From Naegleria gruberi (lineage: Eukaryota): a stretch of 64,000 bases of DNA. Every line of letters starts with the position of its first letter. Positions within the stretch are counted from its first letter, which is position 1. The position numbers were made by a program, and so were the translations under genes. Below the pieces are notes generated by a model that saw nothing but the letters and a program-made list of their open reading frames with translations, made no database searches and was not told the DNA's origin. The stretch is taken from assembly GCA_000004985.1 (NCBI GenBank), contig GG738851.1, one strand, 5' to 3'. Shown here one piece after another: positions 1 through 64,000 of the stretch.

Positions 1-768
1 ATTGAAAAACAGCACAAAGCAATGAAGGATCTATCGAGAGGTGAAACAGAATCCAATGTGATTCAAATTTATGAAATTCAAAGTGTTACAGTTGAAGAGT
101 CCAATACTCATATTTCTGAAATTCTAATGGAAAAATGTGAATATGATTTGGGAAGATATTGCAGAAGATATTTCAAGTCTTGCCTTACAGTGGAAACTCT
201 GAAATCTCTAATTCACATTTTGAATCAAACAGTGAATGGAATACGCATGATTCACAATTCTGGATATTGTCATTTAGATATCAAAGAGGGAAATATCATG
301 TTGAATAGGGAAAAAATTGTCAAGATTATTGATTTTGATTTTTCTATTGCCAAGAATGTGCCAATTTCATCAAAGAGAGGCACCCCACTCTATCTGTCAC
401 CAGAGATGGTCCATATTAAGGAAGTCTCTAAACCTATTGACAAGTCTGATATTTGGAGTTTGGGTGTTGTACTTTTAAATGTTATGAGAGTAATTCAAGG
501 TTTGAAAAAATTTGAGGTTGCATCTATTGCTTCAAAGGATTTACTTGTAGAAGATGATGATTCTATACTCATTTTGGGAAATGCCAAAGATCAACAATCA
601 ATAGATACGATAATCACAAAAGTTTTTGATACTTCTAAACAATCTATAGATTCACAAGTATCAATATTGATGAAAGTATTGGAAAATTTAGCAAGAGGAA
701 TGCTGCAAGTTGATTATGATAAGCGTTATTCTATTGAGGACTTGTGGAGTGCTCTTCTAAAAAATTAA
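1..768 (+). CDS. Protein kinase, C-terminal part; the 5' end lies outside the window
   Basis: The frame is open from base 1. Kinase subdomain motifs are present: HLDIKEGN (catalytic loop), DFDFS (DFG-like) and GTPLYLSPE (APE-like). The stop is at 766-768. Confidence 0.6.
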   Translation: MEKQHKAMKDLSRGETESNVIQIYEIQSVTVEESNTHISEILMEKCEYDLGRYCRRYFKSCLTVETLKSLIHILNQTVNGIRMIHNSGYCHLDIKEGNIMLNREKIVKIIDFDFSIAKNVPISSKRGTPLYLSPEMVHIKEVSKPIDKSDIWSLGVVLLNVMRVIQGLKKFEVASIASKDLLVEDDDSILILGNAKDQQSIDTIITKVFDTSKQSIDSQVSILMKVLENLARGMLQVDYDKRYSIEDLWSALLKN

Positions 769-823
769 TTGGACTCTAGGCCATTAAAAACATGCAGCAA
801 AATGCGGGTTGTCTAACCATCAT

Positions 824-2536
824 TTATTCTCGAGGTGTGACTGGTGTTTGGAATATTGAACAGGAAATCGACTTTTTCATTTCTTCGCATCTGTTGAAAT
901 GATCCTTGACCGCTTTGCTTATTCTTTTCAAGTGGCCAAGTTTGGAAATACCAATCTTTTTGTAATCTTCGGTAGTAAAGTCTTGAATTTGTCCTAGAGT
1001 TTCAAGTTTCTTCTTTTTAAACTTCTTCCAACATTCTTTCATGTCAATCTTGGAAAGCAGTGATTCTATTGAGGAATTTTCTGGGCAGAATGCTTCCGCA
1101 TCATGCTTTTCAATCACTTTCTGTAGGAGCAAGTCTCTGTAATCATCTGTGCGTTTGAATTGAGGGAAAATTTCGTTTTTAAATTGGAGAGAAATGGTAA
1201 TGTAGAGTTGATCAAGACACTCTGAAAATTTTTCATACATTGATTGCGCTGTCTTTTCATTAAATTCTTGTGAAATGAGCTCCTTGTAGAGCTGGGAAAA
1301 TTTATCCCTTATTGTGTGATCAACATTGATGCAATGAGTGCTGTCTATGGAGATGAACTGAATGTGAACGAGTTGGAATTCTTTCATTTTCAAAAATTCA
1401 CAAGATAGACTTGTTGCATTGGTAGCAGAGATAAGATTAGTAACTCTAGGTGATTCAACAGGTGTTCCATCAGTGTTGCTCTCTGTTGGATTGGAACTCT
1501 GTTTGCATTGTGCTGCGTTAATTTTCTTAAAGGTCCTAACTACTTCCAGATAGAGAAGCAATTCTTCATTACATCTCTTCTTCATGAATTCTCTGACCAA
1601 TTTTCTACCATCCATATCATCAATGAGGGTTTCGATATTGTTAAAGTTATTGATTATTTTAGTGGTTTCATCAAAGTCTGAGGTTGAACTCTTTGTCGGC
1701 TCCTCAATCAACTCGTCGAATGCTTGGCTTTCAAGTTCTGGAGCAGAATGACTCTTTGATTTGAGAGAACTGACCGATTTTGATCTTGTGTACTTGCTAC
1801 CAAGGTAGAAATCATCATCAGCAAACGTTGATCCTTTCGAAACAAACAAATCCAGTTTGTTTTTCAAAAGTCCAGTGGCTCCATTACTCAATCGTTTCAA
1901 ACTCTTTGGCGTTGAGAATACACTCGAGAATGTACCATCATTCGTTTCAGTTGGTGATGGAGCAGATCTAATACTTATTCCAGACACGTTAGTCATAAAT
2001 TCTGACTCATTGTCTTGCTCTTTCTTAGGGGAAGATTTTACAAAAATATAATTGACCTCGCTTGTGTCAGTATTCTTCTTTACATTGGTTGTGATAGCTG
2101 GTGATGCTGGAGAGCCACAAGGAGTGCTTCCTTTCGATGAGGGATTTGATCTTAATGCATCTCCAACAATGAGAGCTGCCTGATCTAAATAATTTTCCCA
2201 AGCATCCAAGTTTATAGAAGCTCTTGCAGATAATGATTGGGAATATCGTTTGGAAAATCGTCTTGATCTATCTTGTTCCCTTGTTTGAGTTGACTCTTGA
2301 GGAAGAAAGGTATTATCATTAGTGGAATCTTGACCTGGAGTTGCATTGTCGAAATTCAATGAATTGACACTGTACTGATTATTTACAATATTACTAGTAT
2401 TGCTTTTGTTTTTGATGAATGTTCCAATGGATGAAGCGACAGACTGGTCTGCTTCTGAAAAATTGCTTCTCAGAGGCATGTTAAGAGGTCTTTCGAATAG
2501 GTTGTATGATGACGATTCAGAATAGAACAATGGCAT
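824..2536 (-). CDS. Ser/Thr-rich protein with an RGS-like domain and a C-terminal SAM-like domain
   Basis: A single 570-aa ORF. The segment FMKKRCNEELLLYLEVVRTFKK...EKFSECLDQLYITISLQFKNEIFPQFKRTDDY follows the RGS helix pattern. The C-terminal segment LETLGQIQDFTTEDYKKIGISKLGHLKRI is SAM-like. Confidence 0.45.
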   Translation of the reverse strand: MPLFYSESSSYNLFERPLNMPLRSNFSEADQSVASSIGTFIKNKSNTSNIVNNQYSVNSLNFDNATPGQDSTNDNTFLPQESTQTREQDRSRRFSKRYSQSLSARASINLDAWENYLDQAALIVGDALRSNPSSKGSTPCGSPASPAITTNVKKNTDTSEVNYIFVKSSPKKEQDNESEFMTNVSGISIRSAPSPTETNDGTFSSVFSTPKSLKRLSNGATGLLKNKLDLFVSKGSTFADDDFYLGSKYTRSKSVSSLKSKSHSAPELESQAFDELIEEPTKSSTSDFDETTKIINNFNNIETLIDDMDGRKLVREFMKKRCNEELLLYLEVVRTFKKINAAQCKQSSNPTESNTDGTPVESPRVTNLISATNATSLSCEFLKMKEFQLVHIQFISIDSTHCINVDHTIRDKFSQLYKELISQEFNEKTAQSMYEKFSECLDQLYITISLQFKNEIFPQFKRTDDYRDLLLQKVIEKHDAEAFCPENSSIESLLSKIDMKECWKKFKKKKLETLGQIQDFTTEDYKKIGISKLGHLKRISKAVKDHFNRCEEMKKSISCSIFQTPVTPRE

Positions 2537-3265
2537 ACCTTTTTTTTCAGTATGTTATATTGGTTGAGGATGATTCGAACAAATTTCAACACAATATTGA
2601 CAGTTCAAAGAATCCTCAAGTTGTATGCAGTCAATTCAATCCACAAAAGTTTTTATATTCCCAATACGGAAATTCAATTGCTTCAAAAAACTTGTTATAA
2701 TCTTCACTAATAGACACTCTATTACCAAACAATGAATTCGATATCGTGACTTGACAACCAGTTTAAAACTCTTCAATATACTGACTGTCGTAATTGGGAA
2801 TAAAAGCACGATCGCGATGAACGTAGCAGCAGACAATGCCTCAATACAACGTTGCGCCTTTTTTTTTGATTTGAAAATACTGTAGATGGAAGTATTTTGG
2901 CGGAGATTGGCAATGTAAATACTGAAGATATCAGTGGAAATCAAAATTTTGTTATATGGAAAGAGGAAAGGTTGACTTGGATTGGGAATGGCATATCCGA
3001 AAGGTTGTTGAAAGAGAAATGCATTATTGAGATTTATGGTTGTATACATTCGTTTGTCAATACATTACAATTCGCAAAGATGAACTCTGTCTTGGCTATT
3101 ATTTAATTATGAAAAGCAAGAAGGCAATACTATTTGCATTTCATTGTATTGATTGAATTCAGTTGGTCGGTTATTTAATATAGAGAACTGTTCTACCCTT
3201 AAATCTTTATCTCTTTCATCAAATATGAGTTTATCATCCAATCTTTGCAATTAGATAAATAAAAA

Positions 3266-4339
3266 ATGAGTTGTAATAAGCATAATATTGAGGACAACAC
3301 AAATTCTCCTTCAAATTTAGTTTGGCAATCTATTACAAATACCTGCTCCGATACAGAGAATTTACCATCGGGAGGGGGTATTGCTCATTGTTGTGTCGAT
3401 CATGAGAGAGTGGCTTTTTTCGGAGGGTTGGGATTGAGGCGATATAATGAATTATATATTTTCAATGTCAATACAAATGAATGGAAAAAAGCCTCTCTTG
3501 AAAATGCACCATCAAAGAGGTGTAAAAGTTCAATGTGTTGCTACATAACTGGAAACAAGCATAAATTGATAATATTTGGAGGATGGACGAGTGAGGGAAA
3601 GACAAATGATATGCATGAGTATTGTATTGAGGATGACAAGTGGAAAGAAGTAAAATATGCAAATAATTCAGTTCCTCCTGCAAGAAGTGCTCATCACTGT
3701 GCAATCATTGGAAAACATATGATTATTTATGCAGGAATTGGAGCTAAAAAGTTCGGTGACATGTACAGATTTCATTTGGAAAAGGTATGATTAATTAATA
3801 TTCGATAATCATAACATGTTTGAATTGTGGTTTTAACCAGAGAGAATGGGAAGAAGTAATTCAAGTGAATGCTCCACTGCCAAGAAGTTCCTATGGAGGT
3901 TTAATAGTATTTAACAAGAATCAAAATCTATTGACCTCATGTGGTTTAGGATGTGGAAGATACAATGACACTCTATTATTTGATATTCCATCAAGAACTT
4001 GGAAGCCCTTAACTTATAAAGGAACTATTCCAACAAAGAGAGGTAGACACTCATGTGTTCTTGATGATTCCAACAATTGTGTCTATTTGTGGGGAGGATT
4101 TAGTAAGTTGTTATTATTGCAAAATTATAGTATTAAACTTGGCAGCTGGAACTGAGAGATCCAATGAATGTTTTCGTTTCAATCTCCCAACGTATGAATG
4201 GTCAATGATAAAGCAAACTAACCCTCCAAACAAACGAGAGAACCAATGCCTTTTCATCCTAAACCAAAAACTCTATCTTTATGGTGGCTGGAATGGCTCT
4301 GATTTTTATCATGATATGTTCTGTGCAAATCTAGTATAA
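3266..4339 (+). CDS. Kelch-repeat (galactose-oxidase-like beta-propeller) protein; exons 3266-3784, 3841-4102 and 4146-4339
   Basis: Kelch motifs recur: FGGLG, IIFGGW, LWGGF and LYLYGGWNG, each followed by a conserved W/Y. Donors are aag|gtatga at 3785 and a|gtaagt at 4103. Acceptors end at 3840 and 4145. Frames are consistent across the junctions. Confidence 0.6.
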
Positions 4340-4764
4340 AGATCAAGTCTACAGTTTATTGAATGGATTGTGAAAGTTTGGACTTTTTTTCAAATTTTAT
4401 ACCAAAAGGTTCACAAGACCTTAAAAAACCACAACAAGTACCAATAAGGCTACATAACAGAGTTTCTCTCGAACGTTTTTGGCGCGGTTTTTTTCTTACG
4501 CTTGTTGGTTTTTCTTCTTCAAAAAAGTAACTCGACAGGTGGTGTTCCTTCATCAACGAAAGCCTTAAAGCAAAGTTTCAACTTTTATCACACAACACGG
4601 ATAGGAAGTTCAACATCAAGAATATTGGAAAACCACCATTTTGTTTTCAAAGCTTAGGTGCCTTCCATTGTGAATATTACAAAATAGACTTGTTGTTTTT
4701 ATAGTAATTTTAAACAATTATTATTACCACTTATTTCAACATCATCCGAGCCTAGTAGAACACA

Positions 4765-7700
4765 ATGAACAACTCAGAGAGAAGGAGCATTGAAATGATG
4801 AATTATAATCTTGGCCCTCGTACTGGACCAACGATGCCTCCACCCTCTCCCAATTCTGTCAGAGCATTAAGGAGAGGTTCTCTGGATCCATCTCTAGCAG
4901 GACGACTTCCAAAATCTGCCTCAAGAAACAGTATTCAAGACCCAGAAGCATCACTCTTCGATAAGGATGACAATCAATCCTCCTTGTCGAAAAGCACCAA
5001 GTCAAACCCTTCCGATCCAGTAACAAATTCATCAGTAATGCAAAAATTTGAACATGCCATCTTTACTTTTATTTACTCACTAAGGCCCGAAGTTCCAATG
5101 CATGGAGCCTTATCATTTTTCATTCATATTTTGATTATATTTCAATCTCTTAGTATAGGATCACCGATAGATTTAAATTGGGGATTGTATGGTACTTGGA
5201 TTGTTAGTATAATAGCCATTTGTCGGAGTTATGGATTTCAGTTTATGAATTATGAAGCATTTATTGCCTTAGCAATTATTGTCTTCCTCACGCAAATAGC
5301 AGTATGCATTGTCATTTATATGACATTTAAGGCCCAACAAGTCGGAAGTAGATACTGGGATAAGATCAAAACAGCTGCAAGGGTAATGTTTGCAATAATC
5401 TTTTTCATGGCCATACCAACAACCTATGGTTTAATGTTGGGGTTTTGGGAGTGTGACTATTCCGCAACTGTGCCCTTAAATGAAACTCCCACCTATGTTC
5501 TTGTCAACTTTCCAACAGTAGGATGTTGGTCTGGATTGAATGGCGCATTTGCAGTCTTGTCAGTAATCTTTCTCATTATTCAAACTGTCTTGGTTGCCTG
5601 TTCGATAGCAATCTTTATTAACATTAACATCAAGACAAGGGATTTATTTGTGTTAGACAACCCTTACATTATAATAATCATTATGGCATCTAATCAAATT
5701 TATCTAATTGTTTCCCAAGTCATTCCTGCTTCAATAATTTTCGTTAGACCTATTATTTATTTGGCCTTTGCAGTATTGTTTCTTGCCGTGCTATTTTGGA
5801 TGCAACCTTTCATTCGAAGAGGAACTAATGTTGTTTATGGTGGAGTGGGATTTGCAAGATTAGCTATTGGAGGTGTATCAATCGCCACAGCTCTGGTAAA
5901 TCAAACAAATGAATGGGGACTCGGTCTTGGACTAGTTGGTGCTCTTGTGGGAGGAAGTGCTGTTCTTTTTTCTATTGGTTTAGTGGTGACCGACATTTAC
6001 ACAAGGTACATGCAGCATAAAGGAAGAAAAATTCTTCAAGAATGTGTCCAAAAGAGATCATTTAATACCTTGACAGATTCCGACCATTATTTTGTCAATA
6101 TATTTGTCAGATATGCAATGAAAGGAAAAGAAGCTGATATAGACCTTGCAGATTCATTTACCAAGTTAGCCATGTCACAAAGATTAGAAATTAATGCCAC
6201 AAGTATGATAACTTGCGCATTATTCATCAAGTTTATTCTCACTACTAGTTCAGTAACTCTTGCCTTAACATTGGTACAAAAATCTCAAAAGAAAGGTGAT
6301 AACTTTTTTTTGAGATTCATAATCTTTCTCAGAGTGAGAGAAGTCGAAAAGGCTTCATCAATGGGGAGAAACAATTTTCAATTGGATCACATTATGTCGA
6401 GTGTAAAAAAAAAGTTGGAACTTTCAAGGGAGCTACAAGTTCTCTTTTGGAAAAATGTCACCATGGAACAAACAAATGACGAAAAGCTTTATAACATTGT
6501 CAAAGAAATACAAGAATTGAGTGAAGAATGTTCCATTATTTTCAGCAATTTGCTATCAAATTATGCTACTGATGTGGTATGTTGTTATTTTGTGTGATTT
6601 TTATAAGTGTCTTCAGACTGTACTGCGAGCATATGCTGCCTTCCTTGAAGATTTCCTTTTTGATAACATGGCAGCTGCTGAACTTTTGGAGGAGGCTAGT
6701 ATTATAGAAGAGGAAAACTTTAAAAAGGCTTCTCGAAATTTGGCTAGTAAAAGACCTAGTATCACTGGAAGTATTGGTCCTAAGAGGTCAATTTATGAAT
6801 CTGATCTGAAAATTTCCCTTAGTAGAGGAGGATCACAAGAAGATCTGAATGCTATGAATTTTGAATCTGTTAGTAATGAAGATAGAGAAGGTGCACAACA
6901 AAATGTTTTTAGGAGCGCTGTCAATAAGAAGGAGGAGCACCAATTTCTTTATATTTTCATTGCATCTCTTGGATTTGTTGGAATCACCTTTATAATAGTG
7001 GTGTTAGTATTGGGTTTAGTCATTTCTCAAACCAGCAGCAAGAATATTACTCTCGTTGAGAAATCTTGCTCAATATCTTCGTGTAAGTTTGTGTTTTTAT
7101 TGTAAATTCTAATGATATTAGTACCTTATCTTGTGTTGTCCGATATTAGAAGAATTCAGTCAATGATGAGAACATCATCCAACAAAACATATGATTCCTT
7201 CATGACCAACCATAAAGAAAGATTAACTGAAGCACTTGATAAGCTTGAGGTTGTAGAAACATTCCTTAAGGATTCCATTTTCACTGAAACAATGATGGAA
7301 CACTTTGTCAAGCTCAGCTCAAATATTTTAGTACCAATCATGCAAATTAACTATTCCGAGCCCCTTCTGTACTCTTCCAAGAATGCTTCTGTTGCTGATT
7401 TAGTATCAGTATTTCAGTCAACATCTCAAAAGTACTTCGACCATGGAATAGATCATTACAATGTTACCCGTGACAGTTTTGATTTCCTTCTAATTTGTAA
7501 GTTTTACTGAACTATTGTTTATAACAAACTCAAGGGAATAACCGACTTGATTTTACTCAATCGTTTGAGAAATTTTGCTCTAAATTGATAGCAGATTCTG
7601 AGAGTCAAATTTATTCCTTCAGAATTGTCTTCATTGTTGTTATATCTTCATTGGCTTTTGTTTTTGCGTTATATGTAGTTGTGTATATTATTGTAATTGT

Positions 7701-10282
7701 TAGGCATTCAACTATTCTTGACAAGACATTGAATATTTTCAAAAAGATTCCAAAAGAAGAGAGTTTGAAAGCAATCCATAAACTTGAAACCAACAGCAAT
7801 AAGATTATAACCCCTAAAGAACATTTTGTCACTCCAAAGAAGGTCATGTTAGTAATGGTAGTTTTGAGTTTATTTTTAACCTGTTTAGGAGCTGCTTTGA
7901 TTGTGTATGAAAGTGTATCCTTTATTGAGGATGGTATGTTTGTTATGCAGAAAGTCAAGACAGGAAATACCTTCCTGCAAACCCTACAAAGAACAAAGTT
8001 CAAGATCTTGGAATTACTGATGACTGATTACGCAGAACTTGGAGTCTCTAGGGATCAATTTCATGGTGAAATTAAGCAACATATATCTGATTTGTTTGTT
8101 TCATGGAATTCCTTCAGATATGGTGATGAATCTAATGGGTTTCATCCAATTACTGGTCTTTTAACAGAAGTGGATAAATCAGTTTCAGAACAAAAGAATT
8201 GTACAGCAAACGATTTTGCTTGTTATTCGCTTGATGATTTGGTTTTAATATTCCAAAATGCAGAAAAAGTTAACGACAACATTTATCAACAGATTTACTC
8301 CATACAATCTCTTTTGGATCAGTATTCTGTTATTTTCAATGCAGCAATAGCTACAGATTCAAAGACAGACGGTGTTATTGCGAGCTATGTCAGCTATTTC
8401 ACAACCAAAACGAATATTTTAACTTCTGTTTTCGCTCCCGTATCCTCCATTCTGCTACTATTCTTTGTTTACATCATTTACAGTGCGATGAACGGATTTT
8501 CAAACGAAGTGCATCAAATCAGAACAATGCTCAATCACTTACCCTGGGAAATTCTCGATTCCAACTCTGTTTTACATGCCTATGTCATTAATTATTCACT
8601 CTCCGTTGGAAACGATAGAGACTCAAAGAAATCTAATGATAATGCCTCAAAAGAAAAAGCTATTCTTGAGGCAGCTGTAGAGGGAGCAGTCATTTGTTCA
8701 ACTTATGGTAATATTAATATTTTCAACGAGTCTGCACAAAGAATGTTTGGCTACAGAGCAGATGAGGTCATTGGTACTCAGCTCTCTGATCTTTTCTCAT
8801 CAGAAACTAGATCAAAGGTTGACTCTGTAGTTTCTAATGCAATTTCATCAACCTCTTCCAAGGGTGAGACCATTCCTCTTATTGGACTTAGAAAAAACAA
8901 GACACAATTCGCAGCAGTGATTAATATTTCAGTAGCCATTCTTGGTGATGACAAGAAGGTCATCACTTGTTTTATTAAGGATCAAACAAATGAAAAAAAG
9001 AGAGATATTGAACTCGCTGAAGAAAAGAAAAAGTCTGAAGCTCTTTTACTAAATATTTTACCAGAAAGTGTCGCTCATCGTTTACAGTCGGGTGAAACGT
9101 TCATTGCAGACAAGATTGAGGATTGCACTTGCTTGTTTAGTGACATTGTTGATTTCAATCTCGTAGCTGCTCAAATGAGTGCCACCGATGTGGTTCAAAT
9201 GTTGAACATGATTATCAATGGTTATGATTCCCTTATTCCAAGATATAATTTGGAAAAGATTAAAACTATTGGTGAAAAATATTTTTGTGTTGGTGGCCTT
9301 CCAACCCATGGTCAACCATCAACTGACCATGTTGAAGAGGTACTTGGCTTTGCCATGGACATTTTCAGCATTATGCACCACTACAATATGGAATTTGGAA
9401 GAAAGTTGAATGTAAAAGTTGGTATTCATTCTGGAGGTTTAGTTGCAGGTGTAATTGGCACACTCAAATTCGCGTATGATGTAAGTTGTTATTGTGTCTG
9501 TAATTGTTCTTAATGAAATTAAGGTTTGGGGAGATGTTATCAATGTTGCAAGTAGAATGGAGTCCACTTGCCATCCAGGAAGAATTCAAGTAACCAAGGA
9601 GACATTTTCAAGACTCAATCATAAATATGAATTCGAGGAAAGGCGAGATGTTTTTGCTAAAGGTAAAGGATTGATGACAACATATCTTCTCAACAAGATT
9701 TATCACCAAGATCCGCTTTCTCTTGAAGTTACTATTGATAGATCAGATATTGAAATGGCTGTAAATCAAGCAAATCAAGGAGGTCCTAAGTTCACTGATT
9801 TGATTTCGAACGCAAGTCAAGATATTCATTCAGAGACTGACTCTCACCCTCAACAGGAAATGGCAATAGAAGATGGGCGTTTAGCTGTTGCACCAATTGC
9901 AGGCTCAAGAAGAGTAAGATCCCAAAGTGTTAACAGCAATTACAGTAATTTTAGTTATAACAGTGTTAGTGAACAAAACAATGACAGTCTCAGACCACCA
10001 ACTTTGCTTACTGGTTCACCAAACCAAGCTTCTCCTCAATCTACGTTAATGTCCTCACCAAGAATAGATGTTTTACGTTTCAAAAACAATCCTAATAGAT
10101 ACAGTGTCAGTGCTTCGATCACTAGTTTCTTCAGTAACCAGGCAGCTCTCGATCCAGCGGTGCAACATCACGACCAGTTGGAAACTGCAAGTCATCACTC
10201 AATCCACTCACATCACTCTCACTTCTCTCCTCGAAGGAAACTGTTACCAGTCCCTGAACATGATGAAATATGTGAGCATTAA
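4765..10282 (+). CDS. Large polytopic membrane protein with a PAS domain and a class III nucleotidyl (adenylyl-type) cyclase catalytic domain; exons 4765-6576, 6617-7082, 7122-7496, 7535-9480 and 9524-10282
   Basis: Five ORF-track segments join in frame through GTATGT/GTAAGT donors and AG acceptors, and none carries a stop before its donor. The N-terminal region holds about 10 hydrophobic helices. Two more TM helices start the 7585 exon. A PAS-like segment reads AILEAAVEGAVICSTYGNINIFNESAQRMFGYRADEVIGTQLSDLF. Cyclase motifs are FSDIVDFN, KIKTIGEKYF, GIHSGGLVAGVIG and YDVWGDVINVASRMES. Confidence 0.6.
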
Positions 10283-10481
10283 GATATAAAATCTCCGATT
10301 TTTCAGCATTGCTCTATAATTTATTGTCTGAAACTCTCCACTATTCTCTCAGAATCGTTTCACCAGTTTCCCTCCTTTTTTCAATCTTAAAAACGTTAAC
10401 TCATCACGGAGTCGCCCTTATGGATATCCAGAAAATTTCAAAGAAGGATGTGAAATCTTGTAAAAATTTCATTTAAAAAAA

Positions 10482-12503
10482 ATGCTGTACAACCAACCAG
10501 TTATTCTTCACTTGATTGACCTTTATATTCCTCCGCTAAATATCGAGCACGATCATCATCAGATGGTCGGAAATTATCATCAACATGTTGAGGAAAATTT
10601 AGAAAGATCATCCAGCCTCTTCTTACTCCTTCAAAAACGAATGCACAACAAACAAGAAAAACGAACAAAATTTCTGAATAGTTATCTTGATGTTTACTAC
10701 TCGGTAGAATTTCAACCGTGTGCCATTCTAGAGGAAATCGAGGATAGGAGAATTACTAGCGATAGAGAATTGATGATGCGAGCAGTGAAAGCAGACGGAC
10801 TTGCTCTTCAATACTACACTGGAACATTTCAGTGCAATAGTTGTGAGAGTGTTGTGGATGATGAATTGGTGGCAGAAGCTGTAAAATCCAATGGAATGTC
10901 GATTCGGTTTATGTTGGCAGATGACCCACAACGTTTAATTTCAAAAGAAATTTTGAGAAAGGCCATAGAGGAGGATGGTTTGATAGCTTCGTTTGGTAAT
11001 GTTTGGTCTTCTCTTTCAGATGAAGAAAAAATCTTGGCTGCTTCCACTAATGGAAATATATTGGTTTCTGACCAACTTTATGGAATACTTGCTCCAAAAC
11101 AAGTTGCCACAGTTGGTCTGATTGACTCTCCTTATGATTTCTGTAGAGAATTTCAGACAGAAGATAAGGAAGTTATTGAGTATGTGATTAAATGCTATGG
11201 AGCTGCCCTTGAAGAAATTGATGATGAGTTACTTTGTGAACCTTTATCATTGGATGTTTTGAAAGAGGGATTTTCACAATATCCAGAAGCTCTACCACAT
11301 TTATTTTGGAACCTGAGAAGGAGTATGGATGAAATATTTGAGATTGTAAGGGAAGGATTGAAGAGCTATAACGATGTGCTTGATGAGGACATTGGACAAG
11401 GATTTTTCACAAAAGAACAATTCACTGAATTGTTGAAATATTCTGGTTATATTATTTATGATTACTTTTATACGACTGATAGGGAAATGGCACTAGTTGC
11501 TGTCACAAATTGTGGAGAAGTTTTAGGTGTACTACCTGAATTTGCTAACGACAAGGAAATAGTTTTGGCTGCTGTTCAACAAGATGCCTACTCGATATTA
11601 TATGGAACAGAGGCATTGATTTATAATAGAGACTTTATTTTGGAGTGTGTGAAAATAAGTGGTGAGGTTTTGGATTATATAGATATGGATTTCGATGAGG
11701 ATTATGAAATTATTCTTGAAGCTGTACAGAATTATGGAGATGCAATAGGAATTACATCCCAAGAGTTGAGAAGGAATAAGGAGATTATCACTGCTGCCCT
11801 TTCAAATAATGGATTATCATTAGGTTATCTGGATGAAGATTTACAAGATGACAAATCAATAGTATTACTTGCTGTTTCTAATAATGGTCTTGCTCTCGAA
11901 TACGCCTCGGATAGGCTACAGAATGATAAGGAAGTTGTAATGGTTGCTGTTTCAAATATGCCAATCTCTTTGCAGTATGCTAGTGAAGCTCTTCGCTCTG
12001 ACATGGAGGTTATTCTTCGTGTTGTGAGTTTGGATTATCATGCTCTGGAACTTGCTTCAGAACAAGCAAGAAACAATAGAGATATCGTTATGGAATGTGT
12101 AAAGATATGTGGTCTTTGCCTTTTGAATGCCTCAGATGAACTGAAAAATGATAGAGAAATTGTTTTGCAAGCTGTGTCGCAAAATGGATTAGCTCTCAAA
12201 TATGCCACTACACTCGATGAAGAAATAGCAATTACAGCTTTACAAAACAATTCCACAGTTTTTAACAAGCTGCCCAATCATTTAAAAAGAATAAGGAAAA
12301 TTGCTAAATTAGCTAAGGATGAATCTGACACGTATTGGGAGGCTTGGATTGATTACTGGGGAAAGAGAAGTGAAGTATTCGATATAGAGAGACCTAAGAG
12401 AAAAAGACTAATTTATGGAGATTGTGAGGAAGAAGACAATGAAGAAGAGAATGATATTCAAGACATAGAAGAAAGAGAAAGGAAAAAGTTAAAAGATGAA
12501 TAA
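10482..12503 (+). CDS. DUF4116-like tandem-repeat protein with an acidic/basic C-terminal tail
   Basis: A single 673-aa ORF. A roughly 30-aa unit recurs, for example NKEIITAALSNNGLSLGYLDEDLQDDKSIVLLAVSNNGLALEYASDRLQNDKEVVMVAVS. The repeat consensus is D.E.VL.AV..NG.AL.YAS..L..DK. Confidence 0.5.
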   Translation: MLYNQPVILHLIDLYIPPLNIEHDHHQMVGNYHQHVEENLERSSSLFLLLQKRMHNKQEKRTKFLNSYLDVYYSVEFQPCAILEEIEDRRITSDRELMMRAVKADGLALQYYTGTFQCNSCESVVDDELVAEAVKSNGMSIRFMLADDPQRLISKEILRKAIEEDGLIASFGNVWSSLSDEEKILAASTNGNILVSDQLYGILAPKQVATVGLIDSPYDFCREFQTEDKEVIEYVIKCYGAALEEIDDELLCEPLSLDVLKEGFSQYPEALPHLFWNLRRSMDEIFEIVREGLKSYNDVLDEDIGQGFFTKEQFTELLKYSGYIIYDYFYTTDREMALVAVTNCGEVLGVLPEFANDKEIVLAAVQQDAYSILYGTEALIYNRDFILECVKISGEVLDYIDMDFDEDYEIILEAVQNYGDAIGITSQELRRNKEIITAALSNNGLSLGYLDEDLQDDKSIVLLAVSNNGLALEYASDRLQNDKEVVMVAVSNMPISLQYASEALRSDMEVILRVVSLDYHALELASEQARNNRDIVMECVKICGLCLLNASDELKNDREIVLQAVSQNGLALKYATTLDEEIAITALQNNSTVFNKLPNHLKRIRKIAKLAKDESDTYWEAWIDYWGKRSEVFDIERPKRKRLIYGDCEEEDNEEENDIQDIEERERKKLKDE

Positions 12504-12590
12504 ATTCATTTTGTAAACAATAAAAATTATTGCTGAATTATAAAATAATTTACAAAAATTAATAGAAATTAAATATTTAATAATACCAAT

Positions 12591-13920
12591 TTAAAGACGA
12601 TTGAAGACAGCTTCAAATGCTGCAAAGCCACTAGCATGTGGCAAAGCTTCAACAGCAACGTAAACAAAGGTTGGTTGTTCATATCTGAATTCAACTCTCT
12701 TTCCACCTCTGAATTCATAATTGTTTCTGTCTGGTCTAGTAGTCTTGGTAGAAGCATACATCAAAATGTCACCATATTCAGTCTTGGCATCAACATTGAG
12801 GACTTTACCAGCAACTGACTTGTCAACATAGAGAGCAAAGTAAATGAAGCTTCCTTGTGGAACAAAACCGAATTGGGATTCCTTTTGGAGCAAAATAACT
12901 GGCTTGTCAAATCCAGATCTTTGAGCAGCAAAGTTTGGATGAACAACAACAGAGTAATGGGAGTCTTCTCTCTTGGCGAATGGACCGCTTGGCTTGAATT
13001 CAATACCTGTTGTTTGTTGGAAGTGAATAAAATAATTTTTAAATTATTTGATGATGATCAATAACATGAATTGCCGAAGAGTGATGTGAAGTGTGTTGAT
13101 GATTCGTTTGTGTGTGAAATTTGTTGTATTGTCATGTGAAATAAAGATGTGAAATTATTATTAAATAAATAAATGATCAAAACAACTTACCAATCCAGTA
13201 TTTACCACCGTTAACAAACTTTGGATCTTGCTTGTTAATAACGAGGGCAGAGTCACCATTAGAAGTAGAAATACCAGACCATTGAGCCTTTCCTTCAATT
13301 GGTCTAGAGTTGGTGTTAGAAACAAAGACATTGTAAGTAGATTCATCACCAGTCTTTCTAGTGTGATGATTGGTAACCAAAACCATCAATGAGTCCAAAC
13401 GAGAATCAGCTTCACCGAGATCATATTCAAGGAAGTGATACAAGGCTGGGACTTGAGAGTTTGGTTGGAAAGCACCGAATTGTGGAATAGAATCTTCCAA
13501 TTGGATCAAATTCAAAGAGTGCTTGACATGGGAGACAAAGAAAGCAGAACATGGACTAGTAACAGCAGTAGACAAGGCATAGTAGAGTTGATCAACATTA
13601 TTCAATTGTCTTTGTTCAATATCCAAGAAAGCAGAGCTACTAATGTTAACATTGAGAGCCCATTGGTTGTTAGAAGCGCTTGGTTGAGGCTTGGTAGAAG
13701 CATACAAAGTAACAATAGCATCACAACCATAGGTGGTAACAAAAGTGGTAACACCCTTGTGATTATTTCTCAAGTTAATATCAAGATATTCTGGAGTATT
13801 AGCAACCAAGTGAACAGTTGTGTAGACACCATTCTTCAATGATGTTGATTGTTGGGCAGAGACGACGCAAGCAGCCAAGAGCATCATCAAGACTGCGGCA
13901 AAGGCGAACAATTTAGCCAT
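12591..13920 (-). CDS. Secreted protein of unknown function, about 381 aa with an N-terminal signal peptide; exons 13920-13191 and 13006-12591
   Basis: The start reads MAKLFAFAAVLMMLLAACVVSAQQ, which is signal-peptide-like. The donor g|gtaagt lies at minus-strand 13190. The acceptor cag| ends at 13007 after an AT-rich intron. The total is 1146 nt, which is 382 codons, and frames agree. Confidence 0.45.
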
Positions 13921-14479
13921 TTTTTTTTTAAATTCAAAAAAAAATAAAAACCTTTTGCGGTGAAAAAACATTCAGAACTTATTGAGCGGAGTTCTGAATT
14001 TTCAACAACATAGAGATGAGTCATCATATCTTCAACGATTTGATTTTAATTATGAAAATTGCAATGGAAAGTAATTGGTGAATATTTGATAATTGTGTGA
14101 TGAGGAGAGTGGTTAGGAAGGAGTATGTGGAGATGGTGAAAAAATGTGAAATAATGAGTGATTATATTGGGCATTCATTGAATTTAGACATTTTAGTATG
14201 TTGTTCATAATTTTTGGGCTACTTTTTTGGATATTAATTGTAATGAGAGAGATGATAAGAAGAAGGTTCTTTGAAAATCTAGTGTATATGAAATTGTAAC
14301 TCTGTAGTCTTTAATTCACAGTTGGCAGCTCTATAACAAGTCAACCCAACATTAATAAACAACTTAATGATAGATGGGAGTAAATAAGGAGTTTGAGGAG
14401 TCAACCTATCCAATCCAGCCTCTTTCAATGTTTTACAATTTTGCCCAAAGTTTAATTTCAATATTCCAAATATAAAAAA

Positions 14480-15910
14480 ATGAGTCAACAACTAACAAGC
14501 AACAACTCATCATCAACAGAATCAAATATTTTGGATGGAAGAAGAGAAAGATTGATTGTTTCTAACCGATTGATTGAAACCGACATGCCAATGATCAACA
14601 AAATTGGACAAATTATTTATGAAGAAAATTCAGTGGTTGTGAATAATACTGCCTCTTCCGATCAGCAGCAAATGGTTACAAGTTTGTGCCAAGGAATGGT
14701 CTATTATAAGCCTCCTCAACAAGTGATGGAATCTCTGATTAGTAATCAATTGGAGAAGAGTTATAATCCGAGTGATCCCTTCTCTTTCATTCATAATTAT
14801 TGTGAGCATGATTTTGGAAGGAAACTAGTCAGAGATAAATTGAAAGAAAAGTTGAAAAAGATGAATGGAATTGATGGAGTGGAAGTGGTTTTAACGAGTG
14901 GATGTAATCAGGCCTTCACAAGTGTTGTCCTATCGTTGTGTGATGTTGGAGATGAGTGTATGGTATTTGGACCATACTATTTCAATCATTATATGGCCTT
15001 GCAAATGTTTGGAGTAAGACCAATTGTTTTTGATTGTAGAGAGGAGGATGGTTATCAACCTGGAAGTGGAGATGATATGGAACGTTTCACAGAGTTCTTT
15101 AAAAAAACAGTTCAGAATCCATCCAACAAATTGAGAATGGTTGTTGTCAATACTCCATGCAATCCAACTGGCGCTGTCTATACTAAAAACCAATTGGAAG
15201 TGATTAGTCAATTATGTAAAGAATATGGCATTTGGTTGATAATGGATGAAACTTATGAATGGTTTATTTATAATGATATGCAATCATCGAATGCAATTCA
15301 TTTTAGTCCACAAGGAGATCATATCATTCACTTGTACAGTTTTTCAAAATGTTTTGCCATGCCAGGTTGGAGAATTGGCTATTTGACATATCCAGCCACC
15401 AATACCACTCTTGGACTCCATCTCAATAAGATCCAAGACACAATTGTAATTTCCTCCCCACTCCCATCCCAACAACTTGCTCTCAGTGTTACTGAGATGG
15501 ATGAAGAGTTTGGAAAGATTTGGGCCATGGATAGAATTAACACTCTCAAGGAAAATAGAAGAGTCATTTGGAATGCTATTCATGATTTGTGCAATCTGGA
15601 GAAAATTCCAGAAGGTGCTATTTACTTTTGGGCAACTCTACCAAATTTTGCAAATCATTCGGATAATCAGTTGAGTATTGAAAAGGAATTCCAAGTGATT
15701 GAGTGGATGGTAAGAAAGCACAAGGTTGCCGTATTGCCAGGATCATGTTTTGGAAGAGTTGGAGGATTCAGAATTAGTTATGCCAATGTTTCTGAGAATG
15801 CCTGTAAATTAGCCGCCAATAGATTAAGAACAGCCCTTCAAGAACTGAAAGATGGTCAATTTGAGAAGGATGATCTTTCATTATATGTGAAAACATTCAA
15901 GACTCTATAA
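14480..15910 (+). CDS. PLP-dependent aminotransferase, class I/II
   Basis: A single 476-aa ORF. It contains SFSKCFAMPGWRIGYL, which matches the lysine-containing SxSK...G.R.GY signature of class I aminotransferases. GCNQAF, TPCNPTGAVY and LIMDETYEW are also present. Confidence 0.7.
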   Translation: MSQQLTSNNSSSTESNILDGRRERLIVSNRLIETDMPMINKIGQIIYEENSVVVNNTASSDQQQMVTSLCQGMVYYKPPQQVMESLISNQLEKSYNPSDPFSFIHNYCEHDFGRKLVRDKLKEKLKKMNGIDGVEVVLTSGCNQAFTSVVLSLCDVGDECMVFGPYYFNHYMALQMFGVRPIVFDCREEDGYQPGSGDDMERFTEFFKKTVQNPSNKLRMVVVNTPCNPTGAVYTKNQLEVISQLCKEYGIWLIMDETYEWFIYNDMQSSNAIHFSPQGDHIIHLYSFSKCFAMPGWRIGYLTYPATNTTLGLHLNKIQDTIVISSPLPSQQLALSVTEMDEEFGKIWAMDRINTLKENRRVIWNAIHDLCNLEKIPEGAIYFWATLPNFANHSDNQLSIEKEFQVIEWMVRKHKVAVLPGSCFGRVGGFRISYANVSENACKLAANRLRTALQELKDGQFEKDDLSLYVKTFKTL

Positions 15911-16035
15911 TTTAGCTACATTAAATTTTCATCAATCACTTCTTGTGGCCACTTTCTTTGTCATTGAGAACTTGTTCACCTTCTTATTGAAAAAGTAGAA
16001 GCATCCCTTTATTATCGAATACTGTAAATGATATC

Positions 16036-16796
16036 ATGTGGGGCTTTCAAAAAACAATGTCTCAACAACAGTGCCTTACTACAAGTCAAGATAACAATAA
16101 TAGTTCATCATCATCGGCAACAATAACATCGAATCAAATTTCATCCAATATAGTGATCACAACACCAGATCAAATCATCATTGATACTTCTAAGGTTACT
16201 TCCTCACAATTACTACCGTCATCATCCAAATCTACACAGCAACAACAGCAGAAATCTAAAACCAACAAGTATAAATCAATTAAAAGAGGATCCAACTTTA
16301 ATTCATTTGGAATTTGCTTCAGTAGCAAAGAATTTACAAATAGGATCCATCTATACCCTATTCATGTGTGGATTCATAGCTGTGATAATGAAGCCAGCGA
16401 AGGAACCTATTTGGACTACAGTGATTCCTGGTGCTTATTGTCTCTTCCTTTCCTTTCTCTGCTATGTTTGGTGTTTTGTTAGTGAATTCAATAAGGAAAC
16501 GAAGGAAACTGTGGACAATGTATTGAATCCGAAATATTGGACCGAGAGAGTCTGTTTTTTCCTATCAAGAATGAATAGGAATGAATTTCAGTGTGCCTTT
16601 TGTTTTGTGTAAGTATCAATGTCTGGATTTTCAAAAAGGAATGCATTATTTACATTTACTTAATTCTCTAACAACATTGGCTTTCTTTTGTGTGCAGACG
16701 GCTTTGGCTGGATTTAACTTACTCTTTGCATGTGTATTTTTTCTTGTAGCAGCCATCAGAAGAGAGAAAGCGACTCGAATAACTGGCCTTGTTTGA
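16036..16796 (+). CDS. Small multi-pass membrane protein, multi-exon; the exon structure is not resolved
   Basis: Three overlapping ORF segments lie in different frames. The last exon appears to be joined by gtaagt...tgtgtgcag| at about 16690. Hydrophobic segments include LFMCGFIAVIM and LLFACVFFLVAAI. The N-terminus is Ser/Gln-rich. Confidence 0.25.
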
Positions 16797-17027
16797 GCAT
16801 TTTCTTGTTATTATAGCGTCTACTTAATATATTGTAATACTTGGCTCTCTCCGACAATTCTCCGCATGGCTGTTGAGAACTTCTTAAAAAATTCAATTTT
16901 GAGTTTGGTGTTGGTTGTTGAGGTGTTCTGGCGCCAAAACAAACATAAGAAAAATGCTCATATTGTATTATTACCTTCCGCACGGTCATAGAATCGTAAC
17001 AGAACGAGCAAACATCATTATCAAAAT

Positions 17028-19571
17028 ATGGCTTCATCAAATCATGGTATCCAAGAAGGAGTTGGAATGTTATGCAGAAGAGAATTGGTGGATAATTATC
17101 AAATCCTACTAGAACAGGCTCAAGCAAACATTAATGCAGGTAGTTGCTCTCTGGATGGTTTTTGTAGTCATCACAGTATGGAGAGTAATCATCACGAAAC
17201 AGAGGAATACACTCTCGGAATGGTTCATAATAAGGAGTCGGAAAGAGTATTCTTAAATGACTATTTTATGAATACCATTAAAAGAGGAGTAAAGAGGTAT
17301 GATTTTGAGAAGGATCCTATTCAGATTCAGTACAATGTTTTGCATACACCTTCTCATGTTAAGGTATTGAAGAATATAGTATCAAAACCTCATCCTGTAG
17401 TGTCATGCTATTGTACGGCATATAGCGAACATTATCCACTGATAATAATTCCAGATCATATTTGGATGATGATTTCTCAATCCTTGGTTAGACATTTGCA
17501 TCTTCATCCTGAAATTTTGCAGCAAGTTGATATTAAAAAGAAGGAAATGAGAGTGGAAATGCCTACACATTACAACGAAGAAACACAATCAACAAATTGG
17601 AGTGCAGTAATTGAAGATATTCATCAACAAATTGTTCAAACATGTACAACAAGCGAAAAGTTGGATTTGGATGGATTTTTGGATCATAACTTTTCCACAT
17701 CAACTTCAGTGGAAAAGGTTGCATCAAAGATTTTACTCATGGAGGCCTTTAAGGATTACTTTACATATACCAATGATTTTATGTGTGGAATTCCTTGTGT
17801 GACAATATTGGGAACTCTGCAAGACTGGACATTGATGAGACAGAAAGTCAATAGATTGGATGATTTTGGTATGGGATGGTGGAGAAAGGTATTGGCTCTC
17901 ATAATTGATAGAATAATTGAAACAGCCCAAAAGGATACACTGACAGACGAATTGAAATTGTTCTGGAATGGAGTGGCAAGGTTTGACAGTAGTAGTGGAG
18001 AGAATTTTATTACTGGTTGGATCAACTATTTTTTCCCATACGATAAGGATGGAAATATTTCAAACCAAATGCAATCATTTATGGAGATGGAAGAGAGATT
18101 CCCTAATGTTGATAAATATGTGGACGATTTTGAGGATCATGGTTTTGAGGATTGTGAATTTGAAGAAGAAGAAGGCGAGAATTCTCCTCAATCTTCAATA
18201 GAACTAGCCGCTTTAAAGATGCAGAAAACATTCAGATGGAAACCATCTTTTAATGAGGATTGCTTTCCTTGCCCTCTAGCAATTGCAAAGGTCAATGTTG
18301 AAAATCATCCATCCTTAAAAGAGTTGTACTATGTTTCCGGATTTATGGGAATTGATTTTGATCATGAAATTGGAGGTTTAAAACCTGTTATATCTTGGGC
18401 TATAGCAGAGAAGAGAAGTGAGGCTGTTAGAGAAAATCTAATGAAGGGCCAATTCAAACATGCAATGTGGGCAATAGACTGTGGTTATACTAGTTGGAGA
18501 GCTTCCATATCTCTCTCATCTACACAAACTAAGCCAATAGGCTCAATCAATATTGGATTTACCAGTGATGGAGAGCAGGAGAATGTTTTTGAAAGTAAGG
18601 AAAGAATGATTGAGATATTCACCGCTTTGAAAGAATCACTTGTGAGGCAATTCATTGAGGAGGAAGTTAATTTGGGATCAAACGATAATTTGAAATTCTT
18701 GGAAGGAGAGCATGTTCTCTTGATGTCTCCTGCTGAAGTCAACCAAGAGCTGCTTCTTCAATGCGCCAAATCTGCTGGTTTGAAACCAATATGTTGGGTG
18801 GAAGATCCATGTCATAATATTCCTCAAGCATTTTCCCATTTGGTGAAAACTAACGAATGTGTACTGACTATTGATTGGCCAACTGGAGAACCATTCTTTG
18901 CCATGTCCAAGAAGGAGCATTGGAATGAGTTCGATCTTTTTGCATCAAGTGTTGAAGGCAAGAAGGAAACTCAGGGACTTGGTGGCGGTTTCAGTTTTAC
19001 TGACATGCTGTACACCTATTTTTATGATCAACACCCTGAAATTGCAGAGGAAAATTCTCACTTTTTAATGATGGAATGTGAGAGAGCCAAAAAGGTTCTC
19101 TCAACTGAAGACAAGGTTGACATCTTGATTAATGGAAAGTCTATTGAGGTGATAACAAGACAAACTTTCGAACAGGTGTGCTCACCTATTTTCAATTCAT
19201 TCCAACAACAATTGAATGCTTTCCTTTCTAGGCCTTTCAATAATACCAATGAGACTTTGAAAGATCGTGTCAATTATTTGGTGCTGTCTGGTGGATGTTG
19301 TAGAATTCCTCTCGTTCAACAAATCATTCATACATGCCTTCCAAAATCTGTACAGACACTCAGTAATCCAGAGGATACTTGCTATCTTTCCTCAGCAGGA
19401 GGTGCTCAAACATTCAGAAGCAGTCATTACAATAATATTCAATTTGAGGAATTCTTTAGAGATCCTCATTCTGAAATCTTCTCTGACAATGAATCGTCAC
19501 TCTATCCACACAAAGATCCACAAGAAAGTGATATTGCAATTGCTGAAGGTGACGATCACGACAATGAATAA
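17028..19571 (+). CDS. Large 847-aa protein; the C-terminal segment resembles the Hsp70/actin-fold ATPase subdomain IIA/IIB, and the N-terminal two thirds are unknown
   Basis: A single ORF. ERAKKVLSTEDKVDILINGKSIEVITRQTFEQVCSPIF and VLSGGCCRIPLVQQIIHTCLPKSVQTLSNPEDTCYLSSAGGAQ parallel the Hsp70 motifs ERAKRTLS...ITRARFEEL...LVGGSTRIPKVQ...SINPDEAVA.GAA. Confidence 0.5.
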   Translation: MASSNHGIQEGVGMLCRRELVDNYQILLEQAQANINAGSCSLDGFCSHHSMESNHHETEEYTLGMVHNKESERVFLNDYFMNTIKRGVKRYDFEKDPIQIQYNVLHTPSHVKVLKNIVSKPHPVVSCYCTAYSEHYPLIIIPDHIWMMISQSLVRHLHLHPEILQQVDIKKKEMRVEMPTHYNEETQSTNWSAVIEDIHQQIVQTCTTSEKLDLDGFLDHNFSTSTSVEKVASKILLMEAFKDYFTYTNDFMCGIPCVTILGTLQDWTLMRQKVNRLDDFGMGWWRKVLALIIDRIIETAQKDTLTDELKLFWNGVARFDSSSGENFITGWINYFFPYDKDGNISNQMQSFMEMEERFPNVDKYVDDFEDHGFEDCEFEEEEGENSPQSSIELAALKMQKTFRWKPSFNEDCFPCPLAIAKVNVENHPSLKELYYVSGFMGIDFDHEIGGLKPVISWAIAEKRSEAVRENLMKGQFKHAMWAIDCGYTSWRASISLSSTQTKPIGSINIGFTSDGEQENVFESKERMIEIFTALKESLVRQFIEEEVNLGSNDNLKFLEGEHVLLMSPAEVNQELLLQCAKSAGLKPICWVEDPCHNIPQAFSHLVKTNECVLTIDWPTGEPFFAMSKKEHWNEFDLFASSVEGKKETQGLGGGFSFTDMLYTYFYDQHPEIAEENSHFLMMECERAKKVLSTEDKVDILINGKSIEVITRQTFEQVCSPIFNSFQQQLNAFLSRPFNNTNETLKDRVNYLVLSGGCCRIPLVQQIIHTCLPKSVQTLSNPEDTCYLSSAGGAQTFRSSHYNNIQFEEFFRDPHSEIFSDNESSLYPHKDPQESDIAIAEGDDHDNE

Positions 19572-19656
19572 TAAAATAATCAAACCAATATTTACTAAAA
19601 AGAATTCTTTTTGTCAAATTAGAAGCTAAAATTAGAAACCTTCACGTTTTAATAAA

Positions 19657-21768
19657 ATGCAACAACAACCAACGACACAGCAACAACAACAACAGAAACC
19701 CAGTGGTGGTACAACCACAACGCCTACATCGGCGGGTACAACAACAACAAATCTGGCACAGGCAACATCAACTGGATCATCCTCTTCATCATCATCAAGA
19801 AGAGTGATGGTCAAGTCGTTGGGTAGATTTATTCAATTAAAAGAAAAACATATTGGTTCGGGAGCCTATGCTGATGTTTACGAGGGTTATAATCAAGATA
19901 CAAAGGAAAAGGTTGCTATCAAAGTTATACAGAGAAACAAACTTCATGATCGTTTAATTCAAAATTTAGAATCTGAAATTACGGTTATGAAACGTATCAA
20001 GTCTGACTATGTGATCAAACTCTACGAAGTACATAGAAGTAAGAGAAATTATTATTTGATTTTAGAATTGTGTAGTGGAGGTGAATTGGCCAAGTTTTTA
20101 AAGAAGGGTAAACTTCCAAAGGAAGTTATGAATCCTTTTGGTGGTATCAAGGAATCTATTGTAAAGAAGTTTATTCTACACTTGTCAAAGGGTTTGAAAC
20201 ATATGCATGAGCAAAATTTGATTCACAGAGATTTGAAACCAGCCAATTTATTATTTAGTAGACCTTTCCAAATTATTAATAAGGACAAGCAAGATTTGAC
20301 CTATAAGGATGTAGATTTTGGCTTTTTGAAAATTGCTGATTTTGGTTTTGCTCGTGAAATTGGTCCAAATGATTTGGCACAAACTCTCTGTGGTACTCCT
20401 CTTTATATGGCGTAAGTTTGATGATGAAATATTGCTTCTTTACAACAATTTTTTACAATTTATTTCGAAAAAATCAAATTTATTACGGCCGTTTGAAATA
20501 ACAGTCCAGAAATCTTATCAGGTCAAAAGTATAATATCAAGGCTGATTTGTGGTCTCTGGGTGCTATTATTTATGAAATGCTGTTTGCTAGACCACCTTA
20601 CATGGCCTCCAATCAATTTGACTTGTTGAATCAAATCAAGAAGGGTCCACCAAGTTATCCAGCTACCAATTCATCCTTCTCTCAAGGAGTTATTGATTTA
20701 TTGAAGGGACTCTTGCAATGTGAACCTGAATATCGTATGAACTTTGTACAATTCTACAATCATTACTATCTCATAGCTCTTAGAGAGGAATTTGGAGACT
20801 GTGAAGAATTGAACACCAACATCTTGCCACCAACAGTTGTTGAGCCAACACCACAAGAACCTGTAATTAATCCAAATGTAGTGGAACCACCAGTGGTTGA
20901 TATTGTACCAGTAGTAGTTCAAGAACAAACACCGCCACCGATTGTACAACCAATTGTACCAGTTGTAGAGGCTGTTAAAGAATTCCCAATTACAGCGCAA
21001 GTCAAACCTGAGGACATTCTTGAAGAAGTACCATTGGAAAAGATTGTTGCTGACAAGCTCTTCATTTCCAATCCAAGTGAAGATGGTACCTCAAAGCCAT
21101 CACAACCATTGGGCGGAGGAAATGTTGTCATTATCATGGATCAACGTATTCCTTCTGATGAGGCTTTTAAAAAGACCAAGGAATATAGTTTGGATTCAGT
21201 TATTGGAACAAACCCAACTGTAATCTTTGACTTTTCAAATCTTTCCTGTGGTGAGGAATGTCGTGCATTATTGGGCCAAATTGAAAAGAAGGCCAAGCTC
21301 GCTTGGTTCATTTCAGAAACAGGGTTGGTCATGGAAAAGAACTTGAAGTATAGTGAAGCCTATGCATTGTATGTTAGAGCTTGCATTCTCATTAGAGATT
21401 GTTTGACAATATTGAAGGAAAATGTTGAAAATAATGACAGATCTCAAACATTTACCATCTTACTTCGTGATTGGTTAACTGATTTCTTCACACATGGTGA
21501 AGCAGTTCAAAATAAGATTATTACAAAGGAAGTTGATGTAAATAATATAATTTATCAAATGGCTATCGAGCTTGCCAAGGAAGCAGCCCACAAGGAATAT
21601 CTTGGTTCCATGGAATGTATTGGGCTTTATGTGAGAGCTAAACATTTCCTCACCTATTTGATGGAAGAAAGCTTCTCTGATAAGAAGAAATTCAATGATT
21701 TTGTTGAGAATTTTAATTCTAGAATTAGTTACTTGGAGGAACAATACACTAAAGCAAACAACTTGTAA
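19657..21768 (+). CDS. Ser/Thr protein kinase with a P/V-rich linker and C-terminal MIT-like helical domains (ULK-family-like); exons 19657-20411 and 20505-21768
   Basis: It has a poly-Q/T N-terminus. Kinase motifs are GSGAYADVYEG, AIKVI, HRDLKPANLL, DFGFAR and GTPLYMA|PEIL. The APE motif is split by an intron, with donor gc|gtaagt at 20412 and an acceptor ending 20504. C-terminal helices such as LAWFISETGLVMEKNLKYSEAYALYVRACIL look MIT-like. Confidence 0.6.
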
Positions 21769-21895
21769 ATTACAAAAATAAATCCAAACATTTAAAACAA
21801 ATTGATTTTTTTAGAGATTATTCCAGAATCGCCATTTGCTGGTATGAAAGTTGAGCGTTATGGTAATTGGTAGGCCAAAATGGGTTTTCCAAAAT

Positions 21896-23858
21896 CTAAT
21901 GCTTCACGTTTGAGTGACTAAGAATATTCTCAATATTATGAACCCTCTTGTCAAGTCCAGATAATTCATGGGTAATCTTGTCAAGCTTGAAATCAATAGA
22001 GCTCTTCATTTCTTTTAATTCTCTAAGAATGGTATTCAACACGATTTGTTGTTGCATGTTTGAAGTGGGGAATAAATCGCTTGGTGAATGTCCAATATTT
22101 GGAGTGATTGGAGTTTGGAGATTTGGATCTTCAGGTGGCATTTCCAATTCTCTAAGGAATTTACTGAACACCATATTCTTGTAGTGTTGGTTGGCTTGTA
22201 AGGCGCTGAAAAAGAACCCGTTTGGAATTTCCTTCTCACCTGAAAGGACTCTCAGCATTAAAATACTATCTACAGAAGGATTTCCATGTCCAATGTCCAA
22301 TCCAATAATTCGTTGTTCTTTGGGTAAGTCAATGATTTGATATTTGCTTGTTTGAGTCTTGTAATTGTATTGTACATATTCAATGTGAGGATTCGATCTA
22401 TTGGCAGCCACAATATGAATAGTAGGACTCTGAAGCCTGTCATGTACACAGTAACACAAGTCTGCTGCATGAGTTTTCAATATGATATTTTCAGAATGAA
22501 TTGTTACAGAATTTTCCTCAATCTTGAGGTATGCAATTCTTGGACTCGAGATTGTTCCATTATTATTAGTGGTGGGACTAACTTGGAAGAGATTATGTTC
22601 TTGTTCTAATTTTTGTTGGAGTTCTGAAAATACCAAAGGATTGGAAGATGTTGTTTTTGGTTTGATGAGAATTATATCATCCTCTTTTTGTTCTGTTTTC
22701 AAATCCTCTTCCATCTCCCTTGATTGCTTTGGAATCATGTTCGAAATTAAAGAGCTAGCATCCTGCACAATTATCCATCCTTCAGCTTCTATGGTATTCT
22801 CAATGGAAAATAGAGACGTCACAGAACCTCCACAAAGTAATAAATTTGAAATTGGTGTGATTTTCCCTTTGGAAAAGGCAATTTTATACACCAAAACCCC
22901 ATCTTCCCACGCTCTTAATATTATCCAATAATTTTAAAATGTTTTCAAATTAAAATACATACACACATAATAGCTCTCTAATTAAACTCGTTTGCATTAC
23001 TTTTCTTCCATCTCTTGAACATTCAAGTACTACCTTATGAGTATCCTTGTGAATTCTCTCCCATTTGATAATCTTGAATCCAGAATTGGTACTAATAATA
23101 AAATAGTAGAAATTGATATTACTCTCAGTATTTCCCTCTCGAACTTTAACATCATTGATAGCGTACTTGTGTGCATTCTTTCCATCTGTATTATCTGCTG
23201 GCTTCAAATCAATGGAATAGACCACTCTACCTGCTTCAATGATCAGCAATACACTCCTACAAGTAGCATAGTAAAAATTAGTATTCGTACTCTTGTAAAA
23301 TCTATGAATGCAATGCAATCCATTCAAATATTCAGGACGAATTCCAGAAACATGCACTTGCTCCTTAGTATTTACATTAGAAAAATAGAGAGTCACATTT
23401 TCCTCTCCCATCGGAATGGTTGTTCCCTCCTCCCTAACAAATAAACTATTTTCCAAATAATTAATTTTACTTCTACTGAATTTAAATTGTTTTTCCAATC
23501 CATTATCCACAAAATGATTTGTTATTTTGAATATATTATTTCCCTCTATCATTGCCATCATTGATGGTGCTGTTGTATTATTATTATTATTTTGCAACAA
23601 TTTGTTTTGATCATCACGATTATTATTATTATTATTTTGCAATAAATTACTATTTGATCTTCTATTGGATGTAATTAATGAAAAGGTTCCCATTGAAATT
23701 CCTTCCGAATTATTGTGCTGCTGATGGTGATGATCAGCTTCCTCTCTACCAAAACTATTCAAACGAATTTGCTTATTTGTGGTGGTTCCGATTAATTGTT
23801 GTTGTCGTTTATCATTATTATTGTTGGGTGATACATTCGTGGTTGTATTTATTTGCAT
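21896..23858 (-). CDS. Asn/Gln-rich protein of unknown function with a C-terminal coiled coil; exons 23858-22963 and 22913-21896
   Basis: The upstream ORF ends ...RELLCV at a GTATGT donor in phase 2. The downstream ORF continues ...AWEDGVLVYKIAF after the acceptor ttaag|. The downstream ORF-track entry begins on a ttg codon and so is not a true start. The total is 1914 nt, which is 638 codons. Confidence 0.4.
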
Positions 23859-24099
23859 TTTTTAAGAATTTAAAATTTAAAATTAATATTATGTTTACAA
23901 TATACTATTAAGAAGCATGTGTTTATAAATTCATCCAAGGCTTTAAAATTTGGCGCCAAAATGTTGAAACTCTAAAAACACCCTTAAAAAAAATGTCTTC
24001 ATCCCTAATTGACCAATTAAAGAGTACGTAATTTTGCTTGATTATTTTCATAACAAGGCTGCTTTGTTTTAACGATTCCTATTAGAAACTTGTTTCGAG

Positions 24100-27000
24100 T
24101 TGAAGAATGTTTGGAAGAATCCAACCATGCTGGCTATCAACCAAGCAGAGCAACATGTTAAAGGCTTGGAAGAGATGATCGATCACGCTCCAGAGTTTCA
24201 AAAGGCTTCTCCAAGTGAATTACTCAAAACTGTAGGATATGAATTGTGGAATTTGTGTGTTGAGCAGAGTAAGAAAAAGTTGGGAAATTCAAAATATGAG
24301 AGTAGTATGAAATTTCAACTTGTGAGAGGTTTGTTACTTTTGATTATTAATGGGCTTATTCAATAATATGTTATGATAATGCTATTCGAATATTGAATAT
24401 GTGTATTATTCGGATGATGATGAAAAGTGAGAAGAGTTGCTTGCTATGTGATTGAAAAATCAATCAAGCCTTCACTTCAAACATTGAAAACTACTCATGA
24501 TATGATTAGACTCTACACAAAGACTGCTAGGGATTATATTGTATTGAGTAAATCCAATGATGTAAATATTAAGAATAGTCAAGTGGATGAGGAAGGAGAT
24601 GTTCAATTCGTAGATGCTAATAGTCAACAACAAGTGGGAAATACTCAACAGAATGAGCATGTAGATGATCAGTTTTCCCTTGATTGTTTCAATAGAGCAG
24701 CTAATCAAGCAGAATTATTCCTCAAGTTGTTAGGTCAGGAAGGAGATTCGAATGATCTTGACAAGTCGACCGAGACTGCCCTCAGTAATATTCTCACTCT
24801 GTACGTAGATCGTGCTGAAAGTCACTTTCAAATTGGAGATAGTGCTGCTGCCTATTCTAATATTCAAGCAGCCAAGCGTTTGGTAGAGAAGCTTCCTCAT
24901 GAAATTCAAAGAATTTCAATGATTGAGTACAATTATGCTGTAGATCTCAACTCTAAGGAGAGGTATGAAGATGCTATCAGATGGCTTAAGGATTCTTTCG
25001 AGCTCTATGAGTTGGATGAAAATAAGAACTTGCAAAAACAATCAAGAACCCTTCGATTACTCTCCAATGCCTACTTGGAATCTAAAATGTTTGACCAGGG
25101 ATTGAACTGTGTTCAAATTGCAAATAACATGTTCAAGACACCACAGGGAATATTTCTAGAGGTGAGATTGTTTGCCAAGTTGAATAGAGAAGAGGAGGTT
25201 GAGAGAACTATTCAAGAATTGCTAAGAAATCCAGAGACTCCTCTTAATCTATCTGTTTCAGCTTTAAAGGATATTGTAGAACAAGGATTGTAAGTATCTA
25301 CATTTTCACATTTCTCTAATTGCCAACAGTAACAAGGTGGCTTTCAAATGTTACAAAAAGTTACTGGAAGCTGCCAATGGCTCTGAACAGGAACCAAGAG
25401 TATTGGTCCGTTATTTTGACTTTCTTGCCAACCACTGTTCTGGAGATTTGAATCAAGATGACATGTTGAAAATTATAGACCGTATGATACATTTATCACA
25501 ATCTTCATCTTCCAATATTACAATTATTAAGGAAAGTTTGAAAGAGTTAGAATGTATATTGTGGAATATTGCATGGAAGCACTACCAAAAGAAGGAGTAT
25601 CCTCAAGCCATTGTATTCTATAACCATTCTTTGAAAATACTTCCTATGGATGAGATGATTGACAGGGCTAAGGTACTGCGGTCCATTGCCAGGTGCTACC
25701 TGGACGATAAACAGCTAACAGAAGCCTGTAAAGCTGCAGAGAATGCAGAACAATTGGATCCAAAATCTCTTCACAGTCACTATCTCATGTATCAAATTAG
25801 TATCAAGGAGAATAATATTTCCCATGCCAAAAACTATCTGAAGAAGATGATGCACGATGAAGAGTTCAAAAACTCCTTCCTTGCCATCTCTGCTCATGAT
25901 GCCTATAAGGAAAATATCTATGATGTTGCAATAGTAGCCCTCGAGGCCTTGATGGAAGAGGAGCAATCTTCAAATACAATGTCCCTTGAGATTAGTCAGA
26001 TATTAAGAACATTGACCTATTTGAGTACCTTGATCAAAGACAAACAAAAAGTGTTAAAGTATCTCCAATTGACCAAGGACTTTCTCAACAAGGAGAATGT
26101 GAGTTTCTTTCGTGAGGAAGATATGGAAGCAGAGATTGAATGGTTCCACAGAGTAGCATGGAATCATGGTGGTGAAAGTGTCAATGAGGCAGACTATGAA
26201 TCATCCTTCCAGTTCTACTCACTTGCCTCAGTATTCTACAATTACAGAACAGCCAACTTGGAAACCTTCTCCACTCAAAAGTATTGCTACCTCATGAAAA
26301 TTCACTGTGTCATTGAGGAGGTAAAGAGCTCTGAAGAATATGTCAATGGTGAGGAGCTTAGTTTGAAGAATAGGGAAAAGTTGCAATTGATGCTTGATGA
26401 AATCCAGAATTGCAAAAAGTTGTTAAGTAAGATTAGTGAGAAGGAATCTGGTGGATTGGAAAAGAAACCTGACAAGGTCTACACCTTGCTATATTTGGCT
26501 GAGCTTCAAATTCTGGTCATGTTAAAGTGTGACGAAGTTTTGATTATGGATGTTGTTAGTGTAAGTACCATCTCCTTTTGTGTGATTATTCTGATTGAAA
26601 ATAGTCAACTTCAAAATTGGATGGTATTATCGGTCCAAATATTTTCGAAGCTATGTCCTCAATTTGTCTAAGCAATGAAAAGCAAGTCTATTATCAATCT
26701 GCCAAGCATAGTTTGCAAACTGCCTTGAGAAAGGCAATGCACAACTCCTCACCTAATTATAACAAAGTTGGTAAGTAGCAATATTATAGAAAAATGAATT
26801 CAAACTTATTTCTGCTCTAGTCCACTTATTCACTAGTCTAATCCAAATATGCAGAACAAGAGAGGAGAGTATGTCCTTTTTCGAAGAATTGTTCAAGCTA
26901 TTGAATCAAATCAAGCCAAATGATCACTTTTTGAAAAGCGAACAAAAGCACTTTGTTTGGCTGTGTACCGAGTCGTGGAATAATGGTGTCTATTATTACA

Positions 27001-27208
27001 AGTAAGTACTACTTGGTTTCTGAATTATATTAAATATTAATATGAAAAACAAAGGTTATTGAAAAATGATAAATCTCAAGATTGGATGAAAATGTCAGTC
27101 AAACTCTGTTGTTATCTCGACTCTCAAGAAGAACTCTCAAAGACTATTACTGAAAGATATGGTTTAGCATTTGATAACTTTCAAACATCTTCATTTAGAA
27201 GAAATTAA
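24100..27208 (+). CDS. TPR-like helical-repeat protein, possibly SPO22/ZIP4/TEX11-like; exons 24100-24328, 24428-25289, 25330-26560, 26605-26770, 26821-27001 and 27055-27208
   Basis: Six exons join in frame, with donors gtttgt or gtaagt. The summed length is 2823 nt, which is 941 codons. The sequence is helical-repeat-rich, for example ILTLYVDRAESHFQIGDSAAAYSNIQAAKRLVEKL. The SPO22-like assignment is weak. Confidence 0.4.
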
Positions 27209-27240
27209 CAAACTGTAAATATTGAAGAGTGGGCTATATT

Positions 27241-28037
27241 TTAAACATTGGTAGCAATCAAATCTTGATGTCTAGTAGAGAATAATAAATGATATTCTGA
27301 ATCCTCTTTGAGTTTTTGTTCACGACGTACCTTTGAAAGTCGCCAAATAATGAATGCATCTGGAATGATTCCAACAAACACTCCAACCAATCCAAAGTAA
27401 GCAAAACTCAAACCAACATTAGATCCATGCAATCCAAATAAAATACACAAATAAATATGTACAATTAAAGCAAAGAAACTCCAAGTAAGATAGTGTGAGA
27501 ATTTCTGATTCTTCTTTGCCTTTCTTCTGATCATAAATATGAAGAATAAATAAACCTGATGATGATGATTATATTCCGAATTTTTCCATTAATTATTGTT
27601 GTTTGTGTTGATCAAAATAAAATCCATCATATTGCAGTGATGATCAATTCATGGAATGTAATTATTATTGTTTAATATAAATAAATAATTGTTGTTGTAG
27701 TACATACAATAGCAAGAGGTATTAAAATCAACAAATATAATAATTGTGTAACAAAGGCATCACTACTCTGCGATGCACAATAAGTCTCTGTATACAATGG
27801 CGAACACAACAACTCTGTCATTGACTTCATATGAGAACCGGTCCACAAGCACCAAATAAAAACCATCACTGAATCCAAAACAAATCGGAGTATGTAATAA
27901 TTTGATCCTCCACTTTGTGGTGTTTCCAACCACAACTTTTTAAAGATGCTCGACTTTTTGTTCATTGTATTATTGGTAGTCGACAGAGAGTTGAAATTTT
28001 CCAAGTCGACAGAGTTTCTTTGACTATTTTCTGCCAT
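27241..28037 (-). CDS. Small 4-TM membrane protein, about 214 aa; exons 28037-27708 and 27555-27241
   Basis: The donor after ...IPLAI is GTATGT. The acceptor catcag| comes before VYLFFIFMIRRKAKK. There are four hydrophobic helices. The total is 645 nt, which is 215 codons. Confidence 0.4.
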
Positions 28038-28455
28038 TTTTGTTGTTGCAATTTTTTTTAAAATTAATTTTTTAATTTTATTATTGCAAATTGGAAGCCA
28101 AGTCGAATCTTACTGCTTTCCTCCAGCTAAATTGAGGAGAAGCAACAACCATCACTCTTCCATATACTTCAACCTTATTTTCGAACACAAAATACTAAAA
28201 AAAATTAACTCATGAACAACTGTTTGGAACCAGGTGCTTAGAGGAATATTTTAAAAAGTGAAACTGTGGAGGAAAGAGTGAATTAGCAGTTTTAATTTGG
28301 GTTGCATGCAAAGGAATGGAGTGGATTATTTGGGAAGTTTTGAGGAGATAATCATCCGCAAACTCCTGTGGTGTCAAGAATCAGATCAATTTTTGAAATG
28401 AGAAAAGTATTTCTTCGGAACTTTAAAAAAAATAAGAAGAAACTATTTTCGTATT

Positions 28456-30204
28456 GTGGGAAGAATCAGCATGATTTTCTCATCGTCATTACTGCAAGGA
28501 AAAATCTTGATTTTTTCATTGATTTTCATAATACAATTATTCGAAAGTGTTTCTTTTGTATTCGGCAAGGTTTCGGATAACATTGAAATTATTGATGATG
28601 GATATACAAGTTTGTATCCACCTGTGGATTTATCTAGTGATATAATTTCGTTTATATGTGCAATACTGTCAGCTGCCATGTCCATTCTAGTCTTTGTCAT
28701 GATTTTAAAAAAACATTCCTCGATCTTTGGTTATTGGAAACGAGCCGAAAGTGAGAAATTAGATAAGAAAGAAAGAGAAAGACAAGTAATTGCCAAGGAA
28801 AAGAGACATCTCATGAGAAGAGTCTTACTTTCTCTCTTAGTTTCGGATATAGTTTGTTCCTTTAGTAGAATTTCGTATATTTTGTTTTGGTGGTTGTGTA
28901 CATTAATTACTCCAGAAACAATGTATTTGAAATCACTAATCCCAATCAATGCAAATCAAACAACTTCAATATTCCATGATTCGTTTGACCTTTCCAATAT
29001 CTATTCGAATCTACAAAATTCCACAACTCTCAAATATAAGGCCAATTACAATCTGAAACCAGTTCCACTCACCATCCAAAAATTCCTTGCAGATCTCTAC
29101 TATTCCTTCTCAATTTCAACAGCTGCCTGGTGTGTAATCATTGCCTACGTTGTCTATTCGATTACAAGTCATTCGAAATGGATTGAGGAAGATTTTAATT
29201 TGATTCGTGAACAGTTACAAACAGATTCTCATACCATTACACGAAATACAGCTCAATTATTTTATGGAAATAATGCGAGTGCTGACAGTGATGAAGAAAT
29301 TGTTCCAAAATTTAAGCCAATTGGAGATTTGATGGAAAGTAGTGGAAATTCAGAAATTGATTCATTTTCGTTTAATACAATGCCAAATCATGATGGAAAT
29401 ATTGAAAATCAATCGTTAATTTATGAAATTCCAATCAAGAGCTCGAAAAGTGCTGATGAAATTTTGTACTTTTCTGCCAAGAGAAGAATTCTTTCGAGGA
29501 GAAATGTTTATGAATTAATGTTTCATTTGATTGCTTGGGGATTTTCGATATTTACATTCCTTTTTGTGTTTATTTTCAGGACTATTAATATTCATGCCAA
29601 AGATTTGGTTAGTGACAAGTTTGAAAATTGGTTCTTGTTCTCGGTTTATATTTCATGGGCTCTTTACTTTTCTGCAATGGTTTTTGTCAATATTTTGATA
29701 TTATTCTTGATTTGGAATTATTTGAGAAGATTTTACAGAACTGAGCACATTATGACATTACCAAAGAAGGAAACCAAGAAACAGCAACGTTCCATGTTGG
29801 TCAACCTATCACTCTTAATGCTTCCTTATGCATTTTGTGGATTATTTGAGTTGTCTTTCTGGTATTATAATGCAATTCAAATTGCAACTGAAGAAGAGGA
29901 AGCATACTATTACACTGTAATATTTTACAATTTCTTCTTTAATGTAATAGTGCCGTTGAAGGGATTTTTCATTGCACTCATCTTATTATTGAGCTCGACT
30001 GCCATTAGAAAGAAGGTCAAATCAATTGTGTTATGTCAATTGTGTTTCAGAGCTTCTACGAGTACCTCTCAATCCAAGAGATTTAACACAACATTTATTG
30101 AAAGCTTGTTAATTCCAGAAGACACCCCAGCGGATGAAACAAATCACTTGGAAGATGTTAATAATAATCCTTCTTCTGGAATATTGGAAATTGAACAAGA
30201 TTAG
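28456..30204 (+). CDS. Polytopic membrane protein with a signal peptide; 7TM-like and a possible GPCR-like receptor
   Basis: A single 582-aa ORF. It has an N-terminal signal-like helix and at least 7 further hydrophobic helices. The C-terminal tail is acidic and hydrophilic. Confidence 0.4.
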   Translation: MGRISMIFSSSLLQGKILIFSLIFIIQLFESVSFVFGKVSDNIEIIDDGYTSLYPPVDLSSDIISFICAILSAAMSILVFVMILKKHSSIFGYWKRAESEKLDKKERERQVIAKEKRHLMRRVLLSLLVSDIVCSFSRISYILFWWLCTLITPETMYLKSLIPINANQTTSIFHDSFDLSNIYSNLQNSTTLKYKANYNLKPVPLTIQKFLADLYYSFSISTAAWCVIIAYVVYSITSHSKWIEEDFNLIREQLQTDSHTITRNTAQLFYGNNASADSDEEIVPKFKPIGDLMESSGNSEIDSFSFNTMPNHDGNIENQSLIYEIPIKSSKSADEILYFSAKRRILSRRNVYELMFHLIAWGFSIFTFLFVFIFRTINIHAKDLVSDKFENWFLFSVYISWALYFSAMVFVNILILFLIWNYLRRFYRTEHIMTLPKKETKKQQRSMLVNLSLLMLPYAFCGLFELSFWYYNAIQIATEEEEAYYYTVIFYNFFFNVIVPLKGFFIALILLLSSTAIRKKVKSIVLCQLCFRASTSTSQSKRFNTTFIESLLIPEDTPADETNHLEDVNNNPSSGILEIEQD

Positions 30205-30363
30205 AATTCAACTATGAGATTTGAATATCATTTTTGAACATTAATTTCTTAGAATAGTATTATTGGAATATATTTTTAGAAAATTGGCCATTTCACGACT
30301 CTTTATTTACAAAATTGTTACAAAATTGAGCCAATTCTCATCAAGAGATTCACATCATCAAAA

Positions 30364-31597
30364 TTATTCCTTCTTCTTATGTTCCTTCTTCTTTTCTGGA
30401 ACATACTTGTCAATCTTAATTGGAGAACAAACGGTTGTCTTCTTATCACAAACAGTTCTTTCACCATACTTGACACATTTCTTGGTACCACCAACAAATT
30501 GATACTTGGCACAGACCTTATAACCTGGTGACTTTTTAACACACTTCTTCCAGTGCTTCTTCTTAATACATCTACTCTTTACGTGCTTATATTGAGTACA
30601 ATAGTTGACTGCCTTATATTCAGCACAGAATTTACGTTCCTTATACTTTTCACAAACTCTGACCTTCTTTCTAGCATCACAGAATTGATTTGGAACCCAT
30701 TGAGTACAGAAACGAGCCTTCTTTTGAGCAGCACAGAACTTTCTATCAATGAATTTAACACACTTTTTAGTGTAACCCTTCTTGAGACTGAATTTGACCT
30801 TATTGTATCTGATACACTTCTTGGTCTTGGTATATTTGGCACAAATCTTGTGACATTTTTGTTTACAGAAAGCATGATAATAAGTATCAGTCCATCCCTT
30901 GTAATGTTTTCCTGCAACTTTCTTCCATCCCTTTTGACATTTACAGACTTGCTTGTAAGCGGCACAGTAAGCATCGAGTTTATATTCAGCACATCTCTTC
31001 TTGTAATGATAGCCAACCTTTGGAACCTTGATATACTTGGCACAGACATGTGACTTGTCATATTTGGTACAGACAAAGTTATAGGCATATTGTTTACAGG
31101 AATTATTCTTTCCCTTATGAATACAAGCATCTTTCCAAGCACTCTTAACACAATACTTTTCAGTTTTATGTTTAGCACAAACTTGCTTATAACCTTTGAA
31201 AAATGTTACAAAAATTTTGTAAAATTTCAAACTCTAACTTACCATGACCCAAACACAACTTTCTATCCTTGGAATATTTATCACACTTGCTGAATTTCTT
31301 ATATTTCAAACATTTTCCTTTACCAACCAACTTCCAATCACAACATTCCTTCTTGGTACCAACCCATTCATAATCAGAACACTTTCCCTTGACAGTCTTG
31401 TAGTGAGTACACTTTTGGAAGCAATACTTTTGATGATCAGCATAACTGTCAACTTGTTGAGGTTTGGATTCACCTGCAGTGACTGCTGCAATGAGCATGA
31501 AGAGCAATGCGCTTGCAATTAGAACAGATTTGAAACTATTCATTTTTTTTCTTATTGTTTCTTCATAATGGGAATTGGTTTGAGATTTAAATATCAC
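30364..31597 (-). CDS. Secreted, highly basic Lys/Cys/Tyr-rich repetitive protein; exons 31597-31243 and 31193-30364
   Basis: A signal peptide reads MNSFKSVLIASALLFMLIAAVTAG. The donor g|gtaagt is in phase 1 and the acceptor is caaag|. More than 20 degenerate repeats of the C-x-KY-K...KKC type occur, for example CAKYTKTKKCIRYNKVKF, CEKYKERKFCAEYKAVNYCTQYKHVK and CVKYGERTVCDKK. Confidence 0.55.
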
Positions 31598-31685
31598 TCT
31601 TGCAACTTTCCTTAAATAAAGTTTGTTCCATAAATGGAAAGAAAAGAAACAAATATTTAAAAATGTTACAAAATAAATTCAGTAT

Positions 31686-32226
31686 TTATTCATTAGATGA
31701 GGAGAACCTATTTAAGGCCTTCTCAAAATGATCTGCGCTGAGGGTTCTATCCTCCAATTGAACTGCACAAATAGTAAACCTTTCCATTGGTTCTTGACTT
31801 TGTAAAGTTTCTTTCACTACGAAAAATTTACCATCATTACTGCTTTCGTCAAGGTAATAGTAGTGATTCTTGAAAATAGACAAGTGAATCATGTCTAGAA
31901 CATGAGGACATTCCTCTGTATCGAATTGTACAAGCTTGTCATAAATCAATTGAGCATTTTCCAAAGTGTCACAGCAAAAGAAAAATGCATCTGTTGCGCA
32001 TTGACTTGGTGCAAAAGTACAAAGCTTTTCCAATAGTTGACTATCATCCTTGGTCAAATATTTAGCCATTTCATTGTAAAGTACATTGAGTAATTCATGT
32101 TCTGCCACTTCAATCATTCTGTGAGTTGAAAATCCAAAATTCAATTTTCCAAAAACAGGATGCCTAACAGTATAGTGAAATTGATGTAACAAGTCGTAGG
32201 TGGTTTCTTTAAGAAGATAATCTCTC
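31686..32226 (-). CDS. 3' terminal part of a gene of unknown function; its 5' part is lost in the N gap
   Basis: The reading frame is open from the gap edge to a stop at 31686. The C-terminal segment reads ...ICAVQLEDRTLSADHFEKALNRFSSSNE. Confidence 0.3.
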
Positions 32227-34712
32227 NNNNNNNNNNNNNNNNNNNNNNNNNNNNNNNNNNNNNNNNNNNNNNNNNNNNNNNNNNNNNNNNNNNNNNNNNN
32301 NNNNNNNNNNNNNNNNNNNNNNNNNNNNNNNNNNNNNNNNNNNNNNNNNNNNNNNNNNNNNNNNNNNNNNNNNNNNNNNNNNNNNNNNNNNNNNNNNNNN
32401 NNNNNNNNNNNNNNNNNNNNNNNNNNNNNNNNNNNNNNNNNNNNNNNNNNNNNNNNNNNNNNNNNNNNNNNNNNNNNNNNNNNNNNNNNNNNNNNNNNNN
32501 NNNNNNNNNNNNNNNNNNNNNNNNNNNNNNNNNNNNNNNNNNNNNNNNNNNNNNNNNNNNNNNNNNNNNNNNNNNNNNNNNNNNNNNNNNNNNNNNNNNN
32601 NNNNNNNNNNNNNNNNNNNNNNNNNNNNNNNNNNNNNNNNNNNNNNNNNNNNNNNNNNNNNNNNNNNNNNNNNNNNNNNNNNNNNNNNNNNNNNNNNNNN
32701 NNNNNNNNNNNNNNNNNNNNNNNNNNNNNNNNNNNNNNNNNNNNNNNNNNNNNNNNNNNNNNNNNNNNNNNNNNNNNNNNNNNNNNNNNNNNNNNNNNNN
32801 NNNNNNNNNNNNNNNNNNNNNNNNNNNNNNNNNNNNNNNNNNNNNNNNNNNNNNNNNNNNNNNNNNNNNNNNNNNNNNNNNNNNNNNNNNNNNNNNNNNN
32901 NNNNNNNNNNNNNNNNNNNNNNNNNNNNNNNNNNNNNNNNNNNNNNNNNNNNNNNNNNNNNNNNNNNNNNNNNNNNNNNNNNNNNNNNNNNNNNNNNNNN
33001 NNNNNNNNNNNNNNNNNNNNNNNNNNNNNNNNNNNNNNNNNNNNNNNNNNNNNNNNNNNNNNNNNNNNNNNNNNNNNNNNNNNNNNNNNNNNNNNNNNNN
33101 NNNNNNNNNNNNNNNNNNNNNNNNNNNNNNNNNNNNNNNNNNNNNNNNNNNNNNNNNNNNNNNNNNNNNNNNNNNNNNNNNNNNNNNNNNNNNNNNNNNN
33201 NNNNNNNNNNNNNNNNNNNNNNNNNNNNNNNNNNNNNNNNNNNNNNNNNNNNNNNNNNNNNNNNNNNNNNNNNNNNNNNNNNNNNNNNNNNNNNNNNNNN
33301 NNNNNNNNNNNNNNNNNNNNNNNNNNNNNNNNNNNNNNNNNNNNNNNNNNNNNNNNNNNNNNNNNNNNNNNNNNNNNNNNNNNNNNNNNNNNNNNNNNNN
33401 NNNNNNNNNNNNNNNNNNNNNNNNNNNNNNNNNNNNNNNNNNNNNNNNNNNNNNNNNNNNNNNNNNNNNNNNNNNNNNNNNNNNNNNNNNNNNNNNNNNN
33501 NNNNNNNNNNNNNNNNNNNNNNNNNNNNNNNNNNNNNNNNNNNNNNNNNNNNNNNNNNNNNNNNNNNNNNNNNNNNNNNNNNNNNNNNNNNNNNNNNNNN
33601 NNNNNNNNNNNNNNNNNNNNNNNNNNNNNNNNNNNNNNNNNNNNNNNNNNNNNNNNNNNNNNNNNNNNNNNNNNNNNNNNNNNNNNNNNNNNNNNNNNNN
33701 NNNNNNNNNNNNNNNNNNNNNNNNNNNNNNNNNNNNNNNNNNNNNNNNNNNNNNNNNNNNNNNNNNNNNNNNNNNNNNNNNNNNNNNNNNNNNNNNNNNN
33801 NNNNNNNNNNNNNNNNNNNNNNNNNNNNNNNNNNNNNNNNNNNNNNNNNNNNNNNNNNNNNNNNNNNNNNNNNNNNNNNNNNNNNNNNNNNNNNNNNNNN
33901 NNNNNNNNNNNNNNNNNNNNNNNNNNNNNNNNNNNNNNNNNNNNNNNNNNNNNNNNNNNNNNNNNNNNNNNNNNNNNNNNNNNNNNNNNNNNNNNNNNNN
34001 NNNNNNNNNNNNNNNNNNNNNNNNNNNNNNNNNNNNNNNNNNNNNNNNNNNNNNNNNNNNNNNNNNNNNNNNNNNNNNNNNNNNNNNNNNNNNNNNNNNN
34101 NNNNNNNNNNNNNNNNNNNNNNNNNNNNNNNNNNNNNNNNNNNNNNNNNNNNNNNNNNNNNNNNNNNNNNNNNNNNNNNNNNNNNNNNNNNNNNNNNNNN
34201 NNNNNNNNNNNNNNNNNNNNNNNNNNNNNNNNNNNNNNNNNNNNNNNNNNNNNNNNNNNNNNNNNNNNNNNNNNNNNNNNNNNNNNNNNNNNNNNNNNNN
34301 NNNNNNNNNNNNNNNNNNNNNNNNNNNNNNNNNNNNNNNNNNNNNNNNNNNNNNNNNNNNNNNNNNNNNNNNNNNNNNNNNNNNNNNNNNNNNNNNNNNN
34401 NNNNNNNNNNNNNNNNNNNNNNNNNNNNNNNNNNNNNNNNNNNNNNNNNNNNNNNNNNNNNNNNNNNNNNNNNNNNNNNNNNNNNNNNNNNNNNNNNNNN
34501 NNNNNNNNNNNNNNNNNNNNNNNNNNNNNNNNNNNNNNNNNNNNNNNNNNNNNNNNNNNNNNNNNNNNNNNNNNNNNNNNNNNNNNNNNNNNNNNNNNNN
34601 NNNNNNNNNNNNNNNNNNNNNNNNNNNNNNNNNNNNNNNNNNNNNNNNNNNNNNNNNNNNNNNNNNNNNNNNNNNNNNNNNNNNNNNNNNNNNNNNNNNN
34701 NNNNNNNNNNNN
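32227..34712. other. Assembly gap (run of N)
   Basis: A continuous run of n from 32227 to 34712. Confidence 0.95.
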
Positions 34713-35549
34713 ATTATTGAGGAAGCTGTCAAGTGCCATACACAATATGATGACACAGAAAATACTACCCTCTACAATTATAATGCTATTTACAGCCATT
34801 GGGAACAGGTTTGTAAAAGACCTTGTAGAACATTTGACAGTGTCTATCTCAACGAGAAAGTCAAGTCTCTTTTCCTTCAAGACTTGGAAAGATTTCTCTC
34901 CAACAAGAAGTTTTATATGGAAAATCAATTGAGCTACAAGAGAGGATATTGTCTTTATGGAAAACCAGGTTCTGGTAAGACATCTTTGGTTCTGGCTACA
35001 GCTGCACACATCAAGTGTCCAGTTTATATTTTGAATCTCAATCAATCAGAAATGAACGATACAGCATTAATAGATGCCTTTTCTTCAATACCCTCTCGAA
35101 GTATCATTACTTTGGAAGATGTAGATTCTGCATTTAATGAAAATAGAAAAGCAACAGGAGAAGTACGTAATGGACTTTCATTTTCAGGACTTCTCAATGC
35201 CTTGGATGGTGTTTGTTCTTATTCTGAAACTCCAAAGCTTGTTTTCATGACTACTAATCACATTGAACGATTAGATGCTGCCCTAATTCGTCCTGGAAGA
35301 GTTGACTATAAGGTAAAATTTGACAATGCCACACCAGATCAAATTCAACAAATCTCTTTCAAGTTTTTCAAAAATCAAGAATTGGCTCAATCTCTCAGTA
35401 AGGAGGTGGATTTACAAAAGCTCACCATTTCTGAAATTCAAACTTTCCTAATGAGATTTATCAATACAGAGACTCATTCAACAATTCTTAAACAAGTGTC
35501 AAGCTATGTTTTGGAAATTGAATCCCTCAAAAAGGAGCAAAATGGTTGA
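34713..35549 (+). CDS. BCS1-like mitochondrial AAA ATPase; the C-terminal part is present and the 5' end is lost in the gap
   Basis: The frame is open from the gap edge. It contains RGYCLYGKPGSGKTS (Walker A), LSFSGLLNALDG and TTNHIERLDAALIRPGRVDYKVKF. These are typical of BCS1. Confidence 0.65.
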   Translation: MIEEAVKCHTQYDDTENTTLYNYNAIYSHWEQVCKRPCRTFDSVYLNEKVKSLFLQDLERFLSNKKFYMENQLSYKRGYCLYGKPGSGKTSLVLATAAHIKCPVYILNLNQSEMNDTALIDAFSSIPSRSIITLEDVDSAFNENRKATGEVRNGLSFSGLLNALDGVCSYSETPKLVFMTTNHIERLDAALIRPGRVDYKVKFDNATPDQIQQISFKFFKNQELAQSLSKEVDLQKLTISEIQTFLMRFINTETHSTILKQVSSYVLEIESLKKEQNG

Positions 35550-37088
35550 AGTAATTCTGACGCGAAGAAGAACAAATTAATAACGAATAAATCAAATGGT
35601 AATACTTCGCACTCAAAAATTGGAGATTATGAAAGATTTCTTATTTGGTGATAATTATGAGTGAACAATGATTTTCAAAGGCTTGTTCAAAAAATGTGAA
35701 ATAATTTGATGAACATGAGTATTTAATTGGGTTCCTCAATCATCCACTTAAAAACCATCATGCTCCCGTTCGCTTCCTCTTCATCTCATTCAAAGAGAAG
35801 TAAGAAGAAGCGAATAAGTACATCATCTAATGTTCAAAGTGGTAGTAGCAGTGGTTTATCTAATATCACCATCAAGAGAGTTGGATTTTTTCCACTTAGT
35901 ATTCATAGAGTTGTGGAATTTTCACCTATTATGGAAGAAATTGTGAATTGTTTGATTGTAATGGAGTTACCACTTCATCACAAGTTTGCTCTGCGCGTGG
36001 AGGTCCTGCTTAGAACTCTAAAATGTGGGTAAAATTTATGTTGATTTTCCAAGAAATGCATTCATAAAAGTTGGTGGCTTAGTCAGCTCCAACTTTCACT
36101 TCTTAGGTGTGAAAGTTATGTGTAAACTAAAGTTAGGGGGCTCTACTTTTATTAACTTTTATACAGTGGACAGTAAAAGTTGGGTGCTGTCTTTAAATTA
36201 GTTAAGGGTTATCTTTTAAGGCTCACTTTTCACTTCTTTTTTCAATCAATATTGACTCACACAAGAACAACGTTGAAATTCATATAAATAAACTTTATTG
36301 TATAATACTAATTCATTGTAATAATTATACTTTAACTGGTAAATATATTAACCATGCTGAATGATGTCACATTGTAAATATACCAGAGTTACTATAATTA
36401 AATTATAATTAATCTAATTAAGTAAAAAGCATCAATAGTATTGCTAATAGATTTGAAATTAGATTGTTAATTATGAATAGATTTTCCACATCAATAACAA
36501 AAAGTATGATTAATGGTTAATATTAGTAAAAAGTAGGTTAGTTCAAAAGAATGGAATGACATTTCAACATTCTAGTGAAGGAAAGGAAGATATGACATCT
36601 GTATGATCTCAATCATTCAATATACTTACTCTGATCATCTTTGTATCCTTCCGTCACTTTGAAACGGAGACTACAATAGTCGCAAGCTTAATCTATTGAA
36701 TGTCCCTCATCATATCTAGATGTTGTTACTACTATGGGCATCTTCCATTGAAATGTCTAATCCCCCAATCTCTTCACTTCCATTTAATTCTTCCTCACTC
36801 TCCTCCGAATCATCACTCTCCGAAAATACAATCTTTTCTTCTTGGTTATCCTCTTTCATAACACAACCATTCTTATTCTTCCACCATCTTTTCCTTCAAG
36901 TTTGGAGATTGATTCTCTGAGTTGAGCAATAATGAGCCCGAGATCCTTCTTCTCAACTTCATCATTTCTCATCAGAAATTAATTTTTCAAGCTTTTCAAG
37001 AGTTGAATCTTTTTCTTCAGCCAATTTTTTACTGGTGGCCAGTTGTTCACCAATTTCCTCCTTTGCTCTTCTTGTTTGCTTCTAGTAG

Positions 37089-37159
37089 CGGCGTATGATG
37101 CAGAGGTAGCATGTTGGACTCTGAATCCAAATACGCAGGTTCGATTCCTGCTACGCTGG
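37089..37159 (+). tRNA. tRNA-Gln (anticodon CUG)
   Basis: I folded it by hand. The acceptor stem is CGGCGTA/TACGCTG. The D arm is ATGC-AGAGGTA-GCAT. The anticodon arm is TTGGA-CTCTGAA-TCCAA. The T arm is GCAGG-TTCGATT-CCTGC, and the discriminator is G. Confidence 0.6.
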
Positions 37160-37653
37160 TTTAACTTTTTATTTTAGACTTCCATCTTTTAAATCTTTGC
37201 ATATAGTTGTTTATCTATCAAAATCTCAAATATCACCTTCTATCTCTAAATATCCATTGAGAATGAGCTGTTCTAAAGAATCCAAAATATTGTTAGATTA
37301 TTTTTTTCTTGCATCGAAGCAACAAGTCTATTTTGCCGACTCATTGATAATTTTTTTGGATCGCTGAGTTTCAATGATAGCATTTCTAAGGTTGGAGACA
37401 GGTTTGTGATTGGTACGGTTGCACAAGACCCATCCATTATATATGGATTTGAAGTACTATATTTCAGATCTTTCATTGTGGCAGCATTTTTCCACAGTGA
37501 ATCTGTAGTTTCACCCTTGAGCACCTTATTTATCATGGCTCGTGCCATAATCTATTCAGATTCTCATAGGTTATATAAATTATTTGGAGTTCATTAAAAA
37601 AAAATGTCTCCTAAAATCTCAACCTATAATGATGATCACTCACACGTCCACTG

Positions 37654-38790
37654 TTGGACGCATTTAATGATGATGTGTTACGATTAATTTTATCATTTCT
37701 TCATCAAGCCGATTTATTACAATTGGAAATTGTTTCTAAAGGATTGAGAATTTGTCAGCTTTGTTCCGAAGATCAATATTGGAAGGAATTTTGTTTGGAT
37801 CATGTTCGGATGATGAAGAAGGAATGTCAAGAATTTAATAATCTATTTTATAAAGGGAGTGGTGGATCGAGAGAAATTCGACATTTATTGCAAAAGTATG
37901 AGCAATTCCTGATATTGGAATGTGATTTTAAAAAACATTTTGTAGAAGTGTGGAGAATGATTGAAAATCTTGTTGAACAAGATCATGCGAGAGTTATTAG
38001 ACGAATTGATCAATTGGAACAAGTGAAGAGCAAACAACCATTTATTGATCTGTCTGAAATTAGAAAGTATACACTGAAAGATTATTCAAAAAAGGATTTA
38101 CCAAGTTATAAAATTACACAAATTGGTAGGTATTAGTCGAAATTTATTAGAAAGGAATTATGATGATTATTTTCAATAATAATTAGGTGATGGAGCTATT
38201 GGAAAAACGTGTCTCTTTATCAGAATGGCCTTAAACACCTTTCCAGAGGACTATGTTCCAACAGTATTCGATAATTATAGTGCCAATTTTATTTGTCAAG
38301 ACATGACATTCAATCTCTCCCTTTTTGATACATCTGGTGCAGATGGTATGTTTTCATGATTCAGATTTTTCGTCATATTTTGGATTTTATCACCATTTAA
38401 AGAGTATGTACAAGGATCATACATGGTCCTGATGTATTATAGAGATACAAGTTTATTCCTTTTGAGTTTAGTTGTCTTTCTGTTCGGTCATTGGAGAATA
38501 TTATTGACAAGTGGATTTCTTTAATTAGAGGTCAAAATCCTAGTACACCAATAGCTCTCGTATGTACAAAAATCGATGTGAGGAATAATAGCAAAGAGTG
38601 TAAACGTCAACTAAGAACTAGACTTACCAAACCATTAACATATGAAATTGGTGAATCATTAGCAAAGAAATTAGGATGTATTGCTTATTTCGAAACAAGT
38701 GCATTGACCAGTGAAGGAATGGATTATTTTCCGAAGGATATCATCAAGGCATATCTTAAAAAGAGAAGGAAGGATTGCATATTACAGTAA
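37654..38790 (+). CDS. F-box-like domain fused to an atypical Rho/Ras-like small GTPase with a C-terminal CAAX box; exons 37654-38125, 38187-38345, about 38403-38433 and 38472-38790
   Basis: The N-terminus DDVLRLILSFLHQADLLQLEIVSKGL...WKEFC fits an F-box. After the donor g|gtaggt, the next exon reads GDGAIGKTCLFIRMALNTFPEDYVPTVFDNYSANF...DTSGAD, which is the Rho G1-G3 region. The last exon reads SLENIIDKW...LVCTKIDVRNN...CIAYFETSALT...KDCILQ. The short third exon is uncertain because its donor, GTATTA, is weak. Confidence 0.5.
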
Positions 38791-38924
38791 TAGTTTCTTT
38801 TATATTGGTAATGTAATATTTATTAACTAGGAACCAATTCACGCTCAATGTTGATGAGATTTTCAACGTTTTTAGAGACTTGTATTAAGGCACGAATAAG
38901 GGGTGTTTGTTAAGACAATGTGAA

Positions 38925-38997
38925 GCTGGCGTAGCTCAGTCGGTAGAGCGTTGGTCTAATAAGCCATTGGTCGCCGGTTCGATCCCGTCCGTCAGCA
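38925..38997 (+). tRNA. tRNA-Ile (anticodon AAU)
   Basis: The acceptor stem GCTGGCG/CGTCAGC is perfect, with one G-U pair. The D arm is GCTC-AGTCGGTA-GAGC. The anticodon loop CTAATAA gives anticodon AAT. The T loop is TTCGATC. There is one mismatch in the anticodon stem and one in the T stem. Confidence 0.55.
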
Positions 38998-39580
38998 GAT
39001 GTTTTAGGTTTGGATAACAACTTCATAACAAATATTATAAATAAAGAGCAAAGTTCCCAAAATGAATAAATATTGAAGTTGCCCAGTAGATGCATGAACA
39101 CAACTCTGCGCCATTGTCTTTTGAGACTGAGGAGAAAACAGTTCATTCTATATTGTGAATGTTATCCTACACGAAAGGAAAGGATTATTATTGAAGAATT
39201 ATTCAAATAAAAGTTTCTTATAAAAATATGCAAAAGAATTCATCTCATCAGGATATGGTGAGCGAGGACTTCTTGTAAATCCTTTCTCCCCATTCCCAAC
39301 TACTTTACCAGTAGTAAGATCTCCTCAGGGAGATCACTTGACTTGGTGGTCTGTTGTTCCATTTAATGGTAACTATTTGCAATTCTCAATATAATTAACT
39401 ATGAACCATAGTGTTGGAATGGAGAAAAGAGAAAATATATTTGTTATTGTGGTTTTATTGGTTTCTAAATTATTCAAAATGTTTCAATAGCGAAATTAAG
39501 ACTTCAAAACTGATGGTTTTAAAAATATATGTTGGTAAATTTAAGTAAAAATTTAATTTTACTTGCTGTCCATGTTCTTT

Positions 39581-41812
39581 TTACCAAGATAAAAAGATAG
39601 CAATCTTGGCTCTTGATGTTCCAATTATACCTTGATTTTGTAAACCGTACTCTGAGGAAAAGTAGAGAATTGGTCCCTTCTTTCTTTCCACTCGATCCTT
39701 CTCACTTGTATTATTAGCTAGAGGTGGTAAAGTATAGGCAAATACATAGTTATTTCCTGAAAAGATTTGGGGCAGTGGCGGCAGAATGACTTCACCAATC
39801 AATCTCTTTTCCTCCTTTTGAAATGCCTTCTTTTCTTTGAGAAGGATTTTAATTTGATCGAACATGATAGCATAGCAAACATCTGGATTGGCATCTGGAC
39901 CAGTAATATCACTATTCAGTAATTATTAAATTCCATAAATTATTCCAAAAATTGAAAAGTATTCCAAATAAATCTTGAGTCATTAAAGTTAATAGAGATA
40001 CATACTATTCGAAAATCTCGTTAAATTTAGGGTTCTTACTCTTAATAACCTTAGTTTTACACTTGTCGTCGTTAAACCATAGAGAAATATACACATCCGA
40101 TAAGAATGGAATATCTTCCACACTTTCCAATTTTACAATTAGTTTCTTTGGTGGAAGAGGTTGAAATTCATTGCTCGATCTAAATTTCCATCCCAGCTTT
40201 GGTTTGTAATGAATTCCTCCCACGATTTGTCTCCCAAAATTGTTCTTTCTATTATTTACAATTGTATTAAATCTACACAATTCCTTTGCATTATCTTCTC
40301 CATATGTCAAATCCAAAATACTCAATGTCATTTTGTTTGAGAAGGGCACTCTCTTGATGATTTTAGTTTCTCCCTTTCTCTTTTGAATTTGTTGCTTGAG
40401 GAAGAATTCAGGTGATGTGAATTCAACAAAGAAAATTACATAGTGGAATCTTTCATCGGTGAGGGTTTGATACTTGTCCTGTTTTCCTTTTTTCAAATTT
40501 AACAATGCAATTTCCTCCTGAACTGTTGCCTTCTTTGATGAAGTCGTCGATTGTTCATCTCCTGATCCATCATTTGATGTGTTATCAGTTGGTTTTTCCT
40601 CTGCATCCTTTGTTCGTGTATCTAGGAATGAAATACTTTCGAATGCAGAAATTTCATCCAATTTTAATCCTTTCTTCTTCAGGGTCTTTTCATGCTTGGG
40701 AATGGAAGCAATACTGTGAAATGTTCTTGGTCCATTACTTTGATCGGAGGCAAAATAACAAATTGGAGCTCCAAAACTAGAATATGCCACTGCATACATT
40801 GTGTATGGCACATCCACTTCAATGGTTTCCTCCTTTGTTGTGTGTGATTTTGCTGACTCTTTCACTTCTCTAGAAATTGAATCCTCTCTCGCTAATTCAT
40901 CATAGAAACCTGTCATGTTTTCATCATCATTATCATCATTATAATTTTAAAGAGAAATATTCGATAAATATTATAATCCGATTATTGTGTTAATATTCAA
41001 TTATTAATTTGTCAAACGGATCATCACTTACCATAATCATCATTATCGAAAAACTTTTGTTTCGTCTTCATTCTATGATTATTAGCCGAATCTTCTTCTT
41101 GTGCTGTTCTAGTATGTCTCAGCACTGACCAAGCTCTTTCATTTTCCATCTCCTTTTCAACAGCTGTCTTTTCATATCTCAGTTTTACTGCTAGTTTTGT
41201 GCATTTCGAAATATCAAAATCCTTGTTCAGAGTCAAAGTCTGTCCTTTCCCATTCGTTGAAACTATTCTCGAAATGGCCATTGGCACTTCATCTTCCTCC
41301 TGTTCATCAAGTTGAGTTGATGAAGTCGATTGTTTCTTACTCTTTTCCAAACTTTCTTTTTTAATATTTACACCATACAATTGTTTAACCTGTTGTTCTG
41401 GATCTTCATCCGATTCTTCATCCGAATCAATATCATCATCATTATCATCATGTTTTACTTGAGTAAAATCATTCTGAGTCAATAATCCACTGAAAAAACT
41501 CTTCACTCCATCAAAAAGAGAACCTGTTGTTGTTGTAGCACCACCAGAAAAATCATTCATATTTCCATTAGCAGCACCACCACCACCACCAGAATTTGAT
41601 GATGAATAATTAATTTCTGATTGATTGGCTGACCAAGGTTGATTCGGAGGAGGAGGAAAAGATAATATTTGATTATTAGGATCGTATGGATTGTATTGAT
41701 GAGAGGGATGAGAATGATGATGATTGAAAGATTGAGCATGTTGTTGTTGAGGTGGTTGATTGTTCCCGCCGCCGCTTCCTTGTGGATCGTAGAAGAAGGT
41801 GTTGTGTTGCAT
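39581..41812 (-). CDS. Gln/Asn/Gly-rich protein with a C-terminal C2-like domain; exons 41812-41032, 40909-40006 and 39911-39581
   Basis: Donors are g|gtaagt at 41031 and ta|gtatgt at 40005. Acceptors are gacag| and gaatag|. Frames agree across both junctions. The C2-like stretch reads LIVKLESVEDIPFLSDVYISLWFNDDKCKTKVIKSKNPKFNEIFE. Confidence 0.45.
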
Positions 41813-42792
41813 TTTTTTTTCTCTTAGAGTTTCGTCAGCTATCTTGTGTGATCAAGAGTGGTGTGAGGGTTAGAGATAGTATGTTTTACAATGTTGATGG
41901 TTTAGGTTGGCTGTAGTTGAGTATGTGAACTGCTTGGTTTTTTGTTCATGTCTATTAATGTGTCTTGGTTTCGATTAAGATACACGAAAGGTCATGTGGG
42001 TAAATGGAAATATCATTTGGATAACGGAAAATTTTTTTTTTATTAAAAAAATTCAGAAAAAATTATTGTTTGATGAAGTGAAAGGTAATCCTCTTTTGCT
42101 TTGTCACTTCAAGTAAACTGTGTCTAGAAGCTATCCTCCTGCTGCCCATCCTCTATCCGAGTTTATATCTATTTTTCATCATCGTTGATATTAATAATAG
42201 TAGAAATTAGATAGTAGAAGCAATCGTACAAATGCACATTGTGGAACAACAGCAACAATTAATTCATTGTGATGAGAATTTTGCATCGCACTTAGAATAT
42301 TCGATAAGCAACAAGGTATCTGTGAGGAAGGCCAAATTTGAACACGAGGAAGGATTAGGTATTGATACTCATTGCATTTTGCTCTTCATGTGATGGATTT
42401 TGGTAAATTGATAGTGTGTCATCCACGATGAAGACAAGAATGGTTCTTTTCTCAATAAAGAGCAAAAGAGTTTTCTTACTACCTATCAAGTACAGATGAT
42501 ATTGAAGGCCGAACCAAACACTTTCTCTGCAAAATAACCATGAGCTCATGGTGTACTTAAATAATTCAAGTAAGAATTGAAGTAGAGATTTGACCTTCCC
42601 TGATGTTCTCTCTATTGCTTTCTATCTCTTTCCAACTATTTACCAAAACCTCAGCATTACCAAAAGGTATAATCCCTCAAGCCCAGAACTCGCCTCACGC
42701 ATCCACATTAGTGCCTACAAATTGCCTGTATTGATGTTTACGGGACCAAAATTTCCAAAAAAATAGCCTGACATCATTTCGAGAAACAACAA

Positions 42793-44972
42793 ATGGAACC
42801 AACATCATCAACAACCTTCATTAATGGCAGTACTACAACATCATCAAGTACTCGATGTGGTTCTACTTCTTCCAAGCAGATACCGACGGAGGAAGAAGTG
42901 AAATCCTCTAATATTCCATCAATAACAATATCAGATAGAAACAATGATATTTCATCAAACAAATCGGCATCATCATCGCCCAAGAATGAGACAAACAACA
43001 ATATGATTTATTCCAAGAATTACAACTCCAAAGTAGATCATCCTAATCAACCACAAGAAGAAGCCATCGACGATATGATGGTAAAAATATTCACCCATAA
43101 GAATGTCATTGTTGTGGTCTTTTCTTGCATTTATGTATGCTCATTGATGTATACTTATTCAGCAAAAGGTTGGCAGGGCACTATGCTGAATCTCTTTCTT
43201 ACATTGGCACAAATGTATCTCAATAAGAATAATATCAAATCTACAATGTCATTGGACTTTGCTAAGGCAGACAGTTCGGAAAAACCGCGACTGATAGTTT
43301 CATTAGCAATCTTGACAGTGAGATATTTCATCTTTCCTAAAAACAAGATTACATTCATTCCTCCTACATTTATGTGGTTTGTTGGGGCCAATAAGATGTA
43401 TGATGAACACAATAATTTCTGGGGATTATTGCCAGTCTACTATTTGACCTGTCTTTATGGAGGAGTTGGTATGGTGATAACTTTTAGAGAATTGATAGAG
43501 AATGGATTTGATACCTTTGTGGACTCGTTGTGTGAAACTGTTTCACTGACATGTTGCATTTGGATATTTACTTATTATCGAGTCAATGTGACTGGTTATT
43601 TGAAACAAAAAGTTGAAATTTTGGAGGAAACAAGTATGAAGCTTGAAAGTGCTCTTGCTTCGAAAAATACATTTATGGCTCACATATCTCATGAATTTAG
43701 ATGTCCACTGCTCTCATCTTTGGGAAGTCTCGAGTTATTGAAAGAGACTTATCTGAGTGTAAAGCAAAATGAATTAGTGGATATGATCATTTCTTCCAAT
43801 AACGTTCTACTCATGTTGATTGAAGAAATTTTACAATTAATGAAAGTTGAATTTGATTCGCGGCAGAAGAATGCAACAGAGCTAATCAAGGCAAATTTTA
43901 AAAAGTTCAGTTTGGGTGAATGCCTAAAATCATTACAAAATATTGTTACTGGGTATTCGAATCATTTCTCTGTGAATTTGAAGTTTGATTTTGATCAAGT
44001 GAACCACATTCACGTGATATCTAATCCATCAAGTTTACATCAAATTCTTTCAAACTTGATCACTAACGCCATTAAGGCATCCAAAAGAGATGACACTGTC
44101 GAACTGACAGCAAGTGTTATTGAAACAGTTCATGATGAAACACAAGAATCAATCGTTAAAATTCAATTCAAAGTTACTGACTATGGGTAAGTAATAATTT
44201 TGTTCAACTAGCAACAACAATGCAATAATACATTATTAAATGGAATAGTTATGGTATTCCAGAATCAAAGTTAGATGCCATTTTTGAGCCATTTGTTCAA
44301 TTGCACAATGTAAATGAATCACATGTGCCATCATCAGGTCTTGGCTTAACAACAGTTTTACAATTTATTCAACAAATGGAAGGAACAATCCATGTAGAAT
44401 CTCAAATTGGAAAAGGAAGTACCTTCACAGTTACTCTTCCCTTGAAAGTACTCAAGAATGATTCCCCAAAAGGTGTCGACGAATATTCTGATTGGGAAAA
44501 TAGTGGAGCCAAGATGAGCTTTACAGTTCAGCAACGATACCTTTCTCTAATCTCCAATGTACATGAGCTGAGTGATGATCACTCCTCAGATACCTCATCC
44601 ATTACTGATTCAAAGTTCAATAAGATTATCATTGCAGAGGACAATATTATTAACAGAAAAGTTATTTTCAAACTAGTGGAAAGTATTGGATATTCGGCCG
44701 ATTTAGTAACAGATGGAAGGGAGTTAGTGGATCATTTCGACATTCACCATCACAAATTGGTCATTACAGATTTAAACATGCCAAATATGAATGGAATTCA
44801 AGCAGCTCAGGAATTAAAGAAGAGACATGGAAATGCAGCCAAGATTATTCTATTAACAGGTAATTCAGCCATCGATATTAAATCCCTCAACGGCATTGTT
44901 GATGGATTAGTACAGAAACCATGTTCTAAAGAGGATTTAAAAAAGTGCATTTCTCTCTATTGCGAAGATTAA
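42793..44972 (+). CDS. Hybrid histidine kinase: Ser-rich N-terminus, polytopic membrane sensor region, HisKA, HATPase_c and a receiver domain; exons 42793-44186 and 44249-44972
   Basis: About 6 TM helices are present. HISHEFRCPL is the H-box. The donor gg|gtaagt splits ...TDYG|YGIPESKLDAIFEPF, which is the G1 box. GLGLTTVLQFIQ is the G2 box. The receiver reads IIIAEDNIINRKV...LVITDLNMPNMNG...QKP. Confidence 0.7.
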
Positions 44973-45115
44973 ATTATTATAATTTTTTGTCGTATGAATA
45001 CAATGATATTTTAACACTCTTTCCATATTCTAGTTCTCAGTATTATCCAAATTAAACCATTTTACATAGTGGCGTTTAATTTTCCATTTGCGAAATTAGA
45101 TTTTTATTTTCAAAA

Positions 45116-46306
45116 ATGAAAAAAATAACAAAACTCGCCAATCAATTTAGTGTTCAAGAGAGAATGTACAAAATCCTGCTGGCCCGTGATCTAGTCTATC
45201 ACGAACAAAAACAATATGAACAATTTGAATTTCAAGTCATCAAACAACAAGGTAGGCAAATTAACTATTTCTGAAACTCTTATTAAATATATTTAAAATG
45301 ATTATTTAATGATGATGGTTAATGATGATGAATAGGAACTTTGGAAAATTATGTAAATCAAGTGAATGAATATAAACCTGATGGATTATTATTCATTGGA
45401 TGGGCAACTCCATTCAAATTATCGGAGGATGGATTTTTCAAAAAGCTTACACCAGAAGCCTTGAATAATTTAAAGATTATTTCTAATCATGGAGTTGGAT
45501 ATGATAATGTTGATGTCAAGACAGCTCTCTCTATAAAATCATCACCAATTGTTGTTACTCACACACCTGATGTGGTGAGTGATGCAACAGCTGATGTTGC
45601 TTTCACTTTAATGTTGAATGCATCGAGAAAATCAAGAATATTTGAGGAACGTTTGAGACAAGTCAAGTGGAAATCTGGATTGGAAACTGTTTTGGGAAAT
45701 GATTTGAGAGGAAAGACTTTGGGAATTATTGGAATGGGAAGTATTGGTAAGAAAGTAGCTCAGAGAGCTATTGGATTTGGAATGAAGATTGTTTATTATC
45801 AAAGAAACCAAAATTTAGAATTTGAGAAGAATCTCAATACTGCTGGTCAAGTTATGTTCAATGAATCTTCCACAATTCAATATTGTAAGACTTTGGACGA
45901 ATTATTGGTACAGTCGGATGTGATTTCTGTCAATACTCCACTCACTGAATCAACACGTCACTTGTTGAGTAAGGCACAATTTGATAAGATGAAGCCAAAT
46001 TGTCTTGTAATTAATACGGCTAGAGGAGCAGTTATCAATGAAAAGGATCTCGTTGAAGCATTGAAGAATAAGAAAATTGCTGGATGTGGTTTGGATGTTT
46101 TTGAATTTGAACCAAAGATTACTGAAGAGTTACTGGAATTGGCTAAGGAAAATCCAAACATTTCACTTCTTCCACACATTGGAACTCAAACTGTAGAAAC
46201 CCGTGTAGATATGGAACGTTTGTGTCTTGTTAATTTGGAAAATTATCTTACTTTGAAGAAGAATCCACTCACTCCAGTTCCAGAACACAAACATTTATTT
46301 CAATAA
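45116..46306 (+). CDS. D-isomer-specific 2-hydroxyacid dehydrogenase (glyoxylate/hydroxypyruvate reductase-like); exons 45116-45251 and 45336-46306
   Basis: GIIGMGSIGKKVAQRA is the NAD-binding Rossmann motif. VNTARGAVINEKDLVEAL and HIGTQTVETR follow the family pattern. An upstream 45-aa exon reads MKKITKLANQFSV.... It is joined by the donor g|gtaggc and the acceptor gaatag|. Confidence 0.6.
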
Positions 46307-46328
46307 CTTCTAATTAAAATGGAAATAT

Positions 46329-47292
46329 TTATTGTTGTACATCAACATTAACCATAGCTTGATCAGAAACTCCATTTTCCTGATATTGTTGTTGTTCAAC
46401 AATATAATTTTCACTCTTGACATCTTGTGTGATTGGTTGTTGTGGATAAACAACTTGTTCTTGACCTTGTGGATAATACTGAGCTGTTGTTGTTTGTGGT
46501 TGTTGCATTGGATAACCTTCTTGTTGTTGTTGCTGTGGAGGATAATATTGTTCTTGTTGTTGTGGAGGATAATATTGTGTTGTTGGTTGTGGTTGACCAT
46601 AACCTTGTTGTGGATATTGTTGTTGAATAATAACAGTAGTAGAACCTTCATTCTTTGGTTTGTAAGGTCCCAATATCTTTGCAACTCTAATTCTTTCAGT
46701 AAATAAATAATAATTAATCGATGTGAAAGCTCCGATAATTCCAATAGCGAATTGAATGACGAATGGAATGACAGTGACACCTGGATGAACGAATGCAAGC
46801 ACAGAGGATATGACAAATCCGTTGAATGAGGTACTTGTATTGAGGATGAGTGGAGTATGAGCCAATTCTTCATTGTAATAATTATGTAATATATTTAAAT
46901 ATATTAAGAATGCAACTATTCAGTAATTACTTACCAGTAACCCACAATAACAAGTAAATAAACGTAAAATATTGCATACCAAGCACATATGCCATCGTAT
47001 TCAATTTTACCATTCGAGAAGCAATGACAGGTGTCAATCTTGACTCTGGCATAAATAATGCCACTAATCCCATTGCTGCCATTGCCAGGAAAAAGAAACA
47101 AACAAGAACAAGAATCAGATCAGCAGTAGCATATCCTGGTATTGAGTTTCTGTAATAAGAAATCATCATTGCCATGTGGTAAATGAGCTGAAGTACGAGC
47201 CAGACAATGTGAACAATTTGGAGGACGGCATGACCAACTTTCCATGAGGAAGTTGTGGCTGTTGTGGCTGGATTATTGTTGGTATCCATCAT
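46329..47292 (-). CDS. Tetraspan membrane protein with a Q/P/Y-rich C-terminal tail; exons 47292-46935 and 46867-46329
   Basis: The start is MMDTNNNPATT. There are four hydrophobic helices. The donor g|gtaagt follows ...LLWVTG and the acceptor is atgaag|. The tail has YYPPQQQ repeats. The total is 897 nt. Confidence 0.45.
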
Positions 47293-47735
47293 TTTGAAGA
47301 GTTGGTTTCTATTTGTTTTTTTACAATTTGAGTTTTTTCTTGTTTTTCGAATATATTGTGGGAAACTGAAGAGTTTGTTGTTGATGAACCAAGTGTCAGC
47401 GAAAAACATGAAAGCTTGTTGATAATGACGCCACCTACGGATAATTGAGTGGTGCTTGTTTTTGTGTAACTTCCTATTTTAGGACTTGTATTTTGTAAAC
47501 TTGACAACTTTTCATTCGTCCAACTTGTTAAAATGTGAATTCGTGACTGATTGGGAATATAACAAGTGTAAAATGTACAGTACATACCAAATGCAACAAT
47601 TGTTTACACGCCACATAGGCAACAAGAAGAAATGTTTCAACATGTTTCCCACAACAAATCTCATTGCATTCGAAACCAACAATCAGACAAAAAAAAACCC
47701 ACCAACATCAACACTTTCGCCTTTATCAAACCAAG

Positions 47736-48414
47736 ATGGATTCCACAACTCAACAACTTCCAGAACAATCTCCTCTCTCACTCCCAGACGTTACCACCAA
47801 GAAGAAAATCTTCCACCTCGTCAATAATATTCTTCTCTTGGCATTCTGTGTTATTCTATTCCTTTATCACATCATTGCTGGTTTAATTTGGTTTATCAGT
47901 GGAATGCTTGGATATGGAATGTCAGATCTCTTTATGTTTTTCTTGAATTTCTTTACTTTATCCATTGGAATTACTGGAGTAGTTTCTCTGGCACGTGAAA
48001 ATATGAATATTGCGTATAGATATACCTTGTTGAGATTTAATGTTGGTTCTGCCATGATTGGTTTGCCATTCTTGAGTGTTTGCTATTTGTTTATTTCCTT
48101 AACTGGTAAGTTTTTTATTGTAAAATTGTTGAAATTTGGTTAATTTGTTAAATTGTAAAGAGTATGCTCATTCTGTTAATAATAATTATGTTTTTGGTAT
48201 CTATAATTCTCCTGGATTAAACTATGCTCACTGTACAATTGCCTTAATTTGGTCAATTGTCTCATGTGCATTGGCAATTAGTAGCTCCATAAGTGGATTT
48301 ATGTATTATCAATATTTTGATGAATTTAGATTGGAAAAATCAAAGCAAGAATTAATTCAATCTTGTCAACAAAAATCACTTACCACTAGCACTTCAGTCA
48401 TTGTTCAACAATAA
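47736..48414 (+). CDS. Tetraspan membrane protein, a paralogue of the divergently transcribed neighbour; exons 47736-48105 and 48161-48414
   Basis: The start is MDSTTQQLPEQ. The donor g|gtaagt follows ...FISLTG and the acceptor is gtaaag|. Like its neighbour, it has two helices on each side of the intron. Confidence 0.4.
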
Positions 48415-48732
48415 AGATTAGTTTCATTTCTTGAAACTTTCGAATATTGCAACTCTTCCTATTGGAGTTTTTATTCAAATTAATCTACAATCACTCAACT
48501 CAAAACAGTTTACAATAATCTTCTATTACATCTCAATGAGGAGTTGTTTAATTCATTAAAGAGGACTAGCCACCTTTTCAACCACGCCAACAGCGACCTT
48601 CTGCTCAACATACCACAAGGAATAAGATAATAATCAACTCCTCCAAAGCGCTTTATCTAGTCCTCTAGAGGTGATAGGCTTTGGCGGTCTATCGAACGGA
48701 ATTTTTTATCCAAATAAAAATTTGCCGCTCAC

Positions 48733-48821
48733 CACAAGAAACACCAACAAATAAAAAACTCTACAAGAAACACCAACAAATAAAAACTCTACAAGAAACA
48801 CCAACAAATAAAAAACAACCA
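48733..48821. repeat. Tandem direct repeat of about 30 bp in 3 copies, immediately upstream of the P450 start codon
   Basis: The units are caagaaacaccaacaaataaaaaactcta, then caagaaacaccaacaaataaaaactcta, then caagaaacaccaacaaataaaaaacaacc. Confidence 0.7.
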
Positions 48822-48840
48822 ATACCACCAACAGGGGAAA

Positions 48841-50743
48841 ATGATGAGGAAGAAGCTATTGTCCAACAGTTCTGCTTTGAAACAAGTTATTTCATCAGCA
48901 AATGTGCCACATGCTCTCACGATGAGAAGTTTTCATGTTAATTTGAATAATTCAGATGGAGCCAACACCACAGCAGCAGCAACAACATCCACCTCCAGTA
49001 CTACTACTGCCATTCCATCGGCATGTCCTTATCATCAAAAGCAACAAGCAAGTGATGTTCCTCCTCCAAAACCATTCTCTGAAATTCCTGGACCAAAGGG
49101 ATGGCCACTTATTGGAAATTTACCACTTTTATATAAGAATAGTAAGAATAATATTGGACCATTCTTTATGGATCTACTGGACACGTATGGTCAAACTGTA
49201 AAATTAGATATTTTGGGAAAGAAGATTATTCTACTTTCCAATCCAGATGATATGGAGAAACTTTACAAAAATGAAGAAAAGAGAACTCAATCAGAAGGTT
49301 CTAGATTCTACAAAATGGAAAAGGGTGTCAGATTAGCCCCAATGGAAATGAGATATGAAGAAAATTGGAATGACATTCGTCAGATTTACAATATTGCAAT
49401 GAAACCAGATTTTCATGAAACTGTTACACTTCCACATTTGAGTGAATTGAATTCAGAGTTTGTTAAGAGATTGATGAGATATTTGGAACCTGGTGAAGGT
49501 GATAAGTATAGATTGACAAATGCTGTTGATGCTATTTCTAAATATGGATTTGATGCTGTCATGAAGGTTTTCTTGGTAAGTTGACTTGTGATTAGCTCTG
49601 TATTTTAATGATATAATAAGGGAGTCAAAATGACTGATGAGTTGACAGCAACTTTCCCATTCAAAATTAGAGACTTCGTGGATCAATCTGTCAAATCACT
49701 TGACATTATTGGTAAATTAATGCAAAATCCACCAATTTACAAATATTACAAAACTCCACTTTACAAGCAATTGGAAGAAAGTTATGACAAGTCATTCGAA
49801 TATGCCAGATATGTCATGAATAGATTTAAGAGTAATCCAAGTGATAAGCCAAGATTTTATGAATTCTTAATGGAACGTTCTAAGGATGATCCAAATCCTG
49901 ATGCAATTGTTGAATCAGTCATGATTAGTTTCTTACAAGCTGGTAAGTTTTCGAATATTTTACATGAAAGTGAACTAATCATGTTGTAAAATTATCGATT
50001 ATCATATTCAATTATTACAATAATAGGTATTGACATTACAATGAGAATATTATGTATCACTGCATTCCGTCTCGCTCACCATCCAGAATATCAAGAAAAG
50101 ATCTATAAAGAATTATTAGATACATTCGGAGAACCAACTTTGGAAGAAGCCATCTCAGAAAATGGACTTCAAGTCACAAAAGAGCAATACAAGAAACTCA
50201 AGTTTACAAAACAATTTTTGGATGAAGTTTTAAGATTGAATCCATTCAGTTATATTGTCAGTGCTAGAGAAATGAGTAAAGATTTGGAAATTGGAGGATA
50301 CATCATGCCAAAGGATTCACTTGTCATGACCGTACAACAACATCCAAGTTTGAAGGATGAATATATTCCTAGAGCTCTTGAATTTATTCCTGAAAGATGG
50401 GAGAAGGGATCTCCTTATGCTCCAACAAATAGTTTCATTTCAGCTCCGTAAGTTTTTTTTTCACCTTTCTAATTTATTCTTAATTCTCAATTGAATTCCA
50501 ATAATAATTAGATTTGGAGTTGGAGCTCGTAAATGTCCTGGATCACGTATTGCTACTACTGAAATTCATTTTGCAATCATTAACTTTGTTAGACATTTCA
50601 AATTGTCACATGCTAATCCAGAAAAATTCCCAGACATGAGTTTCGATCAAGCGCTTCTCTACATTAATCTTGATAAGAATGCTCTCTATTTTACTCCTAG
50701 AGATCACTTGAAGGATCATTGCAAATCAGTTCAAAGAAAATAA
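48841..50743 (+). CDS. Cytochrome P450 (mitochondrial-clan-like); exons 48841-49575, 49621-49942, 50027-50447 and 50512-50743
   Basis: PGPKGWPLIGNL is the N-terminal hinge. AGIDITMRI is the I-helix. PERW is present. FGVGARKCPGSRIA is the heme-binding Cys motif, and it is split by an intron. The N-terminal 35 aa are Arg/Ser-rich and look like a presequence. Three gtaagt donors are present and frames verify. Confidence 0.7.
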
Positions 50744-51328
50744 ATAATTTCTTTGAAGCTAATATTCCCCATGATTATGATTAGAATAATATCGTGCAAG
50801 TTAGCTTAACCTAGTATGTTGTTGTTAAAACAATTACTTGTGTCTGTTAATTTTTGTGAAGACTCCGAAGGGTATCTTTACTCTGTGATGATGAAATGAT
50901 GAATTTTCTATTGTTGTTGATTATTAATATTTTTTTGAAAATCAAAAAAATCTTTAACGTTTAACAATGTAAAACATCAGCCAGGAATATATTCGAGTTA
51001 AACACACAACATTATAGGAAGAGGTTGGAGTATTGTTGAATAAGAAGGAATTTGATTATTATATCAACATGTTGTTCTTGCAATCATATGCAGATGGACC
51101 CTTATCAAATAGTTTTTCTTCCTACTCAGTAGTCATCAAGATTAAAATTATAAATATTTAATTACTTCCGTAACATCATTGGATTTTGTGAATGATAGAG
51201 TAATAATCAAACTTCCGAACACAGGAAATTAAAATTGATATATTAATATTTACTATAATTTAAATTACTAATTAAATTCCTAGAGTTTCATCAAATTATT
51301 TTCAATATTATTACTAATATTATTATTT

Positions 51329-52495
51329 TCATCCTTTAATAGTTCCTCTACACTGAGCACTCTCACAGAGACATTCAAAGGTTGTTCCATCAAGACCCTC
51401 ATCAAATGATTCATAATCACTTGTAATTTCCTCTCCTACATTAATATCCTTTGCAGCAACCAATTCATAATCATCATCAGTAATATAATTCATGGTACTA
51501 TTCGGATCACATGAGTGATTCTGGAAAGTATCAAAACCATAGAATTCTCTCATGCCATTTCCTCTCTTGACAGTGTGAACCACCTTTTCCAACCACAATC
51601 TCTTTCCATTCAATTCAACAACAATGTTGGTGTCCTCGGGGAAGATTATTGAATGATTCTTAAAGATGGTTTCACCTGCTTTGTAAGAACGAGAAGCTAC
51701 CATTCTATATCCTTTACATGGACCTGATTGAATAATTACTCTGTCGATTGGACATTTCAAATCTTTCACAAACATGAATTTGTTTGTTGGATCTTCAGCC
51801 ATGGCTTGCAAAACTTCATCATCCACGAATTGAATTCGCTCTTTTTGTTCTTCCAGAGTCAAGTATTTAAAACCAGCAACTCTACCAATACAATTACTTG
51901 AACCACAACAACACTTTTCAATTACCTTTCCATGACAATCATATTCGAAAATGTTATAATCACAAGTAATTTGATCTCCTGGATTAATATCACGTAAAGC
52001 AACCATAGCATATTGATTAGTAATCTTCATTTCCTCTGTTTGTTCACTAATAGTGCTTGGATCACAACTATGATTCATGAACGAATCGAACAAGTACAAC
52101 CACCTTTGATTTTCGTTAAATTGAACAGAGTGAGTGTCTGTATTCAATTTAAATGTTCCCTGATCGGTGATAAGAGTAAATTCAGCATAGACATTTGGAA
52201 TGACAATTTGTCTACCAACATAAACAGAAGAGTTTTTAGCAAAGAATTTGGTGGCAAACAAGCCAAAACCATATTCACCAGCTTTGATTGCGATTCCCTC
52301 TGGTATTGTTTCATGAATTGTATGGGAAGGAGAAGAGGCCATTATGTTGAATTTTTTCTTCAGTGAAGAGAGATGTAAGTTGTTGTACGACAGAATTTCT
52401 CGCGTGAAAATCACGCCAAAACATATCACCAATAACAGGAATTCATCTCCTTTCATCAAGTTTGCGTATATGACAGAGCTTATTGTTGCGTTCAC
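51329..52495 (-). CDS. Protein with two tandem SET-like domains, each followed by a Cys-rich post-SET segment
   Basis: The first unit reads FMNHSCDPSTI...GDQITCDYN...CCCGSSNCIG. The second reads FQNHSCDPNST...GEEITSDY...CLCESAQCRG. The true start is probably MASSPSHT... within the ORF. Confidence 0.5.
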   Translation of the reverse strand: MNATISSVIYANLMKGDEFLLLVICFGVIFTREILSYNNLHLSSLKKKFNIMASSPSHTIHETIPEGIAIKAGEYGFGLFATKFFAKNSSVYVGRQIVIPNVYAEFTLITDQGTFKLNTDTHSVQFNENQRWLYLFDSFMNHSCDPSTISEQTEEMKITNQYAMVALRDINPGDQITCDYNIFEYDCHGKVIEKCCCGSSNCIGRVAGFKYLTLEEQKERIQFVDDEVLQAMAEDPTNKFMFVKDLKCPIDRVIIQSGPCKGYRMVASRSYKAGETIFKNHSIIFPEDTNIVVELNGKRLWLEKVVHTVKRGNGMREFYGFDTFQNHSCDPNSTMNYITDDDYELVAAKDINVGEEITSDYESFDEGLDGTTFECLCESAQCRGTIKG

Positions 52496-54794
52496 TTGCT
52501 AAAGTCTATTTACTATATAGTAATAATTTGAAAAAGTTGCCTATCAAGTATTAAAGAAGTATATTTAATTGACTAATAACGGTTTGTTAATGTTTCAAGA
52601 AGATTGGCTATGTACTTTTAGCAGAATCATGATTTGTTATCATGAATATTCCGAATTTGGTAAACAACAATATAAATAATAAATATATTGTTTATTATGT
52701 ATTTGAATAGTATTTCTGTGTTTTTGATGTTCTTGTATTTGAATTGGTGCTAAACTTGTTAATTTTCTTTTGCTTAATAGCTGTGTTGAACAAGTGTGAA
52801 ACTACCTTTAATTGCGGTGCGCATTTATTCCGATATCATTAAGGAACAATATTTATTAATATTATTTAGAGTGATGTTTCTCACTCCACAAATTATTTGC
52901 TTGTTGGCAGTACTAATAGCAGTATAATCGCAACGCTATTGGTGGAGGTACCATCTCTTATTCATCAAGTTGAATCTTAGTAACTTCTCCCATAATGTTT
53001 AATAAAGTATTGTTGGAGTTGTTTGGGTCAGTTTTATACACTTTCATTGTAAATTTATTAAATATCAAGTGGGTAATATTGAATTCTTTGTAGGAGCGGA
53101 AGCACTTACTCTTGTCAGTTGGAGTCAGTATTGTATTAAGGTTCATTTAAGGAATCTTAAAAAATACAATAACAACTCACCTGCATCAATATCATCAAGT
53201 ATATCATCTATATTGAATATGGAGCAACAGCAAGAATGTATGGAGTTGGTTCAACATGATTATTGTATTTGTCAAGGTTTGGAATACCACTGAACATTCT
53301 AATTTCACCCTTTTCACTACCCTCAGGATCATCAGCAAGGTTTCCTGTTCTCTTCTTGTTAGAGAGAGGTTTTTCATGAACAAGATAGTCATCTTCTTTG
53401 CTTTATTATTAAGTACTGAGAGTAGCGTTTTAGATTTATTTTGAAGAAATAAATAAAAATTTATTACGCACAAAACATCAACCACATGCCATCATCATCA
53501 ATCGGTGAATTGGCCATCATCATTATTGAATAATTTCTTGGAATTTATTGGATTAATAGTAGTTTATGGATTATTTGTTGGAATTACTATCCTATTGAAG
53601 ATGGAACATCAGCAACATCATCAAAATGATCTTGTTGAGGGAAGATGTTCAACCTTGTTTTGGGCGGTAGAATATCGTACCTCCACTCTACTCTCCTATT
53701 TTGATTGTATTGGTCCAAAGTTCATTTTCTGAATCAGCATATCCAGCAAAGGCCCCTCATCCAGCAAGTCACCAACCAAAAAAACACCGAATAATGCTTT
53801 TTTTCACAAATAACTCCTTCTTAATTTCACAAATAACTCCTTTGCAAAATTGGATAATTATCCAAAGAGTTGTTCCAATTCAGCAAATTCAATGAAGAAA
53901 AATATAAAGTGCTGATTTATTCTAAACCTGAGGGATTAACAACTTTTATATATTTTGATGTATACATATTATATTTGCTGTTCCTATTAACTTATGCATT
54001 GTGGCTTCAAGTTGGCATACTGTAACAACAATCTAAGGACTTGAAAAATATTCATAAAATGTATTCTTCATAACAAAACATAATCTAAATTAGTATCAAC
54101 ATCTTGTTTTATTTGCCATGTGATCCATCCACAAAAGTGACTGTATGAGAAGAATCTTAATTCCACCTTAATTTTTAATTTTTTGTTCTGAAACAGCAAA
54201 TCAACGGAAAATATTAATGAAAAGACATCATGTGATGAAATCCAGTAGAGAATGCATAAAACTGATTTTGATTCAAGAAAACACAACCCGTATACAATTT
54301 CCAGATCAATGTTTGATCAAAATCGCGAAGCTTTTTGGTTATGGTTGTATTGAAGTTTGATATCTCGGATCATTGGTTTTGATATTGAGTTTGCTAGGCG
54401 ACTTATGATGTCAAAATAAAAAAATAAAACTGGGTACCTATTTATGTAGACATCAAAACTTGATACCAAAATTGTTGTAAATAATTGGGTTGGAGAATCT
54501 CGGATACCTCTTACTCCAATCTCTTATTGATTCAAGATTTTGAAATTGTTTATTATTGAATTTTTATCGAAGCTTATTGTGACACCAATTGATTGAAGAA
54601 TGGGAAAGTGGCTGCATTAATTCAACATCTTGAAAGTGAACAAGGTTCTCATCTCAAGATTTAACTTAGTCGTCGCTAACATTTCATTAGTATTGTTGTA
54701 AAGAAGTTCCATAAACTTCATTCTCAAAACAAGTTGTTGAGAGGCTGTAGCCACAACCAATGAAATTGGAATAACAAAATTAGTGAAATATGAA

Positions 54795-55778
54795 TCAACC
54801 ATATAAACATTGATATTCAATTGAAAGATAAGACAAGTGTTTCATATCACGAATGACTGTTTCTCCTTCAATCTGAATTTCATTTTCTGAAATATCTAGG
54901 TGTGTTAATTTATCCATTCTACTGATTGAGATGGCACCCGCATTACCAATGAAACAATCTTGGATATAAAGTTCATTCAATTGTTTCATTTCACTAATCA
55001 TCCTTGCTCCTTCATCACCAATTCCAAAATTTTGACTAATGTAAAGTACAGTCAATTGATCCAATTCACTAATTGACTTGGCTCCAATAGGACTAATTCC
55101 ATTTAACGAAATATCGAGAATTTTCAATGATTTGATTTCACTTATAAATTTGGCTCCTTCATCACCAATATTATTGTAAGCAATATTTAGGAATGTTAAA
55201 TTATTCAATTTTGAAATAAATTTTGCAGATTTTGATGTAATTCTCAAGCTGCTAACTGTTAGATCAGTAAGATTGTCTAATTGACAAATTGATTCTATAC
55301 CTTCATCATTGATGGGATTATTACCAATGTTAAGGTAGGTCAAATTTCTTAATTCACTGATGGATTTGGCTCCTTCATTGAAGATTTGATTGATTTCCAA
55401 ATCAAGGCATGTCAACTGTTTCATTTCACTAATTAATTTAACCATATTGTCATCAATTAGATTATTTCCAATTTCCAAAGTGGTCAATTGAGTCATACGT
55501 CCTAACATGTTAAACCAATTGTCATTTAAAATATTGCGTGCAAATGTTATTGATACAAAACAATCCAAAAATTCATTATTTACTTGATTGACCAAATGAT
55601 TATTCGCCATCATTGAAAGCTCGGATCGATCTCGGATGACCTTCAACCATTGTTTTGTTACCATTACACAATTTAATAATACGAATTTCCAATCATCACA
55701 TAAATAGGAAATAATTTCATAAATTACATCATCAGAAAATATTTCTATTGCAATTATTAGCGAAACTTTGATCATCAC
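54795..55778 (-). CDS. F-box-like/leucine-rich-repeat protein
   Basis: The N-terminus DDVIYEIISYLCDDWKFVLLNCVMVTKQWLKVI is F-box-like. About 9 LRRs follow, with the pattern L..L.I..N.I.DEGAK.ISE(L/M). Confidence 0.55.
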   Translation of the reverse strand: MMIKVSLIIAIEIFSDDVIYEIISYLCDDWKFVLLNCVMVTKQWLKVIRDRSELSMMANNHLVNQVNNEFLDCFVSITFARNILNDNWFNMLGRMTQLTTLEIGNNLIDDNMVKLISEMKQLTCLDLEINQIFNEGAKSISELRNLTYLNIGNNPINDEGIESICQLDNLTDLTVSSLRITSKSAKFISKLNNLTFLNIAYNNIGDEGAKFISEIKSLKILDISLNGISPIGAKSISELDQLTVLYISQNFGIGDEGARMISEMKQLNELYIQDCFIGNAGAISISRMDKLTHLDISENEIQIEGETVIRDMKHLSYLSIEYQCLYG

Positions 55779-56127
55779 ACAAACCTTTAACTTGAGTCAT
55801 TTTTTTCAATATTTCCAGATACTACCGTGTTCCATCGAACATCGGAACAACTACCAACCATCATTATTGTTATTTATCATCATTATATAATAGTAATTTT
55901 TGTGGAAATAAATCTGATAATAGTAATATTTTAGTGAAATTCACTGCCAGATTCTAATGATAATTTGGAAAACTTTCAATCTATTGTATTGTTCAGCATG
56001 ATCTATTCCATCAGGTAAAATCACTTCCGAACTTTTTCCTATCTCAACATGTAATAATATTATTTCTCCGGAGATCAAGTATTTGAAAGCAGGAGTGGGT
56101 AGTTAATCAATTTCACAATTAAAAAAA

Positions 56128-57576
56128 ATGAAACTAAACGAATTGGAAGCAGATGTTTTTCCTCTCATTTACTCATTCATTTATGAGTTGCCATTAAAAA
56201 GTTACGAGAAACAAGAAGGAAATAGCTCAATAGGATGGAGTACATTGGCCTTCCCACATACCTGCTCTAAAATTCTGACAAGTTTAGATTCGTATGCACC
56301 ATTCCAATTCGAAAAGTTTATTCAATTTTATTGTCTTGGAATTAAGAATCATAGGTATGAAGAACTGGAACCAATTATTAATGGACAAGATGCAGAGTTA
56401 AAGGATATAATTCCTGTGGTTTTCTATTTGAATTTCCCACAATTGAGTTTTATTGAACATTTACAATTCGAAAGAGATTTAATTCCAATGGAGAGAAAAA
56501 TTAGAAAATCTTTGAGTATTACTAGAAATAGATATGAAGATTTTCTATTCAAAATTGATAGAATTATTGAAATGTTATCTTCCTTCATTAAAATAATTAA
56601 AAAGAAACTTGGAGTGGATGAATTGACTCAAGAAATGGGACAAGTTTTTCAATTGACTGATACAAAGATTCTGCTTCCAATTTCTAGTTTAGTATCTGTA
56701 ATTGAAAACGTTGATCAAGTTGTGAACAAGTGTATGAAAATATTTCATTGGAAAGCTTTTCGAAACTATTACTTTGAAGAAGAATATCTGCAAGTTCCAA
56801 AAGAATTACCTCTCATTAACAAAAAGTACAGAGACTGTGAAAGAATAATCTCAATCTTGAAGAATAATGAATCATTTGAGAGGGCAGATGAGTTGTTAGA
56901 CTTGTTGTCAAATCTCGAATGTTACTATTGTGATAAGCTTGCTGCTAGTATTAGTCAACTCTTTTTCCAAGGACAATTTGTAAGAAATAGAACTAATATC
57001 AAGCTATTAAGGATGATGCTGTATTATGGAATGTATAATAACTCTGCTCTCTTTATGAAATGTCCAGAAGAAATTCAAAATGATGAGGAAATTGTAAAAC
57101 GATTCGTTTTTTCCAGTCCAAATATGTATTCCCATATTCCTAGCAAGTTTAAACAAGATAGTTCAATAATTGAGATGTGTATTTTCCAAAGTGATAGTTC
57201 TATTGAATTTATTTATGAAGAAACAGTAGGAAGAGATTCTTTGTTCTACAGTTTAGTACAGTATCCAACAATATTTTACACTTACCTAGCAAAATGCACA
57301 GAAACTCAATTTGTGCAAGATGTTATTGAAATTTTCATTGAAGTTCTCAAACATGATAAATTCCATCCAACTCTTCAGTCTTTCTTTAGAGATGGTATGT
57401 TTTTACGGTCTATCCTATCTCATGGAAGAATTCTAAGTGAACAAAGAGATTGGGATGATCCAGCTATCCAAGAAATCAGATCTGATTTTGAAGCTTATCT
57501 GAGTGTTATTGACACTTTCAAACGTGAGTATCTCAATGACCATACCAGTACTTCAGACCTCCTCAAGTTGATCTAA
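56128..57576 (+). CDS. Hypothetical protein, 482 aa, with no recognised domain
   Basis: A single long ORF with ordinary composition. There is no internal repeat and no obvious intron signal. Confidence 0.35.
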   Translation: MKLNELEADVFPLIYSFIYELPLKSYEKQEGNSSIGWSTLAFPHTCSKILTSLDSYAPFQFEKFIQFYCLGIKNHRYEELEPIINGQDAELKDIIPVVFYLNFPQLSFIEHLQFERDLIPMERKIRKSLSITRNRYEDFLFKIDRIIEMLSSFIKIIKKKLGVDELTQEMGQVFQLTDTKILLPISSLVSVIENVDQVVNKCMKIFHWKAFRNYYFEEEYLQVPKELPLINKKYRDCERIISILKNNESFERADELLDLLSNLECYYCDKLAASISQLFFQGQFVRNRTNIKLLRMMLYYGMYNNSALFMKCPEEIQNDEEIVKRFVFSSPNMYSHIPSKFKQDSSIIEMCIFQSDSSIEFIYEETVGRDSLFYSLVQYPTIFYTYLAKCTETQFVQDVIEIFIEVLKHDKFHPTLQSFFRDGMFLRSILSHGRILSEQRDWDDPAIQEIRSDFEAYLSVIDTFKREYLNDHTSTSDLLKLI

Positions 57577-58630
57577 TAAATTGTATGGCCTCAGATACCC
57601 CATTCTAATATTGATTCAATTTGATACACACCTTATTGATACAACACTTGATTGATATTTAGAATTAATCATGTTGAATATGTTTAATTAATAAATTTTC
57701 AACTTTTCCAAAAATCAACTTCAACAATTAATGTACGATTATACGAATGATATTATAATCATTTCCAATTTCATATATATGATATAAAATGATGAAATAT
57801 ACCTTTTAGATTTGTTGAAAATATAATATATGATATCCTTAGTATTCTGTACTCATACTTCCTAAGGTGTTGACCAAGATGTTGACCTAAAATATGGAAA
57901 TACTCTAAAATTCAATCATACTGATAAATACAGTAGTTAATATGAATATTTATGATAAATCACTGAAGCAACCATGATTGGATCCCTTTTTGAAACTTTT
58001 GGAAGTCAACTTGGATGAAAGTAGGGAACGTTTGCTATGGTTAACACTTTTAAAGGGATATGAATATTTTATTGGATACTATCTGTTTTTACTGTACTTT
58101 ATCAATAAATATTGAATATCATGATGTTACAATCTATATTTCCAATTTGGGAAATGTTGCAGTTTTAATGTTTAATTGAAATATTGCCATCACGCCAATA
58201 ATATCATAAAAATGATATTATATACTTTAATTGAGATGTATATGAATATAGAATTGAAAGATTTGATTTTAGACATTTATTAATGGCATGGGTAGTTCAC
58301 TATGGTAGTAACTTATATGATAACTGTCTAAGATAATGTTCAAGTCATTCCTAAATTGATATTATAAGAATATATAATGATTAAAACATTATAATAATTA
58401 ATTGGAATTGATTATTAAACTGTATTGACGTATAAGAATGTTACCTTTGATGAATTGGGTCAGTAACTTGACAGATAAACCAGTTATATTGATGTTGATT
58501 TAAATTACCTCAGAAACGTTACAAATATCATTTATAAGAGTAGTGGTATGATATTTTATATTGTTGTATATCTTGATTTTGACTTGTAACGTGGTCATGA
58601 GTAATTGCTGACAGGGTTGTATACTGATTG

Positions 58631-58800
58631 TGTCCAATTGATATGAAATTGATAGAAACCTATTTATATGATGTTTATAAACATATGGTATCAGTTTGGT
58701 AAAGAATCTCATTGTCCTTAGGGTATTTTCCTATTGAGGTACCTTAATTGACCATCTCTATATTTAAATTGAGGTATGATGTTTATTTCAATTGTCATGT
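58631..58800. repeat. Subtelomere-associated repeat, copy A
   Basis: It is about 85% identical by eye to 63200-63367. Both share tgtccaa.tgat.tgaaattgatagaaacct...ctcattgtccttagggta...cctattgaggtaccttaattgac.atctc.atatttaa. Confidence 0.6.
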
Positions 58801-59096
58801 AAATGATGGATAAGTAGCCAAGGTGCGCATATGACACTGAATGGTGTAGAATCGGTATAACATTATTTTCAACATTTGCAAGTGCCATTTCTCATCATCC
58901 CACAAAAATTGTTTTTACATTAATTGCTAATGATTTTTATTAATTTTTATTAAGTCAATTTTATTAATAATTAATGAAAAGTCGTTAATAAAAACGTTAA
59001 ACCTTGTTCGTGAAGAAAATCGACTTTTAATGCGTTATTTTAACGTCATTAATTAATATTAATTATTAATGCTAATTCGCCAATAAACTGAGTGTT

Positions 59097-62000
59097 NNNN
59101 NNNNNNNNNNNNNNNNNNNNNNNNNNNNNNNNNNNNNNNNNNNNNNNNNNNNNNNNNNNNNNNNNNNNNNNNNNNNNNNNNNNNNNNNNNNNNNNNNNNN
59201 NNNNNNNNNNNNNNNNNNNNNNNNNNNNNNNNNNNNNNNNNNNNNNNNNNNNNNNNNNNNNNNNNNNNNNNNNNNNNNNNNNNNNNNNNNNNNNNNNNNN
59301 NNNNNNNNNNNNNNNNNNNNNNNNNNNNNNNNNNNNNNNNNNNNNNNNNNNNNNNNNNNNNNNNNNNNNNNNNNNNNNNNNNNNNNNNNNNNNNNNNNNN
59401 NNNNNNNNNNNNNNNNNNNNNNNNNNNNNNNNNNNNNNNNNNNNNNNNNNNNNNNNNNNNNNNNNNNNNNNNNNNNNNNNNNNNNNNNNNNNNNNNNNNN
59501 NNNNNNNNNNNNNNNNNNNNNNNNNNNNNNNNNNNNNNNNNNNNNNNNNNNNNNNNNNNNNNNNNNNNNNNNNNNNNNNNNNNNNNNNNNNNNNNNNNNN
59601 NNNNNNNNNNNNNNNNNNNNNNNNNNNNNNNNNNNNNNNNNNNNNNNNNNNNNNNNNNNNNNNNNNNNNNNNNNNNNNNNNNNNNNNNNNNNNNNNNNNN
59701 NNNNNNNNNNNNNNNNNNNNNNNNNNNNNNNNNNNNNNNNNNNNNNNNNNNNNNNNNNNNNNNNNNNNNNNNNNNNNNNNNNNNNNNNNNNNNNNNNNNN
59801 NNNNNNNNNNNNNNNNNNNNNNNNNNNNNNNNNNNNNNNNNNNNNNNNNNNNNNNNNNNNNNNNNNNNNNNNNNNNNNNNNNNNNNNNNNNNNNNNNNNN
59901 NNNNNNNNNNNNNNNNNNNNNNNNNNNNNNNNNNNNNNNNNNNNNNNNNNNNNNNNNNNNNNNNNNNNNNNNNNNNNNNNNNNNNNNNNNNNNNNNNNNN
60001 NNNNNNNNNNNNNNNNNNNNNNNNNNNNNNNNNNNNNNNNNNNNNNNNNNNNNNNNNNNNNNNNNNNNNNNNNNNNNNNNNNNNNNNNNNNNNNNNNNNN
60101 NNNNNNNNNNNNNNNNNNNNNNNNNNNNNNNNNNNNNNNNNNNNNNNNNNNNNNNNNNNNNNNNNNNNNNNNNNNNNNNNNNNNNNNNNNNNNNNNNNNN
60201 NNNNNNNNNNNNNNNNNNNNNNNNNNNNNNNNNNNNNNNNNNNNNNNNNNNNNNNNNNNNNNNNNNNNNNNNNNNNNNNNNNNNNNNNNNNNNNNNNNNN
60301 NNNNNNNNNNNNNNNNNNNNNNNNNNNNNNNNNNNNNNNNNNNNNNNNNNNNNNNNNNNNNNNNNNNNNNNNNNNNNNNNNNNNNNNNNNNNNNNNNNNN
60401 NNNNNNNNNNNNNNNNNNNNNNNNNNNNNNNNNNNNNNNNNNNNNNNNNNNNNNNNNNNNNNNNNNNNNNNNNNNNNNNNNNNNNNNNNNNNNNNNNNNN
60501 NNNNNNNNNNNNNNNNNNNNNNNNNNNNNNNNNNNNNNNNNNNNNNNNNNNNNNNNNNNNNNNNNNNNNNNNNNNNNNNNNNNNNNNNNNNNNNNNNNNN
60601 NNNNNNNNNNNNNNNNNNNNNNNNNNNNNNNNNNNNNNNNNNNNNNNNNNNNNNNNNNNNNNNNNNNNNNNNNNNNNNNNNNNNNNNNNNNNNNNNNNNN
60701 NNNNNNNNNNNNNNNNNNNNNNNNNNNNNNNNNNNNNNNNNNNNNNNNNNNNNNNNNNNNNNNNNNNNNNNNNNNNNNNNNNNNNNNNNNNNNNNNNNNN
60801 NNNNNNNNNNNNNNNNNNNNNNNNNNNNNNNNNNNNNNNNNNNNNNNNNNNNNNNNNNNNNNNNNNNNNNNNNNNNNNNNNNNNNNNNNNNNNNNNNNNN
60901 NNNNNNNNNNNNNNNNNNNNNNNNNNNNNNNNNNNNNNNNNNNNNNNNNNNNNNNNNNNNNNNNNNNNNNNNNNNNNNNNNNNNNNNNNNNNNNNNNNNN
61001 NNNNNNNNNNNNNNNNNNNNNNNNNNNNNNNNNNNNNNNNNNNNNNNNNNNNNNNNNNNNNNNNNNNNNNNNNNNNNNNNNNNNNNNNNNNNNNNNNNNN
61101 NNNNNNNNNNNNNNNNNNNNNNNNNNNNNNNNNNNNNNNNNNNNNNNNNNNNNNNNNNNNNNNNNNNNNNNNNNNNNNNNNNNNNNNNNNNNNNNNNNNN
61201 NNNNNNNNNNNNNNNNNNNNNNNNNNNNNNNNNNNNNNNNNNNNNNNNNNNNNNNNNNNNNNNNNNNNNNNNNNNNNNNNNNNNNNNNNNNNNNNNNNNN
61301 NNNNNNNNNNNNNNNNNNNNNNNNNNNNNNNNNNNNNNNNNNNNNNNNNNNNNNNNNNNNNNNNNNNNNNNNNNNNNNNNNNNNNNNNNNNNNNNNNNNN
61401 NNNNNNNNNNNNNNNNNNNNNNNNNNNNNNNNNNNNNNNNNNNNNNNNNNNNNNNNNNNNNNNNNNNNNNNNNNNNNNNNNNNNNNNNNNNNNNNNNNNN
61501 NNNNNNNNNNNNNNNNNNNNNNNNNNNNNNNNNNNNNNNNNNNNNNNNNNNNNNNNNNNNNNNNNNNNNNNNNNNNNNNNNNNNNNNNNNNNNNNNNNNN
61601 NNNNNNNNNNNNNNNNNNNNNNNNNNNNNNNNNNNNNNNNNNNNNNNNNNNNNNNNNNNNNNNNNNNNNNNNNNNNNNNNNNNNNNNNNNNNNNNNNNNN
61701 NNNNNNNNNNNNNNNNNNNNNNNNNNNNNNNNNNNNNNNNNNNNNNNNNNNNNNNNNNNNNNNNNNNNNNNNNNNNNNNNNNNNNNNNNNNNNNNNNNNN
61801 NNNNNNNNNNNNNNNNNNNNNNNNNNNNNNNNNNNNNNNNNNNNNNNNNNNNNNNNNNNNNNNNNNNNNNNNNNNNNNNNNNNNNNNNNNNNNNNNNNNN
61901 NNNNNNNNNNNNNNNNNNNNNNNNNNNNNNNNNNNNNNNNNNNNNNNNNNNNNNNNNNNNNNNNNNNNNNNNNNNNNNNNNNNNNNNNNNNNNNNNNNNN

Positions 62001-62302
62001 NNNNNNNNNNNNNNNNNNNNNNNNNNNNNNNNNNNNNNNNNNNNNNNNNNNNNNNNNNNNNNNNNNNNNNNNNNNNNNNNNNNNNNNNNNNNNNNNNNNN
62101 NNNNNNNNNNNNNNNNNNNNNNNNNNNNNNNNNNNNNNNNNNNNNNNNNNNNNNNNNNNNNNNNNNNNNNNNNNNNNNNNNNNNNNNNNNNNNNNNNNNN
62201 NNNNNNNNNNNNNNNNNNNNNNNNNNNNNNNNNNNNNNNNNNNNNNNNNNNNNNNNNNNNNNNNNNNNNNNNNNNNNNNNNNNNNNNNNNNNNNNNNNNN
62301 NN
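59097..62302. other. Assembly gap (run of N)
   Basis: A continuous run of n. Confidence 0.95.
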
Positions 62303-62815
62303 TCATGTTGGTAAAGTTTCAATAGGTGGTCCTTTTTCAAGATTTCATCCTTTTCATCAAAGTGACCATGTGTGATTGAGGGAAGAAATCTCTAAATATG
62401 AAAGTTAAAATAAATTTGATATTCGATGCTTACTCATCAAATGGAACATTTTCATATTAGGATTCAATATGTTTTGATGAGAAACTCAAAAGTTATAGTT
62501 GACCTCTTTTACCTCACAACTTCCCTTTTCACTTGATACTTTTATACCTACAGACATGAAGTTTAGAAATTTCATATGAGAGTGATTATGAATGTTGTTA
62601 GTGAAGATATATACTATATAATCTCATTAAAGGATTTTGAAATTATCATTCTTCCTATGGTATCATTTTACAAATTTTAATCTGATATTATTTACAAAGT
62701 TAATATTTTATAAATTGAAAAACTAAATATACTACGTTGTTCTACTCATCATTTCCTATCGAATGATATAAAATTTAATGATATTTGAATAAGTTTATAA
62801 TTTTGGGCTAGGGTT

Positions 62816-63118
62816 TGAAGGTTGGGTTTGGGTTGGGTTTGGGTTTGGGTTGGGTTTGGGTTTGTGGTTGGGTTTGGGTTTGGGTTTGGGTTTGGTTTGG
62901 GTTTGGGTTTGGGTTTGGGTTTGGGTTTGGGTTTGGGTTTGGGTTTGGGTTTGGGTTTGGGTTTGGGTTTGGGTTTGGGTTTGGGTTTGGGTTTGGGTTT
63001 GGGTTTGGGTTTGGGTTTGGGTTTGGGTTTGGGTTTGGGTTTGGGTTTGGGTTTGGGTTTGGGTTTGGGTTTGGGTTTGGGTTTGGGTTTGGGTTTGGGT
63101 TTGGGTTTGGGTTTGGGT
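62816..63118. repeat. Interstitial telomere-like array (GGGTTT)n with degenerate 5' units, abutting a small N gap
   Basis: About 45 perfect gggttt units follow variants such as ggttgggttt and gtggttgggttt. The array runs into the n run at 63119-63168. Confidence 0.85.
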
Positions 63119-63199
63119 NNNNNNNNNNNNNNNNNNNNNNNNNNNNNNNNNNNNNNNNNNNNNNNNNNCTGACATGGTTGAATGACATGAATATTGAAT

Positions 63200-63367
63200 G
63201 ATGTCCAAATGATTTGAAATTGATAGAAACCTCATTATATGATGTTAATAACATATTGTATCAATTTGGTAATGAATCTCATTGTCCTTAGGGTACATCC
63301 CTATTGAGGTACCTTAATTGACTATCTCAATATTTAATATGAGATATGATATTTATTTCAATTCTAT
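63200..63367. repeat. Subtelomere-associated repeat, copy B
   Basis: It is homologous to 58631-58800. Confidence 0.6.
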
Positions 63368-63800
63368 CATGTTATACAAGTAATTTGAAGCATTTTGATA
63401 TAAGTATTGATAGTTAAATATGATTTAATAGATATCATATATAGCATCTCTTAGTTTTTCAAAATTGACTTTGAGATTCCCTAATTGACCATATATATAT
63501 GACCAATTGATGAAACTAATATCAATCGACTAGATTTTTAATTGTGAACACAATGGTATCAATAGTTATATGATTCATGATAGTTTAAAATTGACTTGGT
63601 CGCGTAGTACTTTTTCAGCAAATTTTTCAAAAAAAACAGCAAAGGATGGTCTGTTTCAGCAAGCCATGTGCTTATCATTTTTACTGAATCCGCGCATACT
63701 TAATCAGCAAATAAACAGTAAATTGGCAAAATTTTACTGAATAAGCCACGAAATTGTTCCCATTTAGCAAGTGAAGAAAGTAAAAAAAATACCTCTGGTG

Positions 63801-64000
63801 GTTTGGGTTTGGGTTTGGGTTTGGGTTTGGGTTTGGGTTTGGGTTTGGGTTTGGGTTTGGGTTTGGGTTTGGGTTTGGGTTTGGGTTTGGGTTTGGGTTT
63901 GGGTTTGGGTTTGGGTTTGGGTTTGGGTTTGGGTTTGGGTTTGGGTTTGGGTTTGGGTTTGGGTTTGGGTTTGGGTTTGGGTTTGGGTTTGGGTTTGGGT
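63801..64000. repeat. Terminal telomere-like array (GGGTTT)n running to the window end
   Basis: Perfect gggttt hexamers run from 63801 to the last base. The G-rich strand reads 5' to 3' toward the end, as expected for a chromosome terminus. Confidence 0.85.

Follow-up and report, generated by a model that had tools for sequence, protein, structure and literature searches.

The PAS-cyclase gene at positions 4,765 to 10,282 of the window, the 64,000-nucleotide stretch of Naegleria gruberi DNA analysed here, probably encodes one half, the C2-like one, of an adenylyl cyclase heterodimer. Its partner would come from a sister group of genes, here called the TK clade, and the pair would form one active and one degenerate site; we put the probability of this reading at roughly 0.55. 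What is new is how the predicted catalytic residues differ between clades: the clade of the window gene (EK) and the TK clade have complementary defects. These defects, together with the co-occurrence of the two clades, are what indicate a heterodimer.

Gene model and domain architecture

Splice reconstruction gives one gene with five exons and a single predicted protein of 1785 amino acids, upholding an earlier sequence-only reading that five ORF segments belong together, although that reading had put the length at about 1750 residues. The features are as follows.

4765-10282, plus strand: whole gene (ORF and splice reconstruction)
4765..6576, plus strand: exon 1, residues 1-604 (ORF and splice reconstruction, hydropathy, AF2 model)
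4765-5100, plus strand: Ser/Pro-rich N-terminal tail, exon 1
5101-6000, plus strand: bundle of about 8 TM helices (hydropathy; AF2 model, pLDDT 89.2)
3′ part of exon 1, plus strand: start of the cytosolic helical/TPR region (exon 1 reconstruction)
6385-6718, plus strand: TPR_TmcB match across intron 1, residues 541-638 (Pfam PF25474)
6577..6616, plus strand: intron 1, 40 nt, GTATGT..CAG (junction SNYATDV/TVLRAYAAF, conserved in homologue P0001)
6617..7082, plus strand: exon 2 (Pfam PF25474, hydropathy)
exon 2, between the TPR region and TM9, plus strand: acidic/Ser-rich linker (exon 2 reconstruction)
6938-7042, plus strand: TM9 (hydropathy)
7043-7602, plus strand: extracellular region 1, starting in exon 2 and mostly in exon 3 (hydropathy)
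7083..7121, plus strand: intron 2, 39 nt, GTAAGT..TAG, holding an in-frame stop (splice reconstruction)
7122..7496, plus strand: exon 3 (splice reconstruction, hydropathy, family consensus)
7497..7534, plus strand: intron 3, 38 nt, GTAAGT..AAG, within a split Trp codon (F...W.NR motif restored)
7535..9480, plus strand: exon 4 (splice reconstruction)
7603-7722, plus strand: TM10, exon 4
between TM10 and TM11, plus strand: cytosolic loop, exon 4
7822-7926, plus strand: TM11, exon 4
7927-8409, plus strand: predicted extracellular four-helix bundle, the second ectodomain, exon 4 (structure model)
8410-8502, plus strand: TM12, exon 4
8659-8988, plus strand: PAS domain, exon 4, residues 1260-1369 (Pfam PAS_9/PAS)
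8989-9108, plus strand: helical linker EKKKSEALLLNILPESVA, exon 4, directly before the cyclase domain
exon 4 and on to 9694 in exon 5, plus strand: cyclase domain, its first two-thirds in exon 4 (Pfam)
9481..9523, plus strand: intron 4, 43 nt, GTAAGT..AAG, between FAYD and VWGD (splice reconstruction, interruptions in homologues)
9524..10282, plus strand: exon 5, with the rest of the cyclase domain, a low-complexity tail and the stop codon
after 9694 to 10282, plus strand: low-complexity Ser/Asn/Gln/His tail, then the stop codon, exon 5

The four introns (38-43 nt, GT..AG, donors GTATGT or GTAAGT) leave the 1785-codon frame uninterrupted, and motifs conserved in homologues are rebuilt at every junction (SNY..TVLRAYA, C.....P...L...R..Q, F...W.NR.........FC and FAYD/VWGD). 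Intron 1 is also present in a metagenome contig, L002, that is 99.26% identical to the window in nucleotides, and the homologues P0001 and L005 are interrupted at or beside the position of intron 4. It is scarcely credible that the membrane region is encoded separately from the PAS-cyclase, or that the locus is a pseudogene. In public annotation the N. lovaniensis orthologue is indeed divided between two genes, of 902 and 596 aa, but this is explained by an apparent frameshift within a conserved TM helix. The artefact reading also has against it the single frame with conserved motifs at each junction and the dozens of homologues that annotation or assembly gives as one co-linear protein each, the full-length ones being 1565-1714 aa long.

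From the N-terminus, the protein is ordered as a cytosolic tail, a bundle of about eight TM helices, a cytosolic TmcB-type TPR region (41.1 bits, above the Pfam gathering score of 27), two TM-ectodomain-TM modules, the PAS domain, the linker and the cyclase domain. The N-terminal bundle had been counted as about 10 helices, while the number from hydropathy and from the AF2 model is about 8 and at most 9; the AF2 model of this bundle had no match among solved structures. Where a second TM pair had been reported, hydropathy places four TM helices (residues 712-746, 908-947, 981-1015 and 1177-1207), which flank the two extracellular regions and bring the total to about 12. The exon 3 part of the first extracellular region contains N-glycosylation sequons and a conserved Cys of the family consensus, and the second is modelled as a four-helix bundle, a candidate 4HB_MCP-like domain that may resemble the sensor domains of bacterial chemoreceptors and histidine kinases.

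The PAS fold seen in the sequence-only reading is recovered by Pfam. Its best PDB matches are to FixL (E = 1e-6), and a FixL-type haem PAS was rejected, as RSRHDSYIS aligns to RSKVDSVVS, with Val replacing the proximal, haem-ligating His of the F-alpha helix. The suggested redox gating is left without support. The linker that follows aligned with the segments preceding C1 and C2 in AC5 and AC9, a cyclase transducer-type element.

Far from being a one-off, this architecture is common to at least 60 sequence clusters, including unnamed Naegleria and Willaertia proteins already in databases as hypothetical. The heterolobosean TmcB-PAS-cyclase family, of which the window protein is a member, has the same domain order (e.g., W. 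magna KAL9658648, N. fowleri XP_044558499 and N. lovaniensis XP_044555706). Most members are fully canonical in their catalytic residues, while the window protein lies in the EK subclade with its W. magna orthologue, P0132; no N. fowleri orthologue of the window protein was seen. Several public gene models of the family are split or truncated.

Catalytic residues of the cyclase domain

A single class III cyclase domain, as had been claimed, here placed in subclass IIIa, is matched by Guanylate_cyc (PF00211) at residues 1410-1590; the score is 178.9 bits, far above the gathering score of 21.9. The residues that bear on catalysis are listed below.

9142..9144, plus strand: Asp1421 (GAC), the first of the metal ligands, within CLFSDIVDF (aligns with FADI in C1 of AC5 and AC9)
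9262..9279, plus strand: K1461-T-I-G-E1465-K1466, the EK-clade signature (alignments)
9274-9276, plus strand: Glu1465 (GAA), in IGEKYF (aligned to the second metal Asp)
9478-9480, plus strand: Asp1533, in YDVWGD, last codon of exon 4 (alignment to C2)
9542-9544, plus strand: Asn1540, exon 5
9554-9556, plus strand: Arg1544, exon 5
9659-9661, plus strand: Lys1579, exon 5

Asp1421, Lys1461, Asp1533, Asn1540, Arg1544 and Lys1579 are the canonical adenylyl-type residues. The purine-specifying pair, K1461 in KIKTIG and D1533 in YDVWGD, and the first metal Asp in FSDIVDF agree with what had been read from the sequence. K1461, the adenine-specifying Lys, and likewise D1533, N1540 and R1544 align to C2 residues in EKIKTIG, YDIWG and VNVASRM. 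Of the two metal-binding Asp residues the domain has D1421 and, in place of the second, E1465, with K1466 replacing the neighbouring Ala. When the domain is aligned by HMMER to AC5 and AC9, whose structures are solved, E1465 falls exactly where C1 has its second metal Asp (ilGDcYYcv), the position that the sequence-only reading had given it. The metal/phosphate half is partly eroded elsewhere too, with the loop Thr changed to Asn and the loop Gly to Asp.

The proposed likeness to C2 stands in part. Mammalian C2 is a better match to the window domain than C1 is (113.8 vs 94.3 bits for AC5, 109.7 vs 94.2 for AC9), while the canonical paralogue P0138 is near balance against AC9 (C1 104.8, C2 106.8). 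On the other side, the window domain keeps the first metal Asp, and its second position is Glu rather than the Ser of mammalian C2.

Glu at the second metal position is rare. Among 127 proteins, mostly the 120 cyclase matches listed, 117 have Asp and one (P0010) was matched with Glu; nine fell outside the search pattern, and two of these (P0008 and P0009) also carry Glu-Lys. All 80 of the metagenomic relatives have Asp.

Complementary defects in two sister clades

Neighbour-joining of the PAS-cyclase region groups the window protein with L003, W. magna P0132 and N. lovaniensis P0008 as the EK clade (99% bootstrap), and L006, L005 and W. magna P0129 as the TK clade (100%), the two being sisters at 87%. 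These are small clades, of 4-6 EK and 3-4 TK sequences, placed by neighbour-joining only, and three of the sequences were rebuilt from tblastn segments. In the non-catalytic segments (N-terminal bundle, TPR region and both ectodomain modules), EK and TK members also rank mutually closest.

The EK signature, xEKYF, replaces the second metal Asp with Glu and the adjoining Ala with Lys in 4/4 sequences. The phosphate-loop Thr is lost in all four (to Asn, Asn, Ala and Lys), the Gly before Glu in two, and L003 has Gly for the first metal Asp, while Asn, Arg, Lys, Asp and KGKG are retained throughout. The TK clade keeps both Asp residues, the Thr and the Gly; its Asn has become Thr, Thr and Ile, its Arg is Lys in 3/3, and KGKG is eroded in 2/3. 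At all positions altered in either clade, the 21 other aligned sequences (paralogues within the family, plus outgroup cyclases related to it) and the 80 metagenomic relatives are canonical without exception. EK domains favour mammalian C2 and TK domains C1: scores against AC9 C1/C2 are 99.3/105.4 bits for EK P0132, and 121.1/99.5 and 111.3/80.3 for TK L006 and P0129.

The two clades also occur together. W. magna has both, as do metagenomes ERZ27315067 (L003 and L005) and ERZ929261 (L002, from the window species, and L006). N. gruberi has EK P0134, in which the motif is QSKYF with Ser in place of Glu, and P0181, which reads GDAYF with ..TLTIAN.. and probably belongs to the TK clade. No TK partner gene or second cyclase lies within the 64-kb window, and a TK partner alongside the window gene itself is represented solely by the L006 contig, from the same sample as L002. 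A complementary, co-occurring sister clade counts against the earlier statement that a single-domain enzyme must homodimerise.

A self-sufficient homodimer, with Glu1465 as metal ligand in two symmetric active sites and perhaps a preference for Mn2+ over Mg2+ or lower turnover, seems unlikely. The remaining catalytic residues do all lie on one chain, Asp1421 is present and the carboxylate of Glu is able to bind metal; related GGDEF domains tolerate Asp or Glu in their GG(D/E)EF motif, and chytrid RGC1, a heterodimer subunit, is capable of homodimeric activity as well. Glu-Lys is, moreover, strictly conserved rather than drifting in five EK sequences whose cyclase domains are 54-67% identical, which suggests that the position still matters. 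A homodimer, however, leaves unexplained the loss of exactly complementary Asn and Arg in the sister clade, and it is in the EK clade only that the metal/phosphate half drifts, to the point of Gly for the first Asp in L003 and Ser for Glu in P0134.

The same substitutions, along with the apparent frameshift in the N. lovaniensis copy, could point to an inert pseudo-cyclase, now a dimerisation, scaffold or nucleotide-binding regulatory module acting by another signalling route. We consider this improbable. The Lys, Asp, Asn, Arg and KGKG retained by the four aligned EK sequences over that range of identity argue for continued selection on catalysis-related residues, and the window domain's Guanylate_cyc score equals that of canonical paralogues.

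A proposed heterodimer and its parallels

In the EK/TK heterodimer that we favour, window Lys1461 and Asp1533 would recognise adenine and Asn1540, Arg1544 and Lys1579 would serve the transition state and phosphate, while a TK partner of the same overall architecture would donate both metal-binding Asp residues and the phosphate-loop Thr. The reciprocal site, formed by window Asp1421, Glu1465 and Lys1466 with the partner's Thr/Ile and Lys, would be degenerate and may be regulatory, like the mammalian forskolin site or the non-catalytic NeoR/RGC site. Signals from outside the cell or from the membrane, sensed by the helical ectodomains, would be relayed by the linker helices and so control how much cAMP is made, with a PAS ligand possibly a further input to these helices.

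The division of labour between mammalian C1 and C2 has been described (PMC4174876). As in AC5 and AC9, a class IIIa fold is preceded by a helical linker, there are 12 TM helices per catalytic unit, and, in the proposal, the two metal Asp residues come from one domain and Lys, Asp, Asn and Arg from the other; mammalian C1 reads VTLANHME where the TK sister has VTLA(S/N)KME. Here, in contrast, each half would have a gene of its own, encoding 12 TM helices, two ectodomains, TPR and PAS, and the C2-like half keeps the first Asp. The G-protein and forskolin regulation of mammalian enzymes is without evidence for the window protein. Since the tree puts the EK/TK split inside the heterolobosean family, the asymmetry would have arisen independently of mammalian C1/C2. 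A bolder and more tentative proposal is that these amoebae evolved their own two-gene equivalent, an obligate heterodimeric receptor cyclase with the Glu-Lys pseudo-site allosteric. It is equally tentative that catalytic residues are there partitioned between paralogues, EK being C2-like and TK C1-like or NeoR-like.

Another parallel comes from chytrids, also a protist-grade source. In NeoR, T455 and K459 replace NxxxR; it has no activity by itself and contributes the metal Asp residues to the single active site of the NeoR/RGC heterodimer (PMC12264004). The Thr/Lys replacement is exactly that of the TK clade, and NeoR with RGC1/RGC2, like our proposal, pairs separate membrane-receptor subunits with one active and one regulatory site. 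These are, however, guanylyl cyclases with rhodopsin sensors, whereas the window protein is a predicted adenylyl cyclase, and neither RGC1 nor RGC2 has lost a metal Asp, while that half is naturally altered in the EK clade. Rv1625c/Cya of Mycobacterium tuberculosis, a homodimeric class IIIa membrane cyclase, resembles the window protein in having one cyclase domain per chain, all catalytic residue types and a membrane anchor proposed as a receptor, and cyclases of this type match the window domain strongly (E about 1e-48). It differs in its 6 TM helices, canonical Asp/Asp and homodimeric state, and lacks PAS, TPR and ectodomains.

If the heterodimer is real, catalytic asymmetry would have another independent origin, making the arrangement a recurrent evolutionary solution, reached here as sister genes in a deep-branching lineage of eukaryotes lost complementary residues. 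The EK/TK pair would be a natural system with separately expressible cyclase halves.

The Dictyostelium TmcB family offers a likeness in the TPR region. TmcB is not known to have a cyclase domain. The tmcB family is reported to act in the cAMP signalling that accompanies sexual development in Dictyostelium (PMC8516963), and the window-type fusion physically joins a TmcB-type module, as reported in that pathway, to a cyclase. The large TmcB-PAS-cyclase family is entirely uncharacterised in Naegleria and Willaertia, and the fusion would, if the proposal holds, couple the uncharacterised membrane/TPR module of TmcB directly to cAMP production.

Gene structure and domain architecture

The cyclase gene was found by ORF scan as five long open segments on the plus strand (4765-10282), which splice across four short introns into a frame of 5358 nt encoding a single protein of 1785 aa:

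6577-6616 (+), intron 1, 40 nt, GTATGT..CAG
7083-7121 (+), intron 2, 39 nt, GTAAGT start
7497-7534 (+), intron 3, 38 nt, GTAAGT start, splits a Trp codon
9481-9523 (+), intron 4, 43 nt, GTAAGT start

Removal of intron 1 restores SNYATDV|TVLRAYAAF, that of intron 3 restores F...W.NR.........FC, and that of intron 4 restores FAYD|VWGD, while the motif C.....P...L...R..Q is recreated by splicing at its own junction; each is conserved in homologues. Intron 1 is also common to the window and a metagenome contig (L002) with 99.26% identity to window 4278-6967. Because homologues of 1565-1714 aa are single proteins that align end to end with the window protein, it is very unlikely from sequence comparison that the membrane region and the cyclase are separate genes. 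The four canonical introns, the conserved junction motifs and the full-length homologues thus bear out the proposal of the sequence-only reading that the membrane region and the PAS-cyclase belong to one spliced gene, and an artefact of the gene model is a explanation to which we give hardly any weight. The gene is interrupted at or next to YD|(V/L)WGD not only in the window (9481-9523) but also in a related locus of the TK clade described below (L005, ~5690-5740) and in the locus of the distant paralogue P0001 (L001, ~9746-9790), which suggests that this intron is old in the family.

The spliced protein matched three Pfam profiles, TPR_TmcB (residues 541-638), PAS/PAS_9 (residues 1260-1369) and Guanylate_cyc (residues 1410-1590, 178.9 bits), the latter two as the sequence-only reading had expected. 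That reading had counted about 10 N-terminal transmembrane (TM) helices and one further pair, whereas hydropathy gives ~8 TM segments in residues 113-412 and four more at 712-746, 908-947, 981-1015 and 1177-1207. With the PAS and cyclase domains in the cytosol, regions 747-907 and 1016-1176 would be extracellular, and their glycosylation sequons and conserved cysteines are in keeping with this placement. The two TM-ectodomain-TM modules may stem from an internal duplication, at a profile-profile probability of 34%. Although FixL is its nearest match, the PAS domain has Val in place of the haem-ligating proximal His; haem-based oxygen or redox sensing is therefore not supported, and the earlier suggestion of a redox-gated enzyme finds no backing as far as haem is concerned.

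Catalytic residues of the cyclase domain

Catalytic residues were assigned from HMMER alignments to the solved mammalian adenylyl cyclases AC5 and AC9. Asp1421 aligns with the first metal-binding Asp, and Glu1465 falls where C1 has its second metal Asp (tiGEkYFcv vs ilGDcYYcv). The C2 residues that specify adenine and act in the transition state have their counterparts in Lys1461, Asp1533, Asn1540 and Arg1544, and Lys1579 sits within KGKG. These alignments agree with the residues read from the DNA alone, including the Glu at the second metal position. The predicted substrate is ATP, and by its sequence the protein is a class IIIa member (PF00211), with one defining residue excepted.

Glu at the second metal position is rare. 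Among 127 proteins (120 cyclase matches listed plus seven from the first search), 117 have Asp and one has Glu (P0010); the other nine fall outside the search pattern, and two of these (P0008, P0009) carry Glu-Lys. Asp was present in 80 of 80 metagenomic relatives.

Complementary erosion in the EK and TK clades

The window protein shares the motif xEKYF with QEKYF of Willaertia magna P0132, SEKYF of Naegleria lovaniensis P0008, and the metagenome proteins P0010 and P0009, the latter from locus L003 (GEK|YF). We refer to this group as the EK clade. In N. gruberi P0134 the motif takes the form QSKYF. A sister group, the TK clade (W. magna P0129 and loci L005 and L006), retains GDAYF together with WGE.V(T/I)..(S/N)KME, with Thr or Ile in place of the transition-state Asn and Lys in place of the Arg; N. 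gruberi P0181 is probably a member, judging from its sequence. Both P0134 and P0181 are truncated models, and the L003, L005 and L006 sequences were rebuilt from tblastn segments. Neighbour joining on the PAS-cyclase region, the only tree method used and with small clades (four EK and three TK sequences in the residue table), gave bootstrap values of 99% for EK, 100% for TK and 87% for their sisterhood. Independently of this, EK and TK members are also each other's nearest relatives when ranked by their non-catalytic segments.

Residues at catalytic and neighbouring positions in the EK clade, the TK clade and the 21 other sequences aligned with them
Position	EK (4)	TK (3)	Others (21)
First metal Asp	D, G, D, D	D, D, D	all D
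Phosphate-loop Thr	N, N, A, K	T, T, T	T in 20, one gap
Gly before second metal	G, G, Q, S	G, G, G	all G
Second metal Asp	E ×4	D ×3	all D
Residue after second metal	K ×4	A ×3	A 19, S 2
Transition-state Asn	N ×4	T, T, I	all N
Transition-state Arg	R ×4	K ×3	all R
KGKG	intact ×4	eroded 2/3	first K in 20, R in one; G, K, G all

Scores against the two halves of AC9 follow the same division. For a canonical paralogue the C1 and C2 scores are about even (104.8/106.8 bits), EK members lean to C2 (window protein 94.2/109.7, P0132 99.3/105.4) and TK members lean to C1 (L006 121.1/99.5, P0129 111.3/80.3). W. magna, N. gruberi and two metagenome samples each contain both clades, and contig L002 comes from one of these samples.

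The active sites of class III cyclases lie across the dimer interface, with the metal Asp from one subunit and the base-specifying and transition-state residues from the other (PMC4174876). The closest precedent is chytrid NeoR, in which T455/K459 replace NxxxR; NeoR is inactive alone and supplies the metal Asp to a single active site formed with the rhodopsin-guanylyl cyclases RGC1 or RGC2 (PMC12264004). The C1·C2 pair of transmembrane adenylyl cyclases likewise has one competent and one degenerate site. In NeoR/RGC1, the D379A change in RGC1 raises activity. Given the erosion pattern and these two precedents, complementary erosion in EK and TK most likely points to a heterodimer whose one site is competent and whose other site is degenerate. 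The window protein would be its C2-like subunit, and a TK-clade paralogue from another part of the genome would be the C1-like partner. Each EK/TK heterodimer would then hold a single active site, and the conserved Glu-Lys pseudo-site would play a regulatory role. The 64-kb window contains no second cyclase gene, so the proposed partner gene is not there. The earlier description of the domain as C2-like holds in that it may work like a C2 or RGC-type subunit, but it is no strict C2 domain, since the first Asp is still there, Glu stands where C2 has Ser, and no C1 is fused to it.

Two other readings of the Glu-Lys site carry less weight. An active homodimer with an Asp/Glu metal pair is unlikely beside the complementary losses in TK, but stays alive because Glu-Lys is strictly conserved while neighbouring positions drift, which the heterodimer model does not fully explain. 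That the domain is an inert pseudo-cyclase is more doubtful still; the second metal Asp is lost in all four EK sequences, and the transition-state Asn and Arg and KGKG are kept in all four.

The closest orthologue of the window gene, at L003 ~2600-2830 (ERZ27315067), is 52-69% identical by segment and has Gly for the first metal Asp (CLFSGIVDF). An intron that is absent from the window gene separates its GEK from its YF.

Distribution of the family and neighbouring loci

Word-indexed searches with the full-length protein and with the N-terminal alignment gave almost no matches, since hydrophobic and low-complexity words crowded out the candidates. The TmcB-PAS-cyclase family surfaced only when representative sequences were searched exhaustively with the middle region of the window protein, which gave 61 of them at 50% clustering. 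The majority are 1400-1800 aa long and share the order N-terminal bundle, TPR_TmcB, two TM-ectodomain-TM modules, PAS and cyclase; on this sequence evidence the architecture is therefore no singleton and represents a large uncharacterised heterolobosean family. Named members come from W. magna, N. fowleri, N. lovaniensis and N. gruberi. Every one of them bears the annotation of a hypothetical protein or a generic cyclase-domain protein, and the closest are only 34-50% identical to the window protein. In the literature searched, neither this family nor a heterodimeric cyclase is described for Naegleria and related organisms. The TPR_TmcB match is of note in that it ties a tmcB-type region to a cyclase, and the tmcB family has been reported to act in cAMP signalling during Dictyostelium sexual development (PMC8516963).

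Two metagenomes contain the source organism or a close relative. The ERZ929261 (PRJEB11402) contig L002 is 99.26% identical to the window over 2691 nt, intergenic DNA included, and that sample therefore contains the same or a nearly identical organism. A metagenome scan with the EK/TK alignment gave 80 loci, all canonical and at 33-51% identity, with no further EK or TK members; these loci are most likely bacterial. No N. fowleri EK orthologue was among the matches listed, and N. fowleri L007 was rejected as an EK or TK orthologue, being a canonical GDAYF paralogue.

L007 (VFQX01000067.1) carries the late PAS and cyclase regions of this canonical member as tandem copies (8692-9903 and 10001-11177) with identical translated segments, which either are an artefact of the assembly or arose by tandem duplication very recently; in the public annotation the gene model ends before the cyclase domain. 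The N. lovaniensis orthologue (L004 9486-10100, PYSW02000014.1) is annotated as two genes of 902 aa and 596 aa, the split falling at a frame shift within a conserved TM helix (..KHVIVITCLILV.. / ..VVVITCLGLILYDG..) that is either an assembly error or the mark of a pseudogene.

Within the window, the cyclase gene is followed by a single-exon gene (10482-12503, +) for a 673-aa protein with DUF4116 repeats (309 bits, 7 repeats) and an acidic tail. Upstream lies a Kelch-repeat gene (3266-4339, +) that is broken up into several short ORF segments, implying that it has short introns as the cyclase gene does. Rfam matches in the window are limited to two tRNA genes (37089-37159 and 38925-38997, +), and G+C content is 31% for the whole window vs 36% for the cyclase gene.

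Follow-up and report, generated by a model that had tools for sequence, protein, structure and literature searches.

Acanthamoeba cyst-wall lectins carry a signal peptide, lineage-specific Cys domains and Lys-rich spacers, and have no transmembrane segment or GPI anchor (PMC6541295); the general design of the Leo and Jonah lectins is like that of the protein described here (PMC6541295). The Jacob lectins of Entamoeba and the CWPs of Giardia are also alike in general design. The same holds for the COWPs of Cryptosporidium. However, the Cys domains of these wall proteins are compact modules of 6-8 Cys with local disulfides, and both the Leo lectins without a spacer and the Luke lectins are acidic, whereas the present family is strongly basic. 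Furthermore, wall localisation is known for those cyst-wall proteins, whereas the present family is likened to them by general design.

Other described proteins share particular features with this one. θ-defensins, protegrins and tachyplesins are cationic, aromatic-rich peptides with two antiparallel strands connected by parallel disulfide rungs. The antifreeze proteins of Tenebrio molitor (12-residue repeat) and of a midge (10-residue repeat) consist of short tandem repeats with strictly periodic Cys and a ladder of aromatic residues or Thr. Mussel foot protein-1 (AKPSYPPTYK), plant proline-rich proteins (PPVYK) and extensins are cross-linked structural proteins with Tyr/Lys/Pro repeats.

The locus analysed here lies on the minus strand of a stretch of 64,000 nucleotides of Naegleria gruberi DNA (the window). 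As read from the sequence, its two exons run from an ATG at 31543 to a TAA stop at 30364-30366, and the spliced coding sequence of 1131 nt encodes 376 amino acids. The features are as follows.

31585-31593, minus strand: TATA-like box TATTTAAAT, 50 nt 5' of the ATG, a putative promoter element
31243-31543, minus strand: exon 1, with the start codon at 31541-31543, residues 1-100 and the first base of codon 101
31475-31543, minus strand: signal-peptide-like N-terminus, residues 1-23, MNSFKSVLIASALLFMLIAAVTA followed by G (hydropathy profile, -3/-1 rule)
31442-31453, minus strand: N-terminal ΦDxY motif VDSY, residues 31-34, between the signal peptide and the first Cys
30937-31423, minus strand: N-half of the Cys array, C41-C186, 18 Cys including the C67-C68 doublet, with the intron inside it
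31194-31242, minus strand: intron, 49 nt, GTAAGT...AAAG, at a position common to L001 and L002, with differing lengths
31194-31242, minus strand: within the intron, TTTGTAACATTTTT, about 13 nt upstream of the 3' AG, a probable branch site
30364-31193, minus strand: exon 2, residues 101-376 and the stop codon
30868-30936, minus strand: central Cys-free segment, 23 residues, QKGWKKVAGKHYKGWTDTYYHAF, with a W-x-D-x-Y-Y motif; the proposed hairpin tip, from the Cys positions and the AlphaFold2 turn
30427-30867, minus strand: C-half of the Cys array, C210-C356, 17 Cys
30367-30426, minus strand: C-terminal tail SPIKIDKYVPEKKKEHKKKE, Lys-rich at its end and bearing a single ΦDxYxP motif
30302-30324, minus strand: 3'-UTR elements, 40-62 nt past the stop
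30311-30324, minus strand: 3'-UTR element TTTGTAACAATTTT
30304-30311, minus strand: 3'-UTR element TGTAAATA
30302-30307, minus strand: 3'-UTR element AATAAA

The initial annotation had proposed a two-exon minus-strand gene, with which the in-frame coding sequence and the conserved intron position agree; the spliced frame is intact over its full length. The start at 31597 that it gave is just the GTG of a bacterial-style open reading frame; the first in-frame ATG is the one listed above. Upstream of the homologues on L001 (a metagenome contig), L002 and L004, TATTTAAA or TATAAA is found at a distance like that of the TATA-like box. The 3'-UTR elements might serve in 3'-end formation or in RNA-protein binding.

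The Naegleria gene at this locus is intact, comprises two exons and is under selective constraint. Its best match is the N. gruberi predicted protein P0001 (80% identity, 96% query coverage, E = 2.5e-201), which has an identical list of Cys gaps and in which the residues around Gly101 (CLGHG/YKQVC), the codon made by joining G to GT at the splice, are unbroken. Comparison with the homologue on L001 gives a dN/dS of 0.14 at a dS of about 1, with 35/35 Cys codons conserved. The intron is at the identical codon in L001 and L002, varying in length, and its TGTAAC element is kept in L001; gene callers that are blind to introns run through it in P0009 and P0010. The L004 homologue has no intron, but we dropped it as evidence of a spliced transcript: the presence of a further gene upstream and of intergenic DNA shows that L004 is genomic, and it carries an internal deletion that shifts the frame. 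Codon bias is strong for the window (Nc 34.0 vs. a mean of 41.5 for 21 neighbouring ORFs), and a tblastn search with the protein found no paralogue elsewhere in the window. The neighbouring genes (a multi-pass membrane ORF, a SPO22/ZIP4-like gene, an AAA ATPase and a histidine kinase) are unrelated and were dropped as functional context.

The antisense ORFs across the gene, which had been put down to the repeat, are indeed artefacts, given that codon-shuffled exon 2 yields open frames as long as these; their cause, however, is codon composition (0 TTA, 0 CTA and just 2 TCA codons in the sense frame) and not the order of the repeats. Long overlapping frames and a high Cys content are what a non-functional compositional ORF or a metallothionein-like metal binder would present, and we regard these two readings as exceedingly improbable. 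The former is ruled out because of purifying selection, the conserved intron and orthologues in several species, and its overlapping frames are those reproduced by codon shuffling. The latter, along with any CXXC-type protein (including the Giardia VSP-like type), was rejected on the basis of 0 CxxC motifs, 1 CxC motif, 8.2% Tyr in addition to Trp and Phe, and the signal peptide.

The encoded protein contains 23.9% Lys, 9.3% Cys (35 residues) and 8.2% Tyr, with Trp and Phe also present, and has a net charge of about +73 and a pI of 9.7; the mature form has about 353 residues and about 42 kDa. It is thus the extremely basic, Cys/Lys/Tyr-rich protein that had been described from the sequence, with Lys and Tyr contents close to those judged by eye; the estimate of 14% Cys was too high, as was that of about 400 residues after the signal peptide. 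The proposed signal peptide is supported as a signal-peptide-like N-terminus: MNSFK is followed by 16 hydrophobic residues and VTA/G, which matches the signal-peptide pattern on inspection and in the hydropathy profile, and an equivalent N-terminus is present in every full-length homologue. By the same two approaches, no second hydrophobic segment and no GPI-type tail was found, and the C-terminus (EKKKEHKKKE) is hydrophilic. The protein therefore combines a predicted secretory signal with the lack of a transmembrane segment or GPI anchor, as cyst-wall proteins of the class introduced above do.

From the N-terminus, the order of elements is signal peptide, ΦDxY motif, Cys array, central WxDxYY motif, Cys array and ΦDxYxP tail. 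The ΦDxY motifs of the window protein are single-copy (VDSY, TDTYY and IDKYVPE), and the N-terminal one, between the signal peptide and the first Cys, occurs in all full-length family members. Paralogue tails hold 2-4 tandem copies, namely KVDTYKPP in P0003, P0016 and P0017, and IDSYKP in P0005; the loops inserted in family members contain ΦDxY(V/A)P motifs, and P0008, P0019 and the P0003 type have a longer central segment, of 36-42 residues. The tandem tails and the loop motifs recall the Pro/Tyr/Lys repeats known from wall and adhesive proteins that are cross-linked: the tails (KVDTYKPPK)n and (IDSYKP)n and the loop inserts DxY(V/A)PP use the residue vocabulary of mussel foot protein-1, the plant proline-rich proteins and extensins, and Lys and Tyr are high overall in the window protein, as in those proteins. 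The window protein differs in having single copies of the motif and in consisting mostly of an array of Cys nonamers, which the mussel and plant repeat families do not have.

Homologues are known only from Naegleria and Willaertia, with about 20 matching proteins among the billions searched (11 matches with a single sequence and 17-21 with profiles). The family is multigene within each species. Its members include NAEGRDRAFT_64508 (XP_002680355, UniProt D2V6N9), 48501, 71888, 74241 and 57793 in N. gruberi, FDP41_004030 and FDP41_003065 in N. fowleri, and C9374_012983 and C9374_000273 in N. lovaniensis. NAEGRDRAFT_64508 is homologous to the window protein over its full length, with 80% identity, and its group matches the window protein in Cys positions, signal peptide, ΦDxY motifs and, in the closest relatives, the site of the intron; its subfamilies vary in the number of rungs (15-19) and in the tail repeats, and include a long form with an extra N-terminal Cys-rich domain. 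A form of 707 residues is fused to a second extracellular Cys-rich domain. In an alignment of eight family sequences, about 30 Cys columns are invariant, and net charge is positive in all family members (+28 to +87). The initial annotation had advised a search for the same Cys spacing in other genomes; the family members of N. gruberi, N. fowleri and N. lovaniensis share the Cys positions of the window protein.

No common domain had been recognised in the protein, and the database searches concur: the window protein matched no Pfam family at E ≤ 10, Cys-rich extracellular domains such as chitin-binding, EGF, granulin, TNFR and antistasin included, and a sequence profile search of the PDB gave 0 matches. 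In eight further members, scanned against Pfam at E ≤ 1, the repeat domain likewise matched nothing; apart from sub-threshold noise, there was one significant match (SAM and PB1 domains), in the N-terminal part of P0028, which is probably a chimeric gene model. P0035 and P0036 were rejected as homologues, being chance matches of low complexity, and the homology of P0032 (2774 aa), whose neutral nonamers (CSSFITSST and CFDYATLxA) have the C-x8-C period in common with the family, is doubtful. Ten gene, protein and UniProt identifiers of the family retrieved no paper from the literature searched, and the family is uncharacterised, with members that have no described function.

The Cys array is made of degenerate nonamers with one Cys apiece, which have the period C-x8-C and are best given as C-[AVT]-K-[YFHW]-K-x-x-[KR]-[FYVI]. 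The initial annotation was right to see a true periodic repeat, although the nonamer fits better than the spacing it had proposed, C-x-KY-x(3-6)-KKC. Of the 34 gaps between consecutive Cys, 17 have a length of exactly 9 residues, whereas 20,000 residue shuffles gave 1.5 such gaps on average and never more than 7. TRF detected no DNA-level tandem repeat in the coding sequence, and the repeats are therefore old and degenerate. At the protein level, internal self-similarity in direct orientation was found.

The main structural feature, which the initial annotation overlooked, is that the Cys spacing is mirror-symmetric around residue ~198, with 17 nested pairs and one spare Cys. From outer to inner, the gaps of the N-half are 4, 10, 13, 10, 9, 10, six of 9, 17, 9, 7 and 2, and those of the C-half, which mirror them, are 7, 9, 12, 10, 9, 10, six of 9, 18, 9, 4 and 4. 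Of all Cys pairs, 17 have i+j = 395±1; when the gaps were permuted 5,000 times, 11.1 pairs did so on average and never more than 16. Summed rung by rung, gap lengths differ by 11 in mirror order and by 37 in forward order (permutation p = 4 × 10−5), and the irregular gaps of the C-half stand opposite irregular gaps of the N-half in 7/7 cases (hypergeometric p = 7 × 10−4). Conversely, a direct-repeat shift of the Cys spacing is not significant (p = 0.16).

Because of common ancestry, symmetry in each member is not an independent test, and only lineage-specific indels and Cys events are independent. Such events mirror each other across the two halves. P0008 and P0019 have an extra Cys in each of the 17-residue and 18-residue gaps, and carry insertions at the matching rung of both strands (9 to 17/15 and 9 to 24/21). 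In the long forms P0022, P0037 and P0038, one rung has gaps of 12 in place of 9 on both strands, and a further rung of P0037 has 11 in place of 9 on both. Insertions and extra Cys at mirrored positions thus arise in two lineages. In addition, C184, C186, C210 and C214 are jointly present or jointly absent across the family, and the number of ladder Cys is equal between the halves in each subfamily (15, 17, 18 or 19).

These patterns make it probable, in our judgement, that the N-half and the C-half are antiparallel and zipped by about 17 nested disulfides into one long hairpin-like rod. The mirror pattern fits an antiparallel head-to-tail dimer equally well. An alternative that we consider unlikely, but less so than the others weighed here, is that there is no long-range ladder and that disulfides are local, either in consecutive C-x8-C loops or within the coils of a β-solenoid with 18 residues per turn, the mirror symmetry being a by-product of two similar repeat arrays. 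Disulfide-braced solenoids with half-coil Cys spacing exist, as in the Tenebrio and midge antifreeze proteins, and the strict 9-residue periodicity and the self-similarity in direct orientation are compatible with this reading, as is the lack of a peak at 396 or 398 when mirrored hydrophobicity was used as a separate test of the register. A rotated forward alignment of the gap lists also fits moderately (summed difference of 17 vs. 11 for the mirror), because a run of 9s flanked by two big gaps already makes a near-palindrome. However, local pairing would be disturbed where each half gains one Cys, as in P0008, P0019 and the long forms, whereas a ladder just gains a rung; insertions at mirrored rungs in two independent lineages and the matched Cys numbers of the halves across subfamilies likewise argue against local pairing, as does the significance of the mirror statistic and not of the direct-shift statistic. 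Antifreeze β-solenoids differ further in being small (~8-9 kDa) and not polycationic and in having intra-coil disulfides. Neither their flat ice-binding face of Thr or Tyr nor their regular coil, braced by a disulfide inside it, was found in the window protein, and the mirrored indels favour antiparallel halves over a solenoid of that type.

AlphaFold2 was run on the full-length N. gruberi homologue (run 1) and on the exon-2 translation of the window gene (run 2). Independently of the Cys mirror, it predicts a giant β-hairpin, although confidence is modest (best mean pLDDT 69 and 65, pTM 0.2). For the homologue, strands were predicted at 95-197 and 203-306, with breaks at mirrored positions; the remaining four models of this run scored 33-49. 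The exon-2 run retained the central hairpin (pLDDT ~80), and both runs placed the turn at residues ~198-200. In the exon-2 run, confidence drops for the final 80 residues, which are proposed to pair with a segment absent from the construct, and residues 103-142 and 256-296 formed local, not global, hairpins. The modest confidence and the partial inconsistency of the runs would also be compatible with local disulfides. The turn position given by DSSP implies i+j ≈ 398, a register that differs by 2-3 residues from the 395-396 of the Cys mirror. The proposed cross-strand hairpin is consistent with the mirrored spacing, the mirrored indels and the AlphaFold2 hairpins, with the model register displaced by 2-3 residues. 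A Foldseek search of the PDB returned only the long β-hairpin stems of pore-forming toxins and phage tails (TM ~0.1).

In the proposed hairpin, the N-half (C41-C186) would run antiparallel to the C-half (C210-C356), with nested disulfides from C41-C356 to C186-C210, and one Cys of the C67/C68 doublet would stay free. If it were a fully extended two-stranded β ribbon, the rod would be tens of nanometres long. Both chain ends would lie at one tip and the central segment at the other, with ΦDxY motifs in all three. With its many lysines, the surface would bind anionic polymers; glycan fibrils could be contacted through the aromatic residues that each nonamer carries, and rods could be joined into a network by cross-links at the terminal Tyr motifs and the spare thiol. 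Overall, we consider a disulfide-laddered polycationic hairpin rod, acting as a secreted structural or adhesive protein, to be the best explanation, with a probability of roughly 0.5. That the protein has a structural or adhesive function in some extracellular layer, most obviously the cyst wall, is proposed more tentatively. The literature searched yielded no transcript, proteome or localisation data on family members (a paper on RNA-seq of N. fowleri cysts and trophozoites has no usable gene table), and the cyst-wall assignment therefore rests on analogy. Matrix, cyst-wall and polyanion-binder roles, all of which had been suggested from the sequence, are reasonable, being consistent with the anatomy of the protein, the Tyr/Pro/Lys tails of paralogues and the family-wide positive charge.

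The protein could instead be a cationic antibacterial or bacteria-binding effector, secreted or sent to food vacuoles, that aggregates, permeabilises or opsonises prey, in which case it would resemble a very large version of a cationic disulfide-braced β-hairpin peptide. Naegleria eats bacteria and has several of these genes in each species, and the signal peptide, the charge of about +73, the nonamers with aromatic residues and Lys, and the proposed cross-strand disulfide ladder are all features that recall protegrin, tachyplesin and θ-defensin. The likeness in topology is, however, only inferred for the window protein, and there is no homology. Those peptides have 16-18 residues, 2-3 rungs and Cys one residue apart, whereas the window protein has about 316 residues, about 17 proposed rungs and Cys at each ninth residue; with about 353 mature residues (~42 kDa) and 8 residues between Cys, it falls outside a class of fewer than 20 residues with C-x-C rungs. 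Furthermore, a dN/dS of 0.14 and an invariant Cys spacing are unlike typical antimicrobial effectors, which evolve fast, and the tandem Pro/Tyr/Lys tails of paralogues and the Cys-rich fusion of the 707-residue form look structural. We therefore view an antibacterial role as improbable. Still less probable is that the protein is soluble, carries no structural load and binds polyanions such as extracellular DNA, acidic polysaccharide or polyphosphate: the extreme positive charge kept throughout the family and the signal peptide would suit it, but binding by charge alone does not need about 30 invariant Cys with exact spacing, Pfam detected no nucleic-acid- or glycan-binding domain, and the Tyr-motif tails of paralogues suggest cross-linking.

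Returning to the laddered hairpin rod, we think it possible, at a little short of even odds, that the family represents an undescribed architecture, in which a giant antiparallel hairpin of about 316 residues, with 15-19 nested rungs every nine residues, would form a stiff polycationic rod with Tyr cross-linking motifs at both tips, from which vahlkampfiid amoebae, including the pathogen N. fowleri, would build a layer outside the cell, for instance the cyst wall. In the literature searched, no description of cyst-wall or extracellular-matrix proteins of Naegleria was found, nor any paper on the proteome or composition of the wall. Cysts let the genus, including the brain-eating N. fowleri, persist in water systems. 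Being abundant-looking, lineage-restricted, secreted and easily recognised, the family is therefore a concrete candidate for wall biology, and a candidate also for cyst-specific diagnostics or antibodies, comparable to the Jonah lectin for Acanthamoeba.

The initial annotation had placed a two-exon gene on the minus strand, and this structure was recovered, with an ATG at 31543, a 49-nt intron and a TAA stop at 30366-30364. The boundary it gave at 31597 is merely a GTG taken by a bacterial-style ORF finder; the spliced coding sequence is 1131 nt and encodes a whole protein of 376 aa, shorter than the approximately 400 aa that had been claimed to follow the signal peptide. The surrounding DNA is eukaryotic, compact and AT-rich (34% GC), with assembly gaps.

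Features of the window gene
31659-31672, minus: copy of TTTGTAACAWTTTT in the spacer past the stop of the upstream gene
31585-31593, minus: TATA-like TATTTAAAT, upstream of the ATG
31543, minus: start ATG
31543 to 31243, minus: exon 1
31242-31194, minus: intron, 49 nt, GTAAGT...AAAG
31199-31212, minus: copy of TTTGTAACAWTTTT in the intron, ~13 nt before the 3' AG, conserved in the homologue on metagenome contig L001
31193 to 30364, minus: exon 2, ending in the TAA stop 30366-30364
30311-30324, minus: copy of TTTGTAACAWTTTT in the 3' UTR, overlapping TGTAAATA and followed by AATAAA

The 64-kb window has 3 copies of TTTGTAACAWTTTT vs. 0.59 expected, each of them at this gene; the intronic copy is probably the branch site, and the copy in the 3' UTR may be an element of 3'-end formation or RNA binding. 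The stretch from the TATA-like box to the main ATG contains a 4-codon upstream ORF (ATG AAG AAA CAA TAA; 31552-31566, minus), which has no counterpart in the L001 homologue and may or may not be inside the transcript.

Comparison with the L001 homologue shows a conserved gene evolving under purifying selection (dN/dS = 0.14 at dS ~1), with all 35 Cys codons kept. The intron interrupts the same codon in L001 and in a further homologue (L002), with different length and sequence, and two database "proteins" (P0009 and P0010) read through the intron exactly at this site. The public model of N. gruberi NAEGRDRAFT_48501 (P0012) lacks GYKQ (window residues 101-104) exactly at the conserved junction, which suggests that the published annotation mis-called the splice site here. 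A window-type copy on another metagenome contig (L004:311-1318, JGI metagenome 3300002220) has no intron at this site and carries a frameshifting deletion of ~40 residues, in the N-half only; it may represent either intron loss and a pseudogene or an assembly error. Codon bias ranks among the strongest in the window (Nc 34.0; 21 other ORFs average 41.5), with TGT used for 34 of 35 Cys and GAA/CAA for all Glu/Gln, which hints weakly that the gene is highly expressed at some stage. The long ORFs overlapping the gene, of which the antisense ones had been attributed to the repeat, are indeed artefacts, given that codon-shuffled exon 2 yields equally long ORFs on both strands; their cause is composition (the near absence of TTA, CTA and TCA codons) and not repeat order.

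The Lys and Tyr contents claimed initially (roughly 25% and 8%) agree with those measured (23.9% and 8.2%), whereas the claimed 14% Cys was an overestimate (9.3%, 35 residues). Asp and Glu together make up 6.9%, and the mature part has a pI of 9.7 and a net charge of approximately +73. By inspection, the N-terminus (MNSFK-SVLIASALLFMLIAAV-TA|G) has an n/h/c organisation and small residues at -3/-1, like a cleaved signal peptide, as previously proposed, and the same layout is common to all full-length homologues. Since no second hydrophobic segment was seen and the C-terminus is hydrophilic, the protein is read as secreted and soluble.

The degenerate Cys repeat noticed at the outset has a definite period: 17 of the 34 Cys-Cys gaps measure exactly 9 residues, a number that rises to 22 if gaps of 10 are included; 20,000 residue shuffles produced 1.5 nine-residue gaps on average and 7 at most. 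A profile was drawn from 228 units across the family.

Consensus of the nonamer
Position 1: Cys
Position 2: small or aliphatic
Position 3: Lys (50%)
Position 4: Tyr/Phe/His/Trp (62%)
Positions 5-8: mostly Lys/Arg/polar
Position 9: Phe/Tyr/Val/Ile (63%)

No tandem repeat was found in the gene at the DNA level, which indicates that the repeats are ancient. A metagenomic protein of 2774 aa (P0032) contains long arrays of neutral nonamers (CSSFITSST/CFDYATLxA) with the same C-x8-C period; it may be very distantly related, or unrelated and convergent in its spacing.

Residue ~198 marks the centre of a mirror symmetry in the Cys positions. When the Cys are matched from the two ends towards this centre, 17 nested pairs result, the outer being C41-C356, C45-C349, C55-C340, C68-C328 and C78-C318, and the inner C151-C245, C168-C227, C177-C218, C184-C214 and C186-C210; one member of the C67/C68 doublet remains without a partner.

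Cys-Cys gaps, outside inwards
N-half: 4, 10, 13, 10, 9, 10, 9×6, 17, 9, 7, 2
C-half: 7, 9, 12, 10, 9, 10, 9×6, 18, 9, 4, 4

There are 17 pair sums within ±1 of 395; 5,000 permutations of the gaps averaged 11.1 and never exceeded 16. Summed rung by rung, the two gap lists differ by 11 when read as mirror images and by 37 when read forward (permutation p = 4 × 10−5), and each of the 7 irregular gaps of the C-half faces an irregular one in the N-half (p = 7 × 10−4). The best direct-repeat shift was not significant (p = 0.16). Because a series of 9s flanked by two big gaps is in itself nearly palindromic, a forward alignment rotated by one element reaches a summed difference of 17, so that the spacing within a single protein is suggestive, not decisive.

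Covariation between lineages is the stronger evidence for mirror pairing. The four Cys of the two innermost proposed rungs (C184, C186, C210 and C214) occur together in the window type, and the N. gruberi 71888/74241 and N. fowleri type has none of them. In two homologues (P0008 and P0019), three of these four are in place and the fourth is displaced by two positions; both proteins carry one extra Cys in the 17-gap (11+6) and one in the opposite 18-gap (9+9), that is, exactly one rung more. The same two proteins have insertions at C142-C151 (9 to 17 or 15) and C245-C254 (9 to 24 or 21), the two sides of a single rung interval. In P0022, P0037 and P0038, the interval adjoining the 17/18 gap is expanded from 9 to 12 on both strands, and in P0037 another interval is expanded from 9 to 11 on both strands. 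Ladder Cys number 15, 17, 18 or 19 per half depending on the subfamily, and the halves are always equal. These features, from the central Cys to the equal halves, are predicted by antiparallel pairing of the two halves; local pairing (Ci-Ci+1) or a solenoid does not predict covarying Cys, matched insertions or equal halves. The mirror pattern would also suit an antiparallel head-to-tail dimer. We assign a probability of roughly 0.6 to the reading that the two halves of one chain pair as an antiparallel disulfide ladder.

AlphaFold2 was run twice on shallow alignments of nine or ten sequences. For a full-length N. gruberi orthologue, the best model (mean pLDDT 69, pTM 0.20) pairs strands 42-197 with 203-357, with three strand breaks at mirrored positions; the remaining four models were poor (33-49). 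For the window exon-2 product, four of five models scored 59-65, with a central hairpin (residues 150-197 with 201-249) at pLDDT ~80; residues 103-142 and 256-296 folded as local hairpins, not as the global one, and scores fell below 50 over the last 80 residues, which in this construct lack their proposed partner (residues 41-100). The turn assigned by DSSP implies a register of i+j ≈ 398, which is 2-3 residues off the Cys symmetry, and no peak appeared at either register when hydrophobicity was tested for mirror symmetry.

All best matches of the protein are Naegleria proteins, the closest (P0001, N. gruberi) being 80% identical, which places the window in this genus. A single-sequence search of 5.8 billion proteins gave 11 matches, a profile search of 1.84 billion representatives gave 21 (2-3 being low-complexity noise), and a second profile search gave 17; the named matches belong exclusively to Naegleria (gruberi, fowleri, lovaniensis) or Willaertia magna, and the unnamed ones to short metagenome contigs. 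N. gruberi encodes four short basic forms (NAEGRDRAFT_64508, 48501, 71888 and 74241), a more divergent basic form of 301 aa (P0029), and a 707-aa protein (57793, P0038) with a less basic domain copy after a different Cys-rich N-terminal region. Every member is basic (net charge +28 to +87). The repeat domain matched no Pfam family in any member tested and the family profile matched no PDB chain, in line with the early impression that no common domain is involved; ten family identifiers did not occur in the literature text searched.

A ΦDxY motif (VDSY, VDTY) stands shortly after the signal peptide in every member, a related W-x-D-x-Y-Y lies mid-protein, and a third copy (KIDKYVPE) comes just past the last Cys. 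In paralogues this last copy is a tandem array: the tails of P0003 and P0017 carry three KVDTYKPP and a terminal KVDTYKK, that of P0005 carries ~4 copies of IDSYKP, and the inserted loops of divergent members are built of DxY(V/A)P(P). The long members (P0038 at residues ~30-370, also P0022 and P0037) have N-terminal C-P-x-G...C...C units, which gave no Pfam match and, by eye, recall apicomplexan oocyst-wall-protein repeats. Family C-terminal fragments are also joined to a PF25390-matching region with RCC1-like repeats by eye (P0025, W. magna ABK040_005866) and to SAM and PB1 domains (P0028); both are probably chimeric gene predictions, not real fusions.

From the sequence alone, we infer the following folding, tip, surface and spare-thiol steps. 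In the ER, the two halves would zip into a disulfide-laddered hairpin rod, in which both ΦDxY tails share a tip and the central WxDxYY loop occupies the opposite one. Each nonamer would contribute Lys side chains and an aromatic/aliphatic trio (positions 9, 2 and 4) to the rod surface, and one Cys would stay unpaired in the subgroup of the window protein, in which the count of 35 Cys is kept in three species. The lysines would bind anionic polymers, the aromatics contact glycan fibrils, and the terminal Tyr residues and free thiol link rods together. An extracellular structural or adhesive role, with the cyst wall as the natural candidate in an encysting amoeba, is a tentative reading, drawn by analogy, that we place somewhat below even odds. 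Acanthamoeba wall lectins, which combine a signal peptide, lineage-specific Cys domains and Lys-rich regions, offer a precedent for this design (PMC6541295). The main functional rival, a cationic anti-bacterial or prey-binding protein, seems less likely in view of the low dN/dS, the repeats in the tails and the joining of the domain to a second Cys-rich extracellular one.

Neighbouring features in the window
17028-19571, plus: DUF4419 protein with an Hsp70-like C-terminal piece
24427-25293 and 25337-26671, plus: two adjacent ORFs, both matching the SPO22/ZIP4 meiosis family with TPR repeats
28456-30204, plus: 582-aa ORF with several long hydrophobic stretches, no Pfam match
32227-34712, 59097-62302 and 63119-63168: runs of N (assembly gaps)
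34884-35549, plus: AAA ATPase fragment adjoining a gap
37089-37159, plus: tRNA-Gln(CTG), ARAGORN and Rfam
38925-38997, plus: tRNA-Ile(AAT), ARAGORN and Rfam
42793-44190, plus: histidine kinase (HisKA and HATPase_c)

The 582-aa ORF is convergent with the window gene, their stop codons lying ~160 nt apart. The gap at 32227-34712 breaks the gene directly upstream (ORF 31686-35045, minus), whose C-terminal 179 aa gave no Pfam match. The SPO22/ZIP4-like pair is probably one gene cut by a short intron, and would then be a meiosis-toolkit gene in an amoeba for which no sexual cycle is known to have been observed.

The locus itself is already public, as an unannotated "predicted protein" in Naegleria genomes, and is not a discovery. 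We file its product among lineage-specific secreted Cys-rich repeat proteins, and consider it nearly an even chance that the architecture is without precedent. What is new is the recognition of a family restricted to Naegleria and Willaertia, its nonamer rule, its terminal Tyr motifs and, foremost, the mirror symmetry of the Cys pattern together with its covarying indels, from which an unusual cystine ladder along the whole chain is predicted.

What the first reader, a model, noticed from the sequence alone, without database searches (positions are those of the whole stretch)
37654..38790. F-box-like domain fused to an atypical Rho/Ras-like GTPase
The exon-1 ORF ends ...KITQIG without a stop, on a GT donor. 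The next exon continues in frame with DGAIGKTCLF...PTVFDNYSANF...DTSGAD, the Rho P-loop through switch II. The last exon carries the G4/G5 regions and a CAAX box (CILQ). The catalytic Gln of DTAGQE is replaced (DTSGAD) and the switch II region is shortened. This suggests a constitutively GTP-bound or non-hydrolysing GTPase, as in Rnd, RhoH or RhoBTB. An F-box attached to a prenylated GTPase could recruit an SCF ubiquitin ligase to membranes or Rho effectors.
Basis: partly seen in the sequence, partly recalled or inferred. Interest (0 to 1): 0.65.

Follow-up and report, generated by a model that had tools for sequence, protein, structure and literature searches.

The report
Known Naegleria F-box–Rac gene, frame-broken copy
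This is one copy of an already published Naegleria gene family that joins an F-box (ubiquitin-ligase adaptor) to a Rac-like GTPase. In this assembly the copy has no usable start codon and a one-base frameshift, so it is probably a young pseudogene or carries sequence errors.

Summary
The window is Naegleria gruberi NEG-M. The core observation holds. An F-box-like ORF (37654-38125) ends on a GT donor. It joins in frame to exons that encode a Rac-like GTPase with DTSGAD in place of DTAGQE and a CILQ prenylation box.

It is not new. Herman et al. 2021 (PMC8296547), Table S8, lists this exact locus as a newly built model, "Rac, ACER01000078.1**, F-box". [quoted passage not shown]

- **Switch II.** The 31-nt exon and 38-nt intron, and so the "shortened switch II", are most likely a route around a 1-nt deletion at 38469/38470. 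Restoring one base gives a full-length switch II and beta-4 (LFLLSFSC). This matches the closest paralogue and raises the Rho-profile score from 153 to 171 bits.
- **Start codon.** No in-frame ATG precedes the F-box. Stops lie at 37627-37635, and the first in-frame ATG (37810) is downstream of the F-box.

Most likely this is a recently inactivated paralogue. Assembly error is less likely. Interest is low.

The parts
37604..37606 (+). Candidate ancestral start codon (AAAAAAAATG context), in a different frame from the F-box. As assembled it opens only a 27-codon ORF.
   Evidence: the ATGs at 37604 (frame 2) and at 37629/37632 (frame 0) are the only ATGs between the divergent neighbouring ORF (start 37548, minus strand) and the F-box (frame 1). 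The paralogue in L005 starts in the same AAAAAAAATG context.
37627..37635 (+). Three consecutive in-frame stop codons (TAA TGA TGA) immediately upstream of the F-box frame.
   Evidence: There is no AG dinucleotide in 37636-37665, so no canonical acceptor can bring in an upstream coding exon.
37657..37791 (+). F-box domain (DAFNDDVLRLILSFLHQADLLQLEIVSKGLRICQLCSEDQYWKEF).
   Evidence: Pfam F-box-like 22.8 bits and F-box 18 bits for this copy, both sub-threshold. 14 of 16 family members hit F-box-like, best E=1.1e-9. The AlphaFold2 model shows three short helices, H2-13, H18-27 and H32-36, with pLDDT above 90.
37792..38106 (+). Helical linker conserved in the family (DFKKHF... motif). Contains the first in-frame ATGs at 37810 and 37813.
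   Evidence: Exon-1 homologues align over residues 3-157. AlphaFold2 predicts long helices 44-66, 73-86 and 92-127. Family alignment.
38107..38125 (+). GTPase beta-1 strand (YKITQI + first base of Gly) at the end of exon 1.
   Evidence: It aligns with Rac1 KCVVVG.
38126..38186 (+). Intron 1 (61 nt, GTAGGT...TTAG, phase 1).
   Evidence: The closest paralogue has an intron at the same position and phase (L005: KIIQIG|DQAVGKT).
38187..38345 (+). Exon 2: P-loop GDGAIGKT, switch I YVPTVFDNY, G3 DTSGAD (Gln61 to Ala, Trp56 to Phe).
38346..38402 (+). Intron 2 (57 nt, GTATGT...AAAG, with an in-frame stop). Herman et al. use the acceptor at 38414 instead.
   Evidence: Rho-profile scores are 173.4 bits with the acceptor at 38402 and 170.6 bits with 38414. 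The paralogue has an intron at the same donor position.
38403..38790 (+). Final coding block: switch II, beta-4, Rho insert, TKID, ETSAL, polybasic stretch, CILQ and stop. It is interrupted by a 1-nt deletion.
38469..38470 (+). Site of the 1-nt frameshift (GAGTTT-AGTTGT, against GAGTTTCAGTTGT in the paralogue).
   Evidence: The DNA alignment shows 23 identical bases around a single gap. Restoring one base gives LFLLSFSCLSV and adds 18 bits against a Rho profile. Herman et al. print exactly this corrected peptide.
38434..38471 (+). More likely coding sequence for MYYRDTSLFLLS(F).
   Evidence: Its donor lacks the G at position 5 and T at position 6 that all six other donors tabulated in this window carry. 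The closest paralogue has no intron here. Length alone does not exclude it, because the window holds a 43-nt intron at 9481-9523.
38584..38634 (+). Rho insert region (NNSKECKRQLRTRLTKP).
   Evidence: It aligns with the Rac1 insert DDKDTIEKLKEKKLTP.
38776..38790 (+). CaaX box CILQ plus the TAA stop, preceded by KKRRK.
   Evidence: C-x-x-Q is almost universal in the family.

Best explanation
The locus is one paralogue of the published Naegleria F-box-Rac/Rho family. That family has the layout [optional Kelch propeller] - F-box - helical linker - Rac-like GTPase - polybasic CxxQ tail.

Inferred mechanism for intact members:
- The F-box docks on Skp1/Cul1.
- The C-terminal Cys is prenylated. Farnesyl is expected because X = Gln (textbook CaaX rule).
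- The Rho domain is often mutated at the Gly12 or Gln61 positions, so it is probably slow or unable to hydrolyse GTP. It would act as a nucleotide-dependent binding module that presents partners to the ligase at membranes. Alternatively, it makes the GTPase itself a ligase target.

This particular copy, as assembled, cannot make that protein. The F-box frame is closed by three stops with no AUG before it, and a 1-nt deletion breaks the frame inside beta-4. The most likely reading is a recently inactivated member of a family that gains and loses copies quickly. The rest of the ORF is still intact.

Shown: the domain content, family membership, prior publication and both frame defects. Inferred: Skp1 binding, farnesylation, GTPase deficiency and pseudogene status.
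For: - Organism.
- In-frame gene model.
- Ras/Rac identity with the Rho insert.
- Exon-1 homologues with the same architecture in N. gruberi, N. fowleri and N. lovaniensis.
- F-box in 14 of 16 relatives.
- This exact sequence in Table S8 of PMC8296547 as 'Rac ... ACER01000078.1** F-box', printed without a Met and with the frameshift corrected.
- The paper's text on F-box-GTPase fusions, disrupted members in the divergent Rab-like F-box clades, and 'birth-and-death evolution'.
- The frameshift.
- The missing start.
- No protein in a database of 5.8 billion is more than 46% identical, so no annotation pipeline or assembled transcript yields this product.
- No one-to-one N. fowleri orthologue is listed.
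- Gly12/Gln61 variation and the CxxQ tail across the family.
Against: - Apart from the two defects the gene looks healthy. There are no internal stops in about 330 codons at 31% GC, and the G1, G2, G4, G5 and F-box motifs are kept.
- Herman et al. left their 'putative pseudogene' column blank for it.
- A GT...AG segment that exactly restores the frame does exist, and 40-43-nt introns occur in this genome.
- I had no access to reads or RNA-seq, so sequencing error cannot be excluded.
- None of the biochemical steps has been tested for any family member that I could find.
Confidence: 0.6

Rival explanations
1. The gene is functional, and both frame problems are errors of the draft assembly. The real gene starts at an upstream ATG, probably 37604, and reads straight through 38469/70. 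It would encode a full-length F-box-Rac with a normal-length switch II, as Herman et al. implicitly assumed.
For: The corrected peptide is a good Rho domain at 171-173 bits. Conserved motifs are intact. The published curators did not flag it as a pseudogene. The scaffold is a draft with N gaps at 32227-34712 and 59097-62302.
Against: It needs two independent indel errors within 0.9 kb of otherwise clean sequence. The deletion is not in a long homopolymer (TTT-AG). No gene model or assembled ORF for this locus exists in any source searched.
Confidence: 0.25
2. The mRNA removes 38434-38471 as a real 38-nt intron, possibly coding sequence turned into an intron after the frameshift. Translation starts at a non-AUG codon (CTG 37651 or TTG 37654). 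The product would be an F-box-Rho with switch II about 10 residues shorter.
For: The model is open and is the best of 88 GT-AG paths. It gives MVLICLSV, which mimics beta-4. Introns of 40-43 nt exist in the window. The curated model of the closest paralogue also contains a tiny exon in switch II.
Against: The donor GTATTA lacks the GTxxGT shared by all six other donors tabulated in this window. The paralogue has no intron here, and the 'intron' is near-identical to its coding sequence. The model scores 18 bits lower than the read-through. The CTG and TTG codons sit in a poor initiation context, and three ATGs in other frames precede them.
Confidence: 0.08
3. The locus is expressed, but translation starts at the first in-frame ATG (37810/37813). 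The product would be a Rac-like GTPase with a helical N-terminal extension and no F-box. It would still need the frameshift to be bypassed.
For: 37810 is the first in-frame ATG.
Against: Three upstream out-of-frame ATGs would capture scanning ribosomes. The F-box codons are still fully conserved, which argues that they were translated until recently. The frameshift problem remains.
Confidence: 0.05
4. There are two separate genes: an F-box ORF and a small GTPase gene with its own promoter in 38136-38187.
For: None beyond the stop codon in the intron.
Against: The GTPase beta-1 strand lies in exon 1 and exon 2 has no ATG before the P-loop. Relatives carry both domains in a single uninterrupted ORF. 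The paralogue has an intron at the same position and phase.
Confidence: 0.01

Closest known systems
Naegleria F-box-Rac/Rho proteins (Herman et al. 2021, BMC Biol 19:142, Additional files 4 and 10). Examples: N. gruberi XP_002678060.1 (corrected model), XP_002680373.1, XP_002672610.1 (Kelch + F-box + Rac); N. fowleri XP_044568862.1 and XP_044569419.1; N. lovaniensis XP_044553212.1 and XP_044555926.1.
   Same: Same architecture, same F-box motif (L/F-NDD-x-x-R-x-ILSFL ... ED-x-x-WK), same helical linker, a Rac-like domain with the Rho insert, and a CxxQ tail. Introns 1 and 2 are shared with XP_002678060. This very locus is listed there as ACER01000078.1**.
   Different: This copy lacks an in-frame start and carries a 1-nt frameshift. 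It has Ala at the Gln61 position and Phe at Trp56. No one-to-one orthologue is listed in N. fowleri.
RhoBTB (a Rho domain fused to tandem BTB domains; a Cul3 ligase adaptor). Also present in Naegleria according to Herman et al.
   Same: An atypical Rho GTPase physically coupled to a cullin-RING ligase adaptor domain. This is the closest analogy for how it would work.
   Different: The adaptor is an N-terminal F-box (Skp1/Cul1) rather than C-terminal BTB domains (Cul3). The order of domains is reversed. This family keeps a CaaX box, whereas mammalian RhoBTB1/2 lack one (own knowledge).
Rnd proteins and RhoH (GTPase-deficient Rho proteins)
   Same: Substitution at catalytic positions: Gln61 here, and Gly12 and/or Gln61 in many family members. 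A farnesyl-type CaaX, as in Rnd (own knowledge).
   Different: Those are stand-alone small GTPases without a ligase-adaptor domain. GTPase deficiency has not been measured for the Naegleria proteins.
Legionella Rab-like effectors carrying F-box or U-box domains (Gomez-Valero et al., bioRxiv 10.1101/350777)
   Same: A Ras-superfamily domain combined with an F-box in one polypeptide.
   Different: Those are bacterial secreted effectors with a Rab-type domain, not a Rho-type domain. No homology of the fusion is implied.

Membership tests
Rho/Rac family of small GTPases | Ras-superfamily G domain with G1 (GxxxxGKT), G2 (Thr35), G3 (DxxG), G4 ((N/T)KxD) and G5 (SA(L/K)) motifs | tested here: met
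   GDGAIGKT, YVPTVFDNY, DTSG, TKID and ETSAL are all present. Pfam Ras E=1.5e-23. Rac1 E=7e-37. Coordinates.
Rho/Rac family of small GTPases | Rho-specific insert helix between G4 and G5 | tested here: met
   NNSKECKRQLRTRLTKP aligns without gaps to the Rac1 insert.
Rho/Rac family of small GTPases | Catalytic Gln61 and an intact switch II | tested here: not met
   Gln61 is replaced by Ala (DTSGAD) in every splice model. Switch II has normal length only after correction of a 1-nt frameshift.
F-box proteins (SCF substrate receptors) | Sequence match to the F-box / F-box-like profiles above the curated threshold | tested here: inconclusive
   This copy scores 21.5-22.8 bits against a cut-off of 24.3 (F-box-like) and 17-18 bits against 20.5 (F-box). 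14 of 16 homologues of the same domain match F-box-like, best E=1.1e-9. A Foldseek search of the 157-residue model against the PDB gave no significant hit.
F-box proteins (SCF substrate receptors) | Binding to Skp1 | not testable with these tools
   Needs pull-down, yeast two-hybrid or a complex prediction. The canonical Leu-Pro of the motif is Leu/Phe-Asn in this family.
Naegleria F-box-Rac family (Herman et al. 2021) | Homologous F-box plus helical linker directly upstream of a Rac-like domain, with a CxxQ tail | tested here: met
   Exon 1 finds 23 homologues, with E down to 1e-12. All full-length ones carry the Rho domain. Family alignment. The identical sequence is in Table S8.
Naegleria F-box-Rac family (Herman et al. 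2021) | Shared gene structure with the closest paralogue | tested here: met
   Intron 1 (IG|D, phase 1) and intron 2 (after DTxxxx, phase 1) lie at the same positions in L005, a near-identical strain copy of XP_002678060. Other paralogues differ: P0109 has one intron inside the P-loop and P0116 has none.
Pseudogene (unitary, recently inactivated paralogue) | Frame-disrupting lesions relative to intact relatives | tested here: met
   A 1-nt deletion at 38469/70. No in-frame ATG, with three stops upstream of the F-box.
Pseudogene (unitary, recently inactivated paralogue) | The lesions are real in the genome, and there is no functional transcript or protein | not testable with these tools
   No reads or RNA-seq were available. 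There is only indirect support: no matching protein or ORF in 5.8 billion sequences, and nothing in JGI metagenome contigs.
GTPase-deficient atypical Rho (Rnd/RhoH/RhoBTB-like behaviour) | Substitutions at the Gly12, Ala59 or Gln61 positions that abolish hydrolysis | tested here: inconclusive
   Gln61 to Ala is present, while Gly12 is retained and position 59 is Ser. The biochemical consequence has not been measured.

The most novel reading that the evidence does not exclude
The frameshift is real, and the cell rescues it. The 38 nt around it would have become a new spliceable intron, and translation would start at a non-AUG codon. This copy would then be a live F-box-Rho with a drastically shortened switch II. 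That would be a natural example of coding sequence turning into an intron to repair an indel in a fast-evolving family.
Probability: 0.06. Interest if true: 0.45.

Novelty: already known. Interest (0 to 1): 0.15.

Why it matters
The family itself is interesting. A prenylated Rho GTPase, often catalytically altered, is wired directly to an SCF adaptor. That suggests nucleotide-gated ubiquitination at membranes, parallel to RhoBTB-Cul3. This point has already been made in print for Naegleria, and no member has been tested.

This locus adds only three details. The reference copy is frame-broken. The "short switch II" is a modelling artefact. The published conceptual translation silently repairs a frameshift and lacks a start codon. 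This is useful as an annotation caveat and as one more data point for rapid gain and loss of copies in the family.

Tried and rejected
- **Alternative splice paths.** I enumerated all 88 open GT-AG paths between exon 2 and the last exon.
- **Fold search.** A Foldseek search of the AlphaFold2 model of exon 1 (pLDDT 82) against the PDB gave no hit with E below 0.1. The long linker helices dominate, so it is uninformative for the 45-residue F-box.
- **Independent copy of the locus.** An exact-pattern search across the frameshift site and a back-translated search with exon 1 in JGI metagenome contigs both found nothing.
- **Paralogue gene structures.** N. gruberi paralogues P0130 and P0126 are not in the gene-position index. 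I used N. lovaniensis loci and the ENA contig L005 instead.
- **Lineage of the Tara Oceans F-box-Rho (P0021).** A second protein search returned only generic Rac proteins.
- **Bacterial promoter/terminator scan.** Irrelevant for a eukaryote.
- **Intron length.** I rejected 'too short' as an argument against the 38-nt intron after finding a 43-nt intron in the window.
- **First profile-search submission.** I reran it with exon 1 alone.

Full report
**Origin of the window.** Four long ORFs of the window were looked up by exact sequence and were in the collection. Three are annotated proteins of Naegleria gruberi NEG-M on a 693,645-bp scaffold: aspartate aminotransferase XP_002681137 at 14480-15910, NAEGRDRAFT_63746 at 17028-19571 and NAEGRDRAFT_63763 at 56128-57576. 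The fourth (40008-40916, minus strand) clusters with NAEGRDRAFT_63755. The window has 31% GC and three runs of N. The finding lies between tRNA-Gln(CTG) at 37089-37159 and tRNA-Ile(AAT) at 38925-38997.

**Checking the observation.**
- The ORF at 37654-38125 ends ...YKITQI plus one base of a Gly codon, on a GTAGGT donor.
- The acceptor at 38186 continues in frame with GDGAIGKTCLF...YVPTVFDNYSANF...DTSGAD.
- Pfam gives Ras E=1.5e-23 over residues 153-313. It gives F-box-like 21.5 bits and F-box 17.1 bits at the N-terminus, both just under the curated cut-offs.
- Against solved structures, the GTPase part is closest to human Rac1 (E=7e-37), and the Rho insert aligns.
- The beta-1 strand of the G domain is in exon 1 and the P-loop is in exon 2. 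The 'two genes' alternative is therefore excluded by the sequence itself.

**The family.**
- A first search of the 5.8-billion-protein database found nothing more than 46% identical, so this gene has no annotated or assembled product anywhere. It did find one marine metagenome protein (P0021, Tara Oceans/ENA contigs) that is an intronless F-box + Rho + CALQ fusion.
- An exhaustive HMMER search with exon 1 alone found 23 homologues. The full-length ones are all F-box - helical linker - Rho - CxxQ, and some carry an N-terminal Kelch propeller.
- By exact look-up these include N. gruberi XP_002672610 and XP_002680373 ('rho family small GTPase'), N. fowleri XP_044568862/XP_044569419, and N. lovaniensis XP_044553212/XP_044555926.
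- 14 of 16 members match Pfam F-box-like, best E=1.1e-9. The N-terminal domain is therefore an F-box by homology, even though this copy alone is sub-threshold.
- The P0116 gene in N. lovaniensis is a single 1077-nt ORF. The P0109 gene has one intron, inside the P-loop. Both confirm that the two domains belong to one gene.

**Already published.** Herman et al. 2021 (BMC Biol 19:142, PMC8296547) analysed Ras-superfamily GTPases of N. fowleri and N. gruberi.
[quoted passage not shown] It says this points to 'GTPase-dependent ubiquitination'. For three divergent Rab-like F-box clades it says some members are disrupted by mutations, suggesting 'birth-and-death evolution'.
- Their Table S8 (N. gruberi sheet) contains this exact locus as a newly created model: 'Rac | SLTRPLLDAFNDDVLRL...DTSGADGSYMVLMYYRDTSLFLLSFSCLSVRSLENIIDKW...KKRRKDCILQ* | ACER01000078.1** | F-box'.
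- The accession occurs only once in the table, so no one-to-one N. fowleri orthologue is listed.
- The published peptide has no initiator Met. It also contains LFLLSFSC, which the assembled DNA cannot encode without adding a base.

**The frameshift.**
- The closest homologue of exon 1 (P0103, on ENA contig L005) is a near-identical strain copy of N. gruberi XP_002678060. It shares intron 1 (IG|D, phase 1) and the donor of intron 2 with the window gene.
- In L005 the DNA TTATTCCTTTTGAGTTTCAGTTGT encodes LFLLSFSC, the Rho beta-4 strand. The window reads TTATTCCTTTTGAGTTT-AGTTGT: 23 identical bases around a single missing base at 38469/38470.
- Reading from 38403 straight through, with one base restored, gives DTSGADEYVQGSYMVLMYYRDTSLFLLSFSCLSVRSLENIIDKW. 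Switch II then has normal length, and the alignment to Rac1 after beta-4 has no gap.
With the full N-terminus the scores are 173.4, 170.6 (Herman's acceptor) and 155.1 bits.
- Its donor, GTATTA, lacks the G at position 5 and T at position 6 carried by the other donors I could fix by homology: window introns 1 and 2 and the kinase, cyclase and histidine-kinase introns, plus the introns read in L005 and L006.
- Length is not an argument, because the cyclase intron at 9481-9523 is only 43 nt.

**The 5' end.**
- In the F-box frame the codons at 37627-37635 are TAA TGA TGA.
- There is no AG between 37636 and 37665 that could serve as an acceptor.
- The first in-frame ATG is at 37810, downstream of the F-box (37657-37791).
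- The only ATGs between the divergent neighbouring ORF (start 37548, minus strand) and the F-box are at 37604 (frame 2, in the same AAAAAAAATG context as the paralogue's start) and at 37629/37632 (frame 0).
- As assembled, the F-box cannot be translated from an AUG. A second small indel is the simplest explanation.

**Interpretation of this copy.**
- Two independent frame defects within 0.9 kb point most strongly to a recently inactivated paralogue. So do the absence of any gene model or ORF product in public collections, and membership of a Naegleria GTPase repertoire in which related F-box clades carry disrupted copies. I put this at about 0.6.
- The ORFs are otherwise open and the motifs are kept, so decay would be young.
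- Assembly error at both sites (about 0.25) is what the published model tacitly assumes.

**How intact members probably work (inference).**
- The F-box would bind Skp1-Cul1.
- The CxxQ tail, preceded by basic residues, predicts farnesylation and membrane attachment.
- The Rho domain would serve as the partner-binding module.
- Across the family the Gly12 and Gln61 positions are frequently substituted. Position 61 is Q, P, H, V, S or A, and the P-loop reads GDQ, GDD, GNA or GDH in several members. This resembles Rnd, RhoH and RhoBTB and suggests many members are locked or slow GTPases.
- In this copy Gly12 is kept, Gln61 is Ala and Trp56 is Phe.
- None of this has been tested experimentally for any member that I could find.

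**Verdict.** The finding is already in the literature for this very locus. Interest is low. What remains of value is an annotation caveat and the small chance that an intron has formed around the frameshift.

Noticed in passing
L001-L004 (ENA/Tara Oceans/Logan contigs; gene at L001:4623-5507): An intronless 294-aa F-box + Rho + CALQ protein (P0021, DTAGPE at the Gln61 position) sits on compact contigs of 45-47% GC. It lies next to an Alg13/Alg14 fusion and a papain-like peptidase. Its F-box resembles the Naegleria motif (SFL...DL...EEDSLW). The architecture therefore seems to exist in a marine eukaryote outside the sequenced Naegleria species. The lineage was not identified.
   Followed up: partly
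window 9481-9523: A 43-nt GTAAGT...AG intron in the PAS-adenylate cyclase gene, fixed by homology (FAYD|VWGDVINVASRMES). It shows that N. gruberi splices introns of about 40 nt.
   Followed up: partly
L005:2931-3100 (strain copy of N. gruberi XP_002678060): The closest paralogue has DTAIHE (Gly60 to Ile, Gln61 to His). The curated model uses a 10-nt micro-exon in switch II. Yet the whole region 2831-3436 is one open frame, so an unspliced message would also be translatable. Which form is made is unknown.
   Followed up: no
family alignment; window 38776-38787: The CaaX box of nearly all F-box-Rho members ends in Gln (CILQ, CMLQ, CLVQ, CLMQ, CSIQ, CQVQ, CALQ), not in the Leu typical of Rho proteins. 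This predicts farnesylation rather than geranylgeranylation.
   Followed up: no
window 37089-37159 and 38925-38997: tRNA-Gln(CTG) and tRNA-Ile(AAT) genes, both on the + strand, flank the locus. The second lies 135 nt after the stop codon.
   Followed up: no
window 54795-55778 (-): An ORF with an F-box-like N-terminus (FSDDVIYEIISYL) followed by leucine-rich repeats. It is another F-box gene in the same window.
   Followed up: no
window 30364-31230 (-): A 288-aa ORF that is highly repetitive and rich in Lys, Cys and Tyr (KY.K...C.KY pattern). Its nature is unknown.
   Followed up: no
window 37273-37548 (-): A 91-aa minus-strand ORF whose ATG lies only 56 nt from the candidate start ATG at 37604. 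This leaves a very short divergent intergenic region and no room for an upstream Kelch exon.
   Followed up: no
window 32227-34712, 59097-62302, 63119-63168; 62795-63235: Assembly gaps (runs of N), plus an ACACAG-type microsatellite that reads as TQ/PN repeats next to the last gap.
   Followed up: no

Follow-up and report, generated by a model that had tools for sequence, protein, structure and literature searches.

Two divergent genes in a 64,000-nucleotide stretch of Naegleria gruberi DNA (contig GG738851.1 of assembly GCA_000004985.1; hereafter, the window) are intact and protein-coding, and the best reading of the pair, here termed A and B, is an ancient local inverted duplication. We consider it very probable that the gene structures given below are correct and that the two genes are old paralogues, within a heterolobosean family of four-helix membrane proteins, that arose by inverted tandem duplication. 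In the duplicated gene, a phase-1 intron would already have interrupted the Glu codon where the third transmembrane helix (TM3) ends; the duplication would have taken place before the Naegleria species diverged, and N. gruberi would have retained both copies head to head, 443 bp apart.

Gene A (NAEGRDRAFT_63758, in a corrected model) occupies positions 46329-47292 on the minus strand and consists of two exons encoding, once spliced, a 298-aa four-helix membrane protein with a Q/P/Y-rich C-terminal tail. Its exon 1 (47292-46935, 358 nt) encodes the N-terminus and TM1-TM3, and the last base of this exon is base 1 of the Glu120 codon. It is followed by a phase-1 intron (46934-46868, 67 nt, GTAAGT...AAG) and by exon 2 (46867-46329), whose frame is fully open through loop 3, TM4, and the tail as far as the stop codon at 46329-46331. 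Gene B (NAEGRDRAFT_63759), at 47736-48414 on the plus strand, also comprises two exons, which specify a four-helix membrane protein of 207 aa: exon 1 (47736-48105, 370 nt) ends on base 1 of the Glu124 codon, the intron (48106-48160, 55 nt, GTAAGT...AAG) is again in phase 1, and exon 2 (48161-48414) includes the stop codon. The pair and its neighborhood have a G+C content of about 35% and short GTAAGT...AG introns. The original prediction, made from the DNA letters alone, gave the same coordinates, strands, and exon structures, which open reading frames and spliced translations bear out; it put the start codons of the diverging genes about 440 bp apart, and the measured distance is 443 bp. The annotated N. 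gruberi protein XP_002681145 (P0003) is gene B (100% identity over 100% of the length, 207 aa), and because it matches the spliced product, splicing of the gene B intron is required. Exon 1 of gene A matches the annotated protein XP_002681272 (P0001, NAEGRDRAFT_63758).

On the evidence of their sequences, A and B are true paralogues belonging to one small membrane-protein family. BLASTP aligns them over 196 aa with 26% identity and 51% positives (E 1e-15), and the alignment covers all four helices. The Smith-Waterman score of 160 compares with 36 +/- 6 for globally shuffled sequences (z 20) and with 41 +/- 8 when residues are shuffled within 15-residue windows, which keeps the hydropathy profile (z 15). 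The original prediction had called for a pairwise alignment of just this kind, reasoning that the duplication would be in doubt if nothing were shared beyond a TG|E motif at the intron; given the BLASTP E-value and the two z values, the similarity extends far beyond that motif.

A metagenome contig (L001; ENA ERZ929261, 2108 nt) that is 97% identical to window positions 46180-48269 allowed the pair to be compared between strains; it carries both genes in an unchanged arrangement. The spacer between the two divergent start codons (47293-47735, 443 bp), which presumably holds both promoters, differs from this contig by 9 substitutions and 5 indels. Some of these indels break the frame, so the upstream extensions of the open reading frames are non-coding and the start codons are fixed. 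The distance between the start codons is within the <1 kb by which bidirectional promoter pairs are recognized, a limit that concerns transcription start sites. A divergent pair with so short a spacer might be a co-regulated unit, with the spacer serving as a bidirectional or mirror-symmetric promoter and the two proteins forming a hetero-oligomer, and one feature of the spacer would fit such an arrangement. The 11-mer GTTTCCCACAA occurs exactly twice in the 64-kb window, at 47356-47366 on the minus strand and at 47644-47654 on the plus strand, so placed that either start codon has one copy 64-92 nt before it, reading in the direction of its own gene and preceded by a CAACAAG-N5-ATGTTT block. 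However, when the spacer is shuffled with its dinucleotides preserved, about 10% of the shuffled versions contain an 11-nt inverted match (P about 0.1), which makes the mirrored pair not significant; GTTTCCCACAA does not recur upstream of the family's genes in N. lovaniensis, N. fowleri, Willaertia, or the environmental sequences; and divergent gene pairs are common in compact genomes. We therefore regard co-regulation from a shared promoter as rather unlikely. Head-to-head paralogue pairs produced by inverted tandem duplication in compact eukaryotes show the same opposite orientation, short common upstream region, and conserved intron position and phase as A and B. The present pair differs from typical ones in that its duplication is ancient (26% identity) and in that the only mirrored motif of its spacer is not significant; after a duplication of this age, sequence similarity within the spacer is not to be expected. 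A different string, CATCACGTCAAA, precedes the A-type gene in both N. lovaniensis and N. fowleri, lying about 20-30 nt (L002) and about 55-65 nt (L003) before the ATG at 6001; it may be a conserved cis-element, and it does not occur in the N. gruberi spacer.

The family to which both genes belong was defined by a profile search in which P0003 and exon 1 of gene A served as the query for an exhaustive HMMER run against 1.84 billion cluster representatives. The search returned 16 matches at E ≤ 1e-3 (E-values from 3e-41 to 6e-4), 14 of which are credible; the other two, a leafhopper repeat protein and a 4941-aa protein, look spurious. Three of the credible members (P0003, P0001, and P0004) are the window's own genes and the strain-contig copy. 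N. gruberi has two further members, NAEGRDRAFT_71576 (P0005), which is B-like (47-49% identity) and lies on another scaffold, and NAEGRDRAFT_79015 (P0017). The remainder comprises one gene each from N. lovaniensis and N. fowleri, three representatives from Willaertia magna (one of which shares a 90% cluster with a fourth gene, P0019), and four environmental sequences. All named credible matches come from Naegleria or Willaertia, and in this search the family is restricted to Heterolobosea, namely to these two genera and some environmental relatives. Its members share a W-K-x-x-H motif ahead of TM1, (Y)-H-(F) within this helix, W-(F/Y) following it, and G-Y-x-x-x-D where TM2 begins; in the clade that includes A and B, T/V-E-(F/Y/L) is additionally found where TM3 ends. 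The histidine in TM1 (H45) is nearly invariant in the family alignment, and the other motifs are present in A and B; thus, both proteins match the profile together with its motifs and have four transmembrane helices with both termini predicted to be cytosolic.

Other searches placed the family in no known group. Pfam scans of A and B alone and of all 14 members gave no family HMM match, only scattered sub-threshold noise; the one candidate considered, Far-17a/AIG1 (E 9e-4 in two members), was rejected because none of the ten full-length members gave it when scanned one by one. The family profile found nothing below E 0.6 among PDB sequences. Word-indexed homologue searches with A and B recovered only the genes themselves and the strain contig, a homologue search with the 14-sequence profile added nothing new and was dominated by low-complexity candidates, and a literature search by locus tag found no paper on either gene. 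Two of the gene models from related species are irregular. The N. lovaniensis model XP_044551536 contains a false "intron" that bridges a 1-nt frameshift and removes most of TM1 (L002, 6100-6167), and the frameshift reflects either an assembly error or a damaged gene. In N. fowleri, the A-type gene (XP_044566487, 125 aa) is shortened by a frameshift in TM3, and its frame changes once more in TM4 when compared with N. lovaniensis; the frameshifted sequence (L003, 6001-6700) recurs in an independent Logan contig (L004), and in this pathogen the gene is probably a pseudogene.

A neighbor-joining tree built from 180 alignment columns groups gene A with the N. lovaniensis gene (bootstrap 97%) and gene B with NAEGRDRAFT_71576 (bootstrap 100%). 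The Willaertia genes and NAEGRDRAFT_79015 together form the opposite half, and bootstrap support for the node that unites the A and B groups is only 33%. Because A is nearer to the N. lovaniensis gene and B is nearer to NAEGRDRAFT_71576, the split between A and B predates the divergence of N. gruberi and N. lovaniensis and is ancient rather than recent. An origin so old raises the alternative that adjacency is secondary, that is, that a dispersed duplication was followed by a later encounter of A and B, through rearrangement or by chance. No second clear family member was found within 5-10 kb at the six other family loci examined, and for the A-type gene in both N. lovaniensis and N. fowleri there is neither an intact or clear B-type neighbor nor any flanking gene in common with the window, so the head-to-head layout is documented only in N. 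gruberi strains. Against this alternative stands the arithmetic of adjacency: N. gruberi has approximately 15,700 genes, and with at least four family members among them, the chance that two would be neighbors is about 1e-3, which makes a local origin likely. A second, fainter argument comes from N. fowleri, where a 31-aa open reading frame on the minus strand (L003, 4693-4788; it contains KFFHLLNNIVLLTSC before its stop and is also recorded as ending in REGLKFFHLLNNIVLLTSC) resembles residues 24-38 of B, at the start of TM1 (tblastn E 0.08, weak). It lies head to head with the A-type gene, 1.2 kb upstream of it on the opposite strand, within a 1.8-kb stretch without an annotated gene, and may, weakly, be the relic of a B-type partner. 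On balance, we consider secondary adjacency improbable. The original prediction of an inverted local duplication is thus upheld as to paralogy and the shared intron, and a local origin is likely, but with the qualification that the split is older than the divergence of the Naegleria species (bootstraps of 97% and 100%).

The reference model of gene A (P0001, XP_002681272) has 120 aa and ends in ...WVTGK followed by a stop. This ending is exon 1 read into the intron; hence, the annotated model is truncated at an unrecognized intron. The splice proposed here is inferred from homology and from the strain comparison. Exon 2 carries on the homology to B through loop 3 and TM4, as seen both by BLASTP and by tblastn to exon 2 of B. 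Compared with L001, exon 1 of gene A differs by 7 substitutions but by no indel (by codon, 4 changes are synonymous and 2 non-synonymous), and exon 2 differs by 4 synonymous changes and 1 non-synonymous change as well as by an in-frame indel of 3 nt, which lies in the tail and is the only exonic indel of the comparison; the intron between them has a 1-nt indel that would shift the frame if it were coding. In gene B, all 3 substitutions in exon 1 are synonymous (3/3), and the intron differs by one substitution and by a 12-nt insertion in L001. Counted by codon, the changes amount to 8 synonymous and 3 non-synonymous in A and to 4 and 0 in B, and the total of 12 against 3 indicates purifying selection on both genes. 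The alternative that gene A is what the reference annotation XP_002681272 says it is, a 120-aa three-helix protein without an intron, with the downstream open reading frame non-functional or belonging to a separate gene, is very unlikely. It conflicts with the homology that exon 2 shows, over loop 3 and TM4, to both B and the N. lovaniensis protein, with the pattern of strain changes just described, and with the presence of a canonical donor and acceptor at the position of B's annotated intron.

The two introns are in the same phase and at the same place. Exon 1 lengths of 358 and 370 nt both leave a remainder of 1 when divided by 3, so both introns are in phase 1, and they split homologous Glu codons that are aligned with each other by BLASTP (Glu120, G|AA, in A; Glu124, G|AG, in B). 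The original prediction had described them as falling right after an (L/V)TG motif. Shared position and phase hold up, but the "G" of that motif is not a residue of either protein: it comes from reading through the donor (ACT-GGT), and the true spliced junctions are ...WVT-E-LAHTP in A and ...ISLT-E-YAHSV in B. The A-type gene of N. lovaniensis has an intron at the same position and in the same phase (WVT|EFAF, G|AA; L002, 6369-6460), which means that the intron predates the A/B duplication, or at least the split within the A lineage. This intron is missing from the Willaertia members P0013 and P0014 and from the environmental P0008 and P0009, each of which is one uninterrupted open reading frame; consequently, both intron gain and intron loss are compatible with the data. 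Two independent insertions at one site, rather than inheritance from the pre-duplication gene, might be suggested by these intronless members and by the unequal intron lengths (67 and 55 nt) but are scarcely credible, as A, B, and the N. lovaniensis gene, which represent two subfamilies and two species, share codon, phase, and split base (G|) and all belong to a single clade, CTG|A at the exon junction is no strong proto-splice site, and parsimony favors either one gain or an ancestral intron that was lost elsewhere.

Hydropathy analysis finds four hydrophobic segments in each protein, as the original prediction had it, and an AlphaFold2 model of B, computed from a 14-sequence alignment (pLDDT 84.5, pTM 0.75), consists of four long helices at residues 19-54, 58-86, 92-131, and 141-198. 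Lys and Arg residues, summed over the family, number 29 at the N-terminus, 8 in loop 1, 30 in loop 2, 6 in loop 3, and 27 at the C-terminus, and NxS/T sequons across the family are concentrated in loop 3. From these two distributions, we infer that both termini are cytosolic and that loops 1 and 3 face outward or the lumen. Judging from the model, the fold of A and B would resemble MS4A, tetraspanin, and MARVEL-type bundles only generically. MS4A/CD20-like proteins (Fc-epsilon-RI beta and CD20; PF04103) are a metazoan family; none of the 14 members matches their HMM at E ≤ 1-5, identity is 10-13%, and the Foldseek E-value of 0.06 is not significant. For MARVEL proteins (PF01284; synaptophysin, synaptogyrin, and MAL), there is likewise no Pfam match in the A/B family, the fold score is below that of a designed soluble helix bundle, and the likeness of the tail is only compositional. 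Unlike tetraspanins (PF00335), A and B lack the large second extracellular loop (EC2), the CCG motif, and the conserved cysteine pattern, and there is no HMM match; loop 3 measures 7-36 aa across the family, and in A and B it has 22-26 aa and no cysteine. Claudin/PMP22 proteins (PF00822) have a large first loop with a W-GLW-C-C signature, whereas loop 1 here has 11 aa, again with no HMM match.

By analogy with such proteins, A and B could tentatively be viewed as non-enzymatic membrane organizers or adaptors of an MS4A-, tetraspanin-, or MARVEL-like kind, with the cytosolic tail of A, and the comparable tails of other family members, acting as a low-complexity protein-interaction module. A more elaborate proposal, to which we give little credence, is that the family would be the heterolobosean counterpart, as a distant homologue or by convergence, of the MS4A/MARVEL organizers of vesicles and the plasma membrane; in that case, A and B would be co-expressed from mirror-image promoters and form hetero-oligomers, and the Tyr/Pro/Gln-rich tail would recruit trafficking partners in the way that synaptophysin or ALG-2-binding tails do.

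The tail of gene A (46332-46625, minus strand; residues 201-298) is a low-complexity, Q/P/Y-rich sequence (34 Q, 12 Y, and 12 P). A 27-nt tandem repeat within it (46521-46592, 2.7 copies), which encodes QYYPPQQQ(E/Q), has added to its length. Protein B stops where this tail starts: its ...STSVIVQQ, followed by the stop codon, is aligned with ...STTVIIQQQ of A. According to the original prediction, one copy had gained a YYPPQQQ tail. The tail is real, but P/Q/Y-rich extensions recur in the family, at the C-terminus of P0008 and P0009 and at the N-terminus of P0014 and NAEGRDRAFT_79015 (P0017), and NAEGRDRAFT_71576 (P0005) has a short P/Q/Y-rich stretch, PTPQQQPSYPSS. Thus, such a tail is a recurrent or ancestral feature of the family rather than a one-off gain.

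The main value of these results lies in annotation and evolutionary bookkeeping: the gene pair is real but ordinary and opens no long-standing question. The outputs are a corrected model of NAEGRDRAFT_63758 and the definition of a small, previously unnamed, lineage-restricted membrane-protein family of Naegleria and Willaertia, together with the flagging of an N. lovaniensis model distorted by a frameshift and of an N. fowleri gene that has probably decayed. The pair also offers, in a protist with few introns, a clean case in which an intron has held its place across an ancient duplication. Surface or vesicle proteins peculiar to the Naegleria lineage could be relevant to the cell biology of the pathogen N. 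fowleri, but the sole N. fowleri member seen looks like a pseudogene.

Several features of the surrounding DNA may be recorded here. The stop codon of gene A (46329-46331) lies 22 nt from that of a convergent plus-strand gene whose open reading frame ends at 46306 and which encodes a D-2-hydroxyacid dehydrogenase (Pfam 2-Hacid_dh_C, E 4e-54); at this distance, the 3' untranslated regions of the two genes must overlap or be extremely short. No other segment diverges from L001 as much as the 22-nt stretch between them (46307-46328), which differs by 3 substitutions and 1 indel. In the composition profile of the window, G+C drops to near zero at about 32000-35000 and about 58500-62000, most likely because these stretches are runs of N that mark assembly gaps. 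On the other side of the pair, a cytochrome P450-like gene starts with the ATG at 48841, and immediately before this start is a 28-nt tandem repeat, ACAAGAAACACCAACAAATAAAAAACTCT (48734-48816; 2.9 copies, 96% matches).

What the first reader, a model, noticed from the sequence alone, without database searches (positions are those of the whole stretch)
58631..64000. Chromosome-end architecture: two (GGGTTT)n arrays with a duplicated subtelomeric element
The window ends in a perfect (GGGTTT)n array in the orientation expected of a true telomere. A second array at 62816-63118 lies about 700 bp inside it, with degenerate units at its proximal edge. Each array, or the gap preceding it, is paired with a copy of a roughly 170-bp element at about 85% identity (58631-58800 and 63200-63367). 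The 3.2-kb N gap at 59097-62302 sits right after copy A and may hide a third array. Either this terminus has nested (TAS-repeat-telomere)n units, or the scaffolder stacked two different chromosome ends. GGGTTT is not the classical TTAGGG or TTGGGG repeat, so it is taxonomically informative.
Basis: seen in the sequence. Interest (0 to 1): 0.6.

Follow-up and report, generated by a model that had tools for sequence, protein, structure and literature searches.

The report
Naegleria telomere repeats, stacked end contigs
The window is the end of a Naegleria gruberi genome scaffold that carries the species' already-reported TTTGGG telomere repeat, and the apparent "telomere inside a telomere" is most likely two short telomere-bearing contigs chained together across runs of N by the assembler.

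Summary
There are two same-orientation (TTTGGG)n arrays, at 62802-63118 and 63800-64000, and a repeated element of about 185 bp (58618-58800 and 63188-63372, 86.6% identical).

A run of 50 N (63119-63168) directly abuts the distal edge of the "internal" array. The region is therefore three separate contigs:
- X, which ends at 59096.
- Y, 62303-63118, 816 bp.
- Z, 63169-64000, 832 bp.

Y and Z each end in a telomere array and are joined only by Ns. No contiguous sequence shows unique DNA distal to array 1.

A protein encoded in the window is 100% identical to a Naegleria gruberi protein. TTTGGG was already published in 2013 as that species' candidate telomere repeat.

Best reading (about 0.7): the telomere repeats are genuine, and two alternative chromosome-end contigs were stacked by the scaffolder. 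They could come from different homologues or from paralogous ends. A truly nested subtelomere remains possible (about 0.12).

The element looks like a low-copy, AT-rich subtelomeric repeat, with a degenerate tandem neighbour in Z. With only two good copies, its link to telomeres is unproven.

Verdict: already known, largely an assembly effect, low interest.

The parts
57577..59096 (.). Non-coding, AT-rich tail of contig X, distal to the last gene. It ends at the 3.2-kb gap and has no telomeric units.
   Evidence: The last long ORF ends at 57576. GC is 26.3% against 34.2% for the rest of the window. Short ORFs here have no Pfam match. No Rfam or tRNA match. No TTTGGG dimer.
58618..58800 (+). 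Copy A of the repeated element of about 185 bp. It is a solo copy in contig X.
   Evidence: 86.6% identity over 186 columns to 63188-63372, E = 2e-49. Smith-Waterman z = 65. Alignments.
59097..62302 (.). Scaffold gap of 3,206 N between contigs X and Y.
   Evidence: Neither flank carries telomeric units.
62303..62801 (.). Unique part of contig Y (the contig is 816 bp in total).
   Evidence: No similarity to the X tail or to Z beyond chance. GC 25.9%.
62802..63118 (+). Telomere array 1. Variant units fill the proximal ~100 nt, then 37 perfect TTTGGG units run up to the contig edge.
   Evidence: TRF period 6, 53.2 copies, 93% matches. Unit-by-unit parse. Perfect runs at 62870-62893 and 62899-63114.
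63119..63168 (.). 50-N scaffold gap directly abutting array 1.
63188..63372 (+). Copy B of the element. Homology probably starts at the first base of contig Z (63169).
63360..63545 (+). Possible degenerate tandem second unit (B') of the element, about 50% identical to A and B.
   Evidence: Three colinear seed matches at spacings of 167-171 nt. Global alignment z = 4.1 against A and 3.8 against B; these are the second and third best of 78 unit pairs. Alignment. The evidence is weak.
63546..63799 (.). Remaining unique part of contig Z, up to the abrupt junction ...CTCTGGTGG|TTTGGG.
   Evidence: No similarity to X or Y.
63800..64000 (+). Telomere array 2. It has 33 perfect TTTGGG units, starts without degenerate units, and runs to the end of the window.
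   Evidence: TRF 33.5 copies, 100% matches..

Best explanation
The window is the end of a Naegleria gruberi draft-genome scaffold. Both (TTTGGG)n arrays are genuine telomerase-type telomere repeats, cloned and sequenced from chromosome termini.

They are not shown to lie on one DNA molecule in the printed order. Each array caps its own contig of about 0.8 kb (Y: 62303-63118; Z: 63169-64000). The scaffolder chained these behind contig X across N gaps of 3,206 and 50.

The most likely history, which is inferred, runs as follows. Reads starting at the telomeric end of cloned inserts ran about 800 nt inward and formed two small contigs. Mate pairs tied both to the unique contig X. Because both compete for the same terminal position, they were placed one after the other with a minimal placeholder gap.

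Y and Z would then be alternative ends. They could come from two homologues with different terminal structure, or from two paralogous chromosome ends that share subtelomeric sequence. The element of about 185 bp shared by X and Z at 87% identity is one trace of such shared sequence.

That element is best read as a unit of an AT-rich, low-copy subtelomeric repeat: solo in X, and followed by a decayed tandem neighbour in Z.

Array 1, with degenerate proximal units, looks like a long-established telomere. Array 2 is perfect from an abrupt TGGTGG junction and looks like a younger telomere addition. This last point is also inference.
For: Species:
- The ORF at 16992-19568 is 100% identical to an NCBI 'predicted protein [Naegleria gruberi]' on a 693,645-bp record.
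- TTTGGG is published as the N. gruberi candidate telomere, taken from scaffold ends (PMC3622300).

The arrays behave like telomeres:
- 45 and 33 TTTGGG units.
- G strand running 5'->3' toward the end.
- No second occurrence of even a dimer on either strand elsewhere in the window.

The layout rests on gaps:
- N runs at 59097-62302 and 63119-63168.
- Array 1 stops exactly at the 50-N run, and contig Z starts with no telomeric unit.

Signature of the contigs:
- Y is 816 bp and Z is 832 bp, each about one Sanger read long, measured from the telomeric end. That the assembly is Sanger-based is from my memory of Fritz-Laylin et al. 2010.
- A 317-bp array is shorter than such a read. In a truly nested locus, several reads should have bridged it and closed the gap (inference).
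- The gap of 50 is a round value next to two sized gaps of 2,486 and 3,206. This suggests a floor or placeholder rather than a measurement (inference).

X-Z homology:
- It runs to the very first bases of Z.
- The true sequence left of Z is therefore more likely X-like than a telomere array.
- At 86.6% identity, Z is a paralogue of the X region rather than an allele.
Against: - No reads, mate pairs or independent assembly could be examined, so the stacking is inferred from layout, not demonstrated.
- Mate-pair scaffolding is usually right about order. A short internal telomere tract followed by a subtelomeric element and a terminal tract is a real architecture in other organisms, for example yeast Y' arrays.
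- Both arrays share the orientation expected of such nesting.
- I could not confirm the gap convention of the assembler (one search found nothing).
- I could not confirm that base 64000 is the scaffold end.
Confidence: 0.7

Rival explanations
1. The nesting is real. This chromosome end carries an internal (TTTGGG)n tract of about 320 bp, then roughly 680 bp of subtelomeric sequence that begins with the repeated element, then the terminal telomere. Such a layout could arise by telomere healing followed by recombination or break-induced copying of another chromosome's end onto it, as with the tandem Y' elements of yeast.
For: - Both arrays are in the same orientation.
- Array 1 has the degenerate proximal units typical of an old telomere that could since have been buried.
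- Copy B lies directly distal to array 1 in the scaffold.
- The scaffolder presumably had mate-pair support for the order.
Against: - There is no sequence continuity across the junction. A 50-N gap sits exactly at the array edge, and Z's first bases carry no repeat unit, although a 317-bp array should be bridgeable by reads of about 800 nt.
- Copy A is not preceded by any telomeric tract, so the unit 'array + element' does not repeat.
- X-Z homology runs into the edge of contig Z. It would have to stop within the 50 unsequenced bases.
Confidence: 0.12
2. Allelic structural heterozygosity. Y and Z are the two different distal ends of the two homologues of the same chromosome, for example one homologue truncated and healed by new telomere addition. 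Both therefore truly link to X. This is a special case of the best explanation, listed separately because it would be a biological finding rather than a mis-join.
For: - Both small contigs are tied to the same unique contig X in the scaffold.
- Y and Z share no sequence apart from the telomere repeat.
- Array 2 starts abruptly at a G/T-rich seed (TGGTGG), as expected for de novo telomere addition, whereas array 1 has a degenerate base.
- N. gruberi NEG-M was described as heterozygous (my recollection of Fritz-Laylin et al. 2010; not checked here).
Against: There are no read data. The 87%-identical element in X and Z points to paralogous subtelomeric sequence, which could equally mislead mate-pair placement from a different chromosome end.
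Confidence: 0.25
3. The arrays are not telomeres. They are an ordinary internal microsatellite or a cloning or assembly chimera.
For: No experiment (Bal31, terminal restriction fragments) has shown a terminal position in Naegleria. PMC3622300 itself calls the repeat a candidate.
Against: - The unit is a classic T(n)G(n) telomerase-type unit.
- The repeats are strictly strand-oriented toward the sequence ends.
- They are found only at contig ends and never internally in 62.8 kb.
- The same repeat was reported at N. gruberi scaffold ends.
Confidence: 0.03

Closest known systems
Candidate Naegleria gruberi telomere repeat TTTGGG (Fulneckova et al. 2013, Genome Biol Evol, PMC3622300)
   Same: Same species, same hexamer, and the same kind of evidence: arrays at the ends of assembly scaffolds in the correct orientation.
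   Different: Nothing substantive. This window is one instance of what that survey reported. The survey gave no description of subtelomeric structure in the text I could read, and its supplementary table is not held.
[quoted passage not shown]
   Same: TTTGGG is one of the two Paramecium hexamers.
   Different: These arrays are pure TTTGGG. There is no GGGG-containing unit in either array. The genes use the standard genetic code with long TAA/TAG-free ORFs, and a protein matches Naegleria at 100% identity. The organism is a heterolobosean, not a ciliate.
Saccharomyces cerevisiae X / Y' subtelomeres with internal TG1-3 tracts between tandem Y' elements (own knowledge)
   Same: Same-orientation internal and terminal telomere tracts, with a repeated subtelomeric element between them. 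This is what the scaffold looks like if taken at face value.
   Different: Continuity across the internal tract is not demonstrated here, because of the 50-N gap. The repeated element is about 0.18 kb rather than 5-7 kb. Its other copy (A) has no internal tract beside it.
Interstitial (TTAGGG)n islands at block boundaries in human subtelomeres (own knowledge)
   Same: Degenerate telomere-like tracts in the telomere orientation, lying proximal to the true terminus.
   Different: Those tracts are flanked by contiguous sequence on both sides. Here the distal flank is missing.
Stacked or redundant terminal contigs in mate-pair scaffolded draft assemblies (general assembly artefact, own knowledge)
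   Same: Small read-length contigs joined only by Ns at a scaffold end. A minimal round-number gap. Both contigs end in the same terminal repeat.
   Different: This cannot be proven without the reads.

Membership tests
Telomerase-type telomere repeat array | Tandem array of a short T/G-rich unit | tested here: met
   Period 6. Array 1 has 53.2 copies at 93% matches and array 2 has 33.5 copies at 100%. Unit parse.
Telomerase-type telomere repeat array | G-rich strand runs 5'->3' toward the end of the molecule | tested here: met
   Both arrays read TTTGGG on the + strand toward the window or contig end. No CCCAAA array occurs anywhere.
Telomerase-type telomere repeat array | Nothing but repeat lies distal to the array (terminal position in the sequence) | tested here: inconclusive
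   Array 2 runs to the last base of the window, and array 1 runs to a contig end followed by 50 N. Whether base 64000 is the scaffold end, and whether either array is the physical chromosome end, cannot be seen from the window.
Telomerase-type telomere repeat array | Same repeat at other chromosome ends of the species | not testable with these tools
   No Naegleria genome DNA is reachable. The literature reports TTTGGG at N. gruberi scaffold ends (PMC3622300).
Telomerase-type telomere repeat array | Bal31 sensitivity or a terminal restriction fragment smear; telomerase RNA template complementary to the repeat | not testable with these tools
   The first needs an experiment. The telomerase RNA gene is not in this window as far as the searches show (Rfam search of 57000-64000 only).
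Interstitial telomeric sequence (ITS) | Array flanked on both sides by contiguous non-telomeric sequence | tested here: not met
   The distal flank of array 1 is a 50-N gap at 63119-63168.
Nested subtelomere of the yeast X-TG-Y'-TG type | Repeated subtelomeric element, each copy bounded proximally by an internal telomere tract | tested here: not met
   Copy A (58618-58800) has no TTTGGG dimer anywhere upstream in the window. Copy B adjoins array 1 only through a gap.
Tandem telomere-associated satellite (TAS) | Head-to-tail tandem units next to the telomere | tested here: inconclusive
   Copy B is followed by a B' unit about 50% identical (z about 4). TRF finds no such array, and ungapped autocorrelation shows no clear 170-nt peak in Z. 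Copy A is solo.
Tandem telomere-associated satellite (TAS) | Present at many chromosome ends and rare elsewhere | not testable with these tools
   Only two good copies are visible, both in this window. Metagenome scans gave 0 hits and 2 chance hits.
Scaffolding artefact (stacked terminal contigs) | The join is supported only by Ns, with no overlapping sequence | tested here: met
   Gaps of 3,206 and 50 N. Y and Z share nothing but the telomere repeat.
Scaffolding artefact (stacked terminal contigs) | Component contigs of about one read length, anchored at the repeat | tested here: met
   Y is 816 bp and Z is 832 bp, and each ends in the array. That the reads were Sanger reads is from memory.
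Scaffolding artefact (stacked terminal contigs) | Reads or mate pairs show the two contigs belong to different molecules | not testable with these tools
   There is no access to trace reads or long reads.

The most novel reading that the evidence does not exclude
The scaffold order is correct. This Naegleria chromosome end then carries a buried former telomere (array 1, with a degenerate base), about 0.7 kb of captured subtelomeric sequence starting with a repeat unit of about 180 bp, and a young perfect telomere. That would be a footprint of telomere healing followed by recombinational end capture in a heterolobosean, a lineage whose telomere biology is essentially undescribed.
Probability: 0.12. 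Interest if true: 0.4.

Novelty: already known. Interest (0 to 1): 0.15.

Why it matters
Very little changes. The telomere motif of N. gruberi was already inferred from this same assembly in 2013, and the striking double-telomere layout is most likely a by-product of scaffolding.

There are two practical points:
- This scaffold end should not be cited as evidence for interstitial telomere tracts or nested subtelomeres in Naegleria without read-level support.
- Sequences Y (62303-62801), Z (63373-63799) and the element of about 185 bp are ready-made probes for describing Naegleria subtelomeres in the existing long-read re-assembly. If Y and Z both turn out to link to X, that would document structural heterozygosity at a chromosome end.

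Tried and rejected
- Independent copies of this locus. The look-up of encoding contigs failed both for the N. gruberi protein P0001 and for the terminal gene 56128-57576. The collection appears to hold no N. gruberi gene calls; the matching cluster had a single member and no Logan source. I therefore did not spend a second large protein search on it.
- The element in JGI metagenomes. A conserved 23-mer gave 0 hits. A conserved 18-mer gave two contigs, L001 and L002, that match only the 18 bases and nothing around them, so they are chance hits.
- Structured RNA or tRNA-derived element. Rfam gave only two sub-threshold matches (E = 0.2-0.3, far below the gathering scores). There is no tRNA near the end. 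Fold z-scores of -0.3, -2.5, +0.6 and -0.9 are not consistent between the copies. Rejected.
- Coding element. Short ORFs over copy A and in Z have no Pfam match. Rejected.
- Ciliate origin, suggested by TTTGGG in Paramecium. Rejected on the standard genetic code and the 100% Naegleria protein match.
- A 170-nt periodicity across the X tail. Ungapped autocorrelation gives only borderline peaks (shift 336, z = 4.7, against a control 95th percentile of 4.0; shift 171, z = 2.6). Unit-by-unit alignments in X are not significant. Left as unproven.
- The assembler's gap convention (a 50-N floor). The literature search found nothing relevant.
- The genome paper by Fritz-Laylin et al. 2010 is not held, and the supplement of PMC3622300 is not held.


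Full report
**What is in the sequence**

Reading 58000-59200 and 62200-64000 and scanning the whole window shows three runs of N, not two:
- 32227-34712 (2,486 N).
- 59097-62302 (3,206 N).
- 63119-63168 (50 N).

The end of the window is therefore three contigs:
- X, up to 59096.
- Y, 62303-63118, 816 bp.
- Z, 63169-64000, 832 bp.

Y ends in a (TTTGGG)n array at 62802-63118. Tandem Repeats Finder (TRF) gives 53.2 copies at 93% matches. Z ends in a second array at 63800-64000, with 33.5 copies at 100% matches.

A unit-by-unit parse shows how the two arrays differ. Array 1 opens with about 100 nt of variant units (TAGGG, TTTGAAGG, TTGGG x4, TTTGTGG, TTTGG), followed by 37 perfect units up to the contig edge. 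Array 2 is perfect from an abrupt junction...CTCTGGTGG|TTTGGG.

Both arrays have the G-rich strand running toward the end. Nowhere else in the window does even a dimer of TTTGGG or CCCAAA occur. The arrays are real and far beyond chance.

**The duplicated element**

58618-58800 aligns with 63188-63372 at 86.6% identity over 186 columns (E = 2e-49; Smith-Waterman z = 65 against shuffles; alignments).

Its right edge is defined, because X and Z share nothing beyond it. Its left edge is not. The first 12 bases of contig Z (CTGACATGGTTG) still match X (CTGACAGGGTTG) after a short indel, so the homology is cut off by the contig boundary.

In Z the element is followed by a much more decayed second unit, 63360-63545, about 50% identical. 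The support is three colinear seeds at spacings of 167-171 nt and global-alignment z of about 4 against both A and B, the second and third best of 78 unit pairs. This hints at a tandem, satellite-like origin, but the evidence is weak. TRF does not detect it, and ungapped autocorrelation shows no clear peak in Z.

Copy A in X is solo. X tail, Y and Z otherwise share no sequence. All three are non-coding by every test I could apply:
- No long ORFs.
- No Pfam match.
- No Rfam or tRNA match.
- No consistent folding signal.

They are also more AT-rich than the rest of the window, at 26-28% GC against 34%.

**Whose genome is it**

The window has long ORFs in the standard genetic code. The ORF at 16992-19568 is 100% identical over 99% of its length to an NCBI "predicted protein [Naegleria gruberi]" seen on a 693,645-bp record. 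The next hit is a Naegleria lovaniensis protein at 50% identity.

The window is thus part of the N. gruberi draft assembly. From memory, that assembly is a Sanger whole-genome shotgun assembly scaffolded with mate pairs (Fritz-Laylin et al. 2010). The paper itself is not held.

**What is already known**

Fulneckova et al. [quoted passage not shown] They noted that experimental confirmation of terminal position was still needed (PMC3622300). In the searchable library no other paper links Naegleria with TTTGGG.

TTTGGG is otherwise known as one of the two hexamers that Paramecium telomerase produces, mixed with TTGGGG (PMC13085455, PMC5855555). The arrays here contain no GGGG unit.

**Nested subtelomere or stacked contigs?**

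No contiguous sequence supports unique DNA distal to array 1. The only link between array 1 and contig Z is a run of 50 N, and the only link between X and Y is a run of 3,206 N. Several features point to stacking:
- *Contig length.* Y and Z are 816 and 832 bp. That is the length expected of contigs built from reads that start at the telomeric end of a cloned insert and run inward.
- *Bridgeable array.* Array 1 is only 317 bp, well within one such read. If unique sequence really followed it, several shotgun reads should have bridged the array and the assembler would have closed the junction. Instead, Y stops inside perfect repeats and Z begins with no repeat unit.
- *Gap size.* The value 50 is a round number beside two sized gaps. 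It looks like a placeholder for "no room" or "unknown" rather than a measurement. This is inference; I could not document the convention.
- *Homology at the contig edge.* The X-Z homology runs to the first base of Z. The true sequence to the left of Z is therefore more likely X-like than telomeric.
- *No repeating unit.* The supposed unit "array + element" does not recur. Copy A has no telomeric tract anywhere upstream, and contig X ends without one.

Two points favour real nesting. Both arrays have the same orientation. Mate-pair scaffolds usually get the order right.

I put stacking at about 0.7 and real nesting at about 0.12. Within stacking, I cannot separate two versions. In one, two homologues of this chromosome have different ends; the abrupt TGGTGG junction of array 2 would fit a healed break. 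In the other, a contig from a paralogous chromosome end has been pulled in through shared subtelomeric sequence.

**The 3.2-kb gap**

Nothing suggests a third array. Neither flank (59096 or 62303) carries a repeat unit. A contig that ended because it ran into a telomere, as Y does, would show repeat units at its edge.

Contig X instead ends in an extremely AT-rich, partly palindromic stretch at 58900-59096 (self-reverse-complement hits). That is a plausible reason for a sequencing or assembly break.

**What could not be done**

No independent Naegleria DNA is reachable with these tools. Look-ups by exact protein failed. Metagenome scans with conserved cores of the element returned nothing or only chance 18-mers.

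A Nanopore/Flye re-assembly of N. gruberi exists (PMC12695648, methods). It would settle the question in minutes. The tests are listed under decisive next steps.

I also cannot verify that base 64000 is the scaffold end. That rests on the plausibility of a window ending inside a perfect, correctly oriented array.

**Verdict**

The telomere repeat is genuine and already published for this species. The double-array architecture is most probably an assembly construct. The 185-bp element is a real low-copy repeat of unknown distribution. Novelty: already known. Interest: low, at 0.15.

Noticed in passing
window 63790-63805 versus 62795-62900: The two telomere junctions differ. Array 2 starts abruptly and perfectly after a G/T-rich seed (CTCTGGTGG|TTTGGG), as in de novo telomere addition. 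Array 1 has about 100 nt of degenerate units, mainly 5-nt TTGGG, at its base, as in an old telomere.
   Followed up: partly
window 57577-59096, 62303-62801, 63169-63799: The hexamer AATTGA occurs 16 times on the + strand in the 2.65 kb of terminal non-coding DNA (6.0 per kb against 1.1 per kb in the rest of the window), against 5 for its complement. However, 1.5-kb windows over the LRR gene reach 7-8 as well, and 6 of the 16 lie in the two element copies. The signal is weak.
   Followed up: partly
window 58900-59096: Contig X ends in a very AT-rich stretch full of short palindromes and inverted repeats (TTAATTAAT-type). This is a likely technical cause of the contig break at the 3.2-kb gap.
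   Followed up: no
window 54795-55778 (-) and 56128-57576 (+): The last two genes before the end encode a leucine-rich-repeat protein and a DUF4116 protein. The LRR gene has a 72-nt (24-aa) periodicity that appears as repeat family D2. Genes therefore run to within about 6.4 kb of the window end.
   Followed up: partly
window 62303-62392 (-): A stop-free minus-strand frame of 29 codons (RFLPSITHGHFDEKDEILKKDHLLKLYQH) runs from contig Y into the 3.2-kb gap. It is too short to judge whether a gene lies in the gap.
   Followed up: no
window 16992-19568 (+): The protein used to identify the species carries Pfam PF00012 (Hsp70) and PF14388. Its best non-gruberi relative, from N. lovaniensis, is only 50% identical over 46% of its length. 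It is a fast-diverging Naegleria-specific protein.
   Followed up: no
window 37089-37159 and 38925-38997 (+): Two tRNA genes, tRNA-Gln(CTG) and tRNA-Ile(AAT), lie 1.8 kb apart.
   Followed up: no
window 32227-34712: There is a further sized scaffold gap of 2,486 N in the middle of the window.
   Followed up: no
window 46521-46592 and 48734-48816: Short tandem repeats with periods of 27 and 28 nt lie in or near ORFs rich in homopolymeric amino-acid runs.
   Followed up: no
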